In this document: one piece after another, positions 1 through 59,499 of the stretch
Numbering within the stretch: position 1 is the stretch's first letter
Layout: each line of letters begins with the position of its first letter
Virus record (IMG/VR): IMGVR_UViG_3300024308_000008
Span: 1-59,499 of that record
Origin: a virus
DNA length: 59,499 nt
Reading direction: 5' to 3' (one strand)
Program-made: the position numbers and the translations under genes
The notes under the pieces: generated by a model
Databases searched by the model: none
The model's input: only the letters and a program-made list of their open reading frames with translations
Told to the model about the DNA's origin: nothing

Positions 1-127
1 GACCCCCTTTTCTTGGAGTGGCAATACGACAAGACAGCAGCGGCCGAGCAGGCATGGCGCGACAAGGTGGCGGAGATCAAGCTGCGCTACCCGGTGGCCC
101 GTGGGGCGGAAGAGTGATCGTCCGTCT
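1..127. repeat. Terminal overlap identical to 59373-59499 (circular-assembly closure). It duplicates the 3' end of the 59208-59489 CDS, with the stop at 115-117.
   Basis: Read directly: both 127-nt strings run gaccccctttt...gagtgatcgtccgtct. Confidence 0.95.
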
Positions 128-251
128 TGAGCCCATTACGGCGATCGTCGCCGTGCTGCTGGGCTGGGCGTGGAATACCGCGACCGCTCCGGGGCTTTCT
201 TTTTTTTGTCTTGCCGGCGTGGGCGAGTTAAGCTTAACAACAGGAGGCAGT

Positions 252-710
252 ATGCCTAGATATCTGCAATACAAAAGACACCGGGTTCGCCACGGGCTCA
301 AGCACGATCGCCATGTGCCTACCCAAAAGCTGGCCACAGTAGGCGCCTTGCAGTACGCTGACAGCGGTGCGACGCCCCTTGTGTGGGCTAGCGCTATCGC
401 TGCGGCAGATTTGCGTGTCGGCGTTCAAGTTGACTATTTTGTTCGAGTCAACCCTGCAAACGTAGTACCCGCTGACAACGGTACTTACCAGTACAGCTTT
501 GAGCTGATACCTGACCCGACCGGAGTTGGCACCCCTAATACCGCTGGCATAGGGGGGCTCACGCTGACTTGGCAAGGCAACCTCGCACGCATTCAAGGTA
601 CTGTGCCCGCTAACCAAGTCGGTAAAAAGGTCACAATTCGCGCAACTGTTACAGACATGGGCGCGAACGTTGTAGCTGGGACTAACCTGGTCGGCACCTG
701 GACAGCTTAA
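252..710 (+). CDS. Ig-like ('putative Ig domain' type) virion-associated protein, function unknown
   Basis: ATG at 252 follows caggagg (241-247). The upstream part of track ORF 18..710 is read-through of the duplicated end. C-terminal pattern is GLTLTWQG..IQGTVP..KVTIRATVTDMG. Confidence 0.55.
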   Translation: MPRYLQYKRHRVRHGLKHDRHVPTQKLATVGALQYADSGATPLVWASAIAAADLRVGVQVDYFVRVNPANVVPADNGTYQYSFELIPDPTGVGTPNTAGIGGLTLTWQGNLARIQGTVPANQVGKKVTIRATVTDMGANVVAGTNLVGTWTA

Positions 711-787
711 CTTAACTTTGCCAAATGTTTCTCCTGGTGTTACGCTCATTCGTGAAGTAACACCTTTTTTGATTTTGGAGACAAGAA

Positions 788-1375
788 ATGAAAGACGTTA
801 TTCTGGCCGCCTTGGCTAAACTCGACCCCGCTGTTGACAGCCACTGGACTGCTGAAGGGCTTGTCAATCTGAACACTTTCAAGTTCCTGGCGGGTGGTGT
901 TGCTATCAGCCGCGAGCAGCTTGAAGAAGTCGCCCCGGACTTCCGCCGCGAAAACCCGCACGTTGCTGGGGAAAGCGAAGCAGAGCTGGCGACAGGTGAA
1001 GGCGCTGACGTCCTGGGTGCGCCGGAAACCGCTCCCTCTACCCCTGTAAGTTTTGACAACCAAGTGGAAGAGACCTTTTCCGCTGAAAGCTTCACGCCCG
1101 TCGAAGACTTGTCCGAAGAAGAGCTGTCGAGCATCTGCGAAAGCTACATCGAACAGATCGGCGACCTCAACGTTGCCCGCGACAAGTTCAACAGGATGAT
1201 CGATAAAAAGATCGCGTACCTGCACTCCGTTAAAGCGGAACTCGACAAGCGCCAGCCTCAAATGAGCTTGGCTGACATGGTGCGCCTGGCTCACGAAAAC
1301 GTCTCCAAAAACCAGGTTCCAGCGAACGCTCCGCGAGCCCGTCCCCACACTGTATACCCGCTTCTGAAACGGTAA
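788..1375 (+). CDS. Hypothetical acidic protein in the head/neck region
   Basis: 195-aa ORF on the coding strand of the late block, with an acidic middle and a coiled C-terminal part. Confidence 0.55.
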   Translation: MKDVILAALAKLDPAVDSHWTAEGLVNLNTFKFLAGGVAISREQLEEVAPDFRRENPHVAGESEAELATGEGADVLGAPETAPSTPVSFDNQVEETFSAESFTPVEDLSEEELSSICESYIEQIGDLNVARDKFNRMIDKKIAYLHSVKAELDKRQPQMSLADMVRLAHENVSKNQVPANAPRARPHTVYPLLKR

Positions 1376-1384
1376 GAGGTTGCC

Positions 1385-1504
1385 ATGGCCCAGCGATTCC
1401 GCAACGACAAAAGATACATTTCTTGGCTCGTTCAACAAAAACGAAAAAAGCGCCAATCCACTGGGCCAGTGCCTCCTGTTAACCCTGTGCCTGTGGAACA
1501 ATAA
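1385..1504 (+). CDS. Small basic protein (39 aa, below the ORF-track cutoff), hypothetical
   Basis: ATG at 1385 follows aagagg. Hand translation is MAQRFRNDKRYISWLVQQKRKKRQSTGPVPPVNPVPVEQ. It fills the gap before the next RBS. Confidence 0.3.
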   Translation: MAQRFRNDKRYISWLVQQKRKKRQSTGPVPPVNPVPVEQ

Positions 1505-1513
1505 GGAGATATT

Positions 1514-2008
1514 GTGGTCACTCTTATTGTAGAAGATGGGACAGGTTTACCCAACGCAAACACCTATATCAGCGTCGAGTATGCTCGTCAGTACGGGCAA
1601 GACAGGGGCATTGAGCTGGGTGAGGATTACCGGATTGCGCAAAACCTTGTCCTTGCTGCCGATTACATAAGCACAAAAGGCCCCTTTAAGGGCAAGGTGC
1701 TATCCTTGGAACAGTCCCTGGACTTCCCTCGCAGTGGGTTGCAGGTACACGGCGAGCAGTTTACTGGCGTGCCCCAAAAGGTGAAAAACGCTCAAGCCCA
1801 GTTGCTATTGGACATCAAAGAGAGCGGCGCACTACTCACGTCAAATCGCCAGTTCGCACTCAAAAAGCGCCATCTAGAAGGGTTGGTGCAGGAGTGGGCC
1901 GTGGGCTCTTATGCTCAATACAAACCTGGGGCCACTCACGTGTTGTTCGACTCCTTGATGGCTGACTACCTTAGGAATGCTTCAGGTCAAGCGTGGTGCT
2001 ACAGATGA
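1514..2008 (+). CDS. Head-tail connector protein (gp6-like)
   Basis: GTG start follows aaggag. The N-terminus 'LIVEDGTGLPNANTYISVEYARQY' is typical of gp6-like connector proteins, and the gene sits upstream of the neck/tail genes. Confidence 0.6.
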   Translation: MVTLIVEDGTGLPNANTYISVEYARQYGQDRGIELGEDYRIAQNLVLAADYISTKGPFKGKVLSLEQSLDFPRSGLQVHGEQFTGVPQKVKNAQAQLLLDIKESGALLTSNRQFALKKRHLEGLVQEWAVGSYAQYKPGATHVLFDSLMADYLRNASGQAWCYR

Positions 2009-2373
2009 GCGCCTACGACGAGTTTTATCAAATGGCCAAGGAGATGCTAGAGGACCCTGAAACCAGGTCTAGCGCGACCTTGAAGCTGGTTATTATGGAT
2101 ACACCTGTTGACAAGCCTTGGGCAGCAGGGCCCGGACAGGTCACCTCCTACCCCGTGTTCTGCTTTTACTACAAAGCGAAAAACTCGATGGTTAACGGTA
2201 CTGTGATCCAAACGGGGCAAAAAATTGCCTTGGTCCAAAGCCCGTTGCCCGAGGCTTCCTTACGCTCTGCTCTGTGGGAAGATGCAAACGGTAAGCAATG
2301 GAAGATTAAAACAACCGAGCCAGTTGAAGTAGCTGACAAAGAAGTCTACACCAAAGTTCTACTGGGGGCATAA
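2005..2373 (+). CDS. Head-closure / head-tail adaptor protein (putative)
   Basis: ATGA overlap with the upstream stop. Call rests on size and on position between the connector and the gp10-like gene. Confidence 0.4.
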   Translation: MSAYDEFYQMAKEMLEDPETRSSATLKLVIMDTPVDKPWAAGPGQVTSYPVFCFYYKAKNSMVNGTVIQTGQKIALVQSPLPEASLRSALWEDANGKQWKIKTTEPVEVADKEVYTKVLLGA

Positions 2374-2789
2374 TGGCAAGAGGATTTCGAGATCAGTTTG
2401 ACGCAGCCACCTTGAAAGTTATGAAGAAGAAGTCCGCTGAAGCGAAAGCCCGCTTGATGGGGTTTTGCGCCGCAGTCGTCGACGACACTCCTGTTTTGAC
2501 TGGGGCCTTAAAGGGTAGCTGGCAGCTTTTAAACGGCAACAACAAGAATTTTGATCGGACTACACCCCTGGACCCTAGCGGTCTAGTAACTAAAGCCCGC
2601 CTTCAGCAAAAGATAAAATATTTGCCGATTCACATGGACTGGAAGTTGACTTTCGGGAGCCCTGTAAAGTATGCGCACAAAATCGAGTTTGAAGGCTGGT
2701 CGCAGAAAGCTCCGCAGGGTATGGTTCGCAAGAACATTGCAATCGGCGGGGAGCGTCTCAAAGCGCTTTATCTTGGAGTATTTGAATGA
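2373..2789 (+). CDS. HK97 gp10-like neck/tail-completion protein
   Basis: 'VVDDTPVLTGALKGSWQL' pattern, position, and overlapping start/stop. Confidence 0.55.
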   Translation: MARGFRDQFDAATLKVMKKKSAEAKARLMGFCAAVVDDTPVLTGALKGSWQLLNGNNKNFDRTTPLDPSGLVTKARLQQKIKYLPIHMDWKLTFGSPVKYAHKIEFEGWSQKAPQGMVRKNIAIGGERLKALYLGVFE

Positions 2790-3235
2790 GCTTCGAATGG
2801 GTTGAAGATTCCCTCAGCTCCCAACTTCTAGCAGGCATGGGGGAATACGCCAAGGACATTGCTTGGAAAAACTTGCCTTTTGAACCTGGCGATCGTAGTC
2901 TGTGGTTGAAATCGAGCATTGTGCCCGCGCTAGAAGGTGTAGCCACATTAGGCAAGCATGGTGAAAACGAATACCTTGGTTTCTTGCAAGTTGGTATATA
3001 TCAACGCATAAACGAGGGTACTGTCGAATCAAAAACAGTAAGAGACTTGATCAACCGTCTTTTCCCTGTACCGGGACGGTTACAAGCACCTGAAGGGTGT
3101 ATGCTCCGAATTGAACGTAAGACCTTTTCGTCTGGCGGTCAAACGTCGATGGCAGATTTGTCCGCAGGTGGCACTGAAACGGTATGGGACGCAAGCTATA
3201 TCACAGTTTACTGGCTCGCTCGTGAGCCTAGATAG
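2786..3235 (+). CDS. Tail terminator-like protein (DUF4128-like)
   Basis: 'IAWKNLPFEPGDRSLWLKSSIVP...GFLQVGIY' pattern. The gene lies immediately upstream of the major tail gene. Confidence 0.5.
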   Translation: MSFEWVEDSLSSQLLAGMGEYAKDIAWKNLPFEPGDRSLWLKSSIVPALEGVATLGKHGENEYLGFLQVGIYQRINEGTVESKTVRDLINRLFPVPGRLQAPEGCMLRIERKTFSSGGQTSMADLSAGGTETVWDASYITVYWLAREPR

Positions 3236-3246
3236 AGGAAGCAATC

Positions 3247-4422
3247 ATGGCTGAAGGTTCACGTTACGCCAGTTACTTCGTCGCAGAGGCAACTTCTGGG
3301 GTCACTCCGTCCAACCCCACTTTGAAGGTGTTCCGTGCGACGAAGTCCGGTCTCGACATCAACATCACTGCTTTGCAGTCTGCGGAAATCCGTAACGATG
3401 CGGAGGTTGCTGATTTCCGTCTTGGCACCCGCCATGTCGCAGGTACCGCTTCTGCTGAGCTTTCCTACGGCACTTTCGACGATTTGATCGCTGCTGCTCT
3501 GCGCGGCGCCTGGGCGACCGATGTTGTCAAAGGTGGGGTGAAGCGTCAATCTTTCACTTTTGTCGACTTCAACGAAGATATTCAAGATCTTCCCTATACC
3601 GTGTATCGCGGTTGCGAAGTTAACACCATGACTATCAACGTATCTGCTGCCAACATGACTACTATCGAGTTCGGTCTGGTTGGCCGCACGATGGAACAGC
3701 TCGCAGCTTTGCCGGCTGGCTGGACTATCTCTCCGCGAACCAAAACGAGCCCGATGGACGGCTTCTCTGGCTCCCTCAGTTCGAACGGCGAAAGTCTGGA
3801 CGTTATCACCGAAATGTCCATTACCATTGAGAACGGCATCGAGCCCCGCTTTGTTGTCGGTTCCAAGTTCTCGATCAAGCCGGGTGCCAAGCGTCGCAAC
3901 GTCACGGGCAGTCTGACGGCCTACTTCGAGAACAACGCTCTCCGTTTGGCTTACCTGAACGAGCTGGAGCAGCTGATCTCTCTGGCGATCTCCGACGGGG
4001 CGGCTGGTAACACTTACCAGATCACCTTCCCCCGTGTGAAGATCACAGAAGCCCCGCACCCTGTCGACGGTGAAGGTGATATCATGCAAAACATGAACTA
4101 TCGCGCACTGCTGGACGATGCGACCGCTTCTTCGATCAAGATTGAGCGTAAGGTGGTCGTACCTCCGCCGACAGGTGTGCTGGTAACACCAGCTTTCGTT
4201 CCTACAATGGCCCCGGCTGGCACCAAGCAGTTTAAAGCGACGGTGACTGGTACAACCAACCAAGCAGTAACCTGGACAGTAACTCCCGCAGGAGCTGGTA
4301 CGATCAACTCGTCCGGTTTGTTTACAGCCGCTGCGAGCCCGACCGGACCTGCGACAATTACTGCCGCGACCGTTGCTGACCCGCTCGTCAAAGGTACAGC
4401 CCGAATCGACTCGTTCGCCTAA
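3247..4422 (+). CDS. Major tail protein with a C-terminal Ig-like (Big_2-type) domain
   Basis: Lies upstream of the chaperone/tape-measure genes and is followed by a strong terminator. C-terminus reads 'GTKQFKATVTGTTNQAVTWTV...SSGLFTAAA'. Confidence 0.8.
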   Translation: MAEGSRYASYFVAEATSGVTPSNPTLKVFRATKSGLDINITALQSAEIRNDAEVADFRLGTRHVAGTASAELSYGTFDDLIAAALRGAWATDVVKGGVKRQSFTFVDFNEDIQDLPYTVYRGCEVNTMTINVSAANMTTIEFGLVGRTMEQLAALPAGWTISPRTKTSPMDGFSGSLSSNGESLDVITEMSITIENGIEPRFVVGSKFSIKPGAKRRNVTGSLTAYFENNALRLAYLNELEQLISLAISDGAAGNTYQITFPRVKITEAPHPVDGEGDIMQNMNYRALLDDATASSIKIERKVVVPPPTGVLVTPAFVPTMAPAGTKQFKATVTGTTNQAVTWTVTPAGAGTINSSGLFTAAASPTGPATITAATVADPLVKGTARIDSFA

Positions 4423-4438
4423 GAATTGTGGTTACAAC

Positions 4439-4465
4439 AAAGGCCCTTCGGGGCCTTTACTTTTT
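4439..4465 (+). terminator. Rho-independent terminator after the major tail gene
   Basis: aaaggccc-ttcg-gggccttt hairpin followed by acttttt. Confidence 0.7.
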
Positions 4466-4511
4466 GGTGTTGATCGTTGATAGTGGCTTAACACCTTTTT
4501 GGAGAAGTCAC

Positions 4512-4901
4512 ATGGCAAGTTTTAAAATCTACAACGTTCAGATCTCCGGCGGCGAAACAACAGTTGAAATCCCCGTTGTTTTCCCTGGCATGACGTCGAC
4601 AGGTGAAACGCTCACTATCCGTAGTGTCTACAGCTCCGCCTTCCGTGAAGCACAAGCCAACATGGCCCGTCAAATCCAAGTGCTGAGAATGGCTACCAAA
4701 GGGGAGCCTTTGGATGAAGCTACCCTGGACGAGTTGGAGCGTTCTGCTTTTGCGAGTCTGGTTTCCGCCTGGTCTTTCGAAGAGGAATGCAATGCTGCCA
4801 ACGTCGTTGAGTTCTTGCAAGCCAACCCGCACATGAAAGACCTCATCAGCGTGCAAAGCGCCAAAGACTCCCTTTTTTTCAAGAACAACGACAAAAAGTA
4901 A
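4512..4901 (+). CDS. Tail assembly chaperone (lambda G analogue)
   Basis: ATG follows ggag. Call rests on size and on position directly upstream of the tape measure gene. Confidence 0.7.
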   Translation: MASFKIYNVQISGGETTVEIPVVFPGMTSTGETLTIRSVYSSAFREAQANMARQIQVLRMATKGEPLDEATLDELERSAFASLVSAWSFEEECNAANVVEFLQANPHMKDLISVQSAKDSLFFKNNDKK

Positions 4902-5275
4902 TTCAGTACGCAACCCTCGACTGGCAAATGCACGTACCGCCGGTCGGGGGTAAGTCAACGCTCTACCACCAGCTTTGCAACATCCGAAAGCAAACAGGTA
5001 AAACCCCTCACCAGCTTCAAGCTTACGAAGACTCTAAACTTCCCGAAGAGTTGGCCTACATTTATGCTTATTTCCGGGACTTTTACAATGGCGGCCAATT
5101 CAGTTATACTGAGCTGCAATCCTGGCAAGCCTTTTCTAAAATTGAGCTCACTTACATTGAAGCCGAGTTGATACGACAGCTTTGTCTGGAGCATCAACAC
5201 TTCACCTTCAAGAGACAGCAAGCTCACCAAGAATATCTTGTCAATAATCCGCCAAAGCCTAAGGGTAAGAAATAA
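4512..5275 (+). CDS. Tail assembly chaperone frameshift fusion (lambda GT analogue); -1 shift at 4874-4880
   Basis: Frame arithmetic: 4512 is frame 0 and 4928 is frame -1. There are no stops in the -1 frame between 4880 and 4928. The product ends 1 nt into the tape measure start. Confidence 0.55.
4874..4880 (+). promoter_or_regulatory. -1 programmed frameshift slippery heptamer T_TTT_TTC
   Basis: The zero frame reads CTT TTT TTC. The -1 frame is open from 4880 into track ORF 4928..5275. Confidence 0.6.
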
Positions 5276-8200
5276 TGGAAGATGCTGACATTGTCATCCG
5301 AGTGCGCTCGGATGGTATAAAAGGTGCGGAAGCTGCCCTTAGGCGTTTGCGCGAAGCAGGCGTGCAGACTGAAACTGTTACCACTCGAATGGTAGCACAA
5401 ACAGAACGTCTCAACCGCACTATGAACGGCTCACAAGTGATCATGAACACCATGGCTGCGACAGGTATGATCGCTTTCCTGGTGGGTTCCACTGCGGCTG
5501 TTGTAAACCTCAACGATGCTTGGACGTCAATGACGAACAAGCTGGCAAACGCTAACACAGAGCAAGCCCGCATGGCGGATTTGCAAGGGCGAGTGTTTGA
5601 GATCGCTCAGCGTACTCGCACGGACTTGGGTGCGACCGCCACCCTGTACGCTCGCATGGAAAGATCACTTGCTTCGTACAATGTAACAGGGTTGCAAGTC
5701 GCAAGGGTGACAGAAACGATCAACAAAGCGATGATTGTTTCGGGCGCGACAGCGGCAGAAGCGGGTGCTGCAATAGTTCAGCTATCCCAAGGTTTGCAAT
5801 CTGGCGTCTTGAGGGGTGACGAATTCCGGTCTGTGTCAGAACAAGCTCCGCGTCTGCTCAAAGCTATGGCCGATTCCTTGCATGTAACCACAGGTGAGCT
5901 GCGGGCCATGGCAGGGCAAGGTAAATTGACCTCTGACGTTGTTACCCGCGCAATCTACGACGCTTCAGAAGCGATTGACAAAGAGTTCAACAAGACCACT
6001 GCAACCTTTAGCCAGCAGCTTGCAATGGCTAACAACAACCTTGTCAAGTTTGCAGGCACCAGTGCAAGCGTGTCAAGCGCAACCCACTTGCTGGGTACAA
6101 CTGTCATCGGCTTGTCTGAGAACCTGGATACGGTTGCAACTGTCGCAGGTGTGCTTGCGGCTGTCCTTGTAGGGCGTGTGGTTACCGCTTATGGTGCCAC
6201 TGCCGCTGCATCCATACAGTCTGCGATAGCTGCTGCGCAGGAAGTGGGGGCAGCCCAAGCGCTTACCTCCGTAAAAGTGCAAGAGGCTGCGGCTCGCGTT
6301 ACTACTGCGCAAGCAACTTTAGCAGCAGCAAACGCTGAAGTGGTTGCAACTAAGGCAGCGTTCATGGCCGAGCAGCAAACCTACAAAGGAACCTCTGCCC
6401 TTGTTGCCCATTATCAAGCCAAGAACGCTGCCGCTGCTGCGACCGTAGAGCTTACAGCAGCCCAAGCAGCGTTGACAACTGTCACCAACACCCAAGTTGC
6501 CGCACAGACTCGACTGAACGTTGTTATGGCTGCTGGTCGTGGTATTATGGGCTTGCTAGGAGGCCCTGCTGGTGTCATCCTTATCGCTGCGGGAGCTTGG
6601 TACGCTTACAGTCAAGCTCAAGACAGAGCGACAGAGTCTGCACGCAACATGGGTGTCGAAACTGACACTCTCACCTCCAGACTTAAAAACCTCACCATTG
6701 AACAGCAAAAAGGTCTTCAAGTTGAACTGCAACGAGCAGAGTCTAGACTTAAGGATACTTTAAGGGAAGAAGCTTTAGCAATTCAAGAAGCTGAGTATCG
6801 CTTCAACGAAGCAACCAAAGCAACTAAAAACCTCACAGAAGGCAGTTTCCGTTACGAGCAGAGAATGGAAGCTGTCAAGCAACTTCAAGGCGACGTTGCA
6901 ATTGCAGTTGCTGCACATTCCAAGACTCAACAAGAGTTAAACCAAGTACAACAAAACGCTCAAACTGTCACGGACAACCTCCGCAACGCAGTTACAGGTC
7001 TGGGTACTGCTTACGTATACACAGCAGACGCGGCTCTTAAAATGCGCACAGTACAAAAGCAAAGTGCAGACTTGACAAGAGCACTGCAAGCCCAAGGCAA
7101 TGAAGCAGACGTAGCCAGATTAAGGCTTGCAGGTTTGACTGTTCAAGCTTCCCAGTTGCAAGACGTGCAGAACCGCGCTTCTAAGGTTTACGCTGAAAAT
7201 AAAAAGTTTGTCGACGATTATATTGCTGGCCACATTGATGCAGCCGCTGCTGTTACTGAGGATCAAAAAGGGCTTGTCAAGTTCCTCGACATGTCTAAGC
7301 AAGCCGCGGAAGCGCAAGAGAAGCTAGCACAACAACGCAAAGACGATCGAGCAGAAATTCGCCAAAATCGTGCAGCAGAAAGATACCAAGATCAGTGGGA
7401 TAAAGCTTACGAAAAAGCTGAAGCTCGCGGTCTGACTGCTGTAGATCGTTTGCGCTCTCAGCAAGCAGCTGAAGAAGCACAGATGCGCAAAAAAGCAGAG
7501 CGTGCTGGGGCGACAGAAGAGCAGTTACAAAAAGCGCTTACCGCAATACAAGTCAAGTACGACCGTGAGCGTGAGCAACTCGCAGGTGAATACAACCCTG
7601 CTTTGAAAATGAAGACAGCTTACGAAGAAGCTAACAACACCATTCGTCAACTTCAAGAAGCAGGTTTGTTAGACCTCCAAGCCGCGAACCAAGCACGCCT
7701 TGAAGCTGAGGGTAACTACCTGCAACAGCGCTTGCAGCTACTTCGTGATCAAGCTGTAACTGAGCGCGAAGAAATCGCGGGCATGTACAACCCTGCTCAA
7801 GAGGCTCAAAACGAGTACGACCGTGAACTGGCAGCACTGCAAGCCGCTCGCGATGCTCAGCTTGTGACTGAAGAAGATTTCTTGGATAAACGCCACGAGC
7901 TTTACACCAAGATGTATCAGCAACAAGCTAAATACCAGTCTCGTGAGCTTTTAAGCTTTGCTTCCAGCGCAGGAGACATGGCAGGGGCCCTTGCAACCAC
8001 TCTTGAAGCAATGGGCAAGAAAAACAGCAACGCTTATAAGGTTGCATTTGCTGCCTCCAAAGCCTTTGCTATTGCAGATGCTAGCGTAAAGGTTGCCGCT
8101 GCTGTAGCACAAGCGCTGGCGGACCCCACTGCCCTTACGCCCTTGCAGAAGTTCGCAAACATGGCTGCCGTTGCTGCGGCGGGTGCTAACCTTGTGCAGC

Positions 8201-8517
8201 AAGTCACCAGCGTCGGTATGGCGCACGACGGTATCGACAACATACCTAAAGAGGGTACTTGGCTCCTGGACAAAGGGGAACGTGTTGTAGATCGTCGCAC
8301 CAATGCCGACCTCAAAGAGTTCCTGAGTAATAACTCTGGAGGTGCGAGTTCAAGCACAATATACTTGACTCAGTATTTCCAAATCACGGGTAGCGGTGAC
8401 GCTGCTTTGCGAGCAGCAGTAGAAGAGGCGGCGGAGCAAGGGGCGACAAGGGCAGTTTCTCGCGTACACGAGGACGCTCAAAACAACGGCCCGATTTATC
8501 AGACCATTCGGAGTTGA
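5275..8517 (+). CDS. Tape measure protein
   Basis: 1080 aa, Ala/Gln-rich coiled coil, in the canonical position after the G/GT pair. Confidence 0.9.
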   Translation: MEDADIVIRVRSDGIKGAEAALRRLREAGVQTETVTTRMVAQTERLNRTMNGSQVIMNTMAATGMIAFLVGSTAAVVNLNDAWTSMTNKLANANTEQARMADLQGRVFEIAQRTRTDLGATATLYARMERSLASYNVTGLQVARVTETINKAMIVSGATAAEAGAAIVQLSQGLQSGVLRGDEFRSVSEQAPRLLKAMADSLHVTTGELRAMAGQGKLTSDVVTRAIYDASEAIDKEFNKTTATFSQQLAMANNNLVKFAGTSASVSSATHLLGTTVIGLSENLDTVATVAGVLAAVLVGRVVTAYGATAAASIQSAIAAAQEVGAAQALTSVKVQEAAARVTTAQATLAAANAEVVATKAAFMAEQQTYKGTSALVAHYQAKNAAAAATVELTAAQAALTTVTNTQVAAQTRLNVVMAAGRGIMGLLGGPAGVILIAAGAWYAYSQAQDRATESARNMGVETDTLTSRLKNLTIEQQKGLQVELQRAESRLKDTLREEALAIQEAEYRFNEATKATKNLTEGSFRYEQRMEAVKQLQGDVAIAVAAHSKTQQELNQVQQNAQTVTDNLRNAVTGLGTAYVYTADAALKMRTVQKQSADLTRALQAQGNEADVARLRLAGLTVQASQLQDVQNRASKVYAENKKFVDDYIAGHIDAAAAVTEDQKGLVKFLDMSKQAAEAQEKLAQQRKDDRAEIRQNRAAERYQDQWDKAYEKAEARGLTAVDRLRSQQAAEEAQMRKKAERAGATEEQLQKALTAIQVKYDREREQLAGEYNPALKMKTAYEEANNTIRQLQEAGLLDLQAANQARLEAEGNYLQQRLQLLRDQAVTEREEIAGMYNPAQEAQNEYDRELAALQAARDAQLVTEEDFLDKRHELYTKMYQQQAKYQSRELLSFASSAGDMAGALATTLEAMGKKNSNAYKVAFAASKAFAIADASVKVAAAVAQALADPTALTPLQKFANMAAVAAAGANLVQQVTSVGMAHDGIDNIPKEGTWLLDKGERVVDRRTNADLKEFLSNNSGGASSSTIYLTQYFQITGSGDAALRAAVEEAAEQGATRAVSRVHEDAQNNGPIYQTIRS

Positions 8518-9113
8518 ATATGGCTCAAACTATAAATTGGCCTGTTGACTTGATACCCAGCACCTTTTCGATCAAGCTTCGGACTAACACTAAACAGTTC
8601 ACGAGCCCTTTTAACAAAGCTTCACAAGACGCTCATTTCCCAGGTTCCTCTTGGCAAGTAACAATAGGCTTCGATCAACTGGACGATGACGAAGCCCGCG
8701 AATTGGAGGCTGTTCTTTTCAGCTTAGACAATGGGGGCAGAGTGCGCATACCCGACTTCGGTCGCGCTGCCACCAACAGAACGGGGGTGCTTGTGTTCGG
8801 TAACGCCCAAACAGGAGGCTCGCTGGTAACGCAGGGCTGGCCTCCCAATGTGGTCAACGTACTCAGAAAAGGCGAATACCTGGAAGTAGGCGACGAGCTG
8901 AAATATGTGTTAGAGGACGTCAGTTCGGACGCTGCGGGGCGGGCGACTATCAAGATCGCACCCTGGTTGAGGGGCTCCTACGCCTCTGGGCAAGCTGTCA
9001 ACGTAGCGTCGCCTTGCGGGTACTTCAAGATCGATGAAACTGAAACGGGGCCAGACCGCTCACCTGGTATGGTTAACAAGTTCCAAATCAAATTCAGAGA
9101 GAGCTTCTACTAA
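8514..9113 (+). CDS. Distal tail / minor tail protein
   Basis: First gene after the tape measure gene, with overlapping stop/start. Confidence 0.5.
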   Translation: MNMAQTINWPVDLIPSTFSIKLRTNTKQFTSPFNKASQDAHFPGSSWQVTIGFDQLDDDEARELEAVLFSLDNGGRVRIPDFGRAATNRTGVLVFGNAQTGGSLVTQGWPPNVVNVLRKGEYLEVGDELKYVLEDVSSDAAGRATIKIAPWLRGSYASGQAVNVASPCGYFKIDETETGPDRSPGMVNKFQIKFRESFY

Positions 9114-9703
9114 TGTCAGTTTACATGAGTATATTCACTGAAGACTTTTTAGAAGCTCTAAGCCAACCTGATGTGACAGTTTGCATGGCAGTGGAGCTCG
9201 ATTTTCCCTCCGGTGTGACTAGAGTTCATTCAGCTCTAGGCCCCCTCACTATAGGTGGGAACACTTATCTTGGGGTGGGTGCCTTGGGGGAAATTGGGGT
9301 CGTTACCGAGGACGGCACTCTGACTAGCAAAGGTGTTACTGTTATATTAAACGGCCTTGACACTAGCATCATCGGTACTGTTTTGAACGAAAAGTGTGTA
9401 GGTCGACCTGGTAAGGTTTTGTTTGCTTGTTTTAATTCACTCGGGGCTGTGATCTCCACCAATGTGCTTTATCAAGGTTATATATCCGGGAGCGGGATGA
9501 CCGCAGGCGAAGTTAACGCCGTCAGCTATACGCTTGCTAACGTGTTTGAAAAGTGGAAAGAAGGCTTGCCTGACCGCTACACAGAAGAGTCACATCTTGC
9601 TAGCAACCCTGGTGACCACATTATGAGTAAGGTAGGCCAAATGGCCGAACGCCCAATTTACTGGGGCGCTAAACAAGACGCCTTACCTTTTGCGAGGTAC
9701 TGA
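9113..9703 (+). CDS. Minor tail / tail hub protein
   Basis: Second gene after the tape measure gene, with an ATGA-type junction. Confidence 0.45.
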   Translation: MSVYMSIFTEDFLEALSQPDVTVCMAVELDFPSGVTRVHSALGPLTIGGNTYLGVGALGEIGVVTEDGTLTSKGVTVILNGLDTSIIGTVLNEKCVGRPGKVLFACFNSLGAVISTNVLYQGYISGSGMTAGEVNAVSYTLANVFEKWKEGLPDRYTEESHLASNPGDHIMSKVGQMAERPIYWGAKQDALPFARY

Positions 9704-10104
9704 TGAGAATCCAAGATTGGCCCACAGCCTTATTTCAACACATCGAGTCTGCTAAACAGAAAGAGTTCTCATGGGGTGAGCACGATTGTTGCCTCTTTGC
9801 TGCCGATTGCTGCATCGCACTATGCGGTAAGGACCCTGCGCAAGCTTACAGGGGCACATACACAACAGCAACAGGCGCTAAGAGAGCTCTTAGTAAGAAC
9901 CACGGGTCTGTCGAGGCTGCCTTTGATGCAATGTTTGAAAGGGTAGACCCTGCTTTCGCACAAAGAGGAGATATTGTTGTCTTTGAAAGCGAGCTAGGGC
10001 TAACCGCTGGCATCCAAGGGGTAGATGGGGTAGTATGGTCAGTCAGCCTCAATGGGTTAGCAATCCTCAAACCAGAAGTCAAGACCTCTTGGAGAGTAGA
10101 ATAA
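9703..10104 (+). CDS. Tail tip protein with an NlpC/P60-like Cys motif (lambda gpK / GTA g14-like)
   Basis: 'SWGEHDCCLFAADC' motif, and position immediately before the J-like gene. Confidence 0.45.
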   Translation: MRIQDWPTALFQHIESAKQKEFSWGEHDCCLFAADCCIALCGKDPAQAYRGTYTTATGAKRALSKNHGSVEAAFDAMFERVDPAFAQRGDIVVFESELGLTAGIQGVDGVVWSVSLNGLAILKPEVKTSWRVE

Positions 10105-13100
10105 ATGCCACCAGTCGCGATCGCTGCCGCTGTAGCAGTAGGAGCCGGGGCCGCCTTTGCGGGGGCCACAATAGCCACAGCCGTCGCGATTGCCTCGGTT
10201 GCGTTCTCCGTCACCGCTGCACTCACCACTAAAACCCCTTCTTTCGATAGCTACGCAAGCCCCCAAGAGCGTAAGCAAGTTCTACGTTCCGCTGCGGCGC
10301 CTAAGCTCGCAGTGTACGGGGAGGTTATGGGCTCGGGTGTGCTGTTCTTCGCTGAAGAGGAACCAGGCGAGCAAGACAAAGACGAACTTCTCCACATGTG
10401 CATCGCTATCGCTGGCCATGAGATTACAAGCATCGGGCAAGTGTACTTGAACGACGAGCCTATCGAGTCTTATGGCCAATACGCATCGTACGAACTGCAC
10501 AACAATCGACAAGTTGCAGACCCTTACCTTCTTGCCAATTGCCCTAGCTGGGATTCAACGATGATCGGCAAGAATATCGCATTTGTTCGGGTAACGTTGA
10601 AGTTCAGTGCGGACAAGTTCCCCAACGGCATCCCCAACATCAAAATGGTCAAGAGGGGGTACAAAGTCTATGACCCACGCACAGGCAAGACAGCTTGGAG
10701 CGCGAACAGCGCCCTCGTCTATTTGCACTTCTTGAAGACATTTTGCGGGGTAGCCGACTCGGACGTCTTAGTCGAACAGTTTAAAAGCTGCGCGAACATT
10801 TGTGATGAACTTGTGGCCACAGCAGCAGGGTCTGGGTTTCGATACCGCACCCACGGTGAGTTCGATTTTAACGAAAGTCGTGTCAAGGTCATGGAAGCCA
10901 TCTTGCTGTCTTGTGCAGGCGATCGCGTGTACACTGGAGGCAAGCACGGGCTCATGGTAGGTGCTTACCAAGGTCCTGCAACTTTAGAACTGCATAGCCG
11001 TCAAATCTGCGGTGACGTTCAAATTACACCCGAGACTTCTGAAAGAGATCGTTTTAACACCTACCGTGGCAAGTTCATCAACGCAAGCCAGAAGTTCATA
11101 CAAAGCGACTTCCCGCCTGTTTCAGTTGCAGAATGGGTCGCAGAGGACGGCAGAGAAATCACGAAAGATATCGATTTTCGCTTTGTAACCGACGAATACC
11201 AAGCTCAACGTATTTGCGCAATGAAAATGCGTAGAGCTCGCGTGGGCGCCATTCTGCAAGTGCCCATGAACTACAGCGGCTTCGCTTACCGCCCTGGCAA
11301 AAACGTCAAAGTCTTCATCCCCGAGTTGCAGATAGACGGAGTTGAGTACAAAGTTGATTCTTGGTCCTTTAACGTCCAAGGCGGGGTTAAACTTATCCTT
11401 ATCCAAGACAGCCCCCAAATGTACGGTGACATACCCGGGCAAGCTGTTGTCAACCCTCCTTTGACTAATCTGCCAAGCTCAGGGCCTCCTGCGCCAAGCA
11501 ACTTAAGATACACTGCCAAGCCTGTAGGGGATATCGTCCAGGGCGTGTTGCAGTGGGGCAATTTCGGCACGCAAGTTGTAGACAACATCGTTAACGTCTA
11601 CAAAGCGGGAGCGCTGCAATATAGCGTCCGCACACCCGCAAACGAGTGCGTCCTTACGGGCCTTGCTGCGGGCTCCTACGAAGCGAGGGTGCAAGCTATT
11701 GCAGCCAACGGCGTGGGCTCTAGCATTAGCACGCTAGTTTTCACCATTGATGTGCCTGCGACTCCGACCAGCGTGTCCGTTATCCCGGATAACTGGTCTT
11801 TGCAGCTGATCCCCAAATTCCAAAACCAGTTATCTTTCGGAACAATTTGTGAGTTTTTCTGGTCCACTGTCAATTTGACCCTAAACCAAGTAGAAGCCCA
11901 GGCAACTAACTTGGGGATGGGTGCCACATTAACACACTCAGGCTTACAACCTGACACAACTTACTATTATTGGATTCGCTCAATCAACGCTTACGGCAAG
12001 TCTAGTTTCTTTGCCTTGACTGCGAAAACAACTTACGACATTGGCTCCATCGTTGATGCCTTGGACGGCGAAATTGGCGCTGAACATTTACGACAAGATC
12101 TCAGGACAAGGATAGACGACAATGTTGCGGCAACCCAAACAGTTCAAAAAACTGTAGCCGACCTCGACGGAAAGATTAGGGCTAGCTGGTACACTAAAGC
12201 CCAAGTTAACGGAGTGGGCGGGGGTTTCGGCTTAGAAGTTGTAATGCAGCCAGACGGCACCCGCTTAGCGTCGTTTGTTGTAGATGCCGATGTCTTTGCT
12301 ATTCTGTCCAGGGGTGTTGGCGCAACGAGCAAAAGACATCCGTTTGTAGTCAAAAACGGCACAGTTTACATGAACCACGCCATGATGGACACGGCCGAGA
12401 TCGGCAACGTGATCGCCAAGTACATCAATGTGCAGCACCTGAAAGGCTCCCTCATCGAGGGTGGCTCTTTCCGTGGGGGGGATCTCTGGCTGGGGGAAAA
12501 CGCCACCGGCCAGTTCGGAGCCTATGGTAAGAAGTGGAATGCAGGGATCGATTCCAGGGGGCGCATCTACGGCAGTGATGTCTATTTTTCCAATGGGACG
12601 TTCCAGGGCAATGTGCTGGCCAACTCCGGCACGATGTACAATGTGACCATTAAAGAAAACTGCAACGTGCTAGGGACTATATACGCAAACAGGATTGTCG
12701 GCGCAATAGACTCAAGCACCGTCAAATACTTCAACCCTTTCGGCCCAGTTATGCACAGCGTTGATGTTGTTTCAGCAACATACATAGAGGCCTACTCATC
12801 ACCCCGCACGTTAACCATATTCACAGGGGTTGCAGTTAGAGTTACTCGGCAGGCAAGAGACACCGCTGAGAGATTTATCTCATGCCAGATTCAGGCATTA
12901 ATTGGTGGAGCTGTTGTCGGCAGCGCAAACTTTGAGGCAAGAATACCATTTTCAAGCACACCAACACCATTGCAAACGGTAACATCTTCCGCGCCACTAG
13001 TTTCATGTACAATCCATCAATCACAAAGGCCGACTGTTTCCATTAGAGTGTTGGTTTTATCCCAAAATGCCGGTGGTGATAGCGGGGTTTTTTCAACGAG

Positions 13101-13152
13101 TCACTCGGCAACTTTCTCAACTAAAGTTACTGGAACAGATCAAGTGTCATAA
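10105..13152 (+). CDS. Central tail fibre / host specificity protein (J-like) with an FN3 domain
   Basis: 1015 aa. Motifs: 'SANSALVYLHFL', and FN3-like 'PPAPSNLRYT...YEARVQAIAANGVGS'. It is the last gene of the tail block. Confidence 0.8.
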   Translation: MPPVAIAAAVAVGAGAAFAGATIATAVAIASVAFSVTAALTTKTPSFDSYASPQERKQVLRSAAAPKLAVYGEVMGSGVLFFAEEEPGEQDKDELLHMCIAIAGHEITSIGQVYLNDEPIESYGQYASYELHNNRQVADPYLLANCPSWDSTMIGKNIAFVRVTLKFSADKFPNGIPNIKMVKRGYKVYDPRTGKTAWSANSALVYLHFLKTFCGVADSDVLVEQFKSCANICDELVATAAGSGFRYRTHGEFDFNESRVKVMEAILLSCAGDRVYTGGKHGLMVGAYQGPATLELHSRQICGDVQITPETSERDRFNTYRGKFINASQKFIQSDFPPVSVAEWVAEDGREITKDIDFRFVTDEYQAQRICAMKMRRARVGAILQVPMNYSGFAYRPGKNVKVFIPELQIDGVEYKVDSWSFNVQGGVKLILIQDSPQMYGDIPGQAVVNPPLTNLPSSGPPAPSNLRYTAKPVGDIVQGVLQWGNFGTQVVDNIVNVYKAGALQYSVRTPANECVLTGLAAGSYEARVQAIAANGVGSSISTLVFTIDVPATPTSVSVIPDNWSLQLIPKFQNQLSFGTICEFFWSTVNLTLNQVEAQATNLGMGATLTHSGLQPDTTYYYWIRSINAYGKSSFFALTAKTTYDIGSIVDALDGEIGAEHLRQDLRTRIDDNVAATQTVQKTVADLDGKIRASWYTKAQVNGVGGGFGLEVVMQPDGTRLASFVVDADVFAILSRGVGATSKRHPFVVKNGTVYMNHAMMDTAEIGNVIAKYINVQHLKGSLIEGGSFRGGDLWLGENATGQFGAYGKKWNAGIDSRGRIYGSDVYFSNGTFQGNVLANSGTMYNVTIKENCNVLGTIYANRIVGAIDSSTVKYFNPFGPVMHSVDVVSATYIEAYSSPRTLTIFTGVAVRVTRQARDTAERFISCQIQALIGGAVVGSANFEARIPFSSTPTPLQTVTSSAPLVSCTIHQSQRPTVSIRVLVLSQNAGGDSGVFSTSHSATFSTKVTGTDQVS

Positions 13153-13154
13153 CA

Positions 13155-13177
13155 AAAGCCCCCGTAATGGGGGCTTT
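13155..13177. terminator. Bidirectional rho-independent terminator between the convergent late and replication blocks
   Basis: aaagccccc-gtaat-gggggcttt hairpin with A-rich and T-rich flanks. Confidence 0.75.
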
Positions 13178-13180
13178 CTT

Positions 13181-13489
13181 TTACTTCACCAGCTCGCCAA
13201 CAATCGCAGACGCGACCAGCCACTTAACCTCTTTGTATTTTGCCCCAAGGGCTGCCCCTTTTACAGCAAGGTGAGCCGCACTTACTTCCGGGCCAGGAGG
13301 GGCTGCGCGGTGTTGCGCTGTTAACATCCGCACGCCCTGGGCAGCATCTGCGAAAGCGACCCCGGTGTTTACAACTGCCCAGATCAAGCCTACAGTTGTA
13401 AGCATCAAGAACCAAAACCAATAATCGATGTCACGAAAGAGCTGTTTCAAGTTAAGCACCTTGAAGAAGCGAAATATTGTGGTCATCAT
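13181..13489 (-). CDS. Small membrane protein, function unknown
   Basis: Hydrophobic segment 'YWFWFLMLTTVGLIWAVVNTGVAF'. The start overlaps the polymerase stop (ATGATGA). Confidence 0.5.
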   Translation of the reverse strand: MMTTIFRFFKVLNLKQLFRDIDYWFWFLMLTTVGLIWAVVNTGVAFADAAQGVRMLTAQHRAAPPGPEVSAAHLAVKGAALGAKYKEVKWLVASAIVGELVK

Positions 13490-15450
13490 GCGTACCCCAT
13501 TTCGGCCAAGTAGCCGTTTGCTTTGTCAATGTAAATTTGATGGCACAAGTCCGCTGGAATACCTTCGACGAGTTCCATCATCGGAACCGCCTTGTCGCTA
13601 TTCGCAACTTTGTTACCCGATAAAGCGTAGACCATTTCGTGCGTCTCGCCCTCCGAGTAATACCACCGAACAACCTTGCCCAGATAGTCGCCGTTATGGT
13701 AAGCCCCACCTTTGACTTGGCGCACCACCATAAACTTGCGTATGTCTGTGCAGTTACGAATAGTATCTTCTACTGGTATTCCTTTTGCAAGCTTGAGTTT
13801 AACCGCTTCAAAGATTATTTCGCCTGTCGGGTTCTTTTGCAAACCCGTTTCAGCAAACCAGCCTTTGGCTTTAACTTTACCTTGCTCACAAACCGCGACG
13901 TAGTTATTAACGTTTGCGGAATGCAATTGATCATAGAAGTTAGATTCCATCGCGAAACCTGTTCGCTGTTCCCACTGAGCTATCAACGCTTCGACTGTCG
14001 GCTCCTGTTCCAAGGCGTAGTCCAGGACAATGCCGTCCGTATTGGCAGACAAAACCCTGATGCCGTGCAGCTCCATTGTCTCGATCAACATAAGCAGCGA
14101 CAGCTGGCCTGTTAGCGTTACCTGTATCAACATCTCCGGAGCATAAAACAGTGACCACATTGAGCCCAACTTGCCAAAGAAGCCGTTGATTACGATCTTG
14201 AGCGTTTGAGCTGTCGAGTTGTCGCCCGTGTGCTTGGCTTTGATACGCCGAGTAACGATCTTAGACAGTATGCGCAAACAAGCTTCAGTTAGGTGACGCG
14301 GGTATAGCTTTTCATTCAAAATGATGCTGGGGTAAAACGAAGTTACGTCAATATCCCGCTTGCGCCTGCCTTTGCGCTTAGGGTGAGACGCTTTCTTTTC
14401 GCTCGAGTGCAAGCCCCCGATGCCCATACGGTAAACGCCGTCGGCAATGAGGATCTTTAAGTTGTCTAGCTGCCAGGGCATTAGAACCGTGCCGTTTTCT
14501 TCGATTGTAAATTGGCAAGACTTGATCACGTTCACAACACTTTGCATCATCGGCGTTTGGAACGACATCCAACGAGGGAACTGGTATTGGAAGCGTTTAC
14601 CCGGCTCAACAGGTGGCCTGCCCACTCTGCGCTTGAGGGCTGACATAAGCTCGCTGCGAATTACGTCTTCTGCAATTTGCGGGTCAGAACGGGAGCGAAG
14701 GTCTAACCCGTACTCTTTGCCCAAAGTGACGCGCAGATCTATATCTTTTTTGACAGCATTGTAGATGCTAATGGTGCAATCCAAGTCGTTGACACAGTAG
14801 TGACGAACAATCGCCATGTGGTTGGGTGTCAGCAACATGTTAGGCGGGAAGGGTAAATCTTGCAGACGCTTTTGATGCAAGCGTGCAGCCCTTACCTTCA
14901 GACCGCCAGCGCCTGGGCAAACTTCCAACAAGTCAATGTGGTCAAGCTTCAACCTCTTGAGTCCGTGCAACTTGAGGACGTCGCTGGGGCGGAAGTTTTC
15001 AACGATGATCATGTCGGTTGCTTCTTTGAGCTGGCCGTTGGTTTTGCCTGCCAAAGACAAAGTCAGAATAGGCTCGTCATACCCTATACCGTTAAAGGAT
15101 ACGATTGGCAAATTTGAAACCAGGTACATCAACCATTCACGGTTGAGCGGGCACCCTAGATACATTTCAAAGTAGATAATTTTGCCGCTAAGGATACCCT
15201 TAAACGCAATTAGGTAGTAATTAGGGTAACACTCAATGTCATAGACGTGGGGTTCTTTCTCTGCAATAGCCTTTTGCAAACTCTCCAGTGTGTGCATGTC
15301 GTAACGGGCCGAAAGCGCTTCTTGCAGCCCTGGCAAGTAGTCTGGTCGCTCCCACACCCTTGGTGGAGGTGTGCGTTTGACTTTCTCTTTTTTGACCTTC
15401 TTAGGAGCAGGCAGATCGCTCCAGAAAAGCCCAATTGCGTCAGCTCTCAT
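13486..15450 (-). CDS. Family-B DNA polymerase
   Basis: Exo I 'YDIECYPNY'; motif A 'DIDVTSFYPSII'; motif B 'KIVINGFFGKLG'; motif C 'LSANTDGIVL'. Confidence 0.8.
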   Translation of the reverse strand: MRADAIGLFWSDLPAPKKVKKEKVKRTPPPRVWERPDYLPGLQEALSARYDMHTLESLQKAIAEKEPHVYDIECYPNYYLIAFKGILSGKIIYFEMYLGCPLNREWLMYLVSNLPIVSFNGIGYDEPILTLSLAGKTNGQLKEATDMIIVENFRPSDVLKLHGLKRLKLDHIDLLEVCPGAGGLKVRAARLHQKRLQDLPFPPNMLLTPNHMAIVRHYCVNDLDCTISIYNAVKKDIDLRVTLGKEYGLDLRSRSDPQIAEDVIRSELMSALKRRVGRPPVEPGKRFQYQFPRWMSFQTPMMQSVVNVIKSCQFTIEENGTVLMPWQLDNLKILIADGVYRMGIGGLHSSEKKASHPKRKGRRKRDIDVTSFYPSIILNEKLYPRHLTEACLRILSKIVTRRIKAKHTGDNSTAQTLKIVINGFFGKLGSMWSLFYAPEMLIQVTLTGQLSLLMLIETMELHGIRVLSANTDGIVLDYALEQEPTVEALIAQWEQRTGFAMESNFYDQLHSANVNNYVAVCEQGKVKAKGWFAETGLQKNPTGEIIFEAVKLKLAKGIPVEDTIRNCTDIRKFMVVRQVKGGAYHNGDYLGKVVRWYYSEGETHEMVYALSGNKVANSDKAVPMMELVEGIPADLCHQIYIDKANGYLAEMGYA

Positions 15451-16406
15451 AGATGTTGACCTACAATTACGCCTCTGAAGTTAGGGCCAAAGAATGGGCA
15501 GGGTTTGGGGTACAACGTCAAATCTGCGGTGTCCACATTATCTTTCAACAGCATGAGCATTTGCAGAGCGTAGCAGCCTCTCAGGCTTACGTCGTTCAAA
15601 GCACAGCTAGCACCCTCATTTTCGTCCATGTGGGTGCGCATATAGCCATCCTCCATGATAACCCGACCGTTGTCCGTTGCAAAAGGTTTCAGCCTGTCCA
15701 TTGCGTCGAAGATAAGAGGGTCTATCGTTTGGGGGTTAGCCCCTTCGATGGTCAATATCTTGTCAATAGTAGAAGGCCACATGTTTTCTATCAGTGTGCT
15801 TTTCAACCAGCGCCCCGAGTCGTAGTGGAAAGTGATAGAGTTATCTACAACTTGAATGCTGTGTGGGGTTTCTTTGATTTTGACAAGCGCTTCTACCGCT
15901 TCGCTTGAAAGCACAGCATCCATCGGGAATGGCGTCCCAAACCAATATTGAACCATTGTGACGTTATTAGTCGCGTAGGCGCTGCCACCTTTGAGCAGAA
16001 CGGACATTGAGAACCGACGAGAAGCATCGGTGCCCATGAACGGCAAAACGGTTGACAAACCTTTCAGCAGCTCCGCCCCGTTAATGGGGACGATTTCGCC
16101 TTCCGGCTCGGTGTGGGCCCCTATTTCGTCTGTGCAAGGGATGTTCGCTTTAAACCCACCGGAGCGCACAGACAGCTTGCCGCTAGGCAACAGTGTTAGC
16201 TGTGTAGCCTCTTCGCAGTTAGCTATCGCCTTAACCATGGGGATGGCTTGCGGCGCACAGTCGAGGGCTAAGTTAATGGGGGCTGCCAAGGATATTACCC
16301 CGTTGGTGCCGCGCACAAACCCGTCACGGATAAGGAAGTGCGTCGCCCCGGGTACGAAGGCGCGTTTGCCTACAGCAGCGGCAGCAAACTTCAAAGCTTC
16401 AAGCAT
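15447..16406 (-). CDS. DnaN-like sliding clamp (beta-clamp homologue)
   Basis: 'KLSVRSGGFKANIPC' and 'ITFHYDSGRWLKSTLIENMWPS' parallel E. coli DnaN 'MLVRSGRSRFSLSTLP' and 'IRAHVGDFIFTSKLVDGRFPDY'. The gene overlaps the polymerase gene. Confidence 0.6.
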   Translation of the reverse strand: MLEALKFAAAAVGKRAFVPGATHFLIRDGFVRGTNGVISLAAPINLALDCAPQAIPMVKAIANCEEATQLTLLPSGKLSVRSGGFKANIPCTDEIGAHTEPEGEIVPINGAELLKGLSTVLPFMGTDASRRFSMSVLLKGGSAYATNNVTMVQYWFGTPFPMDAVLSSEAVEALVKIKETPHSIQVVDNSITFHYDSGRWLKSTLIENMWPSTIDKILTIEGANPQTIDPLIFDAMDRLKPFATDNGRVIMEDGYMRTHMDENEGASCALNDVSLRGCYALQMLMLLKDNVDTADLTLYPKPCPFFGPNFRGVIVGQHL

Positions 16407-16559
16407 CTCTGTCTAACCTCTCTTCCAAAACGACAACAGACTTATAAGGTTCGTGAAGATTGACGCTAACGACGTCAACAACCACGAAGGCTTTAGTGTA
16501 AAGCTCGTCGAGCTCTTCTAGTGTGAACAAGATAAAGTGTTTTCCCAGGTTACTAGCCC

Positions 16560-17483
16560 TCAGAATAACTCCTGGATTCGCGGTGTGAAAACTCGGGATT
16601 CCTTGTGAGTGTTAATACGATTAGCGATCTGCCGATAAGCCCACATGTTAAAGGTGGCCCGGGTTTCGTAAATTGTGGTTAAACGTTCAAGATCAAACCC
16701 GCTGTCTTCGATAAGCTTCTCAATGTAAGCCTTTTCGATAGGTAGCAAGTTCAAAACATGCTTACCCATGTCATGTATAGTCCCAGCCTTTTCGGAGACA
16801 CGATAAGGCACCCCGTCTGGTGTAAACATGGACCCATAGGCCCCGAACTGTATCCAGGACGACGAGTCGACAGAATACCAAGGGTACCGCTCCATTACAC
16901 GAACGGATGTGATACCAAAAGCGTGAAGTTTGGTCTTAGGACGGCCAGCTCCATCGATAATATAGCGCTCCCAAATCCTGTCGAGCCATGTGATGAGCTG
17001 CTCGACAGTTTTTCCAACCATTCCTCCGAGGGTGATATAGGGGTAGTTCGCGAGGTAGAACTCAAGATACCTTTCATCTTCCCCAAAGTGGAAGCAGGGA
17101 AGGGGTCTAACCCCTCTGGCTTCCATCTCCAATTGGTTTCGGTAGGTTTGCAAGGGGTCGCCGATGCCGTCAAGCACTGAAGCCATAACGACTCCGTCGT
17201 CTTTTCTAATGATATCCTCATTTTCTTGTATATATCGGCAGTACCCTGGGAGGCTAATTGTAGCTCCCATGTTCCAAGCGGAGAAAGCACCGGAGTCGAG
17301 GAAAACTTGAGCGCCGTCTGCACGCATTTCGTCGACGGCTTTTTGTCTGTGAACATAGTGATAAGATTCCAGTATGTTGGGTATAGTATCCACTATATTG
17401 GCTTCGCGCTCGTTCAGCTTAGGGTAGGTGCTCTGACCCTTGCGAAATCCGTTTGTGTACACAGCAGCAAGATATAGGTTCAC
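16560..17483 (-). CDS. dpdA: DpdA-family 7-deazaguanine DNA transglycosylase (TGT fold)
   Basis: 'QVFLDSGAFS' and 'PYITLGGMVG' TGT-like motifs. GTG start follows GGAG. It is the last gene of the deazapurine operon. Confidence 0.8.
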   Translation of the reverse strand: MNLYLAAVYTNGFRKGQSTYPKLNEREANIVDTIPNILESYHYVHRQKAVDEMRADGAQVFLDSGAFSAWNMGATISLPGYCRYIQENEDIIRKDDGVVMASVLDGIGDPLQTYRNQLEMEARGVRPLPCFHFGEDERYLEFYLANYPYITLGGMVGKTVEQLITWLDRIWERYIIDGAGRPKTKLHAFGITSVRVMERYPWYSVDSSSWIQFGAYGSMFTPDGVPYRVSEKAGTIHDMGKHVLNLLPIEKAYIEKLIEDSGFDLERLTTIYETRATFNMWAYRQIANRINTHKESRVFTPRIQELF

Positions 17484-17499
17484 TTCCGCTCCAATAAGA

Positions 17500-17517
17500 A
17501 AGGGCCCGTAGGCCCTT
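17500..17517 (-). terminator. Hairpin / possible attenuator between folE and dpdA
   Basis: The minus strand reads aagggcc-tacg-ggccctt followed by tcttatt. Confidence 0.35.
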
Positions 17518-17537
17518 AGTATATAACAGCTTTATGC

Positions 17538-18173
17538 TCAGTTACAGGCTTGAGCAAACTCGGAGCGCCAGATCACCTCTTGCTGGGTGAGAGACGCCCC
17601 CCGCTCTTGGGAGGGGAGGCGCACAGCCCGTGTAATCGTGCTGGAGCCGCACACCTGCTTGATGCCACGGCTTTCCATGCACATGTGTTTGGCGTCAATA
17701 TAGACGAACACAGCGCGAGGGTTGAGGTAGAAAGCCATGGCGTCCGCGATCTCGTTAGTGAGACGTTCCTGCACTTGCAGACGGCGAGAGAAGGCGTCGA
17801 CCAGCCGTGAGAGCTTGGACAAGCCTACTATGCGCCCGTCGGGGACGTAGCCCACAACCGCCCGGCCAATGATCGGCGCCATGTGGTGTTCGCAGTGGCT
17901 ATAGACAGGGATATCGCGAACGATAACCAGCTCATTAGCCCCTTCCGCCCCGTCCTCGAAGGTTTTGAACAAACCTGGGATGTCAACATCGTAACCGCCG
18001 AACCAGGTTGCAAACGCTTTTGCTACACGGGCAGGGGTTTCCTGGAGGCCTTCCCTCAAAGGCGTCGTGATACTCCCGGCACTACCTTCGCGAGCTTCGA
18101 TAGCACACAAAAGCTGTTGCACTGCACTCTCGATGATCGGTGCGCGGTTCACAATACGGGCAATCTTATCCAT
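17538..18173 (-). CDS. folE: GTP cyclohydrolase I
   Basis: 'VYSHCEHHMAP', 'GLSKLSRLVDAFSRRLQVQERLT', 'KHMCMESRG'. Confidence 0.9.
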   Translation of the reverse strand: MDKIARIVNRAPIIESAVQQLLCAIEAREGSAGSITTPLREGLQETPARVAKAFATWFGGYDVDIPGLFKTFEDGAEGANELVIVRDIPVYSHCEHHMAPIIGRAVVGYVPDGRIVGLSKLSRLVDAFSRRLQVQERLTNEIADAMAFYLNPRAVFVYIDAKHMCMESRGIKQVCGSSTITRAVRLPSQERGASLTQQEVIWRSEFAQACN

Positions 18174-18182
18174 GTGGTTACC

Positions 18183-18419
18183 TTATTTCTTGAAATGACG
18201 ATACAGGGCACGAACAGCGATAATGATCCAGAAAATTTCGATCATGAAGCTGCCCAGGTTGAAGTGGAAGCACAAGCTGATAATCAGCAGTACAGCCCCC
18301 ACCAGGTTGACAACATTAAACTTTATGCTGTCAGCCGACCACCCTTTCGGGCTGGTAACTTTGTAATACGCGAGCACGATGCAGATCATGCCCAGAAAAC
18401 CTAGAACTTGGGTAAACAT
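18183..18419 (-). CDS. 78-aa three-TM membrane protein (small SemiSWEET/CBU_0592-like architecture), function unknown
   Basis: The start is a TAATG overlap with the queD stop. It has three hydrophobic spans and a basic C-terminus 'RALYRHFKK'. Confidence 0.6.
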   Translation of the reverse strand: MFTQVLGFLGMICIVLAYYKVTSPKGWSADSIKFNVVNLVGAVLLIISLCFHFNLGSFMIEIFWIIIAVRALYRHFKK

Positions 18420-18985
18420 TACTTGGTGTACTCCACGTGACACTTGCTGGTTTCTTCGATGGTGCAGCTTACCAGCTCAACTCCGTGCTCGTCCAGCAGC
18501 ATCGGGCCAACCACGTTAACCATGTGAGCGGCGAGGTTTTCAGCGGTAGGGTTGAAAGGCAAAGCTACCATAGACCCCAGAAAGTGATCGCGGCTGGAAA
18601 CCCCTACGCTGCGCACAAGAGCTGGTCGGGTATTGTCGTCTTCGATCAGTTCCCGGATGCCTTTGATCAGGTTGTCTTTCTCCCAGTGCAGGAATTTGTG
18701 ATCCCAGTTGTCCTCAAGCCACTGACACAGAGTTGATTTAACCACACTGAAGTCGATCACTCGTCCCAGGGAGTCCAAACTGACAGGAACCTCCTCCAAG
18801 AGAGGGGCAGTCACTGCGCCTAAGGTGACGGTCGCGCCCTTGTACTCGAGCTTTGTTTCGTGTTTAGGTTGAACCTTGAAACGAAAAACATAGTTGTGAC
18901 CGTGCAGGTGGCGGCACTTGCTTTCATGACCTACTACGCGGTGACCGGCACAAATCTCGTGCGAGCGAATTACAGAATATGACAT
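18419..18985 (-). CDS. queD: 6-carboxy-5,6,7,8-tetrahydropterin synthase
   Basis: 'CAGHRVVGHESKCRHLHGHNY'. The start was moved to ATG 18985 (MSYSVIRSHE), 1 nt after the upstream stop. Confidence 0.9.
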   Translation of the reverse strand: MSYSVIRSHEICAGHRVVGHESKCRHLHGHNYVFRFKVQPKHETKLEYKGATVTLGAVTAPLLEEVPVSLDSLGRVIDFSVVKSTLCQWLEDNWDHKFLHWEKDNLIKGIRELIEDDNTRPALVRSVGVSSRDHFLGSMVALPFNPTAENLAAHMVNVVGPMLLDEHGVELVSCTIEETSKCHVEYTK

Positions 18986-18986
18986 T

Positions 18987-19187
18987 TTAAATCTCCAGAT
19001 TACTAGGTTTAACACCGCACACAGGCCAAACCCACACAACAGGTCTACCGCTTGCTAACGTTTCGCTTTCGCTCATTTCTATTTGCACAGACATACCTTT
19101 CTGGCAAGCTGCTGCTAGCGCGGCGTTAAGGTTACGAGCTGCCTCTTCGCAAGCCGCTTGCAGCTCTTTAGCTTCTTGAATTTTCAT
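18987..19187 (-). CDS. Hypothetical 66-aa protein inside the deazapurine operon
   Basis: Tightly packed and co-directional; its start overlaps the upstream gene's stop (ATGA at 19184-19187). Confidence 0.5.
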   Translation of the reverse strand: MKIQEAKELQAACEEAARNLNAALAAACQKGMSVQIEMSESETLASGRPVVWVWPVCGVKPSNLEI

Positions 19188-19423
19188 TTCGGTGCCCCGG
19201 GTGCTGTGATGCGTTTGTGCAGTTCGCCCGCTGCCGCCTCGTATTCCGGCCAGTCGCGGTTGATAAAAATACCCTCCAGTGGCTCTTTGCCTACAGCTTT
19301 GCGGTAGGTGTCTATCGTTTCTTGGATTTCTTCCAAGGCTTCACGTTGGTCGAGTGAAAGGAAAGCTTTGACGTCTTCAAGCTTCAGAACGACATACCGT
19401 TGTTGGAACCTTTTGTCTTTCAT
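19184..19423 (-). CDS. Hypothetical 79-aa protein inside the deazapurine operon
   Basis: ATG 19423 lies 1 nt after the yhhQ-like stop (MKDKRFQQRYVVLKLEDV...). Confidence 0.5.
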   Translation of the reverse strand: MKDKRFQQRYVVLKLEDVKAFLSLDQREALEEIQETIDTYRKAVGKEPLEGIFINRDWPEYEAAAGELHKRITAPGAPK

Positions 19424-19424
19424 A

Positions 19425-19916
19425 TCAGCCCTCGTTGAGAACAGGTTGGTTGCGCTTACGTGCTTCATAAACTGCATACAGTATCGCAGAGGCTGCAAAC
19501 TTCGACAAGCTCATTGCCAGTATAGAGCCCCAGCTAGCGTACCCAATCAAAGTCAAGAACAATGCAGAGTCTACGGGCACCGCTACCAAAGAACTGATCG
19601 CGACCCGCTGGTGGAATGGCTTTTTCGTGATAGTGAAAATGGCGTAATCGAGCATCTCACTGACAGCAAAGGAGGCGACGGAGGCATAAACCACAACAGG
19701 GTCGCCCAACAGGTAGCTGATAACGCACGCGACAAAGATGGCCCACAAAACGTGGTGCCCTGCTGCCCGTTGCGCATAATCTCGCAACACAAACACAAGC
19801 CCCACAAACAGCGCCATCGCAGGGACAGGGCCCAGGGGAGTGCTCAAGGTGGGCAGGTAGCTGAAGCCCAGGTTAACGAAAACAACCATTGCCAAGTAAG
19901 CCAGAATGAAGTGCAT
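19425..19916 (-). CDS. yhhQ: YhhQ/VUT-family queuosine-precursor (preQ0) transporter-like 6-TM protein
   Basis: 'VLRDYAQRAAG', 'SFAVSEMLDYAIFT' and 'VPVDSALF' motifs. The start was moved to ATG 19916 (MHFILAY) to avoid overlap with queC. Confidence 0.7.
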   Translation of the reverse strand: MHFILAYLAMVVFVNLGFSYLPTLSTPLGPVPAMALFVGLVFVLRDYAQRAAGHHVLWAIFVACVISYLLGDPVVVYASVASFAVSEMLDYAIFTITKKPFHQRVAISSLVAVPVDSALFLTLIGYASWGSILAMSLSKFAASAILYAVYEARKRNQPVLNEG

Positions 19917-19974
19917 AGTTTTTACTCTCTTGATAGTTAAGGGCGGGGCTAGGTTTCTTCTAGCCCCGGTGGGT

Positions 19975-20733
19975 TTACTTGTTGGAAGCGTATTCCTTGT
20001 AACCCGCTTCGCGCAGGTTACAGGCCGGGCACTGTCCGCAGCCGTAGCCCCAGTCGTGCAAGGTGCTGTGGTCCCCGTTGTAACAGGTGTGGGTGTCGTT
20101 GATGACGGTTTCCAGGATACCCACCTTTTCAGCAAGCTCGAAGGTTTCCGCTTTCGTGAGGTGCATCAGCGGAGTTACGAACTCGATGTCAGTTTCGTAA
20201 CCTTCGTTGAGGGCGCATTGCAGTTGAGTCACGAAACCTTGACGACAGTCGGGATAACCAGAGTAATCCGTTTCACAGACCCCAGTCATGACGAAGTGGG
20301 CGCCTACCTTTTGGGCGAGGGCGTGAGCTGTGGTCAAGAACAGCGCATTGCGGTTCGGCACAAACGAAGCCGGCAGGTTGGCGTTTTGGCTATGCCGTTC
20401 GTTGACATCAGTCTGTTCGCTACCAGAAACCAGCGCACTGTTGCCCAGAGAACGCAGAGCAGGTATTTCGAAGACGTGCAGTTCAACCCCGAACTTGCGG
20501 CAAATCATCGAAGCACATTGCAGTTCAACGGCGTGCTTTTGACCGTAGCTGAAAGCCACTGCCGTCACGTGGTCGTACAGCTTCAAAGCCAGCCCCAGGC
20601 AGGTTGTGGAATCTTGCCCGCCGGACAACACAACAACAACGTCGTTGTTAAGCCCCGCTTTATTCCGCGGAAGCACTTTGCTCCCCTCAACGTGGAGGAG
20701 GCTTTCAACTTTGCTAACACGTTCGTGATTCAT
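19975..20733 (-). CDS. queC: 7-cyano-7-deazaguanine (preQ0) synthase
   Basis: 'VVVLSGGQDSTTC' PP-loop, C-terminal Cys cluster 'CGQCPAC'. No fused amidotransferase domain is present. Confidence 0.9.
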   Translation of the reverse strand: MNHERVSKVESLLHVEGSKVLPRNKAGLNNDVVVVLSGGQDSTTCLGLALKLYDHVTAVAFSYGQKHAVELQCASMICRKFGVELHVFEIPALRSLGNSALVSGSEQTDVNERHSQNANLPASFVPNRNALFLTTAHALAQKVGAHFVMTGVCETDYSGYPDCRQGFVTQLQCALNEGYETDIEFVTPLMHLTKAETFELAEKVGILETVINDTHTCYNGDHSTLHDWGYGCGQCPACNLREAGYKEYASNK

Positions 20734-20734
20734 A

Positions 20735-21445
20735 TCATTCTACCTTCAAAATTTTGTGAATTTGAAGCTGCACAGTGTAATCGTGCGCCATTGCAGTCAA
20801 AACAGTTTCTTCCGTGTTGCGCCCGTTGGCGATCGGGTCCTGCTCGTCCCTGGGCTGCACGTAAATAATACCGCCGAAGTATTTATCAGGTCTAGCGATG
20901 CAAGGGGTGGCCTGGTGGCCGAGCGCTTGGTAGGGGAGGCCATCTGAAGGGTCCAGGTTGCCTGCTGTAACCACATACTTGAATGCGTCAACGACCCCCG
21001 CAACAGAAGGGTGGAGCTTTGCAGTTTTTGGGCTGCAAACGACAGTCACCATCCCACTGAGGAGGGCTTCGTCGATCTTCATTGTGCCGTTTGTTTCGAC
21101 TTGCACCTCCCAACCAGCGGCAATCAGCGTATCGAAAAGCGGGTACACGTTTTGACGGAAAGGCTCACCGCCTGTTACAACAACCAGGGAGCTTTTACCA
21201 TTTTTCTCGCTGTGCTTATAGTTGATGTTCGCGAGGATTGTCTCGACGCTCATTCTCTCCCGCTGCGACGTGTAATCGGTGTCGCAGCCAGGGCATTGCA
21301 AGTTGCAGCCAGCAAGGCGGACGAAAACAGCAGGGCGGCCTGCGAAAGGGCCTTCCCCTTGGATGGTGTAAAAAATGGAGTGGACTTCAAGAGAGCCGGA
21401 CTTGTTGTGGTCACGTGGCTCAGTAGACTGGGCGTTAGAGATCAT
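20735..21445 (-). CDS. queE: 7-carboxy-7-deazaguanine synthase (radical SAM)
   Basis: 'FYTIQGEGPFAGRPAVFVRLAGCNLQCPGC'. The start was moved to ATG 21445 because the track's GTG start lies inside the upstream terminator hairpin. Confidence 0.9.
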   Translation of the reverse strand: MISNAQSTEPRDHNKSGSLEVHSIFYTIQGEGPFAGRPAVFVRLAGCNLQCPGCDTDYTSQRERMSVETILANINYKHSEKNGKSSLVVVTGGEPFRQNVYPLFDTLIAAGWEVQVETNGTMKIDEALLSGMVTVVCSPKTAKLHPSVAGVVDAFKYVVTAGNLDPSDGLPYQALGHQATPCIARPDKYFGGIIYVQPRDEQDPIANGRNTEETVLTAMAHDYTVQLQIHKILKVE

Positions 21446-21490
21446 TGGTTTGCAGTTTCCTTGTGGTAGATCATTAAATTGTAGAGAATA

Positions 21491-21516
21491 AAAAACGCCC
21501 ACTTGGGGGCGTTTTT
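21491..21516 (-). terminator. Rho-independent (bidirectional-type) terminator upstream of queE
   Basis: aaaaacgccc-acttgg-gggcgttttt. Confidence 0.6.
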
Positions 21517-21538
21517 AAGGATATACGATCAACTGGGC

Positions 21539-22309
21539 TTAGTCCAGCAGACCTGCCGGCATCGGGGTAGCGACGCGACCGGTGATCCCGTTGAAGGTTT
21601 TCCAGCGGGCGTACTGGGTCTTGGCAGTATCCTTGTTCAGACCCTTGGATTCGGCAGCTTGCAGGGCGTAAGCCACCGGGACCGGCGCACCCATCTTGGC
21701 GGACATCGCGTCGAACAGAGCCCAGCACTGACCGCAAGCGGTATCCGGGCGAGGGCGGGTGATGCCGTTTTGCTGGGGCTGGGCGTTCGCAGCTTTCTCC
21801 GCTTCACGCTTGGCCTTGGCTTCAGCCTTTTCACGCTCCTTGGCAGCCTTCTTGGCTTCGGCTACTTTGGTTTTCAGCGGGTCGGTCAGATCGGTGATCT
21901 GTTTCAGCAGCTCAGCGGCGCTGGCGGAAGCTTGCGCCAGGGATTCCACGCTCTTGTTCGAGCTCGCCAGGGCTGCGATTTCCTTGGCGAGAGCCTTGGC
22001 GCTCTTGACGGCATCAGTGGTACCTGCGACGACCAGTTGCACCTGTTCCACGGTAGACTCTGCGTTCAGAGAAGCGACCTGGGTGCCAACAGTGGCGTGG
22101 ACGCCTTGCAGCTCAGTGAACTTGACGCCAGCTTCTTCCAGGGCCTTTTGGCCTTTTTCTTGAGCAGCCTTGGCTTTCAGCTCGTCGTTGGCTTTTTTGG
22201 TGGCGGCAGCTTTTTCTTGCTTTTGAGCTTTAGCCTTTTCAGCAGCCTCTTTCTTGGCTTGCAGGGCAGCGGCCTTTTTTTCTTCCAAGGTCAGGTCTTT
22301 ATTTTCCAT
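21539..22309 (-). CDS. Lys/Ala-rich coiled-coil protein with a C-terminal putative winged-helix DNA-binding domain (KfrA-like architecture)
   Basis: GGAG RBS. The coiled low-complexity body is followed by 'NGITRPRPDTACGQCW...NKDTAKTQYARWKTFNG'. Confidence 0.55.
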   Translation of the reverse strand: MENKDLTLEEKKAAALQAKKEAAEKAKAQKQEKAAATKKANDELKAKAAQEKGQKALEEAGVKFTELQGVHATVGTQVASLNAESTVEQVQLVVAGTTDAVKSAKALAKEIAALASSNKSVESLAQASASAAELLKQITDLTDPLKTKVAEAKKAAKEREKAEAKAKREAEKAANAQPQQNGITRPRPDTACGQCWALFDAMSAKMGAPVPVAYALQAAESKGLNKDTAKTQYARWKTFNGITGRVATPMPAGLLD

Positions 22310-22428
22310 TTCAATTCTCCAAAAAATCAGTGATGTATTTACTTTTGTGCGGACGGTGCAAACTTAGCAAAGGGATTTAATCAAGGCAACCGGCAATAAA
22401 ACCATTTTTAAATATTTTTTCGCCTAGC

Positions 22429-22908
22429 CTACTTCCATACAGTCTGTAAAGCACTTTTGAACTGTATTACAGGCATGTTTTCAATAATCTGCTGTTCCCA
22501 TTCAACCCCTTTATACAGAACTGGATTCTGCCAAAGGCCTTCTTCCATGTTGGGTTCTTTTTTACCCGCTTGATAAGAACAATAACCCTCAATATCCCAC
22601 TCAAGGGCGTAGGCCGCTTGAGCTGCGACCTCTTCAGCGGCCAGGTAAGTCTCGTTCAGTTCATTCGCGTATGCAACCATGAGCCTTAACATTTTGTCGC
22701 GAGCAGGGTATTCGGCGCGAACTTCACCGGTCAACCCTATGTAAAGCATTTCAAGCTGAGGGTTGTTGTAACGATTAAAGGTATTGTGGTCAAGTTCAAT
22801 AACGAGCGCATCATCCTTGCACATAATACAACCCAGGTCGCAAAGCGCCCCGTAATTGGGGTGCTTTGCAACAATTTCCATCTCTTCTTCGTTAATCAAA
22901 ATAAACAT
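22429..22908 (-). CDS. Hypothetical protein
   Basis: 159-aa ORF, co-directional, beginning 8 nt after the helicase stop. Confidence 0.55.
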   Translation of the reverse strand: MFILINEEEMEIVAKHPNYGALCDLGCIMCKDDALVIELDHNTFNRYNNPQLEMLYIGLTGEVRAEYPARDKMLRLMVAYANELNETYLAAEEVAAQAAYALEWDIEGYCSYQAGKKEPNMEEGLWQNPVLYKGVEWEQQIIENMPVIQFKSALQTVWK

Positions 22909-22915
22909 AAGAACC

Positions 22916-25903
22916 TCAGAAAGGTATATCGTCGAAATCTTCTTCGTCCTTTTGTACTGAAGAGTTCATCGACTGGACTACGTTAACCATTGGGGTCGAA
23001 GCGTGCGCTGGTAAATATGCCTCGTCATCGTCGTAGCTCGTGCCGTGATTTTGCTGCTCACCGACGTTGTTGGACAGTATAGCGTTCTTGGTGTAGATCT
23101 GAACCCCAACGGAAGTTGTTTGAGCTTCCCTCTCCCCGAAACGCGAACCGTCGTAGCAGCACGCGAGAACTATAGGCCACTTGACGTTGGTGTGAACCCT
23201 AATCTGTGTTGGCACAGCGAGCTGGTTTATAACGTCCAAAGCATCGTCGACACTTGCAGGCAAAGGCAAGGGCGACCTTATCGTCCACCACTTGTAAGCT
23301 TTGCGCCCTGCCCAATCCGAGTGCTGCAAGCAAACATATTCGACGAACGTTTTGTGACCACAATAGTACGTCACTTTCAAAGTAGGCGGCTTGCTCCTGT
23401 CACCCCTGTTAACGTTTTTCTGGTAAACAACGTTTTCAACGTCGAACACTTCGATAACAGGCATCTGGTTTTTAACCAGCTCTTCGCTGCTGGCAGCTCT
23501 TTTCAGCTTCTCTTTAAAAGTGAACGGGGCGCCACAAAAGCCTATACCAGGCTTGAAAGCAGCGTCTTCTGCTGATACCCCACCGCAGAAGCGCCACGCA
23601 GGGTATTGACCGTCGGTGCCACAAACTTCACAGGACTTGTAAATAGGCGCACCACCTCCTTTTTGACCGGGCCGTCGGGGCACAGCAGGATCGTTGATAG
23701 GCCCAAGTTTGCGACTGTTGCCCGAGAAGTCCAGGACAAGGCAATTCTGTTTATCGCTAGCAGCAATTGCCGCTAACCTTTGCTCCCTGTCCGACAGGTC
23801 AAACCCAGGGGCGTAAACTGGGCGCGTGCCCCGGCCCAACATTTGCACCCACAGCACAGGCGACCCTGTAGGGCGAAGCATGATTATGAGGTCTATGTCC
23901 GGGCAGTCGAAGCCTGTTGTCAACACATTGTTATTGGTCAAAGCCATTAGCTTGCCCGACTTGAAGTCAGCAATAGCTTGGTCGCGCTCTTTGCCTCCCA
24001 TTTTGCTATGCACCGCACAGGCTTTCACCCCGTTCTGGTTCAACAGCGCTGCGAAGTCTTCTGCGTGCTCGACCCCTGCACAAAACACCAGCCACTTCTT
24101 GCGGTCACCCGCTACAGCTAGCGCCTCGTTCAAAGCAAGTTGGTTGGCTTCAGCTTTGTTCACAGCAGCTTGCAGCTCGCTCGAGATGTATTCCCCTCCG
24201 CGCTTACCTACACCAGAAACGTCAAGCTGCATCTTGGTGCGCTTGGGTATCAAAGGCATAAGGTAACCTTCGCTGATAAACCAGTTGAAGTATTCAACGG
24301 AGGAGCCGTCAAACACAATGTGGTCAAACATTGCGCTAACACCAAGCTCTTCGTCACCTTCCTGGCGAACAATAGGACCGAAGCCCATTCTAAAAGCTGT
24401 AGCGGTAAAGCCAATGATTTTTAGGTAAGGGTTTCTCTCACGCAAAGCAGCAAAGAATGCCTGGTACATCGTTTGGTCTTTGGGTGAAATCAAGTGGCAT
24501 TCGTCAACAAGTATTAAAGAGACGGAGCCAAACAAGTGTGCTTTCTTTGCGACAGAAGCAATCCCAGCGTAAATAATCTGGTCGTGGACGTCTTTCTTTT
24601 TCAAACCAGAAGAGTAGATACCCAAAGGGGCTTCTGGCCAGAGCTCTTTCAGTTTAGCGGCGTTTTGGGCGATAAGCTCCTTAACGTGCGTCAGCAACAT
24701 GAGCTTTTGCCCAGGCCACCACTGGCAAATAAGTCTCATAAACTCTGCCAGGCAAATGCTTTTACCTGTGTTGTGGTGGACAATAAAGTCGCTTGTCAAA
24801 TACAAATGATCAGAGTCCAAAGTAAAGCCATAGAAGTCATCTTCAGGTAAAGCTTCTATTTCCAAGCCTGTGCAAAGAACATCTTTGATCTGTTTGCGAG
24901 GAGACGCCTTCTTATAGCCTAGCCTAACGGGTATAAGGTCGATATCCCCGCTCAAACAAACGTTGTAAGCTTTGGATATAAATTTGCCGTTCAATGTTGC
25001 ATCTTTTTCAAACAAAGTAGCTTGCAACCCTAAGCTACGTGCAACAAATCGAACACCTTCCGAAAGGTCTTTGGATACACTTGTGAAGGTGTAAGTATTC
25101 GATTTGTCGTAATACCCATCTGAATCTAAAAGCCCTGCGAGCAACTCGAGACGCTGCTCGCGGCTTGCCACCTTGTAACAGTCAGGGATGAAGTGAGTAT
25201 AACTATTAGAGCCCCATAAACCCAAGCTATCAAACGCTCGTGTGAAACGGTTACCTTGCTCAGTGGGGTCTGAGATATACGTGTACCAAGCCGAGTCGTC
25301 CTTCTTACTCTGTTTAGCGACACAGAAATTTTCTTCTTGTGCGTAAGTTTCCCACTCTGCCCAGATCTCCTCTTCGCTGCCTGTATAGCTAAGAGTAGCA
25401 GCGTTAAGGAAACCGTCGCCCAACATAAGCCCGAAGATATACGCAGGGACGGGTTGGGCTGCCTGCGGAAACTCGACACCTACCCTGCGTAGCTTACGAA
25501 TATGCTGGAACCAGTTCGAACCAAGCTCGTATTGGTTAACTGTCACTGTTTCAATTTTACTTTCAACACCACGACCAGTCGCACAAACTTTCATGCTCAG
25601 CTTGTGGTCACGGTTAACAACAAAAGACTCCCCTTTCGTGGGTGTTATGCGACGCATCTCTTGCCGACCTCTCGCCAAAGCCAATACGTTGCGAGGTTTG
25701 CTATCAGGACCCATAAGCTGGTCGCCAACTTGAACATCTTGAACCAGTTTAATGGAACCGTCAAACATGAGTATTTCGGAGTCCTTGGCGTGGCACCCCG
25801 TTGGCAGAACAACCACGGGATTGCCTGCTTGAGATTTATGCTTGTCAAAATACCGAAAAATGCTGTAAGTCGCTTCAAGCTGATAGTCACGGGGTTTGAG
25901 CAT
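22916..25903 (-). CDS. SF2 (DEAD/DEAH-type) DNA helicase precursor containing an intein. The predicted mature form is ~653 aa and ends in an acidic ...EEDFDDIPF tip.
   Basis: Motif I is split 'VVVLPTG|C...HN|TGKS'. Motif II is 'LILVDECH' and motif VI is 'QMLGRGTRP'. ATG 25903 was chosen because it lies 1 nt after the upstream stop. Confidence 0.85.
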   Translation of the reverse strand: MLKPRDYQLEATYSIFRYFDKHKSQAGNPVVVLPTGCHAKDSEILMFDGSIKLVQDVQVGDQLMGPDSKPRNVLALARGRQEMRRITPTKGESFVVNRDHKLSMKVCATGRGVESKIETVTVNQYELGSNWFQHIRKLRRVGVEFPQAAQPVPAYIFGLMLGDGFLNAATLSYTGSEEEIWAEWETYAQEENFCVAKQSKKDDSAWYTYISDPTEQGNRFTRAFDSLGLWGSNSYTHFIPDCYKVASREQRLELLAGLLDSDGYYDKSNTYTFTSVSKDLSEGVRFVARSLGLQATLFEKDATLNGKFISKAYNVCLSGDIDLIPVRLGYKKASPRKQIKDVLCTGLEIEALPEDDFYGFTLDSDHLYLTSDFIVHHNTGKSICLAEFMRLICQWWPGQKLMLLTHVKELIAQNAAKLKELWPEAPLGIYSSGLKKKDVHDQIIYAGIASVAKKAHLFGSVSLILVDECHLISPKDQTMYQAFFAALRERNPYLKIIGFTATAFRMGFGPIVRQEGDEELGVSAMFDHIVFDGSSVEYFNWFISEGYLMPLIPKRTKMQLDVSGVGKRGGEYISSELQAAVNKAEANQLALNEALAVAGDRKKWLVFCAGVEHAEDFAALLNQNGVKACAVHSKMGGKERDQAIADFKSGKLMALTNNNVLTTGFDCPDIDLIIMLRPTGSPVLWVQMLGRGTRPVYAPGFDLSDREQRLAAIAASDKQNCLVLDFSGNSRKLGPINDPAVPRRPGQKGGGAPIYKSCEVCGTDGQYPAWRFCGGVSAEDAAFKPGIGFCGAPFTFKEKLKRAASSEELVKNQMPVIEVFDVENVVYQKNVNRGDRSKPPTLKVTYYCGHKTFVEYVCLQHSDWAGRKAYKWWTIRSPLPLPASVDDALDVINQLAVPTQIRVHTNVKWPIVLACCYDGSRFGEREAQTTSVGVQIYTKNAILSNNVGEQQNHGTSYDDDEAYLPAHASTPMVNVVQSMNSSVQKDEEDFDDIPF
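24770..25795 (-). mobile_element. 342-aa intein with a LAGLIDADG homing-endonuclease core, inserted in the helicase Walker A loop
   Basis: The first residue is Cys (TGC, 25793-25795). The last residues are His-Asn (AAC, 24770-24772) and the +1 extein residue is Thr. LAGLIDADG motifs are 'IFGLMLGDGFL' and 'LLAGLLDSDGYY'. Removing the intein restores PTGTGKS. Confidence 0.85.
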
Positions 25904-25904
25904 T

Positions 25905-26825
25905 TTACTTACCGTAATAATGGGCCATTTCGTAATGACTGCAACCTTTAAGTTGCTCCTCGACGTCAAGTGTAGCATTAACCACACTGTGCCGACAATG
26001 CCACTTGCCATCCTCTTTTGCTATCGAGTATCGGCAGGTGCGGCAGTTTCTCAAAGGTTCTTCACCTCTGTAGCAAACACCCGCAAAGTCGCACATCTTG
26101 CATTCGAACCAGCTTGCGCCTTTATTGCTTAACCCAACAGGCGCTTCGTCCGCCCCTGCAATTTGATCGGCACGGTCGAGGAAGTGCATTGCCACCACTT
26201 CATCGTACATCACAATTTCAGCATAGATCTCGTCTGTGTTTTTGTTCGTTGCAAGGTAAAGCGATGCCCGCAAGTCCATCTTGTTCATGTAAACTTGCTG
26301 CTGAACATAGTGCATAAATTTGGATTCTTGCACCCCTTCTTTCTTGAGCTTTAAGAAGGACTTTTCGCCATGCGTCTTCATTTCAGACAAGATAGCGACG
26401 TTCGGGTCTTGTAAGTCCGGGCAGCCTACAACTATGCCGTCTGTAGCTGAGCCAACGTGACCGCCGAAGCTGCTGATGCGAAACTGCTTACCTTGCGCGT
26501 CTTGCTGGTATACCTTCATGCCTGCTGTAAGTAAGGCGGCGATAAAGCGACCTTCCTCCATGTGGCCACGGTTGAAAAGCCTTAAAATACGACCAGAATG
26601 TTTACCCTTGATCACCCAGCGGAACTGGAAGAACAATTTCCGAGCACAAGGGTCGCCGATGGTGCTCAAGCCCAAGTGGCTTCGTGTCCCTTCGCGAGGG
26701 TCGAAAGCATCGCTGATTGTGGGTATAACTCGCCCCAACCATTCACGATATTTAGCACCTTGGTCTTTCTGAATAGATTGTTCAATTGCGGCCATTGTTT
26801 TTTCGGCCAGATAAATGTGAGCCAT
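25905..26825 (-). CDS. PD-(D/E)XK exonuclease, Cas4/RecB-like, with a probable Fe-S Cys cluster
   Basis: 'SATDGIVVG...AILSEMKTHG', with Cys in 'GDPCARK' plus 'ECKMCDFAGVC...CRTC'. Confidence 0.65.
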   Translation of the reverse strand: MAHIYLAEKTMAAIEQSIQKDQGAKYREWLGRVIPTISDAFDPREGTRSHLGLSTIGDPCARKLFFQFRWVIKGKHSGRILRLFNRGHMEEGRFIAALLTAGMKVYQQDAQGKQFRISSFGGHVGSATDGIVVGCPDLQDPNVAILSEMKTHGEKSFLKLKKEGVQESKFMHYVQQQVYMNKMDLRASLYLATNKNTDEIYAEIVMYDEVVAMHFLDRADQIAGADEAPVGLSNKGASWFECKMCDFAGVCYRGEEPLRNCRTCRYSIAKEDGKWHCRHSVVNATLDVEEQLKGCSHYEMAHYYGK

Positions 26826-26835
26826 AGTAACTCCG

Positions 26836-26861
26836 AAAAATAAGGCGCCCGGAGGCGCCTT
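26836..26861 (-). terminator. Rho-independent terminator after the SSB gene
   Basis: The minus strand reads aaggcgcc-tccg-ggcgcctt followed by attttt. Confidence 0.7.
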
Positions 26862-26878
26862 TCAGTTGTGTCCGAGGA

Positions 26879-27958
26879 TTAAGCCGCAGGGGTGCCTGCC
26901 GGTACCTGCCAGGGCGGGACAGCCGCTTGTGCCGGGTGAGCGGGCTCTGCTACTGCGGGAGCGGCGGCAGCAGCGGGAGCGGCGGCAGCTTGCACAGGTG
27001 CCACTTCTGCGTTAGCCCAAGCAGGCTGAGCAGGGGCAGCGGGTTCCGGGGTAGCTGGGGCAACAGGTGCAGCTGGAGCAACCGGGGCAGCTTGAGCAGC
27101 ACGCTCGATCGCGAGCGGGTGGGTCGGGTTCTGTGCGACCCAGGTGCTGATCTGCTCAGGTGTCCAACCTGCAAACGGGTCAGCGACGACCGGAGCCACA
27201 GGAGGTGCGACAGGTGCGGGTGCTTCAGCAGCAGGTGCTTGCAGAACCTGGGGCGCTACTGCCGGGGAGGCTGCGGGTTGCTCCCAGGGTTGCACAGGGG
27301 CGTTCAGGATAACTGCCGGGGCGGCAGCAGGGGCAGCAGCAGGGGCAACCGGAGCAGCAGGTACGGCAGCAACCGCAGGGGCAGCAGGCACGCCAGGGAA
27401 GCTTGCAGCACTGGGCACGCCAGGGGCGACAGGGGCCGCAGGGACGCCAGCAGGTACGCCAGCAGGAGCGACAGGGAAACCGGCAGCAGGAGCAGCAGCT
27501 TGACCCGGGGCAACAGGCTGCTTCGCCAGATCGTGGTAGTTTGCCAGGTTGTCGAAGCCTTGAGGTTCGTTGCTGTCGTCGTACTCTTCGCCAGTCTGCT
27601 CGTTCTTGCCACCTTTGCGAACCTTCAAGCGGACGTAGAGCTCACGGTTGTGAAGCTGTTCGGTGTTAGTCCAGCTGGGTACGCCAGCAGCGACAGACAA
27701 GCCCGCCAGTTGCTCGTTACCGATGCGGACGGCTTCTTCGGAGGTCGGGTGGGCAACGTTGAAGCCCATGAACACTTTACGACCCTTCGCCCATTCCGGA
27801 GCGGTGATGGTTGCGACGAAAGTGAGACGCTGGCCACCGGCAGTGGTAGCAGCGGCAGCAGAGTCGCCCAGAACCGCTTTGTACCAACCGCGAGGCAGGA
27901 CGTCATATTGCGCTCGTGGCGCATTGTGTTCAGCAGCATTGAAAGTAAACAGAGCCAT
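26879..27958 (-). CDS. DUF669-type single-stranded DNA-binding protein with a ~210-aa Pro/Ala-rich C-terminal extension
   Basis: The N-terminus 'MALFTF...YDVLPRGWYKAVL...GRKVFMGFNV' is DUF669-like. The gene sits next to the Sak4-like ATPase. The tail consists of AP/VP repeats. Confidence 0.65.
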   Translation of the reverse strand: MALFTFNAAEHNAPRAQYDVLPRGWYKAVLGDSAAAATTAGGQRLTFVATITAPEWAKGRKVFMGFNVAHPTSEEAVRIGNEQLAGLSVAAGVPSWTNTEQLHNRELYVRLKVRKGGKNEQTGEEYDDSNEPQGFDNLANYHDLAKQPVAPGQAAAPAAGFPVAPAGVPAGVPAAPVAPGVPSAASFPGVPAAPAVAAVPAAPVAPAAAPAAAPAVILNAPVQPWEQPAASPAVAPQVLQAPAAEAPAPVAPPVAPVVADPFAGWTPEQISTWVAQNPTHPLAIERAAQAAPVAPAAPVAPATPEPAAPAQPAWANAEVAPVQAAAAPAAAAAPAVAEPAHPAQAAVPPWQVPAGTPAA

Positions 27959-28683
27959 TATTGAATACCCTTGATTTTATTGATGATGTAGCCGAGATGC
28001 GGATATTCAAGTTCCGCAAGCCGACCGGACCGGTCTTTTGCAGTATAGCTCGGGTCAGGAGCTGTCTGCAATACTCGAGTTTTTCCACCTTGCCCGTCGG
28101 GGACGGTTGTGTAGCGGAAAAGTTCATCGAACAGGTACGGAAGTTGAGGCCCCAACTTCTGACCTGGCATGGACGGACCGAAGTATTTAGCCCCAGTTTG
28201 TTCGTCCTTGTCACTGCCCATTTTAGCGCTCATGTAAACATGCTTGCCTGGGATGTCGCGGAACTTTTTGATGAGGAGGAGAACTTCATCCTGCATCTCA
28301 CCGTAAGCTTTGCGAGGGTCCTTATTAAGCGGTTTAAAGTGCGCCAGTATTTTTTCAGCAACTTCAGAGATCGAGTCAACAGCGATCGAATCGAAGTGTT
28401 GTTGCATATCAGGGTGGGTACACCAGTTATAAGCATCTTCAAGGTCTTGTAGCGTACTTACAACAAAAGTGATAACGTCTCTCGCGTAAGGCTGGCCAGT
28501 AGGTTGCCAGACGCGATCGAGGTTGTTGACATCCAGGGAAAGTGTTCCGCTCTCTGCGCTAATGAGCACAGGGCGCGGGAGTGTGGCCAGCAAAACAGTT
28601 TTACCGACGCCAGCTTCACCGTAACACAGGATTTTTACACCTGCATCTACTGCAAGCTGACTTGACATAACAGGAGCTAACAT
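27958..28683 (-). CDS. Sak4-like RecA-fold ATPase (AAA_24 family) recombination protein
   Basis: Walker A 'ILCYGEAGVGKT'. Call also rests on size and on synteny with the DUF669 SSB and the exonuclease. Confidence 0.65.
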   Translation of the reverse strand: MLAPVMSSQLAVDAGVKILCYGEAGVGKTVLLATLPRPVLISAESGTLSLDVNNLDRVWQPTGQPYARDVITFVVSTLQDLEDAYNWCTHPDMQQHFDSIAVDSISEVAEKILAHFKPLNKDPRKAYGEMQDEVLLLIKKFRDIPGKHVYMSAKMGSDKDEQTGAKYFGPSMPGQKLGPQLPYLFDELFRYTTVPDGQGGKTRVLQTAPDPSYTAKDRSGRLAELEYPHLGYIINKIKGIQ

Positions 28684-28770
28684 TTCAGGCCCTTTTAGTA
28701 GAATGGGTGAGCAGTGTATGCTCGTTGGTTTGATCTAGCAAGTTTAACCACATTGCCAGTGCATTATTTC

Positions 28771-29703
28771 CTATTCACTTTCTTCAGGCAAGATGTCATC
28801 CGAGCTGCGCCAGCACAAGAAACGACCTTGGCGTGGCTTGTTCAAAACACCCTTGGGAAAGTGACGATATTTGACTATGCGCCCTTCTGCAATAGCTTGC
28901 TCTTTCTCGTTCCAAAGAGCAATCCTTTCCGAGTGGGAAAGTTTACCCGGGCCAATTCGAACCACTTCACCGTCAGACAGACGACGAATTTCAAGCGCCC
29001 CTGACATACCTTTGCCTATTTTGTTTTCTTGGTGAGAGCTTCGCTTAGTCAACCCCTGCGCGTCAATGGTCGCCTCATTAAGGTTTTCCATTGCTTCGTG
29101 TACAACAACCAAGACGCCTTCGGTGTCCTCGTAGGGCTTACGTCGTGTGTAAATTGCCTGGCGTTCTGTAGATTTACCCCACTTGTAGAGCCCATCTGGG
29201 TCGCGCTGGATTATCCCTTCGTAACCCATATCAAGCCATTCAGCTTCCGCCTCGTCAAACTCTTGCAGGCTGTAGATTTCCCGGAAAGGGACTACCTTGA
29301 CGTGAGGAAGGTGGCCATTGGCGTGGCAAGTCTCCACCCATTTCGCCAGCATAGCGTAACGCTCACGGTAGGGGAGGTCTTTGACGCTAGGGTCACACAA
29401 GTCGAAAACGTGCCACATTACTTCAGGCTCGCCTTCCTTGCTCATTGTTGCGGACGTTGTTTTGCGGCACAAGTCGTCATCCGTTTCCAACCCCGCTGCA
29501 AGCTCGCCGTCCATTCCCTGGCAAGCGTTATCGCTAAAGCGCTCGCGTGTGTACAGGTTAGGCATAAGGGCGAGCGTGCGGGTAAGCAAGGTGCCGTACG
29601 GATTGAGCCCACGCACCCCGTCGATCTTCGGCATAACCCACGTGGGGAATGTCAGTTTAGAAGTGTCGACGTTGCACGCTCGAATAGCGCGGAATGATGC
29701 CAT
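28771..29703 (-). CDS. ATP-dependent DNA ligase
   Basis: Motif I 'VMPKIDGVRG', 'MDGELAAG', 'YEGIIQRD', 'LYKWGKST'. ATG 29703 follows AAGGAG. Confidence 0.85.
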   Translation of the reverse strand: MASFRAIRACNVDTSKLTFPTWVMPKIDGVRGLNPYGTLLTRTLALMPNLYTRERFSDNACQGMDGELAAGLETDDDLCRKTTSATMSKEGEPEVMWHVFDLCDPSVKDLPYRERYAMLAKWVETCHANGHLPHVKVVPFREIYSLQEFDEAEAEWLDMGYEGIIQRDPDGLYKWGKSTERQAIYTRRKPYEDTEGVLVVVHEAMENLNEATIDAQGLTKRSSHQENKIGKGMSGALEIRRLSDGEVVRIGPGKLSHSERIALWNEKEQAIAEGRIVKYRHFPKGVLNKPRQGRFLCWRSSDDILPEESE

Positions 29704-29726
29704 GTTTCTTCTCCTTGTAGTTACAA

Positions 29727-29748
29727 CAAAAAGGGCCTTGCGGCCCCT
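29727..29748 (-). terminator. Short GC hairpin plus T-run upstream of the ligase gene
   Basis: The minus strand reads ggggcc-gcaa-ggccc followed by tttttg. Confidence 0.4.
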
Positions 29749-29750
29749 CA

Positions 29751-30182
29751 TTATTCTGCGCCTTTCGGTTTGACAAACTCGAGCGTAGGCGAACCAGGTT
29801 TACTGGTAATGCACTGGTCAACGACCAGTCTTTGCTCTTCTGTCAACTTCTTGTAGAAGGCGACTTTCAAAGTGAGCTTCGTTTCAGCCAGTTGGTCCGT
29901 GTCGATTTCCAGATCTTTGAACTGAGTAGCCAGGTTGGTGTACAGAGGGGCGTCGATGCTTCTGTCGATCTTGTGAACAAGCTTCAGTTTGTAGCCCGCC
30001 CCCAGCTCGTGATAGTTGGTGCCTTCTTTCGGAGTGGCAAAGAAAGTTTTCACAATCTTAGCACGAAGAAGGGATTCACGGGCCTTGGCTTTGGCCAGCG
30101 CCAGCTTCGCTTCGTTCCATGCCATAATGTCTCGGTCTGTTGCTTTTTCGAAGTTATCGGCAACAAAGTTGTGGTCTACCAT
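29751..30182 (-). CDS. Hypothetical protein
   Basis: 143-aa ORF with AGGAG upstream, co-directional. Confidence 0.55.
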   Translation of the reverse strand: MVDHNFVADNFEKATDRDIMAWNEAKLALAKAKARESLLRAKIVKTFFATPKEGTNYHELGAGYKLKLVHKIDRSIDAPLYTNLATQFKDLEIDTDQLAETKLTLKVAFYKKLTEEQRLVVDQCITSKPGSPTLEFVKPKGAE

Positions 30183-30245
30183 ATCAATCTCCTACTTTTG
30201 TTAGACGCCTTTAGTATACAACACCAAAGGCGTCTTTCCAGTTGA

Positions 30246-30677
30246 TTATGCGTCAGTGGAACCGAAACCGCCCTCGCCCCGCTCAGTCTCGCTCAGCTGG
30301 GGCACCTCCGCAAAGCTTACCTTGTTGCGCGGGGCTAGCTTGCCCTGGCAGCAGGCTTTACCTTTGGGGATTTCAAGGGTCTGATCCCCGTCGTTGCGAA
30401 GCGACACTTTCAGAGGCCCCCGGTAATCTGCGTCAATCAGGCCTACGCAATTCGCCAAACGTGTTTGGTAATTGAAGCCGTGACCCGATCGACTGTAAAT
30501 TTCCATTACATAGTCAGCAGGCACTTCGAACGCCAGCTGGAGGTTCACTTCCGTGTAACTCCGGGCAGGAACGATAATGTCGTCCAATGCGTAAAGATCG
30601 AAGCAACCAGCGCCTTCAGTTGCATAAGTGGGTTCTACGGCGTCGACATGCAGTTTTACATAAGGTACTTGGATCAT
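30246..30677 (-). CDS. dut: dUTP diphosphatase
   Basis: 'IYSRSGHGF', 'GLIDADYRGPL', C-terminal 'RGEGGFGSTD'. Confidence 0.85.
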   Translation of the reverse strand: MIQVPYVKLHVDAVEPTYATEGAGCFDLYALDDIIVPARSYTEVNLQLAFEVPADYVMEIYSRSGHGFNYQTRLANCVGLIDADYRGPLKVSLRNDGDQTLEIPKGKACCQGKLAPRNKVSFAEVPQLSETERGEGGFGSTDA

Positions 30678-31138
30678 GTGTGTTGACCTGTGTGTTGGAT
30701 AAAGTTAATTGCATGTGCTCTGAAAATTTCCCTGAAATCTTCAAGCTCGATTGTGCAACGAATTGGCTCTTTTCTGATGTAATGTTGGAACTCAGCAACA
30801 TCGTAAACAGCAGGGTTAAGGCACATCACAACCTTCCACCCTTTACGTTCAACCTTGTACATTAAAACAGGTATTCTGCCACTCTCTGCGGCAGAAGATA
30901 CGCATTGCTTCCACCACACATTTACCTGCAGGGTTGCGTGGTTTTTGACCTCAACGGCGTAACGGCAAGTATTGTCAATATCTGCACCACCTACTGCGGA
31001 TTGATTTTGCCGTCTTTGGGCAATGGGTTTTGGTGGCAAGGGTATGCCTAGAAGTTCATGCACCTCCTCATAAATATCGTTAAAAAATTGGACAGCTTCA
31101 CGCTCAGCTCGCTGCCCTTTATCACGAATATTTACCAT
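30674..31138 (-). CDS. PD-(D/E)XK nuclease, putative Holliday-junction resolvase
   Basis: 'KGQRAEREA', 'GGADID', 'YAVEVKN'. Confidence 0.5.
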   Translation of the reverse strand: MVNIRDKGQRAEREAVQFFNDIYEEVHELLGIPLPPKPIAQRRQNQSAVGGADIDNTCRYAVEVKNHATLQVNVWWKQCVSSAAESGRIPVLMYKVERKGWKVVMCLNPAVYDVAEFQHYIRKEPIRCTIELEDFREIFRAHAINFIQHTGQHT

Positions 31139-31175
31139 TCAAATTCAACCTCTCTTGTACAGTGCTGACAGTTGC

Positions 31176-31556
31176 TCAGACATTATATTTCTCCTTGAGC
31201 GTGACCACAATATGTTCCGACAGTTGTCTACGCTTCGCTTCATAATTAACCTGCAAAGCTTGGCTAGCTTCTTTTGCGAAAACCAGGTCAAACTGGGTAG
31301 CTGGCGAGCCTTTGTGGGTTTTCAGCCAAATAGGGTAACAAGGGTTCCCGCTGTAATCTTTCCAGCTGTAAACGGCGTCGTAAAAGATCTCCAAATATCT
31401 TACAAAGTCGGGGGAGAGACCCACGACGATACCTTTGTCTGACACGTAGCTGTAAACGTGGCCGCACAAGCCTTTGTGCCTCTCAATGTGGTCAGCTTGC
31501 TCCAATGCTTCTTTGATATAGATAGCGATAGCTATTTGGACGGGTGAAAAAGTCAT
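31176..31556 (-). CDS. Hypothetical protein
   Basis: ATG 31556 was chosen because the longer start would overlap the upstream gene. Confidence 0.5.
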   Translation of the reverse strand: MTFSPVQIAIAIYIKEALEQADHIERHKGLCGHVYSYVSDKGIVVGLSPDFVRYLEIFYDAVYSWKDYSGNPCYPIWLKTHKGSPATQFDLVFAKEASQALQVNYEAKRRQLSEHIVVTLKEKYNV

Positions 31557-31569
31557 AAAAGAACCCCCA

Positions 31570-31794
31570 TTAGGCGATTGTAGCGTCGTAGATGCAGTCA
31601 CGCAAAGTCGGGAAATACTGCGAGACTTGCCCGCCTTGCAACGATGACCAGTAATACCAAGGTCTTGCGCTAGAAGTAGGGTAGGCCTTTTTGATGTAGC
31701 GTTTGATCTGAGTGCCGTTCTTTTCCAGCGTAACCCAACGAACCTTCAGACCAGGGTTGTAATGCACTTTGTAAGTAGGTGTGTAAAATTTCAT
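31570..31794 (-). CDS. Hypothetical protein
   Basis: 74-aa ORF with AAGGAG upstream. Confidence 0.5.
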   Translation of the reverse strand: MKFYTPTYKVHYNPGLKVRWVTLEKNGTQIKRYIKKAYPTSSARPWYYWSSLQGGQVSQYFPTLRDCIYDATIA

Positions 31795-31853
31795 GATGTT
31801 CTCCTTTGAGCGGTAGCATTGCCGCTAAGACAAGTCTACTACCGCTAAAAGGA

Positions 31854-34283
31854 TCATTCCACTGATTTTACAGACAAGGTGAGTGCGTCCACATCGTTTA
31901 CGACCCACAGAGTCGCCCTGCATGTTGAGGTAATTGTTTTCATTTCTTGCAAAGCTTTACGCTCGTGGGGTGTAACGACGTTCAGCAAACCCTCTCGAAC
32001 CATTTCGTTGAAGGTTCTTTCCAATGCCTGGGACGGCTTTTCCTTGGTAGCCTTCTCCAGGCGCTGGAGCTGCGCAGTACAACGGCGGGCAATGACACCC
32101 AGGTTGATGATGTTGGCTTTGCGAGACGCATCCCACATGTGCTCCTGGGGACGGTTGGAAACGTCCGTGTTCAGGTAAAGGATAATCGCTTTGACAATAG
32201 CTTTGCGAGTCTTGTCCGCGCTAACTTCACCAATCTGGCCGCTTTCGTGCTTGCTAAGCAAAGCCTTGGTTTGGGTCATTACATATGACTCGCACCACAG
32301 CAAGTCTTCAAGGGTAATAACAGGGTTGTGTGGGTTGTTCATCGCTGCCAGGGTGCCTGTCATTCGTAGAGTTTTTTCTGCAATGCGGTTGTAAAGTGCG
32401 CGAATTGTATCGTCTTCAATCTTACCCTGGGGGCCTAGCTTTTCATCAACAAAGTCGCAAATCCGGTCAAACGCTGCACGGGCTTCGGTAGTAAAAGGAA
32501 TCTCGATCGTAGGTGCGTTCAAATCTGCGCACTCACGACCTATAACGCGCAACCTTTGATATAAGTGGTCGGGAACTGCAATATCTCGACCGTTCTTGTT
32601 ACGCTCACCCCTGTAATCGTCACAAATCTCAATGTTGAGTCGAGACATGAAGCCGCTTGACGCTTGGGTGTCTGACATTGCTTCCAACAACTGGTCGGGT
32701 GTAGTTTCTCCCGCGAAACTGGGGGTCATTGCCCCTACGTATGCGAGCGTCTCGCTAGTTTCGCTCGTTTCTTTACTGGAATAAAGCAAGTCTTCAGGCC
32801 TTGCGTTTACAGTTGCGTCGGAGTAAGCCGTGAGCCAGAAGTCCGACATGTCCGTGTTGTTCTTATCTGTCTTGTTCTTGAGTGAGTTAAGCATACTGCC
32901 GCACTCACTCAGGTAATACAAGCAACGACCCGCTTCACGTGCGTGCTTCATGAGAGCAGCCCCAGATCGAATCTTTGCAGCGGTAATGAACTCACGTGGC
33001 ATATCTTGCTCTTTATTGATTAGGTCGCGCAAAGCCCTGAGTGAGCGCTTAATCGTGTCCTTACCGATCCCAGACTTACCCGCAAAGACGTAATAAGCGT
33101 TCAAGTGGTTACCCTCGACCGCATAGCGCTTGGAAGTCAGGGCGGTAGAAAACGCTAACGCTGTCAAAATAGCAGAAGACTTCAAAGGGTATATAGAAGT
33201 CATGTAAACCCAGCGAGCTATTTCACCAACAATGCCGTGGGGGAAGTCGTAACCTTTTGCTTCAACATCGTACTGCTTCTGGTCAAGAGCTATTTGCTGT
33301 TGCGCCTGGGCGGCAGCTTCTTTAGCTAGTTGCTCGTTCATGACTGCCACGTTGCGCTTCATTTGCTCAACCATGGCGTCCATTTCGGCTTTGCGTGCTT
33401 CTTCTTCTGCGTGCATGTAAGCCCGCATGTTGTTGATCGTGCGTAGAAGATATTTATCGTCTACCATAATCTTGTCTTTTTGCCCAGGCTTAGGACCCCT
33501 GTTCGCTAAAGCAGAAGTCCGGAAGATGCGCATAACCTGGGCATTGTTCGGGGAAGCTTTACACAGGAAGTTGATAAGGGCCCCATCCGCTTCAGAACCT
33601 GAAGGGTATCCGTAAGCAGCAGAAAGGTCGGCAAGGGGTAAAACCATCAAGCCTGTGAAAAGTTCATGGTTATCCCAGTCAGCGATATCTTCTAGCACCT
33701 CTTCGTCTGACTTTTGCTGAGGCTGATCGGGAACTGTGGTTACAATGCGAGCCTTGGCGTCCAGGAAGGGTTTCAAATACTCCAGGATGCCGTTGCCTTC
33801 CGAGATGGGGGCGTTTATGTGGACGTTACCGGTACACACAATGAAGCGCTCTTGCGAGTAGCGCTCCAGGGAAAACTGGCTAGAGCGGCGCCCCTCGCCT
33901 TCGTTAGCCCTAAGCCAAACATGAACCCCCTTACCGCTAGCTGACAATTCAGTATAGGAGCCTGCGCGATTGACAATTTGCCCGTACCATTCCAAATACT
34001 CGGGAGGAGTGTCCTCTTTAACGTCAATGTCGAGGACCGTGTAAGGGTCTGTGTCGGTTAGCACAAACCCAGGTAGCAAACCGGTTGACGCTTCACAAAT
34101 GGATAAAGCTAGTTCAAAAGACATCCAGGTCTGTGGGTTAGCGACGGAGGCCTTTTCCAAAGGTTTCTGAAATCCAGGTTGCCAAAGCGGAATCTTTGAA
34201 GCATCAGAGACAACCCATTGCGGCAATTCTTTTAATTCGTCAGGAAAATGATATTCGTCAAATTCTGTAGTAAACGGAGTCAT
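31854..34283 (-). CDS. Bifunctional prim-pol primase / P-loop helicase
   Basis: 'YTVLDIDVKED' and 'SASGKGVHVWLRA' (prim-pol); Walker A 'FAGKSGIGKDT'. The track start is TTG, so ATG 34283 is preferred. Confidence 0.75.
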   Translation of the reverse strand: MTPFTTEFDEYHFPDELKELPQWVVSDASKIPLWQPGFQKPLEKASVANPQTWMSFELALSICEASTGLLPGFVLTDTDPYTVLDIDVKEDTPPEYLEWYGQIVNRAGSYTELSASGKGVHVWLRANEGEGRRSSQFSLERYSQERFIVCTGNVHINAPISEGNGILEYLKPFLDAKARIVTTVPDQPQQKSDEEVLEDIADWDNHELFTGLMVLPLADLSAAYGYPSGSEADGALINFLCKASPNNAQVMRIFRTSALANRGPKPGQKDKIMVDDKYLLRTINNMRAYMHAEEEARKAEMDAMVEQMKRNVAVMNEQLAKEAAAQAQQQIALDQKQYDVEAKGYDFPHGIVGEIARWVYMTSIYPLKSSAILTALAFSTALTSKRYAVEGNHLNAYYVFAGKSGIGKDTIKRSLRALRDLINKEQDMPREFITAAKIRSGAALMKHAREAGRCLYYLSECGSMLNSLKNKTDKNNTDMSDFWLTAYSDATVNARPEDLLYSSKETSETSETLAYVGAMTPSFAGETTPDQLLEAMSDTQASSGFMSRLNIEICDDYRGERNKNGRDIAVPDHLYQRLRVIGRECADLNAPTIEIPFTTEARAAFDRICDFVDEKLGPQGKIEDDTIRALYNRIAEKTLRMTGTLAAMNNPHNPVITLEDLLWCESYVMTQTKALLSKHESGQIGEVSADKTRKAIVKAIILYLNTDVSNRPQEHMWDASRKANIINLGVIARRCTAQLQRLEKATKEKPSQALERTFNEMVREGLLNVVTPHERKALQEMKTITSTCRATLWVVNDVDALTLSVKSVE

Positions 34284-34363
34284 GTCGCGCACTCTTATAG
34301 GACTCGGGCCAGCAGTATAGCGCCGGCCCCTTGTTTTAAGCAATTAATGACCACAATACGGTA

Positions 34364-34657
34364 TTAACTATCTCTCCAGCTGATTTCCAAACCCATATCT
34401 ACAAACTGGAGTTCTTTCCAGTATTGCTTGACAGAAAAGCCGCTCGCGCGAAGGTGGTTTACAGCCCCTATCACTTCATTGTCTGAAATGAAAGTGTGCA
34501 GTCGAATGCACTGAGCGTAAGGCTCTTCTCGCACGATAACAGAAAAATAACCTTTCTCGGCAGCTTCCCTTACTTTGCAAATCAGGAAATCAACGTAATC
34601 CATTTTAGTCTTATTTTTGACTAGCAAACGTGCATCGTCTGCGGTAAAATCTTTCAT
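34364..34657 (-). CDS. Hypothetical protein
   Basis: 97-aa ORF with AAGGAG upstream. Confidence 0.55.
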   Translation of the reverse strand: MKDFTADDARLLVKNKTKMDYVDFLICKVREAAEKGYFSVIVREEPYAQCIRLHTFISDNEVIGAVNHLRASGFSVKQYWKELQFVDMGLEISWRDS

Positions 34658-34729
34658 TCTGCATTCTCCTTAGCTTGTGCTAGCTAATCTTTGACTTCAC
34701 GCAGAGCCTCGCAGCTCCTTTTAATTTGC

Positions 34730-35347
34730 CTATTCATTCTCCAAAGACAGGACAATCAAGTTCAAATGGGCCCACATAGCTTCCAGGTCAGTTGGGTTGT
34801 CCAGGTCGAACATACCGATGTTGAACTCCGAATGCCGCCCAGGCAACACATGGGCAATCTTCTGAGTCATGCCTGTGCCACCTTCTGTTGGAGCCCCTCC
34901 AGGAGTCCACAAGATAAGCAGATTGCTCTTGCGGTCCAAGTTATCAGCGGGCCCTATCAGCTGGTGAACGTTCCTGGCGTGCAGCTCCAAATGATCAGGC
35001 GCGAGACCTTTGCCTTTGGGGTGTAACGCTCGAACCAGCGCTTTCGCCAATGGCTCGCTGCCTACGTACTGGCGAGCGTTAGGGGCTTCTAACGTCCCGC
35101 CTTTAAGCCCTTTGCTTTGGGAGTTACTAGGGCAAAACAGCTCCAGATAAATGCTGCAATCCTGTTCAGGGAAATTGGCTTCCGCCCCTTTGCGAAACGC
35201 CAGGTCGCACCCGCTGCTAACAGCGTCGGAGCCTGCACCTGTGCGCAGCCTCCACTTGCGCTTAGCCATGTGCGCCCCAATCTGCTCGCACACCTCCAGC
35301 ACCTTAGGAGGAGCGTTACGGGGACCTATGCCTGTGTAGATCATCAT
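34730..35347 (-). CDS. SLOG-superfamily (DprA/Smf-like Rossmann) protein
   Basis: 'IYTGIGPRNAP', 'LRTGAGSD', 'HARNVHQLIG', 'GGTGMTQKIA'. Confidence 0.45.
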   Translation of the reverse strand: MMIYTGIGPRNAPPKVLEVCEQIGAHMAKRKWRLRTGAGSDAVSSGCDLAFRKGAEANFPEQDCSIYLELFCPSNSQSKGLKGGTLEAPNARQYVGSEPLAKALVRALHPKGKGLAPDHLELHARNVHQLIGPADNLDRKSNLLILWTPGGAPTEGGTGMTQKIAHVLPGRHSEFNIGMFDLDNPTDLEAMWAHLNLIVLSLENE

Positions 35348-36303
35348 TACCAGTCTCCTTCTATACTTGTGACCGGGTCAATTGGGAAATAGTCCCAAGC
35401 AGAGACAGGCCAGCGGCACTCGAGAGTGTCTCCCTTCTGGTGAACCAAGAGACCGACTTCCGCAAAAGTACCCCGCAGATACTTGAAGTCGACGTCGGGA
35501 TATTCAGCAAGAGACAGTGAGGCGGTGGTCGGCTCTTTTGGCGAACCACTTCTGTGTACCTCTAAAAGGTTCAATACCAAAGTGCTAATAGCCCGGCAGG
35601 TATCCCGGTTGGTAGGTTTGTGTTTCACTTCAACAAGACAACCGAAGCCTTGCATCTTATAGCCCTTTTGCCGGAGGTACTCAATCAACTGCATAGGCGT
35701 ACCAGGCGCAGGCAGAGTGGTTGGCGGTAAAACCCCCTTGGGCGGCATAGTGGGCTGGGCAAAGCTGGGGTCAACGTATTCCAGGTCTTTACCGAGCGAA
35801 TCTGCAATCTTCTTGCGCTCTTCAGGGGTTAGGGGGTGGCCTTTCAGAAGCGCTTTAGCTTCCTGGGTCAGCAGTTCGGTTTTACCCGCGCCACGAAAAC
35901 CTTCAGCAATCCCGTCGTCAGGGCACCAAGGCGTAGCTTCTAAGCTCTTGTGTTTTGCTATTGCACCTTTGGGCCAAGTGACCACAGTGTGTACATAAGG
36001 AACCCGGTGTGGGCCGGATTCGCATATTATCTCGAGCTCGGACTTGGTGTGGAAGCGGTAACCTGCTTCAGCCAAAGCCTTGAACACCTGGCTCATAAAC
36101 AATGGACCCGTACGAATGTCGTTCTTGTCCCAACCCGCGAACTTTTCACTGAGCAACGGCACCCGGTTGTGCCCGTTGGCGGCAGCGTGGCGGATAGCAG
36201 TTTCGATTAGAGTCAGGTGCTGTTGAATAGCGCGATCGTCTTGATTTTCCGGAACACCGGCAGCCAGGAGACTTGCACTTTTAGCTTCGAGGATGTAAGG
36301 CAT
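35347..36303 (-). CDS. Hypothetical protein
   Basis: 318-aa ORF whose stop overlaps the downstream start. Confidence 0.6.
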   Translation of the reverse strand: MPYILEAKSASLLAAGVPENQDDRAIQQHLTLIETAIRHAAANGHNRVPLLSEKFAGWDKNDIRTGPLFMSQVFKALAEAGYRFHTKSELEIICESGPHRVPYVHTVVTWPKGAIAKHKSLEATPWCPDDGIAEGFRGAGKTELLTQEAKALLKGHPLTPEERKKIADSLGKDLEYVDPSFAQPTMPPKGVLPPTTLPAPGTPMQLIEYLRQKGYKMQGFGCLVEVKHKPTNRDTCRAISTLVLNLLEVHRSGSPKEPTTASLSLAEYPDVDFKYLRGTFAEVGLLVHQKGDTLECRWPVSAWDYFPIDPVTSIEGDW

Positions 36304-36367
36304 GATTAAATCCTTGTGGTTACAAATTAAAAGGGCCTAAATGGACCCTTTAAGTATAGGATACTTA

Positions 36368-36802
36368 TTAGATCACGACAACGAGTACGCCGTAGGTGCT
36401 GCGATCAAATATCAGTACGTCCTTGATGCCACCCAAATTGAGCAGGGCCTGGCAATAGCGCAAACGAGCCATGTAACTGCCAGACTCGTCTTCAGGGTCT
36501 CCCAGTGTGTCTTGGTGGTCTGTGTCGCAGGTCATTGTAAAGCACGAAAGACCTGCCCCAATCAGGTTCTTCAAGTTGCGCTCCAAGGCTCTGCGCAGAG
36601 CTTTACGGTGCTCGGATACGCTGATGGGGCGAGCCTTCGTAAGCTCTTCAAACTTACCGGGAAACTTTTTAGTCAATGTTTCGCGGAAGCCTGCAACTTG
36701 GGAGCGTTTAGACGCGAGGCGAAGCTCATGGCGATCTTTGATAGTAGAGATTGAAGAGTCCAGGTTTTCGATGCAGTCTTCAGCATACAGAGTTACATTC
36801 AT
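36368..36802 (-). CDS. Hypothetical protein
   Basis: 144-aa ORF with GGAG upstream. Confidence 0.55.
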   Translation of the reverse strand: MNVTLYAEDCIENLDSSISTIKDRHELRLASKRSQVAGFRETLTKKFPGKFEELTKARPISVSEHRKALRRALERNLKNLIGAGLSCFTMTCDTDHQDTLGDPEDESGSYMARLRYCQALLNLGGIKDVLIFDRSTYGVLVVVI

Positions 36803-36817
36803 GACATTTTCTCCAGA

Positions 36818-36985
36818 TTACAGGGAGCAGAGGCGCTCACCCAACGAATACATATTAGCCTGTTGGTGGGGCTTCACGCCAGTTGACACTTCGATGTCTT
36901 TTGCAGTGTGACCCTGGTTGCGCAGATGATAAACCTGGCGAGCCTTGATACGGTTCCACATGACTTTACGTTCACCTTTGTTCAT
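36818..36985 (-). CDS. 55-aa helix-turn-helix protein (below the ORF-track cutoff)
   Basis: Hand translation is MNKGERKVMWNRIKARQVYHLRNQGHTAKDIEVSTGVKPHQQANMYSLGERLCSL. It has a strong AAGGAG RBS and starts 1 nt after the upstream stop. Confidence 0.5.
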   Translation of the reverse strand: MNKGERKVMWNRIKARQVYHLRNQGHTAKDIEVSTGVKPHQQANMYSLGERLCSL

Positions 36986-36986
36986 A

Positions 36987-37538
36987 TTACTTCTCCTTGA
37001 TTTCGTGTGCGAGCTGCAACCCTTTAAGGTTCACGCCCTTGAATGACATTGAAAAGAACTTGTGCGTACTTACGTGCGTAATTGTAGCCAGTGCGTGCCT
37101 GTCATCGCAAGCGTAGCGCCACGCAAAGCCACCGTGCATGTGGTCAATCCGCTTACCTTGCGCCGCCAGGATAACGCTGGAGTGGTCGAACCCTTCTTCT
37201 GCGGCAGCATAAGCTGATCGGAACCGGCGAACAGAAGTGACGTTGCCTTTCTTGTCCCTGGCGACACCGATTACAGGTACAGCAGTCTTAGGGTCCTCTC
37301 CGATATGCGTAACACGCAAAACCAGGACACGGTAATTGCGCGGACCTTTGCGGACCATGCGGTAAAGCTTTTCGCTGGTATACCGACCGCTTCGAGTGAT
37401 ATCCTGGAGCTTACGCTTGGCGTCGGTGACGTGCATCCCAAAGTGGGCTGCAACCTCGTCAGCGGTAACGCCACGCTCGTGGCTCATTGCCCAGCGGGCA
37501 ACTTGCTCGGTTTTACTTATTCCTGAAGTGTGACGCAT
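36987..37538 (-). CDS. DNA-binding protein: N-terminal HTH plus a NUMOD1-like motif, with no nuclease domain seen
   Basis: 'VTADEVAAHFGMHVTDAKRKL' and 'RFRSAYAAAEEGFDHSSVILAAQGKRIDHMHGGFAWRYA'. Confidence 0.5.
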   Translation of the reverse strand: MRHTSGISKTEQVARWAMSHERGVTADEVAAHFGMHVTDAKRKLQDITRSGRYTSEKLYRMVRKGPRNYRVLVLRVTHIGEDPKTAVPVIGVARDKKGNVTSVRRFRSAYAAAEEGFDHSSVILAAQGKRIDHMHGGFAWRYACDDRHALATITHVSTHKFFSMSFKGVNLKGLQLAHEIKEK

Positions 37539-37539
37539 A

Positions 37540-38403
37540 TTACATACCTATGTAGATAGACTTTATCTTGTCGCGAATGTTCCACGCTTCTTCGCGCAGA
37601 GCCATGAATTGTTTGAACGCAGCATAACCAGGGTCGTCGGCGAAGGCTGTGTCTGCGTGCGGGTGTCTGGAGTATGTGCGGAACGTGTCTGTCAAGTCAA
37701 ACCCGTACTCTATGTTATCAGTGAGAACGCAGAACTGGGGGAAGTAGCGCCCAATATCCTGGAGCAGCGCAAAGCTAAAGTGCTTGGGGTGTTTGTAGCG
37801 CAAAGGAACGACGCAAGACATACCTTGGAATTTGAACCGACGCCACTTCTCCAGGCGCTTAGGCACTTCGCTATAACTTTGCAAGTCAGACCAGTGGTGG
37901 TGCAGGGAGCTCACCCCTGGCGCGTCAACGGGTACGTTGTGGTCATTGACGATCAGGTGCGGCGTATCCTGTTGCACCTTTTTAATGTACGCAGGAACCC
38001 GCGCGACTTTGGGCTTAGCAGGCTTGCCCTGCTCACCCTGAGCGCCAACAGGGGCCTTGCTCCCAGCAATAGGCCGCCCAACACGACCTTTACGGTTAGC
38101 CAAATACTCGGCGGCCCACGGCTCCGCGAACTTGCGCAAGTAAAGGTAGATACCATCGCCCATGCAGATGAAGCCAGGGATACCTTCCCGTCGACGCAAC
38201 TCCTGCAAACGTTGCGCACCTAGGCCTAGATATTCCTGTAACTGCTTAGGTGTCCACAATTCCTCTTTCACAGCGGCAACCATCCAGTCGTTCCACTGGT
38301 TAATGGTTTCTAAATCTTTCGGCGCTTCTCCTTGGAAGCTAAGAAGGTCTTTCATGCTCATAACATAACTCGCAATGGTTGTTTGTATAGGAGTATTGTG
38401 CAT
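37540..38403 (-). CDS. Hypothetical protein, first gene of the leftward block (start uncertain: 38403, 38361 or 38355)
   Basis: 287-aa ORF. No clear SD precedes any candidate ATG. Confidence 0.5.
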   Translation of the reverse strand: MHNTPIQTTIASYVMSMKDLLSFQGEAPKDLETINQWNDWMVAAVKEELWTPKQLQEYLGLGAQRLQELRRREGIPGFICMGDGIYLYLRKFAEPWAAEYLANRKGRVGRPIAGSKAPVGAQGEQGKPAKPKVARVPAYIKKVQQDTPHLIVNDHNVPVDAPGVSSLHHHWSDLQSYSEVPKRLEKWRRFKFQGMSCVVPLRYKHPKHFSFALLQDIGRYFPQFCVLTDNIEYGFDLTDTFRTYSRHPHADTAFADDPGYAAFKQFMALREEAWNIRDKIKSIYIGM

Positions 38404-39144
38404 TGATCAGGAATAGAGTGCAAAGGTTTTTAGTAACACCGGATTACTATAATATAGGTTGTAATAATGCAATTGTAATACCGGGTATAAGGTAAAACGG
38501 AGAGTCTAAGTGCGTGACCCAGCAAATATTTGCTAAATATTTAAAACTTACGTTTTTGTCCGAAAACTGCTGCACGTACTAGGGTAAACGCCAGCAAGGG
38601 CGCGGGTAGCGCAAAGGTAGTACCGGGTTACACGATAAAATGCAAAAGCCCATATATTTTCTGTTTTCATATTTTAACCCCCCCTTTTTATATATAGGAA
38701 TGGAAATACCATCCATGGAGGCTAAATCAATTAAAAACAACATGCTATTTTTTCAATTAAAATAAAAAAAATAATAAAATATATATATAAAACACTTATA
38801 AACACTGCATTCTTAGTATCTCTTACTCTTAAAAATTATTTTTTATTGAATCTTTACCCTTCTACTTGACACCAATACACCCCACCGCCTCTATATCGTG
38901 GTTACTAAATTTGACTTTTGCAATTTCAGATTTTCAAATTTAGATTTTCTTTTCTTTCAATTTGATTTTATCAACTTCTCATTCATTTACAGTGATTTTG
39001 TAAGATTCTGACAAGAAATGACGTCACAGCTACCAGGAGGTCGAAGGAAAGCTCCCTGGAGGGTGCGAAGCGAGTAGACTTGATATTGTGGTTACCGCTA
39101 TACTTATCGGACTTTGTAAGCAACATTTACCAGGAGTATTGAAA
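38404..39144. promoter_or_regulatory. AT-rich divergent control region between the leftward and rightward early blocks
   Basis: No convincing ORF. The line at 38761 has 9 G+C in 60 nt. There are palindromes at 38521-38534 and 39019-39026, three GTAnnACCGGnT motifs, and AATTTnAGATTTT phased tracts. Confidence 0.6.
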
Positions 39145-39456
39145 ATGATCATTGAAGAGCGCACCGCCAACTTTGCGGCATGTGAAGGCAAGTTTTTCCA
39201 GGTCGTTGAACGCAACGAAGAAGGCGTCGAGACCTTCCGCCAACTCGAGTGCTACATGCCGGCAGCGGTCAGCACGTATAAGGAGCCTCTGGAGGCAACC
39301 CGCAGCCGCTTCCTGGCGGAACTGGAGAGGGGGGCCAGGGCGAAGAAGTGGGGCGTAGGCGCAACTGGTAAGCCCCTAACGGCCCGTTACCGCATCCGGG
39401 AGTCGGACGGGGAGCTCATGAGCGTCCTGGCCCTGGAGGGCGGGATGAAGCGCTAA
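39145..39456 (+). CDS. Hypothetical early protein
   Basis: ATG lies 8 nt after caggag (39131-39136). Confidence 0.55.
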   Translation: MIIEERTANFAACEGKFFQVVERNEEGVETFRQLECYMPAAVSTYKEPLEATRSRFLAELERGARAKKWGVGATGKPLTARYRIRESDGELMSVLALEGGMKR

Positions 39457-39556
39457 GGCTTGCCCTGGTTACAGGACCAAAAAATTCAAATTTTGTAGAT
39501 GGGTCGCGTATAGGGGCCCTTTTTGCGTTTGCACGATTTTCCGCTCTCGCACGGGG

Positions 39557-39751
39557 TTGACGTGCTACACCGCCTTGTCGCACGGGTGTTGCGTGCTAGA
39601 ACGGGTTGTGGTACGGGTCAGACGTGCTACATCGGGTTGTAGCGTGCCGTTGACGTGCTTGAAGGGTGTAGCGTGGGAGAGACGTGCTAGAAGCGGTTGT
39701 TACACGGAGTTGACGTGCTACAACATTGTAGCCAGGTTTTGACGTGCTACA
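39557..39751 (+). repeat. Seven tandem ~31-bp iteron-like units, core (T)TGACGTGCTAC(A) plus a partial inverted TGTAGCGTG
   Basis: CGTGCT cores at 39561, 39592, 39623, 39654, 39683, 39714 and 39743, giving spacings of 31, 31, 31, 29, 31 and 29. Confidence 0.85.
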
Positions 39752-39781
39752 AAAAAAAATAAAAATAGGTAGGTTATGTGC

Positions 39782-39809
39782 TTGACCCTATGTGTAGTCG
39801 AACTATAAT
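39782..39809 (+). promoter_or_regulatory. Sigma70-type promoter (TTGACC, 16-nt spacer, TATAAT)
   Basis: Read directly. It lies 50 nt upstream of the 39862 ATG. Confidence 0.6.
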
Positions 39810-39861
39810 TAGCTATGTAAAGCAGCACATATTGTGCCGCTCCTAAACGGGGATTGCAAAA

Positions 39862-40197
39862 ATGGCTAACTATACTTATGTCGACAGCACGTTTGTTTTA
39901 ATTGCTGTGGAAGCAGAGGCGGAGCTTGCCTTGGAAAACGGCTTTAGTGTAAGCGCCGAGGACTCCGAGTTGCTCACGCTTACTTTTAACAACAGGGCGG
40001 TCATGTTTGCAGGCGTCTACTTGCAGGACGACAGCACCTACGAGGTCCAGGTGGAGGAAGTGATCAACGAGGACCTGGACACGTACACGGTGGAACTTAA
40101 TGCCAACGGTAATGTGGCTACACTCCAGGAAGCCGGGGCAGTAGTACGCAAAGCCTTTGAAGAGATGCAAGATAAATTGATGCAAGATAATTTCTAA
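39862..40197 (+). CDS. Highly acidic early protein, hypothetical
   Basis: First ORF after the strong promoter. It is rich in D/E and has very few K/R. Confidence 0.6.
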   Translation: MANYTYVDSTFVLIAVEAEAELALENGFSVSAEDSELLTLTFNNRAVMFAGVYLQDDSTYEVQVEEVINEDLDTYTVELNANGNVATLQEAGAVVRKAFEEMQDKLMQDNF

Positions 40198-40281
40198 CTC
40201 CTGGTTGCTTTTACAATCGGTAGTGTAAGACAATAAACACATCGGGGGAACATCTCCCCCGCTCTACAAAAGGTAAATAGT

Positions 40282-40848
40282 ATGTTCGCGATCACTAAAG
40301 AGTTCGATTCTGCCGCCAAAGCCGTTGCCTCCGTTAAGATTACTGCTCGCAACAAAAAGGTCGCACTTCCCGCCGATCTGGACTACAGCCTGCTCGTTAA
40401 GAGCGCCGGCCGCGCATTTGTAGTCGACAACGACGCCCTGAACATAGCAGCCGGGTTTGTGCAAGCTGCCGCCCCGGAAGTTGCGCAAGCTGCCGTCGCC
40501 GTTGCAAGCAAGGGAAGCCTCGCCGCTAGTATGCTGTCCATGTTTAACCGGGACGCAAGCAAGCACGCTGCGGAGGATAAGGCGTTAGCACAAAGCGCTG
40601 GACAAAAAGCTAGCAAGCGTGCTAGCGAGGTCCAAAACGGCGCACGTCGCCCTGCAAAAGCTGGCAAGACTGCCGACGTGTGGGAGGTAACCGAACGGTT
40701 ACAGAACGTCAGGGACGGTGTTACACCCACCTGTAAGGAAGTATATGAGGTACTGGTAAGTCAAGACAAATATTTTAATAAAACGACTTGCAATATCCAA
40801 TACTATGCTTGCCTGAAGTTCCACGGCTGGGAAAACAATCGAGGCTGA
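40282..40848 (+). CDS. Hypothetical protein whose C-terminal domain is paralogous to that of the 21539-22309 product
   Basis: 'QNGARRPAKAGKTADVW...FNKTTCNIQYYACLKFHG'. Confidence 0.55.
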   Translation: MFAITKEFDSAAKAVASVKITARNKKVALPADLDYSLLVKSAGRAFVVDNDALNIAAGFVQAAAPEVAQAAVAVASKGSLAASMLSMFNRDASKHAAEDKALAQSAGQKASKRASEVQNGARRPAKAGKTADVWEVTERLQNVRDGVTPTCKEVYEVLVSQDKYFNKTTCNIQYYACLKFHGWENNRG

Positions 40849-40939
40849 GGTTGATAATAAAGCGGGCCACCGCGCCCGCTTTTAGCCGATACTATATACA
40901 TCAGCTGGGGATTGTCCCTAGCCTCAGAAGGGGTAGCAT

Positions 40940-41407
40940 ATGAAAACCAAACAATCAAGCATGATGGCTGTATTTACCAAGGAATGTAATAACGCGATCA
41001 ACCATGGCGGGAAAATGGAAACCTCTGAGCGCTTCATCTTGATCGATAAAAAGTCCGAGAAGCGGGTGGTGGACGCTTGCGTTTACGTGGGGAGGAGCCG
41101 TTCCTCGTCCCAGGTAAAGGCTGCCCTGTGGGTCAAGCTCTCCGACAAGAAAAAGCCCGAGGGCTGGGAGTACGGGCACACATCGGGCAAGGGTTGCGCT
41201 AGCGGCCACTATAGCGAGGCGATCGCTAACGCTGTAGAGAGCGCGGGGATCGAGCTGTATGGCACTGCATATCCGCGCGACGGCGAACAGGTGGACTTCA
41301 AGGAGAGGGTCCACTTTGGCGGGGTTGGCGAGGGTGCTACCAGGAGGGCTCTGCTGGCGATAGCCTATGCTGCTGGCTGGACCGATGTCGTTTTCGTGGG
41401 GGCTTGA
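40940..41407 (+). CDS. Hypothetical protein
   Basis: 155-aa ORF; start uncertain. Confidence 0.5.
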   Translation: MKTKQSSMMAVFTKECNNAINHGGKMETSERFILIDKKSEKRVVDACVYVGRSRSSSQVKAALWVKLSDKKKPEGWEYGHTSGKGCASGHYSEAIANAVESAGIELYGTAYPRDGEQVDFKERVHFGGVGEGATRRALLAIAYAAGWTDVVFVGA

Positions 41408-41410
41408 GCC

Positions 41411-41518
41411 ATGATTACTTTCGAATTCGAGAACGGCGTTATCCGTAAATTTAAATCGCTAGGCTGGGCGCTTGAATATGCCCATAAAAGTAACACTCGC
41501 ATAATCCGTTATTACTAA
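41411..41518 (+). CDS. Possible 35-aa ORF (MITFEFENGVIRKFKSLGWALEYAHKSNTRIIRYY)
   Basis: Hand translation. It fills an intergenic gap and has no clear SD. Confidence 0.25.
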   Translation: MITFEFENGVIRKFKSLGWALEYAHKSNTRIIRYY

Positions 41519-41532
41519 TTGAGGGCAATATT

Positions 41533-41802
41533 ATGGAATTACTTTGCGATAGCCACCATGGCCAATTTATCCCACAAATTATGGCCCGCCGTCTTTTCGA
41601 TGCGGGATGGTCCGGGATTGATTTAGGTGATGTTGTTGAGCTGGAGGCGGGGCCAGACGACAGCGACTGGTATTGGGAAACGTGGGAAGGTGTTTTAAAC
41701 TCCGCGCAGTTCTCGGATGAAACCGGGGAGATCTGGTATCTGCACCATGATGGGGATTTATTCGCCGCCACGGCTTCAGATCTAGAAGAGTTGGGGGATT
41801 GA
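41533..41802 (+). CDS. Acidic hypothetical protein
   Basis: 89-aa ORF with 'YWETWEGVL...IWYLHHDGDLF'. Confidence 0.55.
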   Translation: MELLCDSHHGQFIPQIMARRLFDAGWSGIDLGDVVELEAGPDDSDWYWETWEGVLNSAQFSDETGEIWYLHHDGDLFAATASDLEELGD

Positions 41803-41894
41803 TCAAGCCTCCACAAGTGTGATCTAATCAACAATGCGCGGCCAGCTGATTTGTGCTACACTGGCCGCAACAGCCAGCCCTAGGAGTAAAGTAT

Positions 41895-42170
41895 ATGCGT
41901 GCTAACGAAATGGTAATTGTGGTTACTGTAATGCCTGCAACAGCAACTAAAGGCACCCGCTATAAAGGCGTTTGCGACGAAGCTTGTCAAGTGGTTCCTT
42001 TAAATTTCGAGCTCGACGCTAAAGCTAACGCCTGGCTAGCAGCGCAAGCCTGCTGCACTTCCGCAAACCTGGAGGCCCGCGAGGGAGAGGAGTGGCGTCC
42101 GTGGGGTAGCGTTATGCCTAACCCTACTAAGCCGGGTAGCTGGGTTATTGTAGCTCGCCGCACACTGTAA
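41895..42170 (+). CDS. Hypothetical protein
   Basis: ATG follows taggag (41881-41886). Confidence 0.5.
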   Translation: MRANEMVIVVTVMPATATKGTRYKGVCDEACQVVPLNFELDAKANAWLAAQACCTSANLEAREGEEWRPWGSVMPNPTKPGSWVIVARRTL

Positions 42171-42194
42171 CATTTAAGGTACAACGGAGGCCTT

Positions 42195-42395
42195 ATGGTA
42201 TACTTGACAGGGATGCCTATACAGGGTAGCGAGGAAGCGGTGCAGGTGTGTACACAGGAGCAGCGCAGGGTCAAGCCTGCTGTGTGCCGCCTGCTGCTGG
42301 CGCACCACATGGTAAACCTGGGGCTGCTGGACACACAGGCAGCAGCCCGCGTCGTAGCACACAAGGGAGGATGTGTCAAGAGAATAAAGAAATAA
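42195..42395 (+). CDS. Hypothetical 66-aa protein
   Basis: GGAGG lies 4 nt upstream of the ATG. Confidence 0.4.
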   Translation: MVYLTGMPIQGSEEAVQVCTQEQRRVKPAVCRLLLAHHMVNLGLLDTQAAARVVAHKGGCVKRIKK

Positions 42396-42587
42396 AATAA
42401 ATCAACAAGAGCCCTTGACAAGAGAGCGAGGATAGGGCAGACAAGCGAGGCTCACCTGGTGTCACTCACTGACACCCCACCCAGTCATTAAGTGACATAT
42501 ATGGGGCCGGGGTCGGTGTCCCTCGTGATAGTGTCTTTCCCCCAAAATATCACCTACCCCACCCAGTCTTATTTTTTGCACTCTTCG

Positions 42588-42616
42588 TTGTCTTGATGCT
42601 GTATAGGGTTTATAGT
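42588..42616 (+). promoter_or_regulatory. Candidate sigma70 promoter (TTGTCT, 17-nt spacer, TATAGT)
   Basis: Read directly within the 320-nt non-coding gap. Confidence 0.3.
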
Positions 42617-42715
42617 TTTAAAATGTAACCCGACGCAATCAATTTCATCAACAAGAGGCTAGTATTGTGAAAACTAAGCGCAAATCTTTCGACAACCGTT
42701 CTATGACGCCGCGTA

Positions 42716-43123
42716 ATGAGCGAAAGCCCCCACTTGGCGCTGATAGAAGGCCTTTGGCGTGTTAGCCCTAGGCCTCACGAGGCATATTCCAACCCGCATC
42801 TACAAAGGCTGTGGACGAGGGCGCGTTATTGGGACAACTGCCGCAACGAGAAGATATGGGAGTTAGAAATGACCTTAGCTGAGTGGTGTCTTGCCAATGT
42901 GGTTACAACCAAGGAAGAGATTGCGAAGACACCCAAGCCGCGCCTGAACGCTTATTCGAAGCGTGCTGAGGTTGCTGCCGTAGACATGATCTGTCATTGT
43001 GGAGCATACTACACCACGACGCGCAAGAATCTGAAGAGGGGCTGGGGTCTGTCCTGCTGCCGTAAATGCGCAGCCCGGCGCGTCAAGTTCTTCCTGCCAC
43101 CGGGTAAGAGGGTCAAGAAATGA
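42716..43123 (+). CDS. Hypothetical protein with a C-terminal CHCG...RGWG.SC zinc-ribbon-like motif
   Basis: 'MICHCGAYYTTTRKNLKRGWGLSCCRKCAARR'. Confidence 0.5.
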   Translation: MSESPHLALIEGLWRVSPRPHEAYSNPHLQRLWTRARYWDNCRNEKIWELEMTLAEWCLANVVTTKEEIAKTPKPRLNAYSKRAEVAAVDMICHCGAYYTTTRKNLKRGWGLSCCRKCAARRVKFFLPPGKRVKK

Positions 43124-43329
43124 AAGTTCTCATGACTGTGTATCTAGGTTTCACAAGGGAAACAGAACACACCTGCCATGTTGAGCTTCTGTCTTGCGGC
43201 GCAGGTCGTATATCCTGCCCAGAATGCGGTGGAGACGGGGACTGGGCGAAGTACCTGCCTGAACCCTCAAGCGAGCCTTGCCCTTGTGTCGCTTGCAAGG
43301 GTACAGGTAAAATCTTAATATCCGTTTAA
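43120..43329 (+). CDS. Small DnaJ-type zinc-finger protein (two CxxCxGxG motifs)
   Basis: 'CPECGGDG' and 'CVACKGTG'. Confidence 0.5.
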   Translation: MKVLMTVYLGFTRETEHTCHVELLSCGAGRISCPECGGDGDWAKYLPEPSSEPCPCVACKGTGKILISV

Positions 43330-43340
43330 GGAGTAAAGTG

Positions 43341-43811
43341 ATGGGACAAGGTACTGACAGTTGCGGCGGCTGGGAATCCGATTACGATGCGTATGAAGAG
43401 AACTTGGCCACAGGTAAGTGGATTACCCGGGACGGCGAAGAGATTGAGCTGTCCAAAATGACGATCAAGCATCTCTATGGCGCCCGCCAGGTTGCCCGTC
43501 GCGCTGCCCACTGTGCTAACTTCACCTGCGACCAGGAGAAGTGGGATAGCTGGGTCGAGCTGTTTAACGAGGAAATCGTGCGCCGTGAGGGCAGCTCCGG
43601 CGCTGCCGCCTATGCCCCTGCGCCGAAAGCAGCACGCAAGGGGCAGAGCCCTGTTCGCGGGGTAAAGGTGTGCATGGTTTGCCACTGCGGGGTTGAATAC
43701 ATGGCGCGCGAAGCTGACCTGTCTCGCGGCTGGGGCTATAGCTGCTCCAAGTCTTTCGCTGCAAAACGTCGCGAGTTCGGTCGCCCGAAAGCTAAACGCA
43801 AGGTGTCTTGA
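43341..43811 (+). CDS. Hypothetical protein whose C-terminal motif is paralogous to that of the 42716 product
   Basis: AAGGAG lies 7 nt upstream. Motif: 'MVCHCGVEYMAREADLSRGWGYSCSKSFAAKRR'. Confidence 0.55.
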   Translation: MGQGTDSCGGWESDYDAYEENLATGKWITRDGEEIELSKMTIKHLYGARQVARRAAHCANFTCDQEKWDSWVELFNEEIVRREGSSGAAAYAPAPKAARKGQSPVRGVKVCMVCHCGVEYMAREADLSRGWGYSCSKSFAAKRREFGRPKAKRKVS

Positions 43812-43984
43812 TGCGCAAATATCTTTTTACCAACTTCGGCAATTTTAAGCCACAAGAAGTGACTTTGTTGGAGCTCGCAGATTGCGGTCTGTGGGGCGAC
43901 GAAGAGTTTGAGCAGTTTGCAGACATGGCTGTTGGCGATATTTTGCAATTTCCTGCTTTCTACACAGTGGAGAGGATTGAATGA
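43811..43984 (+). CDS. 57-aa acidic protein (below the ORF-track cutoff)
   Basis: TGATG overlap with the upstream stop. Hand translation is MRKYLFTNFGNFKPQEVTLLELADCGLWGDEEFEQFADMAVGDILQFPAFYTVERIE. Confidence 0.4.
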   Translation: MRKYLFTNFGNFKPQEVTLLELADCGLWGDEEFEQFADMAVGDILQFPAFYTVERIE

Positions 43985-44097
43985 CGTCGCTTACTGCAAA
44001 ACACTATCGAGAAGGTTTGCAGAATTGCGGTTGCTGATAAGGAAAACGTTGTATAGTTGGTTGTCAGCGCAAAATGCGCAGCACTCAGGAGAACAAA

Positions 44098-44457
44098 ATG
44101 AACCTCGTAAGCTCTATGGTCGTTACTCAATACATGCACTTCATTGTGATGCGAACCTTCTTCGTTAAGCGCGGCAAAGCAAGCGTGGATATCAGCGCTT
44201 ACGCCTACCTGTTTAGCGAGCACGAGGTTTTGCCCGGCGGCCAGTACACTGCAACTAGCGTTGGGTTGCCTGCCCAAACTGCACCGGGAGACGCCGCGAA
44301 AGCGTGTGCTAAGCTGTTCCGCGATCTGCGCGACAAGACGTCAAGTCCTGTTAGCAATCTCAAACTTGTTGACCACACTGAAGGCAAGCTCATCGCCAAG
44401 TATGTGAACGAGGCGGATCAAGAAGTGTCACAAGTCGAGGCCAAGGAGGCCCATTAA
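44098..44457 (+). CDS. Hypothetical protein
   Basis: ATG follows aggag (44087-44091). Confidence 0.5.
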   Translation: MNLVSSMVVTQYMHFIVMRTFFVKRGKASVDISAYAYLFSEHEVLPGGQYTATSVGLPAQTAPGDAAKACAKLFRDLRDKTSSPVSNLKLVDHTEGKLIAKYVNEADQEVSQVEAKEAH

Positions 44458-44458
44458 C

Positions 44459-44947
44459 ATGCAAAACTATATCGCTCCCTTGAATGGTGCTGTTGCCATT
44501 CTGTTGTTCCTGATCGTCGCTGTCGGACTCGGCATCTGGCTGTTCTGTTCCAACGTGCTTATCCCGCGAGAGCGTTACGAAAGAGGTCGACGCTACGCCC
44601 TGGACGCATTCGAAAAGTTCGGGGACGATGCAAAAGATGGACTGGAAGATCACATTAAATCTGCAAAAATATTCGCCTGCTTTTGCGAGTTCGAAAAAGG
44701 CATTATATCTGTTCTGAAGACTCGAGAGCTGGACAAGCGAGGTTTGAAGGAAATGCAGACTTACGAAGAAGCCAAGCAACGTGGTGTCAAGTTCGCCGAA
44801 CAAATCCTCCGCAACTATCCTGAAACAGGTCTCGAGTCTTTGCGACGCAGTATTGTTGATCACAGGAATACCTCTATCCACAAAGACTCGTGCTTTGCAG
44901 ACGGGATCGAAGAAGTCTTGTCCAATCTGGCAAACATGGGTCGTTAA
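44459..44947 (+). CDS. Hypothetical protein with an N-terminal TM segment
   Basis: 'NGAVAILLFLIVAVGLGIWLFC'. It starts 1 nt after the upstream stop. Confidence 0.55.
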   Translation: MQNYIAPLNGAVAILLFLIVAVGLGIWLFCSNVLIPRERYERGRRYALDAFEKFGDDAKDGLEDHIKSAKIFACFCEFEKGIISVLKTRELDKRGLKEMQTYEEAKQRGVKFAEQILRNYPETGLESLRRSIVDHRNTSIHKDSCFADGIEEVLSNLANMGR

Positions 44948-44948
44948 A

Positions 44949-45497
44949 ATGGGCAATGAAATGGAAATTCAACCGCGCCAGTTCACGCTGAAGAACATCC
45001 GTGGAATCCTGGAGATCTTTGGACTCCAAGGGGTTATTGTGATTAAGGGACAAGGTTGGTCTCGCTGCTACGTGCAGCACTGTGCCCCTGCAACCAGGTT
45101 GGAGCCTAACCCGATACCACTTCAATTCGGTCGCGTCATGTTTAAAGACGGCAAATTTAGCCACTTCAACTTCTACCTAGACCCAACTGGTCGCATCCAC
45201 GATACCATGTATTATGAGGTCGCCTTGCTCCTGTTCCGGGCCACAGGGATAGAGCTCGATGCGCCTGCCTGGGACGACCTCGTGGCACGCGCTAAGCTGC
45301 GTGAGGATGCCAGGTGCGAGCAGCGTGCACGGGAGCGGGGGCAGTTGCCTGCAAAGGCTAAAGGTGCGCGCCGCAAGCTGTCTGCGCCAAACTATGCGCA
45401 CGCCGTGATGCAAACCTTGGAGAGCGACATTGGCGAGCTCAGGCAAAAAGACTTGTTGGAGTCTTTGTCTTGTGATGATAAGCCTGAGCAGGTATAG
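44949..45497 (+). CDS. Hypothetical protein
   Basis: The ATG lies 1 nt after the upstream stop. The longer track ORF overlaps the previous gene. Confidence 0.5.
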   Translation: MGNEMEIQPRQFTLKNIRGILEIFGLQGVIVIKGQGWSRCYVQHCAPATRLEPNPIPLQFGRVMFKDGKFSHFNFYLDPTGRIHDTMYYEVALLLFRATGIELDAPAWDDLVARAKLREDARCEQRARERGQLPAKAKGARRKLSAPNYAHAVMQTLESDIGELRQKDLLESLSCDDKPEQV

Positions 45498-45541
45498 TTA
45501 GCTTGTCTGGTAATTAAACCTTTTCTTGTTGGAGATGTGAA

Positions 45542-45805
45542 ATGAAACTCAAGTTTGATGTGACTTCCGAAGAACTCTCAGACTTTTTGAACAAGCAGTA
45601 CCGCGTGCTGACCGACAAGCTTAACGATGCTGTCGGCCGTAAAGATTACACTCAGGCCAAGACCTTGCTGGAGCGTGTTTCTGAGATTGACGACCTCATG
45701 AAGCACAACTTGGTTCCCAACTCGATCGCTAATGTGGTTATTCGCGTCGACGTAATCCCCAGGGAAGCCCCCTCGCTTCCTGCGCACGGGCCGAGCCCAC
45801 GCTGA
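45542..45805 (+). CDS. Hypothetical protein
   Basis: 87-aa ORF with GGAG upstream. Confidence 0.5.
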   Translation: MKLKFDVTSEELSDFLNKQYRVLTDKLNDAVGRKDYTQAKTLLERVSEIDDLMKHNLVPNSIANVVIRVDVIPREAPSLPAHGPSPR

Positions 45806-46275
45806 TGACGGTAAAAGCGATTTGCGCACATTGCGAGTCTGACTGCCGCCTCACAGATGGGGCGGAAATCTACACTCATCGCGCCGACCTCCACAGTTTG
45901 AAGTTTTGGATCTGCGACAAGTGTGACGCCTACGTTGGGTGTCACAAGCCTGGTAATAATACCCGCAAGGGTAACGCTGATGGCACACTTCCCATGGGTA
46001 CTGCTGCGAACAAAGAGCTGCGAATCTTACGACACAAGATTCACCGCCTTATTGACCCCTTCTGGGAGAAGTCCAACAACAAGCGGGGGCACAGACAGGA
46101 GCTTTATGCTCACCTTACCCATTTCGGTCACCACAAGAAACTGATACGTGATGGGGAAACTTTCCACGTTTCTACACTGACTCTAGAATCGGCTCAGCGC
46201 TTTTACGACCTTTTCGACGAGTTTGCTAAAATCTACTACCCTTACGGGGTTCGAGTTATTTCGAGGGTTAAATAA
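45805..46275 (+). CDS. Zinc-finger protein (DUF3268-like)
   Basis: 'CAHCESDC...CDKCDAYVGCH' followed by a helical tail. Confidence 0.5.
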   Translation: MTVKAICAHCESDCRLTDGAEIYTHRADLHSLKFWICDKCDAYVGCHKPGNNTRKGNADGTLPMGTAANKELRILRHKIHRLIDPFWEKSNNKRGHRQELYAHLTHFGHHKKLIRDGETFHVSTLTLESAQRFYDLFDEFAKIYYPYGVRVISRVK

Positions 46276-46715
46276 TGCGTCAAATCCAACATCAAACACA
46301 GCCGACTGGTAACACTTGCGTTTGCACCTGCATCGCGATGCTGACTGGCAAACCTGCCCAGGAAATCATCGACAAGTGGCACGATCTTTACTACAGCCAC
46401 CAAGAACCACTGATGGACATTCTGGAAGAAGAGGGCTTGCGCGTCGAGCGCCACTATTCTGCAGGCTCCCCACGCATACTGCCAGGCAAGCTTTACTTGC
46501 TCACTGTACCTTCTTTGAACATTGAAGGTTCGCTCCACCAAGTCCTTGTAGACTGGAGGGACGAAGCTCTTGGCCCGGTTTGCCTGGACCCGGCGAAAGG
46601 GTTGCCTGATCGCAAATACTACACTCTGAGCGAAGACGAGTGGGATGACGTAACTGAAGCCCGCCTCCTCACTTCCTGGGTTTTGGATTTCACAATCAAA
46701 GGGTGGAAAGAATGA
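46275..46715 (+). CDS. Papain-fold cysteine peptidase, C39-like (putative)
   Basis: 'QHQTQPTGNTCVCTCIAML' (Gln...Cys) and 'GSLHQVLV' (His). Confidence 0.5.
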   Translation: MRQIQHQTQPTGNTCVCTCIAMLTGKPAQEIIDKWHDLYYSHQEPLMDILEEEGLRVERHYSAGSPRILPGKLYLLTVPSLNIEGSLHQVLVDWRDEALGPVCLDPAKGLPDRKYYTLSEDEWDDVTEARLLTSWVLDFTIKGWKE

Positions 46716-47245
46716 CTGTAATCGTTTATCGCGACGGGGTAATGGCTGCTGACCGTATGCAATCCACGGGCAATGTCAGTGAACCTGTAAGAACCAAGAT
46801 TTTTATCGTGACGCCGAAAGACCATGTGCGCCTTGTCGTAGGACTATGTGGCACCACTAAAGGCACAGCGGAGATTCTCAAACACCTGGAACAGCACGGC
46901 ACTAAGGGCGGGCACCTCGACTTGTCGGCCCTAGGTTACAAATCTGACCATACTTACGGCTATGCTGTTAGCGCTTACGGTACAGTCTGGGAAATCTACG
47001 GCGATGGGTCTTGCCTGGAGCCTGAGCCCCAAGATTATTACGTGGATGGAGCGGGCTACGAGTTTGCGATGGGTGCTTGCGCTGCTGGCGCCAGTGCTGT
47101 GCAAGCTGTGTTGTTAGCGGGCAAGCACCACTTAGCTTGCGGTTATGGCGCGACCTCTGTTAACGTAAAAGAGTACCTTACAAAAGGTGGCGGTCAAACA
47201 GGGCACTCCGAGGAGAGTTTAAATGATTGCAAGAGCTCCAGGTAA
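46712..47245 (+). CDS. HslV/proteasome-beta-like Ntn threonine peptidase (putative)
   Basis: ATGA overlap with the upstream stop. 'MTVIVYRDGVMAADRMQSTGN' and 'YVDGAGYEFAMGA' parallel E. coli HslV '[24 protein letters not shown]' and '[13 protein letters not shown]'. Confidence 0.5.
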   Translation: MTVIVYRDGVMAADRMQSTGNVSEPVRTKIFIVTPKDHVRLVVGLCGTTKGTAEILKHLEQHGTKGGHLDLSALGYKSDHTYGYAVSAYGTVWEIYGDGSCLEPEPQDYYVDGAGYEFAMGACAAGASAVQAVLLAGKHHLACGYGATSVNVKEYLTKGGGQTGHSEESLNDCKSSR

Positions 47246-47450
47246 AAGTTACCTTTGTAAAGGTGGCCCTTACCACAACAAGCTGATTGAACTCACTAAC
47301 GGTCAGCGAACTCTGGAATTTAGCGTCGGCGGCTGTAAACCGGGGCACTACCGCCCCGCTACAGCAGAAGACAACCCGATAGAACTTTGCGCACCCTACC
47401 TTGCGTCTCCGACCTACGACATGGTTTGGACGGAGGAGACAAATGGCTGA
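47223..47450 (+). CDS. Hypothetical 75-aa protein
   Basis: Overlaps both neighbours and belongs to a translationally coupled chain. Confidence 0.4.
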   Translation: MIARAPGKSYLCKGGPYHNKLIELTNGQRTLEFSVGGCKPGHYRPATAEDNPIELCAPYLASPTYDMVWTEETNG

Positions 47451-47994
47451 GCTGGTATTAATGTGGTTACGCAAGAACTGGCTGACACTGCTGCTTTGCG
47501 CTATAATGTTCGCAGGCTACAAATATCACCAATATCTGGTTAAGGACGCTCATGAATCTGGGTATGAAAATGGCAAGAAGGCAACAGAGCAGATCGCTGA
47601 GAATCGCGAGAAGAAGCTACTCGAGCAAAGGCTTGCAGATAAAAACGCTCTCGAGCAAAAACAACAAGCTGAACTGGCTCTTCGTGACAATCGGATTCTT
47701 GAGCTTGATAATGCTGCTGACGGGATGCGCACAGAGCTCGAGCGTATTGCCCGACTCGCAAGTCACTATACCGGCGTTAAGTCCTCTGGCGATTCAGCCA
47801 GAAAGGCGGTCGGTTTGCTTGCCGAGTTGCTCAGAGAAAGCCAAGATGCTTATCGAACAACAGCAGCAGAAGCTGACAGGTATTACCTCGCTGGAATGAC
47901 TTGCCAGCAACAATACAATTCCTTAAGAGGCAACTATGAAGCCAAAACAACTGAAGGCGGCAGCCAAACCTATGTCAAGCTTAATGATCGCTGA
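47443..47994 (+). CDS. i-spanin (Rz-like, DUF2514-type)
   Basis: GGAGGAG RBS, N-terminal TM 'WLTLLLCAIMFAGY', and a coiled-coil periplasmic part. Confidence 0.65.
   Translation: MAELVLMWLRKNWLTLLLCAIMFAGYKYHQYLVKDAHESGYENGKKATEQIAENREKKLLEQRLADKNALEQKQQAELALRDNRILELDNAADGMRTELERIARLASHYTGVKSSGDSARKAVGLLAELLRESQDAYRTTAAEADRYYLAGMTCQQQYNSLRGNYEAKTTEGGSQTYVKLNDR
47552..47899 (+). CDS. o-spanin (Rz1-like lipoprotein) embedded in the +1 frame of the i-spanin gene
   Basis: Lipobox 'LLTG|C' with Cys at 47726-47728, preceded by 'WLFVTIGFLSLIM'. AAGGA lies before ATG 47552. The long N-region leaves the start uncertain. Confidence 0.5.
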   Translation: MNLGMKMARRQQSRSLRIARRSYSSKGLQIKTLSSKNNKLNWLFVTIGFLSLIMLLTGCAQSSSVLPDSQVTIPALSPLAIQPERRSVCLPSCSEKAKMLIEQQQQKLTGITSLE

Positions 47995-48169
47995 GTTCAT
48001 CAAAACTTCAAGCCCTGCTACCAAGGCGGCGTTTGAAAAACACAAGCAAGACCTTTTGGAAAAACTGACTCTGGTTCAACAAGGTGACGAAGAAGCCTTG
48101 GCGGGGTTTATGTTCGCTTATGCGGAACTGGGTAATGAGATTGGTCGCCGTTACAATGTAAAACATTGA
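47936..48169 (+). CDS. Hypothetical 77-aa protein
   Basis: aagagg RBS. Confidence 0.45.
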   Translation: MKPKQLKAAAKPMSSLMIAEFIKTSSPATKAAFEKHKQDLLEKLTLVQQGDEEALAGFMFAYAELGNEIGRRYNVKH

Positions 48170-48224
48170 CCAAGCACCTTCGTGAGTGTATTGTCAAGGC
48201 TTCATTCACGTGGGGGATTAAAAA

Positions 48225-48734
48225 ATGCCAGTAATTACGCCGGAACGCGCAGGGGGTAAAAACCGTTGCGCGTTTTTAGATATGTTAGCGGTATCTGAGT
48301 TAGGACCCCTTCTGGGTGTGTCTGACAACGGTTACAACGTGATTGTCGGAAGCGTCTATTCTAAATCTGGTAACCACAAGTTGGACCTGTTCAGCGACTA
48401 CCGGAATCACCCTCGCAAACTCGTCACCCTCGAAAAGCTTGGCATCAAGTCAACTGCCGCAGGGCGATACCAAATACTGGCAAGATTCTACGACGTTTAC
48501 AAAGTCCAGCTGAAACTTCCAGACTTTTCACCGCTGTCCCAAGATCTTATCGCGCTCCAGCTTATGCGGGAGTGTCGGGCGTTCGAACCCCTCGATCGCG
48601 GGGATATTAAGACTGCTATTACTCGTTGCAAGTCACGCTGGGCCTCTTTGCCTGGGGCGGGGTACAACCAAAACGAGCACAGCATGGACTATCTGGTCCA
48701 GGCATACACCGCTGCGGGCGGCACAGTGAGCTGA
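48225..48734 (+). CDS. Endolysin, lambda R-type lytic transglycosylase (GH104)
   Basis: Near-colinear with lambda R: 'AFLDMLAVSE', 'NHPRKLVTL', 'AAGRYQIL', 'DFSPLSQD', 'WASLPGAGYNQNEH'. Confidence 0.9.
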   Translation: MPVITPERAGGKNRCAFLDMLAVSELGPLLGVSDNGYNVIVGSVYSKSGNHKLDLFSDYRNHPRKLVTLEKLGIKSTAAGRYQILARFYDVYKVQLKLPDFSPLSQDLIALQLMRECRAFEPLDRGDIKTAITRCKSRWASLPGAGYNQNEHSMDYLVQAYTAAGGTVS

Positions 48735-48741
48735 GGGCACA

Positions 48742-49053
48742 ATGGACATCGATAACGAAACTAAAACAAAGCTCTGGTTGATGGTAGCAGGGTTGGCAGG
48801 GGGCTTTATCACTCTGACTACCAGCAAGCAAGAGCTGACCTTCAAGCAGCGGATAGCGTACTTGATCTCTGCGCTTTTCGTTGCTTTGTTCATCACGCCT
48901 TGGGCGTGTGAATACTTCGGGATAACTTCCACAACCGCTTTGACTGGGTTGGGGTTTACCATGGGCGCTTTCTGGCAAATCGTTGTCGCCAGGGGCGCTG
49001 AATTTATTCAAAACTGGCGGAAGCCAGGGAACAACGAGGCTCAAAATGGCTAA
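48742..49053 (+). CDS. Holin (putative, three TM segments)
   Basis: Three hydrophobic spans and a charged C-terminus, adjacent to the endolysin gene. Confidence 0.55.
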   Translation: MDIDNETKTKLWLMVAGLAGGFITLTTSKQELTFKQRIAYLISALFVALFITPWACEYFGITSTTALTGLGFTMGAFWQIVVARGAEFIQNWRKPGNNEAQNG

Positions 49054-49366
49054 CGATATTTTGGTATCGCTTGGTTGGGTAACGGACATTGGCGAATGCG
49101 CGAAAAGTGTGGTCCATTTTTGGGGGACGCCGTTGGGCCTTTTTATCTCAGGCTCGATAGTGTTTTCTAGCTTCATTCGGGTGTCTCACCCGAAGGGCAA
49201 CCAAGGATTTTTCGATTCAATTTGGCATCTTTGCTTTGGGTTAACGGGGGCAGCGGGGTTCATTGGAGGGCTGACAGGGGCTTACCCCACGCAGGTACTT
49301 AAAAGCATGTTAATCTTAATGGCGATAAGGGGGATCGTTAAGGCCGTTCGCGTGTTTCGAATTTGA
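49046..49366 (+). CDS. Second holin-like/antiholin-like membrane protein
   Basis: ATG 49046 overlaps the holin stop. The product has multiple hydrophobic spans. Confidence 0.45.
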   Translation: MANDILVSLGWVTDIGECAKSVVHFWGTPLGLFISGSIVFSSFIRVSHPKGNQGFFDSIWHLCFGLTGAAGFIGGLTGAYPTQVLKSMLILMAIRGIVKAVRVFRI

Positions 49367-49371
49367 ACCTC

Positions 49372-49400
49372 TTGCCACAAGCCCATATCGCCTTTATATT
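49372..49400 (+). promoter_or_regulatory. Candidate promoter for the late block (TTGCCA, 17-nt spacer, TATATT)
   Basis: Read directly, 24 nt upstream of the terS ATG. Confidence 0.4.
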
Positions 49401-49423
49401 CAAGCCATTGATTCGGAGGCGAT

Positions 49424-49993
49424 ATGAGCAATATTGACGTAAACGACCCAGACTGGACTGCTTACATTGAAAGGTCTAAGGAATTAGACCACGATGCTCG
49501 CGTGATCCGTGAGCGCGTCGTTTCAGAGTACCTTTACGACTTCAACTGGACCCGTGCTTGCCTCCGTTGCGGGTTTCGTGCTGAGTTCGCAGAAGACAAC
49601 GGCAAGCGCTTTCGCAATGACCCTTACTGCATTTGGAGAGTCAAAACACTCGCCCGCGAGCGCAACCTTGAAGTTCGCAGCGACGTCACCCCTGAGCAAG
49701 CCCTGGACGAGCAAGCAGCGAAAAGGGCAGACATCCTTAGCGCACTGGAGCGCGAAGCTAACTACTTTGGGCCCGGTAGCAGCGCAGCGGCCCGTGTAAG
49801 CGCACTGGGCAAACTGGCGCAGCTACGAGGCATGGAGCCTGTGAAGCAGGCGAAGATTGAGCACAAGATGCCTGGCGTAATGGTAGCACCCGGGATTGCT
49901 AGCGTATCTGACTGGGAATCTGTGGCCCAGGGTGCCCAAGAGAAGCTCCGAGACGAAACAATGAGCGCCGTCCAAACAGGGGTGACTCATTAA
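49424..49993 (+). CDS. Terminase small subunit
   Basis: The 'VVSEYLYDFNWTRACLRCGF' HTH-like segment is typical of TerS, and the gene lies directly upstream of terL. Confidence 0.65.
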   Translation: MSNIDVNDPDWTAYIERSKELDHDARVIRERVVSEYLYDFNWTRACLRCGFRAEFAEDNGKRFRNDPYCIWRVKTLARERNLEVRSDVTPEQALDEQAAKRADILSALEREANYFGPGSSAAARVSALGKLAQLRGMEPVKQAKIEHKMPGVMVAPGIASVSDWESVAQGAQEKLRDETMSAVQTGVTH

Positions 49994-51519
49994 TGGGTGA
50001 AGCTGCTTACAAGGTCGTGTGGAAGCCCCACGACGGGTCTCAAACTTTAGCTTTGTCTTGCCCTGCTGACGAAATATTGTATCACGGCACACGAGGTCCT
50101 GGAAAGACTGACTCTCAACTCATGCGCTTCAGACAGCGCGTGGGGCTAGGTTACGGAAAATACTGGAAAGGTATCATCTTTGACCGTGAATACAAAAACC
50201 TAGACGACCTTGTTACCAAATCCCAGAGATGGTTCCCTGAATTTAACGACGGCGCGAAGTTCCTAAGCTCGAAGTCGGACTATAAGTGGGTCTGGCCTAC
50301 AGGTGAGGAGTTGCTTTTCCGTGTCGCGGCAAAGCCTGAAGATTACTGGTCTTATCACGGCCACGAGTACCCATTCATTGGCTGGAACGAGCTGACCAAG
50401 TATCCGACTTCTTTGGTGTACGATGCGATGATGTCGTGCAACCGGTCATCCTTCCTCCCTGAGGACCACCCACAGATTGATAAACAGGGGAATGTCTATT
50501 ACTTGCCGCGCATACCCCTTGAAGTATTCGCAACGACTAACCCCTTCGGCGTGGGGCACAACTGGGTTAAGAAGCGCTTCATTGACATCGCCCCGATGGG
50601 TAAGATTGTGTCCAACGAAGTTACAGTGTTTGACCCTAAGACGCAGAAAGATATTGTGGTTACAACAACAAGGTGCCACATTTACGGTTCTTACCGGGAA
50701 AACAAAAACCTTGACCCCAAATATATAGCGAAGCTGATGTCAGAGACGGACCCGAACAAACGCATCGCGTGGTTGGCAGGCTCTTGGGAGATTACTTCTG
50801 GCGGTATGTTTGACGACGTGTGGAACAGCCGTATTCATGTTCTCCCTCGTTTTAATATACCGGAAAGTTGGAAGATCACTCGCAGCTTTGACTGGGGCTC
50901 GTCTAAACCCTTCTCTGTTGGCTGGTGGGCGATTAGCGACGGCACAGATTACGTTGACCACACGGGCAAGCGTCGAAGCACAGTTCGCGGTGACGTTTTC
51001 CGAATTGCTGAATGGTACGGCACGAACGGTAAGACAAACGAGGGTTTGCGCATGATAGACGCAGACATCGCCCGTGGCATCAGATACCGCGAAAACTTGT
51101 GGGGCATAAGCAACAGGGTTCAACCTGGTCCAGCTGATAATAGTATCTGGGACTTGGAAAACAACAACTCTACTGCGGCCACAATGGCCAAGCCTGTTCT
51201 CATTGAAGGTCTGAGCTACCCGGGGATCACGTGGCGGAGGTCCGACAAATCTACGGGCTCTCGGAAGCGTGGTTGGCAGAAAATGCGGGAGTTCTTTTTC
51301 GGTTCCTACCCTGATCGGGAAACAGGAAAGAGAGAGAACCCTGGTATTTTTATTTTCGACGAATGTAAATATTTCATAGATCTTGTTCCGAGCTTGCCCC
51401 GTGACGAAGTTGATCAAGATGACGTAGACACGGAAGCAGAAGACCATATGGGTGACGAGACTCGTTACTTCATTCTAGACCAAGCTGTTTACAGCGGTGT
51501 AAGACCTACCAGGGGGTAA
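49993..51519 (+). CDS. Terminase large subunit
   Basis: Walker A 'GTRGPGKTDS'; call also rests on size and on position between terS and portal. Confidence 0.85.
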   Translation: MGEAAYKVVWKPHDGSQTLALSCPADEILYHGTRGPGKTDSQLMRFRQRVGLGYGKYWKGIIFDREYKNLDDLVTKSQRWFPEFNDGAKFLSSKSDYKWVWPTGEELLFRVAAKPEDYWSYHGHEYPFIGWNELTKYPTSLVYDAMMSCNRSSFLPEDHPQIDKQGNVYYLPRIPLEVFATTNPFGVGHNWVKKRFIDIAPMGKIVSNEVTVFDPKTQKDIVVTTTRCHIYGSYRENKNLDPKYIAKLMSETDPNKRIAWLAGSWEITSGGMFDDVWNSRIHVLPRFNIPESWKITRSFDWGSSKPFSVGWWAISDGTDYVDHTGKRRSTVRGDVFRIAEWYGTNGKTNEGLRMIDADIARGIRYRENLWGISNRVQPGPADNSIWDLENNNSTAATMAKPVLIEGLSYPGITWRRSDKSTGSRKRGWQKMREFFFGSYPDRETGKRENPGIFIFDECKYFIDLVPSLPRDEVDQDDVDTEAEDHMGDETRYFILDQAVYSGVRPTRG

Positions 51520-51520
51520 A

Positions 51521-53080
51521 ATGAGCATCACAGCCGTCCACCCGCTCTATGCGAAATTCAGTCCTATTTGGGAAAAGCTGAATGACGTGTTCGCAGGACA
51601 GGACACCATCAAGGAAAAACGGCAAAAGTATTTGCCACCACTAATGTCAATGGAATTGGACGGGATGACGTCCCCCGAAGACTTGGGTTACCAGCGGTAT
51701 CAACAGTATATACTGAGGGCCAACTTCCCAGACGATTACTCTGAGGCGGTTCGGAATAACCACGGTCTTTTGTGGTCCAAGCAAGCTACGATCGAGCTAC
51801 CCGACGAGATGGCTTACATGTTGACGTCTGCCACCCGTGACGGGATGGGTTTGCAAGCCTTGCTGGCAGCCGTAAACGAGATGCAACTCCGAAACGGTCG
51901 AGTGGGTCTTCTGCTGGACATGGATTCCGTTGCATCTGCGGAAAATAAGCCCTTTATTAGCGTCTACTATGCTCCAGCTATTCGCAATTGGGATTCTGCT
52001 GATCGCAGGCTTGACGGGGCAGTGGCTCGAGACTCTCTTAACATGCTTGTGCTTGACGAATCCGGGCCTGTGCGCGTAGAAGGCGGGTTCGACTGGCAAG
52101 ACCAGATCCGTCGAAGGGTTTTGTTGCTCGGGCCTTTGGAGGTCGACGATAAAGCCAACTCCGGTGCTGTTTATCAACAAGGCCTTTTTGTCAACGACCA
52201 GGAAACTGATTCTTTCGACAAAACGAAGATGATTGTGCCTAAGTATAAAGGTTCACCTTTGAATGAGATCCCTTTTGTCGCAATCAATGCGTCAGACTGC
52301 TTGATTGAGCCTGACAGCCCTCCTTTGCTAGGTTTAGCAAACCTTGTCCTTTCGATGTACATTAGCGATGCTGACTACCGCCAACACTTGGCGACACAAG
52401 GCCAAGACACTTTGGTTCGCATAGGCGCGATAGGCGACGGCGCAAGTGACGGCAAGGCCCCTGTTCGTGTGGGCGGTAACTCCGTCATAGACGTTGCAAT
52501 GGGAGGCGATGTTAAATACGTTGGCATCGAATCGAAGGGCTTAGAGGAGGCCCGCATGGCTTTGGCGAACGACAAAGCCGAAGCTCAACTGAAAGCGGGC
52601 CAAATGGTTAACAACACCAAAGGCAGCCAGGAGTCTGGGGAAGCTCTTCGCACCCGTATAGGTGCCCGTACTGCTTCCCTCGTGCAGCTCGCGAAAACAG
52701 GTGCCAGCGGTGTAGAGGCTTTGCTGAAGCTGTGTGCGCGATGGATGGGGCTGGACGAAAACCAAGTGATTGTTAAGCCCAACTTGGACTTCTCGAAAGC
52801 TTTGTTCTCTGGGCAAAACTTAGTCCAGACCATGTCAGCTCGCCAGCTGGGCGCACCAGTCTCTCTTGAGACCATCCACAGCTATCTGTCTGATCAAGGG
52901 TTGACCACATTGACCTTTGAAGAAGAGATGAAGAAGATGGATGAAGAGTTCACGAAATATCCGTTCGTCAAAGACATGATGGCGTCAGGTAAAGCTGACC
53001 AAAATGGAGTTCAGCAAGCGCAAGGCTCGGCAGTCACAGCGGGCGGGATTGCTCAAGCTAAACAAAACCAAGCGACTTGA
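51521..53080 (+). CDS. Portal protein (DUF4055-type)
   Basis: 519 aa immediately after terL, with 'QQYILRANFPD...NGRVGLLLDMD'. Confidence 0.8.
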   Translation: MSITAVHPLYAKFSPIWEKLNDVFAGQDTIKEKRQKYLPPLMSMELDGMTSPEDLGYQRYQQYILRANFPDDYSEAVRNNHGLLWSKQATIELPDEMAYMLTSATRDGMGLQALLAAVNEMQLRNGRVGLLLDMDSVASAENKPFISVYYAPAIRNWDSADRRLDGAVARDSLNMLVLDESGPVRVEGGFDWQDQIRRRVLLLGPLEVDDKANSGAVYQQGLFVNDQETDSFDKTKMIVPKYKGSPLNEIPFVAINASDCLIEPDSPPLLGLANLVLSMYISDADYRQHLATQGQDTLVRIGAIGDGASDGKAPVRVGGNSVIDVAMGGDVKYVGIESKGLEEARMALANDKAEAQLKAGQMVNNTKGSQESGEALRTRIGARTASLVQLAKTGASGVEALLKLCARWMGLDENQVIVKPNLDFSKALFSGQNLVQTMSARQLGAPVSLETIHSYLSDQGLTTLTFEEEMKKMDEEFTKYPFVKDMMASGKADQNGVQQAQGSAVTAGGIAQAKQNQAT

Positions 53081-53107
53081 CAAAGTTGTCTGATCGTTTT
53101 AACTTAC

Positions 53108-53129
53108 AAGCGCCCAATGTCGGGCGCTT
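53108..53129 (+). terminator. Hairpin after the portal gene (weak terminator or processing site)
   Basis: aagcgccc-aatgtc-gggcgctt with a poor T-run. Confidence 0.3.
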
Positions 53130-53161
53130 CACTTTGTTGCATGGCAACAGGAGAATTTTCA

Positions 53162-54034
53162 ATGTCTAAGTTTAAGATGCAGTTCGCACCCCACTCCCTC
53201 GCTTTCCTCTGCTCGATGCCGCGCGGCGAAGGCCTGGAAGTCGTTTACGAGAACAAAGAAGCTATCCCCGCAGGTTATGAAGACCTGTACAGCGAGAAGG
53301 ACGGCAAAATGGTCCTGACTGGCGTTAAGGGCGTTAAAACCCAACAAGACGTCGACAAGCTTCAGCAAGCGCTGGTGAAAGAGCGCAACGACCACAAGGC
53401 CACGAAACAAACCTACGCACCTTTGGCAGCGCTGGGCTCTGTTGACGAAATTGTCGCAAACCTGGATCGAATCGCTGAACTCGAAGCTAGCCAGGGCAAG
53501 GGCGGCGCACCTGCCGACGTTGAAAAGCTGCTGCAAGCCAAGCTGGCTCCCCTGCAACGGGAGTTGGAAACCACGAAGGCAGGCCTGGCGGAGCGCGACA
53601 ACTTGATTGCTTCGTTCAAAACCAAAGAGCAGCGCCAAACCATCGCCGAGCAAGTTCGCAAAGCTGCCAAAGTGCTCAAAATCCGTGACACGGCAGTTGA
53701 AGACGCTGTTATGTACGGCCAGAACCTGCTGACTGTTGACGACGCTGGCAATGTGGTTACTCGTGAAAACATGGGTGTTACTGCTTTCGTCTCCGCCGAA
53801 GAGCTTCTCCGCGACCTGGTTTCAGCTCGCCCCCACTGGCTCGAAGAGTCGGTTGGTGGTGGTTCTGCTGGTAACAGAGGCGCTCAAGGGGCGGGTGTAA
53901 ACCCTTACAGCCACGACCATTGGAACCTGGGTGAGCAGATGCGTATCTACAAGGAAAACCCTGAAAAAGCCAAGCAAATGGCAGCGCGTTTCGGTGTGGA
54001 CCCACTCAACCCTTCCCGCCCGCCGAAAAAATAA
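53162..54034 (+). CDS. Scaffolding protein
   Basis: ATG follows AGGAG. The product is helical, charged and Gln/Lys/Glu-rich, and the gene lies between portal and capsid. Confidence 0.6.
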   Translation: MSKFKMQFAPHSLAFLCSMPRGEGLEVVYENKEAIPAGYEDLYSEKDGKMVLTGVKGVKTQQDVDKLQQALVKERNDHKATKQTYAPLAALGSVDEIVANLDRIAELEASQGKGGAPADVEKLLQAKLAPLQRELETTKAGLAERDNLIASFKTKEQRQTIAEQVRKAAKVLKIRDTAVEDAVMYGQNLLTVDDAGNVVTRENMGVTAFVSAEELLRDLVSARPHWLEESVGGGSAGNRGAQGAGVNPYSHDHWNLGEQMRIYKENPEKAKQMAARFGVDPLNPSRPPKK

Positions 54035-54157
54035 CAAAAACCTGTTGACCATGCTTCTGTGTTGCGCTAGATTTTGCACATGAAGCATGGTCTTCACTTT
54101 AAGCCGTCCATGGGATAGGCTTACAACAGAAAAGTCTATCCTCATTTGGAGTCTACT

Positions 54158-55252
54158 ATGCACCCTTTGATCGCAAAAGGTATGATGTCTGTTCAGCGTG
54201 GCGCAGCTCCCGCTCTCGACATCACCCGTCTGTCCGATCTGATCGTCCCGCAAATTTTTGCCGGCTACGTTCAGACCCTGACTGCTGAAAAATCCCGCCT
54301 GGTACAATCCGGCGCCCTGGTAATGGACCAAGGCCTCTCTGACCTTCTTTCCGGCGGTGGCGCAACCTTCAACCAACCCTTCTATCACGACCTGGAGTCT
54401 GACGAAGGCGACGGTAGCACTACCAAGGACCACTCCGAAAACGTGTCGAACGATACTGGTGCGGAGAGCAAGTCGGACAACATCAAGGCAGGGGCAGAAA
54501 TCCAGGTGCGCATGTCGCGCAACAAATCCTGGGGCTCCGCAGATCTGACTGGTTCCTTGACCGGTAGCGACCCGCTGATGGCCATTGCGGATCGAGTTGC
54601 AGCCTTCCGTGTTCGCCGTCTGCAACGTGCTTGGCTGGCAACCATGAAGGGTGTTTTTGCAACCAACGATGCGGCACCCTCCAACGGTTCCACCCACATC
54701 GCCAAAGACCTCACTTTGGACATTTCTGCAGGCACGGGTGACGCTGCCAAGTTCTCAGCCAGCGCCTTCATTTCTGCCATTGGGCTGATGGGCGATAGCA
54801 TGGACCAGCTCAGCATGGTCATGATGCACTCTATCGTGTATCAAAACCTGATGCGTAACAACCTCATCGACTTCATCCCCGATGCTCGAGGTGAAGTGAA
54901 CATCGCAACCTATATGGGTCGCGAGGTTATCGTTGACGACGGTTGCATGAACTCCGGTGGCAAGTTCGAGACCCTCCTCTTCGGTGAAGGTGCAACTCGC
55001 TTGGGCGCAGGCAGTCCGAAGGTTCCGGTTGAAGTCAAGCGCAACCCGCACGCGAACAACGGCGGTGGTGAAGAAGAGCTGTTCAACCGTTGGGAATGGT
55101 GCATCCACCCTGTCGGTCACGCCTGGAAAGGCTCCGCAGCTTCCAACGGCGGCCCGACCAACGCAGAGCTGGGAGCGGCAGGGGCGTTCACTCGCGTGTT
55201 CCGCGAACGGAAGCAAATCCGCATCGCCCGTCTGATCACCAAGGAACTGTAA
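54158..55252 (+). CDS. Major capsid protein
   Basis: Lies after the scaffold gene and is followed by the strongest terminator in the window. 364 aa. Confidence 0.8.
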   Translation: MHPLIAKGMMSVQRGAAPALDITRLSDLIVPQIFAGYVQTLTAEKSRLVQSGALVMDQGLSDLLSGGGATFNQPFYHDLESDEGDGSTTKDHSENVSNDTGAESKSDNIKAGAEIQVRMSRNKSWGSADLTGSLTGSDPLMAIADRVAAFRVRRLQRAWLATMKGVFATNDAAPSNGSTHIAKDLTLDISAGTGDAAKFSASAFISAIGLMGDSMDQLSMVMMHSIVYQNLMRNNLIDFIPDARGEVNIATYMGREVIVDDGCMNSGGKFETLLFGEGATRLGAGSPKVPVEVKRNPHANNGGGEEELFNRWEWCIHPVGHAWKGSAASNGGPTNAELGAAGAFTRVFRERKQIRIARLITKEL

Positions 55253-55268
55253 GAGGTTCGCATTCCAT

Positions 55269-55290
55269 AAGGGGCTTCGGCCCCTTTTTT
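55269..55290 (+). terminator. Rho-independent terminator after the major capsid gene
   Basis: aaggggc-ttcg-gcccctt followed by tttt. Confidence 0.8.
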
Positions 55291-55303
55291 CATAGGTGCC
55301 TTT

Positions 55304-56590
55304 ATGCCGTATACCGTAGCAGGAACATTGAAGTTACCAGAGACAGGGCAACCTGCTGCTGGTGTGATTTTGAAGTTCGTAGCCTTGCAGTCCATTAGCC
55401 CAGTATTGGACCGCTCAGAGAGCGTGATTATCACAAGCTCGACAGGTGCGTACTCTATTCAACTTGAGTACAACACCTATTCTGTGTTCGCGACTCTTTA
55501 TGACAATAAGCCTATTAACTGTGGGCAAATTGTCTTGAACAGCACTGTAGCAACAGGCCTAGATTTGCCTACTTTGCTGAACGGGGGCTATTCTGAACCT
55601 GCCAACCCCTCGTGGATTGTTGAGCTACAAAGACTTGCAAACGTTACAACAAGTGCTGCACAGTCTGCGGCTGCAAGTGCGGCATCCGCAGCGGCCGATG
55701 GGGCCGCTCAGGCCGCGCTGGCTAAATCACATGCCGACAAGGCTGCCCTTAGCGAGCAAGCCAGTAGCGAATCTGCCACTCGCTCCGAGTCAGCTGCAAG
55801 TGCGGCATCCGCAGCGGCCGATGGGGCCGCTGCAAGTGCGGCATCCGCAGCGGCCGATGGGGCCGCTGCGGCTGCAAGTGCGGCATCCGCAGCGGCCGAT
55901 GGGGCCGCTGCGGCTGCAAGTGCGGCATCCGCAGCGGCCGATGGGGCCGCTCAGGCCGCGCTGGCTAAATCACATGCCGACAAGGCTGCCCTTAGCGAGC
56001 AAGCCAGTAGCGAATCTGCCACTCGCTCCGAGTCAGCTGCCAAGCGGGCAGAGGAGTTGGTTGACCAGGCCACTGGTGGTGCCTTGCTGAAAGACCAGAA
56101 CCTGGGGGACGTGCCGAACAAAGAGGCTGCTCGCACTCACCTCGATGTGCCGTCAAAAAGTCAGCTTGCGCAAGCGATCAGCGAAGCGATAGGTGGAGTA
56201 ACGCCAGCCAGTATCGGTGCTCGGCCTGACTCATGGACCCCAACGGCTGCAGATGTGGGGGCGCGACCATCCGACTGGATGCCGACGGCCGCTCAAGTTG
56301 GCGCCAGACCGAGTAACTGGCTGCCGAGCCTTGAAGAGATAGGGGCCGCATCAAGCGGGTCGTTGGATGCCTTACAGCCAGCCGGTTCAGCTTCGTTTGT
56401 TTATGAGGGCGGGGCGTTGACGCAGATGACAGAGCAGCTGCCTGCCGGGGAGCGGATGACGGCGTACAGCTACACAGACGGTCGGTTGACTAAGGCGGTG
56501 GAGACGCTGGGGCAGCTTGTCAGAACCACCACATACAACTATCAGGCTGGCAGTCTTACCGGCTTCACTACTACAGAGGGGGGCGCATGA
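55304..56590 (+). CDS. Side tail fibre protein (prophage tail-fibre N-terminal domain, Ala/Ser repeats, GARPxxWxP repeats)
   Basis: 'GTLKLPETGQPAAGVILKFVAL...GAYSIQLEYNTYSVF' parallels lambdoid Stf N-termini. There are three 'GARP(D/S)xW(T/M/L)P' repeats. Confidence 0.7.
   Translation: MPYTVAGTLKLPETGQPAAGVILKFVALQSISPVLDRSESVIITSSTGAYSIQLEYNTYSVFATLYDNKPINCGQIVLNSTVATGLDLPTLLNGGYSEPANPSWIVELQRLANVTTSAAQSAAASAASAAADGAAQAALAKSHADKAALSEQASSESATRSESAASAASAAADGAAASAASAAADGAAAAASAASAAADGAAAAASAASAAADGAAQAALAKSHADKAALSEQASSESATRSESAAKRAEELVDQATGGALLKDQNLGDVPNKEAARTHLDVPSKSQLAQAISEAIGGVTPASIGARPDSWTPTAADVGARPSDWMPTAAQVGARPSNWLPSLEEIGAASSGSLDALQPAGSASFVYEGGALTQMTEQLPAGERMTAYSYTDGRLTKAVETLGQLVRTTTYNYQAGSLTGFTTTEGGA
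55670..56040 (+). repeat. In-frame repeat block inside the fibre gene: five 39-nt units, and a perfect 128-nt duplication (55670-55797 = 55913-56040)
   Basis: Compared base by base. The offset of 243 nt equals 81 codons. Confidence 0.9.
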
Positions 56591-57366
56591 GCGCACTAGA
56601 TCCGGTCATTCTTAACGAGGTTAAGCTGACCCAAAAGGCTGTTGCTGATTTGGCGAGTTCCAGCTCTTCTGGGCCTACCGAATATCCGTGGCGCGTTTTT
56701 ACCTCCAGTCAGTCTTGGGTTGTGCCAGAGGATGGCGAGTATTTTATCGTTTGTATTGGGGGTGGTGGCGGGTGTGGGCTTGCTACTCAACCAGAAGGCG
56801 GTGCTAGTGGTGGCTATGGCGGTGGTGGTGGTGGTGGTCGTTATGGCGGTGGTGGTGGTGGTGGCATGAGTGTTGTTCGTCGCAATATTTTAAAATCAAC
56901 GACATTGGTGCTGACAGTTGGTAGTGGTGGCTCAACTGGCTATACAGGAAGCAGCGGAGGCGCTAGCACGATAGTGGGTGCTGGACTGAATATATCATGC
57001 GGTGGTGGGGAGGGTGGATCTGGTAGCACATCTGGCGTCAGCGGCGGATCTAGCAGCGGCGGAGATTTAAATTTTATCGGAGGTCGTGGTGGCCCGAGTA
57101 GCGATGGTGGTAGTGGCGCAGGCGGCGGAGGCGCAGGCGGCGGAGCTGGCGGCGGTGGGTGCGGGCCTTTTGGCGGTCATGGCGGCTTTGGTGGTGGCGG
57201 CGGCGGCATTGGCCTTGTGTCGTCCACCACTGGAGCTAGCGGAGCAAGTGGCGTAAGTGGTTCGGTACCATCCTTCCTTAGCTCAATCCCTGGGTATCTT
57301 GGCCCCGGTCACGCAGCGACTGGCCGTGGCGGTCAGGGCTTCATTGCCATTCGGAGGGTGGGATAA
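56587..57366 (+). CDS. Glycine-rich domain protein (fibre-associated)
   Basis: 'WVVPEDGEYFIVCIGGGGGCG', poly-Gly tracts, and ATGA overlap with the fibre gene. Confidence 0.6.
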   Translation: MSALDPVILNEVKLTQKAVADLASSSSSGPTEYPWRVFTSSQSWVVPEDGEYFIVCIGGGGGCGLATQPEGGASGGYGGGGGGGRYGGGGGGGMSVVRRNILKSTTLVLTVGSGGSTGYTGSSGGASTIVGAGLNISCGGGEGGSGSTSGVSGGSSSGGDLNFIGGRGGPSSDGGSGAGGGGAGGGAGGGGCGPFGGHGGFGGGGGGIGLVSSTTGASGASGVSGSVPSFLSSIPGYLGPGHAATGRGGQGFIAIRRVG

Positions 57367-57752
57367 TGGAAATAGAAATTTTAGACAGCTCTGGGGCTGT
57401 CATTAATACAATTATCGCAGATGCGGATTTCGCTGATGAATTCTATCCGAATAGCTGGCGCGAGAAGGCCAAGCCCGAACCAGAGCCAGAGCCCATCCCA
57501 CAACCCATTACTCTGGACGAGGCGAAGGCGGCTAAAGTCGTCGAGATAAAAGCTGAGGCTGAGCGCCGCATCACCGCGCTAGACTGGCGGTTGCAGCGGG
57601 CGCAGGAGCGCGAGCAGTTGGGTGAGGTAGGGTTCGAGACGGTGGCCGATGTGCTCGCCCTGCGTGAGCAGATCCGGCAGGCCAGCAACGCCGCCGAGCT
57701 GGCGGTAGCTACGCTGGTAAGCGTAGAAGATGTGTTGGCATTTACTTGGTAG
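57366..57752 (+). CDS. Fibre-associated protein (DUF4376-like C-terminal half), hypothetical
   Basis: TAATG overlap with the upstream stop. 'LDEAKAAKVVEIKAEAERRITALDWRLQRA'. Confidence 0.45.
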   Translation: MEIEILDSSGAVINTIIADADFADEFYPNSWREKAKPEPEPEPIPQPITLDEAKAAKVVEIKAEAERRITALDWRLQRAQEREQLGEVGFETVADVLALREQIRQASNAAELAVATLVSVEDVLAFTW

Positions 57753-57781
57753 CCTCCCAGCGTTAGGATATTCCAATCATG

Positions 57782-57809
57782 GCCCCGCTCTCACGAGTGG
57801 GGCTTTTTT
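57782..57809 (+). terminator. Rho-independent terminator
   Basis: gccccgctc-tcac-gagtggggc (one G:U pair) followed by tttttt. Confidence 0.7.
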
Positions 57810-57832
57810 GTTTCCGTTTGCCGGAGCATCTA

Positions 57833-59122
57833 ATGCCACTTATCGATATTGTGACCATGCGAGGCATGATACCGCGCGTGGCTGGCCAGCTATTGCCAGA
57901 TGAAGCTGCAGAGCTGGCGCAGGATTGCGCATTCGACCGCGGGATTATCACCCCGCTGCGTGACGATCTTGGCCTGGGTGTTCAGTTGCCATTTACGCCA
58001 AAGACAATTTTCCACTACTACGGCGAATTCTGGTTTGCCTGGAGCGGGCTGGTTGAGGTAATGCGCTCGCCAATCGCACAGGATCAATACAACCGGGTCT
58101 ACTTCACGGATGGCGCCTACCCGAAACTGACGTATGACGCGATAGCAACCGGCGGCAGACAGACCATCATTCGCGACAGCGCTGGCAACGCCAATGCTAT
58201 GTTCGTGCTGCCGCGCTTTACCTATGCCGATATTGGCATGACAACTGACATGGGCGCAGGCGATATAACGGCGTTCGATTTTGGCAGCGGCAGCATCAAG
58301 GGCGAAATTTTTATCGGCGCATATCTTGCGTCCGGCTCCGGCGCTGTCAGCGCGCCGCGGCAAGATCCCCGCACCTCGCTCGATCACACCGCCGCCCGCG
58401 ACGCCTGTAGTGCAAAAGGCGCAGGCTGGCATCTGATGACGGCGCACGAATGGGCGGCAATCGCCCTGTGGTGCATGGCCAACGGCTACGAGCCAATCGG
58501 AAACACCAACTGGGGTCGCAGCCACGCCAAAACCTGGATGGTAGGCGATCGGTCCGACAATAGATCGCCGGGTGATACAGCCGGCACGGGGCGAACCCAG
58601 ACCGGCTCGATGGGGTCCGAGGCGACGCATACTCGCACGCTGGGCGGGATTGCGGATCTGGTCGGCAACGTCTGGGAGTGGCAGGACGGATTGCTGCTGC
58701 AAGATGGGCGCTTTAAGATTTCTGCCTACAACACCCAGGCCGAAGTTGACTGGGCGTTTGTCGATGCGTTTCTTGATGCGTCAACACCAACCGGTGGATC
58801 GGCCATCCTGTCCAACGCAGTCAACAACAGACTGGGAGCCATCGGAGACAACGCCAACGCAGGCAACTCAGCCAACGTAGAGTGGCGAGCAATGACAAAA
58901 TCAGGCAGCTACGTCAGCAATCAGGCGATGAAGCGGCTGCTGCTGGAGCCGGCTGGGGCATTGCCGCAGGGGCGCATCTATATGCGCAATTACGGCGAGC
59001 GACTCCCGTTTCGTGGCGGCTCTTGGAGCTACGGTTCCAACGCTGGCCTGGCTGCGCTCGCTCTGGACGATTCACGCGTGAGCACGTACACGAGCCTCGG
59101 GTTTCGCCCCGCCTTTGCCTGA
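57833..59122 (+). CDS. C-type-lectin / FGE-sulfatase-fold protein, probable receptor-binding fibre protein
   Basis: 'GIADLVGNVWEWQDG' and C-terminal 'FRGGSWSYGSNAGLAALALDDSRVSTYTSLGFRPA'. ATG 57833 was chosen because the track start (57779) would place the terminator inside the CDS. Confidence 0.65.
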   Translation: MPLIDIVTMRGMIPRVAGQLLPDEAAELAQDCAFDRGIITPLRDDLGLGVQLPFTPKTIFHYYGEFWFAWSGLVEVMRSPIAQDQYNRVYFTDGAYPKLTYDAIATGGRQTIIRDSAGNANAMFVLPRFTYADIGMTTDMGAGDITAFDFGSGSIKGEIFIGAYLASGSGAVSAPRQDPRTSLDHTAARDACSAKGAGWHLMTAHEWAAIALWCMANGYEPIGNTNWGRSHAKTWMVGDRSDNRSPGDTAGTGRTQTGSMGSEATHTRTLGGIADLVGNVWEWQDGLLLQDGRFKISAYNTQAEVDWAFVDAFLDASTPTGGSAILSNAVNNRLGAIGDNANAGNSANVEWRAMTKSGSYVSNQAMKRLLLEPAGALPQGRIYMRNYGERLPFRGGSWSYGSNAGLAALALDDSRVSTYTSLGFRPAFA

Positions 59123-59207
59123 GCCTTGCGCCTTGGGTTTTGTTGGCGCCACGGTAGTGGCGCTTAATCGGTTGAGGCATGTTTAACATTTCTAGCGGGG
59201 CAAATAG

Positions 59208-59489
59208 ATGAGCTACTTATACGACGGCGAAACGCACGACAACTACGATCCCGCCTTTATGGCGGAGCTGGGCATGAGTGAGGAGGTCATAGCCTCCGTG
59301 CTCGCCCAGCACAACTATGAGCTGACAGAGGGGCAACTGGCGCGTCGCCAGCGCGCCTACGTGGCGGAGTCCGACCCCCTTTTCTTGGAGTGGCAATACG
59401 ACAAGACAGCAGCGGCCGAGCAGGCATGGCGCGACAAGGTGGCGGAGATCAAGCTGCGCTACCCGGTGGCCCGTGGGGCGGAAGAGTGA
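59208..59489 (+). CDS. Hypothetical 93-aa protein (fibre-cassette accessory?)
   Basis: ORF whose last 117 nt lie in the duplicated terminal overlap. Confidence 0.5.
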   Translation: MSYLYDGETHDNYDPAFMAELGMSEEVIASVLAQHNYELTEGQLARRQRAYVAESDPLFLEWQYDKTAAAEQAWRDKVAEIKLRYPVARGAEE

Positions 59490-59499
59490 TCGTCCGTCT
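59373..59499. repeat. Terminal overlap identical to 1-127
   Basis: Read directly. Confidence 0.95.

Follow-up and report, generated by a model that had tools for sequence, protein, structure and literature searches.

The CAjan/Seuratvirus dPreQ0 system has been characterized before (Hutinet 2019; Kot 2020). CAjan DNA contains 70,628 dPreQ0 per 10^6 nt (~32% of G), dADG, dG+ and dPreQ1 stay below 6 per 10^6 nt, and a dpdA deletion mutant has no dPreQ0 (PMC6884629); the modification shields CAjan DNA from several enzymes, EcoRV and HaeIII among them (PMC6884629, PMC7544227). The 7-deazaguanine module defines the subfamily Queuovirinae and has already been described for Enterobacter phage EC151, whose DNA was found in experiments to withstand restriction enzymes with G/C-containing sites, resisting Acc65I, ApaI, KpnI and XmaI and being cut by DraI (PMC8310023). 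In Enterobacteria phage 9g (Nonagvirus), QueC is joined to a glutamine amidotransferase (Gat-QueC), and the product is dG+. In the bacterial Dpd restriction-modification system (DpdA/DpdB/DpdC), DpdA acts in complex with DpdB, and DpdC turns dPreQ0 into dADG (PMC10516641).

Here we analysed a 59.5-kb stretch of viral DNA (hereafter, the window) that encodes tape measure, tail tube, terminase and capsid proteins, and that carries the 7-deazaguanine cluster of an uncultured tailed phage. We consider it very probable that with this cluster the phage encodes its own module for 7-deazaguanine hypermodification of DNA, of the CAjan/Seuratvirus type.

Organization of the 7-deazaguanine cluster

An earlier note on this DNA had described nine packed, co-directional genes for preQ0 synthesis and DpdA, and this observation is confirmed: all nine ORFs are present, and we add that they lie on the minus strand, at 16560–21445 (Table 1). 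The limit is set at one end by the stop codon of DpdA (16560) and at the other by the best start of QueE (ATG 21445), which was preferred because the upstream GTG 21502 falls within a terminator-like hairpin. Junctions within the cluster vary between a 4-nt overlap and a 58-nt gap. Every ORF is full length, the catalytic motifs are unbroken, the lengths of QueE, QueC, QueD and FolE and that of DpdA are consistent with those of their homologues, and every motif quoted earlier (CNLQCPGC, SGGQDSTTC, CRHLHGHNY, SHCEHHMAP...QVQERLT, LDSGAFS and LGGMVG) was found.

Table 1. Genes and putative terminators of the cluster; lengths of orf79 and orf66 are those with the best start codons.
Feature	Positions	Strand	Basis or remark
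QueE, 7-carboxy-7-deazaguanine synthase (radical SAM), 236 aa	20735–21445	-	PHROGs, Pfam, motif, homology
QueC, preQ0 synthase, 252 aa, without fused amidotransferase domain	19975–20733	-	Pfam, TIGR00364
YhhQ/QPTR-like membrane protein, putative preQ0 transporter, 163 aa	19425–19916	-	phrog_4899, homology
orf79, small soluble ORF, 79 aa	19184–19423	-	Matches three PHROGs
orf66, small ORF, 66 aa	18987–19187	-	Gene model
QueD, 6-carboxytetrahydropterin synthase, 188 aa, internal insertion	18419–18985	-	PTPS, phrog_2389, motif
3-TM membrane protein, CBU_0592 family (PF26604), 78 aa	18183–18419	-	NF047864, phrog_13859
FolE, GTP cyclohydrolase I, 211 aa	17538–18173	-	Pfam, NF006826, phrog_2197
DpdA (DpdA1-type DNA-guanine transglycosylase), 307 aa	16560–17483	-	GTG start, GGAG upstream; phrog_887
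GC-rich hairpin in the 54-nt folE/dpdA gap	17500–17517	-	Terminator-like: AAGGGCCTACGGGCCCTT then TCTTATTGGA; consensus match, putative
Strong terminator-like hairpin just upstream of queE	21491–21516	-	Ten-pair stem AAAAACGCCCCCAAGTGGGCGTTTTT, then T-rich tail

Comparison with related phages

CAjan has the same six genes in the same order (QueE, QueC, YhhQ-like, QueD, FolE and DpdA) beside the clamp and DNA polymerase genes, and its QueC likewise lacks an amidotransferase fusion; the proteins are 53–70% identical to those of the window, and all DpdA active-site residues are identical. The two nevertheless differ in several respects. There is no nucleotide-level similarity, tblastn with the cluster proteins of the window matched none of the unassigned ORFs in the CAjan cluster, and CAjan gp44, gp43, gp40, gp39, gp36 and gp34 belong to PHROGs families that none of the scanned window cluster ORFs matched. 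Conversely, orf79, orf66 and the CBU_0592-family 3-TM protein are absent from the CAjan cluster, which has 12 genes against nine in the more compact cluster described here.

The nearest isolates are EC151 and Klebsiella phage vB_Ko_K4PH164 (K4PH164), both Queuovirinae with no genus in their records, in which DpdA is 88%, YhhQ 79% and the clamp ~70% identical. The order QueE-QueC-YhhQ-QueD-FolE-DpdA-clamp-polymerase is common to the window, both isolates and CAjan. EC151 and K4PH164 differ from the window in having a tRNA-Ser gene upstream of queE, where the window has the terminator-like hairpin (a tRNA search found no tRNA in the window), and a 242–250-aa ORF of unknown function between QueC and YhhQ, which the window lacks; their clusters are without the 3-TM protein. 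With 9g the window shares DpdA1, FolE, QueD, QueE and the overall genome architecture, but its QueC has no Gat domain. The likeness to bacterial Dpd lies in a TGT-fold enzyme that inserts preQ0 into DNA (PMC10516641), and no DpdB- or DpdC-like protein was found in the window. No isolate is related to the window phage at the nucleotide level. By its size of 59.5 kb, its gene content and its synteny with EC151, K4PH164 and CAjan, the window fits the Queuovirinae pattern (a siphovirus genome of ~57–61 kb, with the cluster beside the clamp and polymerase genes and a helicase upstream), formal classification being a matter of whole-proteome phylogeny.

preQ0 biosynthesis enzymes and DpdA

All four preQ0 enzymes are present with their catalytic motifs, and in the profile searches suggested by the earlier note FolE, QueC, QueD, QueE and DpdA each matched their own family; judged by sequence, these matches are far beyond chance. 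FolE (Pfam, 1.1e-56; NF006826, 186.5 bits against a cut-off of 162; phrog_2197, 6.9e-67) has the motifs CEHH and QVQERLT. QueC (Pfam QueC, 1.5e-71; TIGR00364, 234.9 bits against a cut-off of 150.3) carries a PP-loop (SGGQDS) and, at its C terminus, a cluster of Cys residues, and its identity to the QueC proteins of CAjan, EC151 and K4PH164 is 65–70%. These two enzymes pass curated NCBIfam cut-offs; for QueD and QueE the thresholds passed are those of Pfam and PHROGs. QueD (Pfam PTPS, 3.1e-20; phrog_2389, 1.2e-51; TIGR03367, 60.4 bits, under the cut-off of 89.25) has a CxxxHGH motif, and QueE (phrog_2076, 3.1e-54; Pfam Radical_SAM, 1.1e-08; NCBIfam QueE models, 74–85 bits, under the equivalog cut-offs) a CxxxCxxC motif (CNLQCPGC); identities to their counterparts in the same three phages are 62–65% and 53–60%, respectively. 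Because QueE and QueD score under the NCBIfam equivalog cut-offs and DpdA returned no match at all in the Pfam scan, these assignments rest on phage-family profiles, motifs, fold and CAjan homology.

DpdA matched phrog_887 (2.7e-84); on NF041059, the model for bacterial DpdA with a cut-off of 200 bits, it reached only 20.9. Its identity is 88% to the proteins of EC151 and K4PH164, and 63.5% to CAjan DpdA over the full length. The earlier note would have abandoned its reading had the 307-aa protein failed to model as a TGT; the AlphaFold model is a confident TGT fold (pLDDT 90.4, pTM 0.87), and all 50 matches listed by Foldseek against the PDB were tRNA-guanine transglycosylases, the best of those listed being ArcTGT 1j2b and 1iq8 (E 1.5e-7; query-normalised TM 0.54). 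The protein keeps D63, S64, F67, D105, H132, G153, G154, F189 and D206, with the same numbering as CAjan DpdA, in which Kot et al. (2020, PMC7544227) assigned these nine residues to the pocket for preQ0/guanine and to the catalytic pair of aspartates; all nine are invariant in 45 homologues. It combines a TGT-type (beta/alpha)8 barrel without C-terminal tRNA-binding domains, the catalytic Asp pair and pocket, and close similarity in sequence to members validated by experiment (9g, CAjan), as in phage DpdA1, for which modification levels of 0.1 to 30% of G have been reported (PMC10516641).

Membrane proteins and small ORFs

The YhhQ-like protein matched phrog_4899 (4.6e-40) and is 65% identical to CAjan gp41, which is annotated 'putative preQ0 transporter' and called YhhQ in the literature (PMC7544227); its identity to the proteins of EC151 and K4PH164 is 79%. 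The earlier note had called it a YhhQ/VUT protein with six TM segments. Its orthology to CAjan YhhQ holds, but the scores for the queuosine-precursor transporter family (QPTR/YhhQ, COG1738) are sub-threshold (Pfam Vut_1, PF02592, 23.9 bits against a gathering threshold of 27.2, a partial match to profile positions 65–138 of 152; TIGR00697, 19.7 bits against 50.95), and six segments are plausible, hydropathy giving four strong hydrophobic segments and two further stretches that we judged weaker candidates. A CAjan yhhQ deletion mutant retains wild-type modification (PMC7544227). The protein of the window probably imports preQ0 to add to what is synthesised, and is probably dispensable.

Of the small ORFs, orf79 matched phrog_7810, phrog_7432 and phrog_4330, all function-unknown families (1.9e-15 to 6e-13), and tblastn found nothing homologous in the clusters of CAjan, EC151 or K4PH164; we treat it as variable accessory cargo. 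No family match to orf66 was found in Pfam, NCBIfam and PHROGs profile searches, its sole similarity being a weak one (31% over 45 aa, E 0.003) to a small ORF after QueE in K4PH164.

The 3-TM protein is the one fresh lead of the cluster. Its score (NF047864, 1.3e-20, 73.1 bits against a cut-off of 25), length of ~80 aa and three TM helices are those of the CBU_0592 family; it also matched phrog_13859 (2.6e-21), the homologues listed carry a precomputed PF26604 annotation, and the AlphaFold model consists of three helices (pLDDT 84). The family has a conserved motif, NLxGAxLLxxSLxxHFNxxSFxIExFWI, and N38, H52, N54 and E61 are invariant polar residues that we place, by inspection, within the membrane helices. 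The gene was not found by tblastn in the CAjan, EC151 and K4PH164 clusters; close relatives have it, as do other 7-deazaguanine clusters, and several phage lineages carry it beside pterin or 7-deazaguanine genes. Its place in some clusters is between QueC and QueD, the slot otherwise held by YhhQ. The protein may be an unrecognised precursor permease.

Predicted modified base

Pfam scans of 74 other ORFs, nearly all the remaining window ORFs of at least 40 aa, revealed no QueF, amidotransferase, ArcS, methyltransferase or formyltransferase. QueC consists of the QueC domain only, no GATase was found in the window, and the single QueF match falls inside FolE, a weak T-fold cross-match of the kind to be expected there. 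The scans therefore bear out the earlier statement that QueF, a QueC-fused amidotransferase and ArcS are missing. Because these scans found no tailoring enzyme, dPreQ0 is the best prediction for the product, as had been proposed, and the DpdA fold and the CAjan precedent support it as well.

It is unlikely, in our estimate, that the DNA is modified but ends up with another base (dADG, dPreQ1, dG+ or a further derivative) because a host enzyme, for example QueF, or an uncharacterised cluster ORF processes preQ0 before or after insertion. In favour of this, profile searches gave no function to three cluster ORFs (orf79, orf66 and the gene of the 3-TM protein), promiscuity is known from phage DpdA2 enzymes and new derivatives are still emerging (PMC10516641), and Rosebush DNA contains traces of dADG (PMC6884629). 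However, the three small proteins (66–79 aa) were judged too small for known tailoring enzymes, and no QueF, Gat, ArcS, DpdC-like, methylase or formylase domain was found by Pfam scans of the window. In CAjan, which has the same enzyme set, each of the other derivatives stays below 6 per 10^6 nt, and the host of CAjan, E. coli, is QueF-positive.

Of all G in the window, 28.8% lies in GA or GGC contexts; for a 15-kb CAjan fragment the figure is 27.9%. If DpdA keeps the GA/GGC specificity of CAjan, ~29% of G might, speculatively, be replaced; we are not confident that this specificity can be transferred at 63.5% identity.

Proposed function

An improbable alternative is that these are auxiliary metabolic genes, which would enlarge the preQ0/queuosine pool of the host to the benefit of tRNA modification and translation and would not act on phage DNA. 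This would agree with the PHROGs labels, 'moron, auxiliary metabolic gene' and, for DpdA, 'queuine tRNA-ribosyltransferase'. Against it, DpdA (307 aa) is missing the C-terminal tRNA-binding domains of the 576–577-aa ArcTGT chains, is the orthologue of a CAjan enzyme needed for DNA modification, and is located within the DNA replication module, adjoining the sliding clamp and DNA polymerase genes; QueF, QueA and QueG, which would complete queuosine, were not found in Pfam scans of the window ORFs. Least probable of all is a decaying or inactive remnant, for which nothing specific speaks beyond the inactivity of some DpdA1 enzymes (for example, that of phiSM) when expressed in E. coli (PMC10516641), and against which stand the full-length ORFs with intact catalytic motifs and the many related contigs that keep the cluster, with DpdA 94–98% identical and its catalytic residues invariant.

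As a DNA hypermodification module, the cluster would work as follows, enzyme activities, final base and protection all being proposed from the relatives. FolE would convert GTP into dihydroneopterin triphosphate, from which QueD would yield 6-carboxytetrahydropterin and QueE, a radical SAM enzyme, 7-carboxy-7-deazaguanine, and QueC would convert the latter into 7-cyano-7-deazaguanine (preQ0); the YhhQ-like protein would probably import preQ0 beside this synthesis. DpdA, a TIM-barrel transglycosylase, would then swap G for preQ0 in double-stranded phage DNA after replication, generating dPreQ0: G would be flipped out, a covalent intermediate would arise from attack of Asp206 on C1', and Asp63 would deprotonate the incoming preQ0. 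DNA modified in this way would resist restriction enzymes with G in their sites.

The earlier note had overrated the novelty of the module, which is the Queuovirinae signature already reported for EC151 (PMC8310023). The window phage is therefore a further example of a known system, the exchange of preQ0 for G in a phage's own DNA being a known anti-restriction trick of CAjan/Seurat-type phages.

Gene cluster and enzyme identities

Nine co-directional ORFs, all on the minus strand, are packed back-to-back in the cluster that the earlier note had described between 16560 and 21445. Their junctions vary between an overlap of 4 nt and a gap of 58 nt, the limits given for the cluster match the stop codon of DpdA and the preferred start of QueE, and every sequence motif quoted for its proteins was found. 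Start codons were picked on an upstream Shine–Dalgarno-like sequence and on homologue length, and the genes are tabulated in the direction of transcription, from QueE to DpdA. GC-rich terminator-like hairpins occur at two places, one beside the operon and one within it. A tRNA scan of the whole window returned no tRNA gene, while relatives carry tRNA-Ser upstream of queE, and an Rfam scan of the whole window gave no preQ1 riboswitch or other RNA at gathering score. Upstream of queE lies a gene for a 256-aa Lys/Ala/Glu-rich protein (phrog_11298, 5.2e-59). All relatives keep this protein, under the annotation 'FtrA domain' transcriptional activator, and it may be a candidate regulator of the cluster.

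Features of the 7-deazaguanine cluster in the window and in related loci
Feature	Sequence	Position	Strand	Remarks
QueE	window	20735-21445	-	236 aa
QueC	window	19975-20733	-	252 aa
YhhQ-like membrane protein	window	19425-19916	-	163 aa
orf79	window	19184-19423	-	79 aa
orf66	window	18987-19187	-	66 aa
QueD	window	18419-18985	-	188 aa
3-TM protein	window	18183-18419	-	78 aa
FolE	window	17538-18173	-	211 aa
DpdA	window	16560-17483	-	307 aa, GTG start
Terminator-like hairpin	window	21491-21516	-	immediately upstream of queE; tRNA-Ser position in EC151 and K4PH164
Terminator-like hairpin	window	17500-17517	-	within the 54-nt folE–dpdA gap
Lys/Ala/Glu-rich protein	window	21539-22309	-	
DEAD/ResIII helicase	window	22916-26011	-	1031 aa
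Aeromonas-phage-like patches	window	18870-19043, 4972-5244, 10-200		
3-TM protein	L004	6001-6240		
3-TM protein	L020/L021	6001-6219		
3-TM protein	L011	5995-6249		
3-TM protein	L015	4995-5249		
3-TM protein	L014	4998-5243		
189-250-aa cluster ORF	L001 (EC151)	3861-4613		
189-250-aa cluster ORF	L002 (K4PH164)	3820-4548		
189-250-aa cluster ORF	L003 (CAjan)	4687-5256		
Mobile-type nuclease	L007	4572-4994		close relative
Mobile-type nuclease	L008	2820-3242		close relative
Mobile-type nuclease	L006	4360-4860		close relative

Profile searches identified FolE (Pfam GTP_cyclohydroI, 1.1e-56; NF006826, 186.5 bits against a cut-off of 162) and QueC (Pfam, 1.5e-71; TIGR00364, 234.9 bits against a cut-off of 150.3) above their family thresholds. 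QueD matched PTPS (3.1e-20) and phrog_2389 (1.2e-51), an internal insertion common to its relatives keeping it under the TIGR03367 cut-off, and QueE matched Radical_SAM (1.1e-08) and phrog_2076 (3.1e-54), scoring 74–85 bits on the QueE NCBIfam models, under their cut-offs. The YhhQ-like protein belongs with phrog_4899 (4.6e-40) and stayed below the Vut_1 threshold (23.9 versus 27.2). On its sequence, the 78-aa protein with three predicted transmembrane helices (3-TM protein) is clearly a member of the CBU_0592 family: it scores 73.1 bits on NF047864 (cut-off 25), and its homologues are annotated PF26604.

DpdA matched phrog_887 (2.7e-84), scored 20.9 bits with the model for bacterial DpdA and had no Pfam match in the profile search. 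Since a sequence search against PDB chains gave only noise (best E 0.66), evidence from the fold was needed. AlphaFold2, supplied with 45 homologues, gave a model (pLDDT 90.4, pTM 0.87) that bore out the TGT/DpdA fold proposed for this 307-aa protein: Foldseek returned 97 PDB matches at E ≤ 0.001, all 50 of the 50 listed being tRNA-guanine transglycosylases, and the top among the matches listed was the Pyrococcus archaeosine TGT 1j2b (1.5e-7), followed by 1iq8. Kot et al. modelled the DpdA of CAjan, the Seuratvirus that serves as the model dPreQ0 phage, on the same template family, archaeosine TGT, and assigned to it a pocket of Ser64, Phe67, Asp105, His132, Gly153, Gly154 and Phe189, with Asp206 acting as nucleophile and Asp63 as general base (PMC7544227). 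All nine of these active-site residues are present in the window DpdA at identical numbering and are invariant across the 45-sequence alignment.

Predicted base modification

QueC in the window carries no fused amidotransferase, and Pfam scans of 74 other window ORFs (25 from the replication module, 24 from the early region and 25 structural) found no QueF, GATase, ArcS, methyltransferase or formyltransferase, thereby addressing the described routes to dPreQ1, dG+, mdPreQ1 and fdPreQ1 (PMC10516641). The presence of QueC above its equivalog threshold argues against a pathway ending at CDG or ADG. The enzyme set is the same as that of CAjan, the DNA of which contains 70,628 dPreQ0 per 10^6 nt, or about 32% of G, with dADG, dG+ and dPreQ1 each at <6 per 10^6, and a CAjan dpdA deletion mutant has no dPreQ0 (PMC6884629). 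DNA of Enterobacter phage EC151 resisted several enzymes with G/C-containing sites and is cut by DraI (PMC8310023). Given the un-fused QueC, the tailoring enzymes not found in these scans and the CAjan and EC151 precedents, we infer that dPreQ0 is the best-supported product. The interpretation given in the earlier note is supported, and the gene cluster on which it was built is confirmed as an observation.

By motif count, GA and GGC contexts hold 28.8% of G in the window and 27.9% in a 15-kb CAjan fragment, the latter to be compared with the measured 32% of G that is dPreQ0 in CAjan DNA. Carrying the CAjan GA/GGC specificity over to the window DpdA would be speculative. If the dPreQ0 prediction holds, the phage DNA would resist many restriction enzymes and nanopore signals would be shifted at modified G, both of which bear on cloning, sequencing and host-range work.

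Relatives and variable cluster content

Among 50,697 phage records the cluster had no nucleotide-level relative, only short patches of similarity. Protein comparison puts DpdA at 88% identity to its counterparts in Klebsiella phage vB_Ko_K4PH164 and EC151, both Queuovirinae, and at 63.5% to those of numerous Escherichia phages, CAjan and Seurat among them; in tblastn comparisons with the three annotated clusters, the six named proteins are 53–88% identical to their CAjan, EC151 and K4PH164 counterparts. These clusters share the synteny of the window, with the sliding clamp and DNA polymerase coming after them. DpdA at 94–98% identity occurs on metagenomic contigs of 58–66 kb, and the cluster including the 3-TM gene is also found on a contig of 57.9 kb and on two shorter fragments, retrieved via a 97%-identical DpdA. 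Metagenomic contigs sharing the cluster therefore indicate that the window represents a real, recurrent, uncultured lineage. With tape measure, tail tube, terminase, capsid, helicase, ligase and dUTPase genes elsewhere, the window is a siphovirus genome of a size typical of Queuovirinae. The module, a hallmark of that subfamily, is already on record for the nearest isolate; the phage lineage is new at the nucleotide level, the system itself already known.

Short nucleotide patches of the window, one of which spans the 5′ end of queD, are 85–91% identical to Aeromonas phages AP1 (254 kb) and phiARM81mr; they could reflect gene exchange and hence hint at the host. Separately, the DEAD/ResIII helicase is longer than in relatives (about 577–663 aa), and its surplus length is made up by an intein that carries Hint and LAGLIDADG homing-endonuclease domains and interrupts the P-loop between LPTG and TGKS, beginning at C and ending in HHN.

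All relatives have the YhhQ-like protein along with the five enzymes, and the small ORFs vary; the cluster of the window, the most compact of those examined, shows this core as against interchangeable cargo. CAjan gp34, gp36, gp39, gp40, gp43 and gp44 belong to unrelated PHROGs and lack a counterpart in the window, as is the case for the 242–250-aa cluster ORF of EC151 and K4PH164. All three isolates have a cluster ORF of 189–250 aa and unknown function; its EC151 and CAjan versions have a C-terminal domain in common (phrog_2452 and related families), and the version in K4PH164 was scanned against Pfam only. Being missing from the window, this ORF is dispensable for the core pathway. In the cluster of the closest metagenomic relatives an endonuclease VII-like ORF lies between yhhQ and queD, and in some of them the folE–dpdA gap holds a NUMOD3 homing endonuclease; neither of these mobile-type nucleases is present in the window cluster. 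We rejected the extra ORFs of CAjan, EC151 and close relatives as shared tailoring enzymes: they belong to unrelated PHROGs, one being endonuclease VII-like, and therefore look like variable cargo.

A CBU_0592-family protein in 7-deazaguanine clusters

The 3-TM protein is the sole cluster element without a prior account in the searchable literature, in which CBU_0592 is not mentioned by name. Its gene lies between those for QueD and FolE in the window and close relatives, between YhhQ and QueD in L004 and L017 (a 57-kb contig and an IMG/VR contig), and between QueC and QueD, the slot otherwise held by YhhQ, in two IMG/VR contigs (L020 and L021), where no YhhQ homologue was detected within the roughly 12-kb locus. 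It directly follows a QueE-like gene in Vibrio phages VH7D and nt-1, which belong to a group with known DpdA2 systems (PMC10516641), and overlaps the end of the dihydrofolate reductase gene in Pseudomonas phage PA5oct. In total, tblastn found the protein in 74 phage records, 62 of Vibrio and 11 of Pseudomonas. Four residues, Asn, His, Asn and Glu, are invariant in the family and were placed within helices by inspection.

Because it sits inside or beside 7-deazaguanine or pterin gene sets in several phage lineages, we tentatively put forward the 3-TM protein as an unrecognized pathway-linked part of phage 7-deazaguanine systems, perhaps a small oligomeric permease for preQ0 or for a related 7-deazapurine or pterin precursor, a proposal that we ourselves rate as rather unlikely. 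A dedicated role is argued against by the bacterial homologues, the unrelated neighbours of which include agmatine deiminase in Campylobacter and a PpnN-domain gene on marine and other metagenome contigs, with no queuosine gene in the neighbourhoods examined, and by L012 and L019, loci of Vibrio-siphovirus type with no queuosine-pathway gene near the 3-TM gene within the fetched sequence. Also against the proposal stand the CAjan, EC151 and K4PH164 clusters, which do without the protein, and its monomer model, which had no significant Foldseek match in the PDB (best E about 1), the SemiSWEET matches being weak (5uhq, probability 0.63, rmsd 18 Å). A holin, considered for the small size, three TM helices and basic C-terminus, is judged less likely because the family is kept in bacterial chromosomes and has invariant polar helix residues.

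The cluster adds to the Queuovirinae-type dPreQ0 systems a divergent lineage without a nucleotide-level relative among isolates, and the CBU_0592-family protein is its one testable new lead. CBU_0592 does not figure among the transporter families given in the abstract and candidate screen of a survey of queuosine-precursor transporters from 2024 (PMC11130926). Should the 3-TM protein transport preQ0 or preQ1, queuosine-precursor salvage, a field with an explicit search for missing transporters (PMC11130926), would gain a transporter family of very small size.

Follow-up and report, generated by a model that had tools for sequence, protein, structure and literature searches.

The window analyzed here, a stretch of phage DNA of 59,499 nucleotides, contains an array of seven phased palindromic units that lies directly upstream of an A-rich tract and a near-consensus sigma-70 promoter, is conserved in a position-specific manner within its units, and recurs in phages of other kinds. 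We put at about 50% the probability that the array provides cis-regulatory or architectural sites for a dimeric DNA-binding protein, probably encoded by the host, that would act on the adjacent promoter.

The array spans 39544-39752 on the + strand, and each unit is an imperfect 27-bp palindrome; the aligned palindromes start at 39544, 39575, 39606, 39637, 39666, 39697 and 39726. An earlier note on this DNA had placed CGTGCT cores at 39561, 39592, 39623, 39654, 39683, 39714 and 39743, and our coordinates match exactly. Tandem Repeats Finder returned a period of 31 with 6.8 copies (39547-39752), and an independent repeat search returned seven copies with spacings of 31, 31, 31, 29, 31 and 29 bp, so that both the repeats and the spacings given in that note were reproduced as tandem, phased direct repeats with a 29-31 bp period. 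The sequence CGTGCTASA occurs six times in the 59.5-kb window, always within the array, compared with an expectation of 0.84, and a count of six was reached in 0 of 100 shuffles. When the window was scanned with a 27-bp position weight matrix (PWM), sites scoring at least 12 bits were confined to the array, where their + strand scores were 28.9-36.3 bits, and no site reached 12 bits in five shuffled versions of the window. The related 8-mer GTGCTACA, previously noted in the loop of a hairpin at 41838-41868, is indeed present (at 41853-41860), but we do not count it as part of the array system since it is only an 8-mer, has four occurrences outside the array (1.66 expected window-wide) and falls below the PWM threshold.

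Each unit has the structure TTGTAGCACG-N7-CGTGCTACAA and is joined to the next by a linker of 2-4 bp. The inverted-repeat character described earlier is thus real, although it is better drawn as a single 27-bp palindrome per unit plus linker. The consensus of the window array is TTGTAGCACGGGATTGACGTGCTACAA, and the consensus over 40 aligned units from the window and its relatives is GGTTGTAGCACGGGATTGACGTGCTACAAGG. Within the window, the right arm CGTGCTA is invariant, the well-conserved arm extending to CGTGCTA(C/G)A on the + strand, and the left arm and linkers are degenerate. Across the 40 units, CGTGCT is kept in 37, the remaining three reading TGGGCT or CGGGCT; the ACGGG and TTGT stretches are also well kept, and other left-arm positions and linkers drift. 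Unit alignments and the PWM information profile therefore both reveal a dyad-symmetric site with position-specific conservation, the pattern expected from selection on each copy and not from recent neutral duplication. This conservation pattern is that of a duplex-DNA site presumably read by a protein, most simply a dimer. Half-sites are 17 bp apart, center to center, and units are approximately three helical turns apart, a spacing that would place all bound proteins on one face of the helix. To our knowledge, and as judged by eye, the motif does not fit the consensus for sigma-54 promoters, Fis, IHF, DnaA, LexA, NtrC, the marbox, dif, Ter or parS. The stretch ACGTGCTACAA (39741-39751, and in every other unit) is identical to the universally conserved 16S rRNA stretch ACACGTGCTACAATGG. 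We treat this match as a coincidence, since T never follows CAA in the 40 units, such that the extended -10-like sequence TGCTACAAT is never formed, and since the motif occurs elsewhere in both orientations.

Reading rightward from the AT-rich gap that precedes this region, the order of elements is a weak promoter-like site, a 103-aa gene, a hairpin with a T-run, the array, the A-tract, the strong promoter, and a series of plus-strand ORFs. The 103-aa gene (39145-39456, +), directly upstream of the array, forms a one-gene unit closed by the terminator-like hairpin and T-run at 39495-39530 (+; fold -14.1 kcal/mol, z = -2.0), which we grade as a weak terminator since a simple terminator scan did not call it. 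Overlapping the hairpin and T-run is an element, TTCAAATTTTGTAGA-N4-TCGCGTATAG (39486-39530), that is nearly invariant in the window and in K4PH164 and EC151, the nearest named relatives, within flanking DNA that is unalignable among the three; it may serve as a terminator, as a TTCAAA/18/TATAG promoter or in both roles. On the other side of the array, the A-rich tract A9-T-A5-T (39751-39766, +), which the earlier note had placed at the array end and which can be read directly from the sequence, lies between the last unit and the -35 hexamer, and by analogy with established promoter architecture it may act as a UP-like promoter element. The TTGACC/16/TATAAT promoter that had been reported beyond the array is likewise present, at 39782-39809 (+), matches the consensus at 11 of 12 positions and heads the rightward gene block. 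A weaker promoter-like match, TTGACG/16/AAAAAT (39739-39766, +; 9/12, a consensus match only), has its -35 hexamer inside the last unit. Downstream of the promoter, the first gene encodes an acidic 111-aa protein (39862-40197, +), and a 155-aa protein (gp155; 40940-41407, +) is encoded by the only gene located 3' of the motif in three lineages (the window, phiWae15 and L170/L185 types). The layout of terminator, array, A/T-rich tract and strong sigma-70 promoter is the same in the window, in its metagenomic relatives L011 and L058 and in the Aeromonas phage phiWae15, with A/T-rich tracts at the equivalent place and equivalent promoters after the arrays.

The window looks like the complete genome, approximately 59.5 kb, of a lytic siphophage of the Queuovirinae kind. 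It encodes a PolB, with a processivity factor, that is 59-65% identical to the PolB proteins of EC151, K4PH164, CAjan and Seurat, together with a DUF3987 primase. DpdA-like transglycosylase, QueC-like and QueE-like genes are located on the minus strand at 16560-17483 and 19975-21502; the 7-deazaguanine DNA-modification pathway to which DpdA, QueC and QueE belong is typical of Queuovirinae. A nucleotide search of a phage collection with window positions 38400-41000 gave no match. The minus strand encodes the genes at 13486-38403 and the plus strand those from 39145 onward; the gap between them (38404-39144) is AT-rich (40% GC over 38-39 kb) and holds the cumulative GC-skew minimum. The plus-strand run that follows the promoter consists of small ORFs and then terS (49424-49993), terL, portal and tail genes. 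The C-terminus of the tail fiber shares 88% identity with its counterpart in the Aeromonas phage phiARM81mr and 57% with that of phiWae15, from which we infer that the host is probably Aeromonas.

Several other features of this genome were recorded along the way. Within the AT-rich gap, at the GC-skew minimum, the 14-bp repeat AAATTTAGATTTTC occurs three times (38907-38949), and similar repeats are found at the same place in L011 (1203-1245), EC151 (L009 3288-3327) and K4PH164 (L008 ~3290-3330); its conservation throughout the lineage makes it preferable to the array as a candidate origin or early-promoter control region. The tail-fiber C-terminus is encoded at 57779-59489, and its counterpart gene in phiWae15 adjoins a reverse transcriptase; the 93-aa ORF that comes next after the tail fiber is 65% identical to an ORF downstream of the phiWae15 reverse transcriptase, and both may be remnants of a diversity-generating retroelement target. 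A 1031-aa helicase (22916-26011, minus strand) contains Hint and LAGLIDADG homing-endonuclease domains at residues 73-357, which indicates an intein inserted in the helicase. A 42-bp tandem repeat (55793-55947; 3.9 copies, 94% matches) is located inside a tail-fiber-like gene (55304-56590), and short glycine- and alanine-rich repeats are found at 56800-57155.

Comparison of array copy number among relatives, which had been proposed as a check, gave a range of 0 to ~16 units. At the same location as the window array, L011 has ~16 units and the metagenomic relatives L058 and L113 have ~10. Some of the relatives' units are orthologous to window units and others have been gained, lost or reordered, with the core kept in all of them. 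In EC151 and K4PH164, a homologue of the 103-aa protein, the TTCAAATTTTGTAGA...TCGCGTATAG element together with the hairpin, and ~490 bp of intergenic DNA are present, yet neither has an array, even though their replication genes are common with those of the window phage. The array is thus neither essential nor lineage-wide, and the range of 0 to ~16 units shows it, by comparison of these genomes, to be either dispensable or dose-tunable.

The same palindrome is present in phages that differ from the window phage in their replication, packaging and regulatory genes. PhiWae15 is a different kind of phage, with PolA, a DUF2800 protein, a PrimPol-VapE primase, a Nu1-like TerS and a reverse transcriptase, and its four 30-bp units form an array that is preceded by a terminator and then a second repeat family and followed by an A/T tract and a promoter; immediately past the array the sequence is G-rich. 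An isolated copy of the motif, together with a tight palindrome, GTAGCACGTcagACGTGCT, is located at 550-640 of phiWae15 (L010), upstream of an AlpA-family gene that is followed by the PrimPol-VapE primase gene. Among the kin of phiWae15, L013 has four units, L169 has one and L015 has none. The second repeat family in these phages, CTTCARCCNGCGAGRTYTSCRAAGTAAG, has four copies with a period of ~55 bp between the terminator and the palindrome array (L001 2787-2990, L013 3195-3400, L169 3105-3300). In L170/L185, an AT-rich phage (38% GC), there are two motif clusters, one of them upstream of a gp155 homologue. The cluster at 4782-4883 is ~90 bp ahead of a TTGACA/17/TACATT promoter match and that at 1061-1145 of L170 is ~240 bp upstream of one, and the L170 copies of the motif are found facing either way with respect to the genes downstream of them. 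Contig L259 has five or six units upstream of an operon that includes terS and terL. Finally, a family of HK97-like prophages from isolate genomes (57-58% GC) carries three sites of the form GCACG-N7-CGTGCTACAA, 37-39 bp apart, followed by a partial site, a G7-9 run and TAAAAAT, all between an HNH endonuclease gene and terS (L264 2984-3130; also L270, L256, L262, L258, L253, L267, L248, L216 and L240); an HNH-terS junction is the place where a cos site is expected.

When a PWM was trained on window-type and phiWae15-type units alone, sites in the three further lineages scored 15-27 bits, with the N7 spacing kept. Scores of this size in independent sites with an intact N7 indicate one motif and not a chance likeness of short cores. 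In the window, L011, L058, phiWae15 (in two places) and L170/L185, the motif lies upstream of sigma-70 promoter matches, which are consensus matches only, at a distance of ~40 to ~100 bp from the -35 hexamer, the L170 cluster at 1061-1145 being set farther back. We considered a fixed geometry of site, homopolymer run and TAAAAAT in common with the prophages and dropped it, as the length of the G-run varies. Matches in a giant-virus-like contig (L007), in an integrative element (L004) and in many coding repeats involved the short core only and were set aside.

Which protein might bind these sites was addressed by comparing the motif-bearing phages. With every window ORF used as a tblastn query against phiWae15, only four proteins were found in common: the 155-aa protein (73% identity), the tail-fiber C-terminus, the 93-aa protein and a 97-aa protein. 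Searches with tblastn, Pfam and PHROGs, covering part of each comparison genome, found no DNA-binding protein common to the motif-bearing phages, and a small common regulator could have been missed in a comparison of that extent. The phage DNA-binding candidates listed in the earlier note are not common to the other motif-bearing phages. Three window proteins (36987-37538, 36818-36985 and 37540-38403) have no significant similarity to the phiWae15 HTH_23 protein or AlpA, arguing against a common HTH binder. The primases of the window phage and phiWae15 also lack significant similarity to one another, and the domains of the two replication modules differ (DUF3987 primase and PolB in the window phage vs PrimPol-VapE and PolA in phiWae15). 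The neighboring 103-aa and 188-aa proteins (gp103 and gp188) were rejected as binders: EC151 and K4PH164 encode homologues of both despite lacking the array, and phiWae15 and L170 have no homologue of either.

The 155-aa protein is a poor candidate as well. It has more than 120 homologues but belongs to no Pfam or PHROG family, and no sites were found near its more distant homologues at 18 other loci (L015-L019 and 13 IMG/VR loci). Its AlphaFold model is confident (pLDDT 93), has no recognizable DNA-binding fold, and matches only uncharacterized phage proteins, such as those of BcepSauron and ECP26, and none of the solved structures. On the basis of the siteless homologue loci and the predicted fold we rejected gp155 as the binder. 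A gp155 homologue is also found 3' of the motif in L170, although the gp155 family at large is not linked to the motif. With regard to the host, a genome scan with a tandem-pair pattern returned 29 scattered singletons, none of them in Aeromonas, which rules out a host repeat family, and with it a host repeat or prophage array, but does not bear on single host operators. Since the site is used together with unrelated replication, packaging and regulatory genes, a conserved protein of the window-phage lineage is a less likely binder than either a protein of an Aeromonas-type host or a small mobile regulator.

According to the reading we prefer, each of the seven phased sites would bind one sequence-specific, probably dimeric, DNA-binding protein, and the bound proteins would line one face of the DNA directly upstream of the UP-like tract and the promoter at 39782-39809, and from this position would control when, or how strongly, the rightward transcription unit is expressed. 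How they would do so is a guess: a cooperative nucleoprotein structure might either hold or exclude RNA polymerase. Whether the effect is positive or negative is also a guess, since a near-consensus promoter that has a UP-like element can do without an activator, and timed repression, insulation or an architectural role is favored. Of the four functions that the earlier note had offered for the array, "cooperative operator or silencer" fits best, given the position upstream of the promoter, the dyads, the phasing, the conservation and the recurrence at other promoters, and we retain it in this qualified form. The sites at the expected cos position in HK97-like prophages indicate that the motif need not be purely transcriptional.

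One alternative is that the repeats act as a decoy, titrating a host DNA-binding protein (a regulator or defense component) as phage genomes multiply, with unit number selected for dose. The motif is common to unrelated phages that probably have one host, no common phage binder was found, unit number has changed quickly among close relatives (7, ~10, ~16) with the core kept in every copy, and a copy range of 0 to ~16 fits titration as well as it fits regulation. Placement, however, is consistently promoter-proximal or at the head of an operon and not in arbitrary non-coding DNA, and several phages have only one to four sites, too few to titrate well, and we consider the titration reading unlikely. 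Origin iterons, another of the functions put forward previously, would be bound by a phage initiator, with the A-rich tract melting and transcription from the neighboring promoter helping activation, as at the lambda origin. Phased, tandem, dyad-symmetric repeats do adjoin an A/T tract and a promoter, with the cumulative GC-skew minimum (38-39 kb) and the AT-rich gap between divergent genes ~0.5 kb away. Yet the motif is found with unrelated replication modules (window vs phiWae15), is absent from EC151 and K4PH164 despite their replication genes, and is reduced to one unit or none in phiWae15-type relatives; the A-tract, of only ~16 bp, is as far from the -35 hexamer as a UP element would be; the GC-skew minimum coincides with the switch in gene strand; and the lineage-conserved 14-bp repeat at 38907-38949 is a better origin candidate. 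These observations weaken the iteron proposal to the point where we judge it quite unlikely.

Packaging would give the sites a different role, as a cosB- or pac-like recognition element bound by terminase or by a host accessory factor. The arrangement in HK97-like prophages, in which three phased sites, a partial site and a G-run fall precisely in the interval separating the HNH gene from terS, is what one would predict, as is the L259 array ahead of an operon containing terS and terL. The window itself does not conform: its terS is 9.6 kb downstream of the array, adjacency to terS is seen only in the HK97-like prophages, contig ends of the relatives do not coincide with the array, and the TerS proteins, as classified by sequence reading, are of different kinds (Terminase_2-like in the window phage, Nu1-like in phiWae15, a 146-aa HTH type in the prophages). 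The proposal of terminase recognition thus does not fit the window, and we regard packaging as improbable. Still less probable is an RNA element or extruded hairpin, be it a cruciform, a mimic of a CRISPR repeat or an RNA of tandem stem-loops. Stems of 9-10 bp can form in every unit, the array's + strand gives a more favorable fold than its shuffled versions (z = -3.3), and the unit arms resemble what we take to be the ends of the Neisseria type II-C CRISPR repeat. The fold score, however, is attributable to the inverted repeats themselves, and an Rfam search of the array gave no match at E<=1. Nor do the arms covary: of the units with CTAGA in place of CTACA in the right arm, 15 have an uncompensated G in the left arm and two are compensated (15 G:G vs 2 C:G at the variable arm position among the 40 units). 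These last two results indicate that a base-paired RNA or cruciform is not what is conserved, and on that basis we rejected the hairpin reading. In addition, the motif occurs in both orientations in L170, the array has no spacers, and, with a terminator-like hairpin upstream and a promoter downstream, it is probably not transcribed. A centromere-like function, also raised earlier, found no support; the window looks lytic, and no ParA/ParB-type partition domain was detected in the ~30 window proteins scanned, which include the neighbors on both sides of the array.

Returning to protein-bound sites at the promoter, a broader proposal, which we hold as possible but doubtful, is that the palindrome is a cis-element of Aeromonas-type phages that unrelated lytic and temperate lineages have each acquired, at early promoters, at those of replication genes and at the cos/terS junction, so as to exploit a single host protein (an IHF-like "phage helper" with a GC-rich site), or that expanded arrays soak up this protein as sponges of tunable dose. 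Should at least five unrelated phage lineages recruit or titrate a single host protein by means of this site, that protein would be a host factor for phage development that we have not found described in Aeromonas-type hosts, and the palindrome would be a portable regulatory module whose strength is tunable by copy number. If instead the array is the ordinary operator of a small phage regulator that was missed, the finding would be routine. In either case, the natural series of 0, 1, 4, 7, ~10 and ~16 units provides a concrete test set, and the array cautions that phased repeats beside an A-tract need not be annotated as an origin. A shallow literature search found nothing on such repeats in Queuovirinae or EC151.

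The array bears similarity to several known systems and differs from each of them. At rrnB P1, Fis sites and a UP element are located upstream of a strong stable-RNA promoter, and in this textbook comparison the array is alike in having several sites on one face, at approximately three-turn spacing, upstream of an A/T-rich UP-like tract and a near-consensus sigma-70 promoter; unlike those of rrnB P1, its sites are GC-rich palindromes that do not fit the Fis consensus, and there are up to 16 of them rather than three. Like the iterons of the lambda origin (the O-some) and of plasmid origins, the units are tandem dyad-symmetric repeats with a promoter and an A/T-rich stretch beside them. Iterons change together with their cognate initiator, however, whereas the array motif is found across unrelated replication modules and is missing from relatives with shared replication genes. 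F plasmid sopC and other tandem-repeat centromeres are also composed of 30-43 bp tandem units with an inverted repeat and variable copy number, and sopC units are bound by an HTH dimer; the array differs in lying at a promoter in an apparently lytic phage with no partition-type domain in the scanned proteins. The lambda cosB R sites and SPP1 pacL boxes are repeated boxes by terS, as are the sites in the HK97-like prophages, but the window array is 9.6 kb from terS, and TerS differs among the motif-bearing phages. The p4 sites of phi29 and the Cox and Apl arrays of P2 and 186 are, like the array, multiple phased sites upstream of promoters, and p4, Cox and Apl form nucleoprotein complexes at early promoters that switch transcription. 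Each of those site sets is confined to one lineage and its own regulator, in contrast to the array motif, which is common to several unrelated lineages. Thus, phased arrays of sites upstream of promoters are already a known kind of element, and what is unusual here is the presence of one long palindrome in at least five unrelated phage lineages, in different functional neighborhoods and in 0 to ~16 copies.
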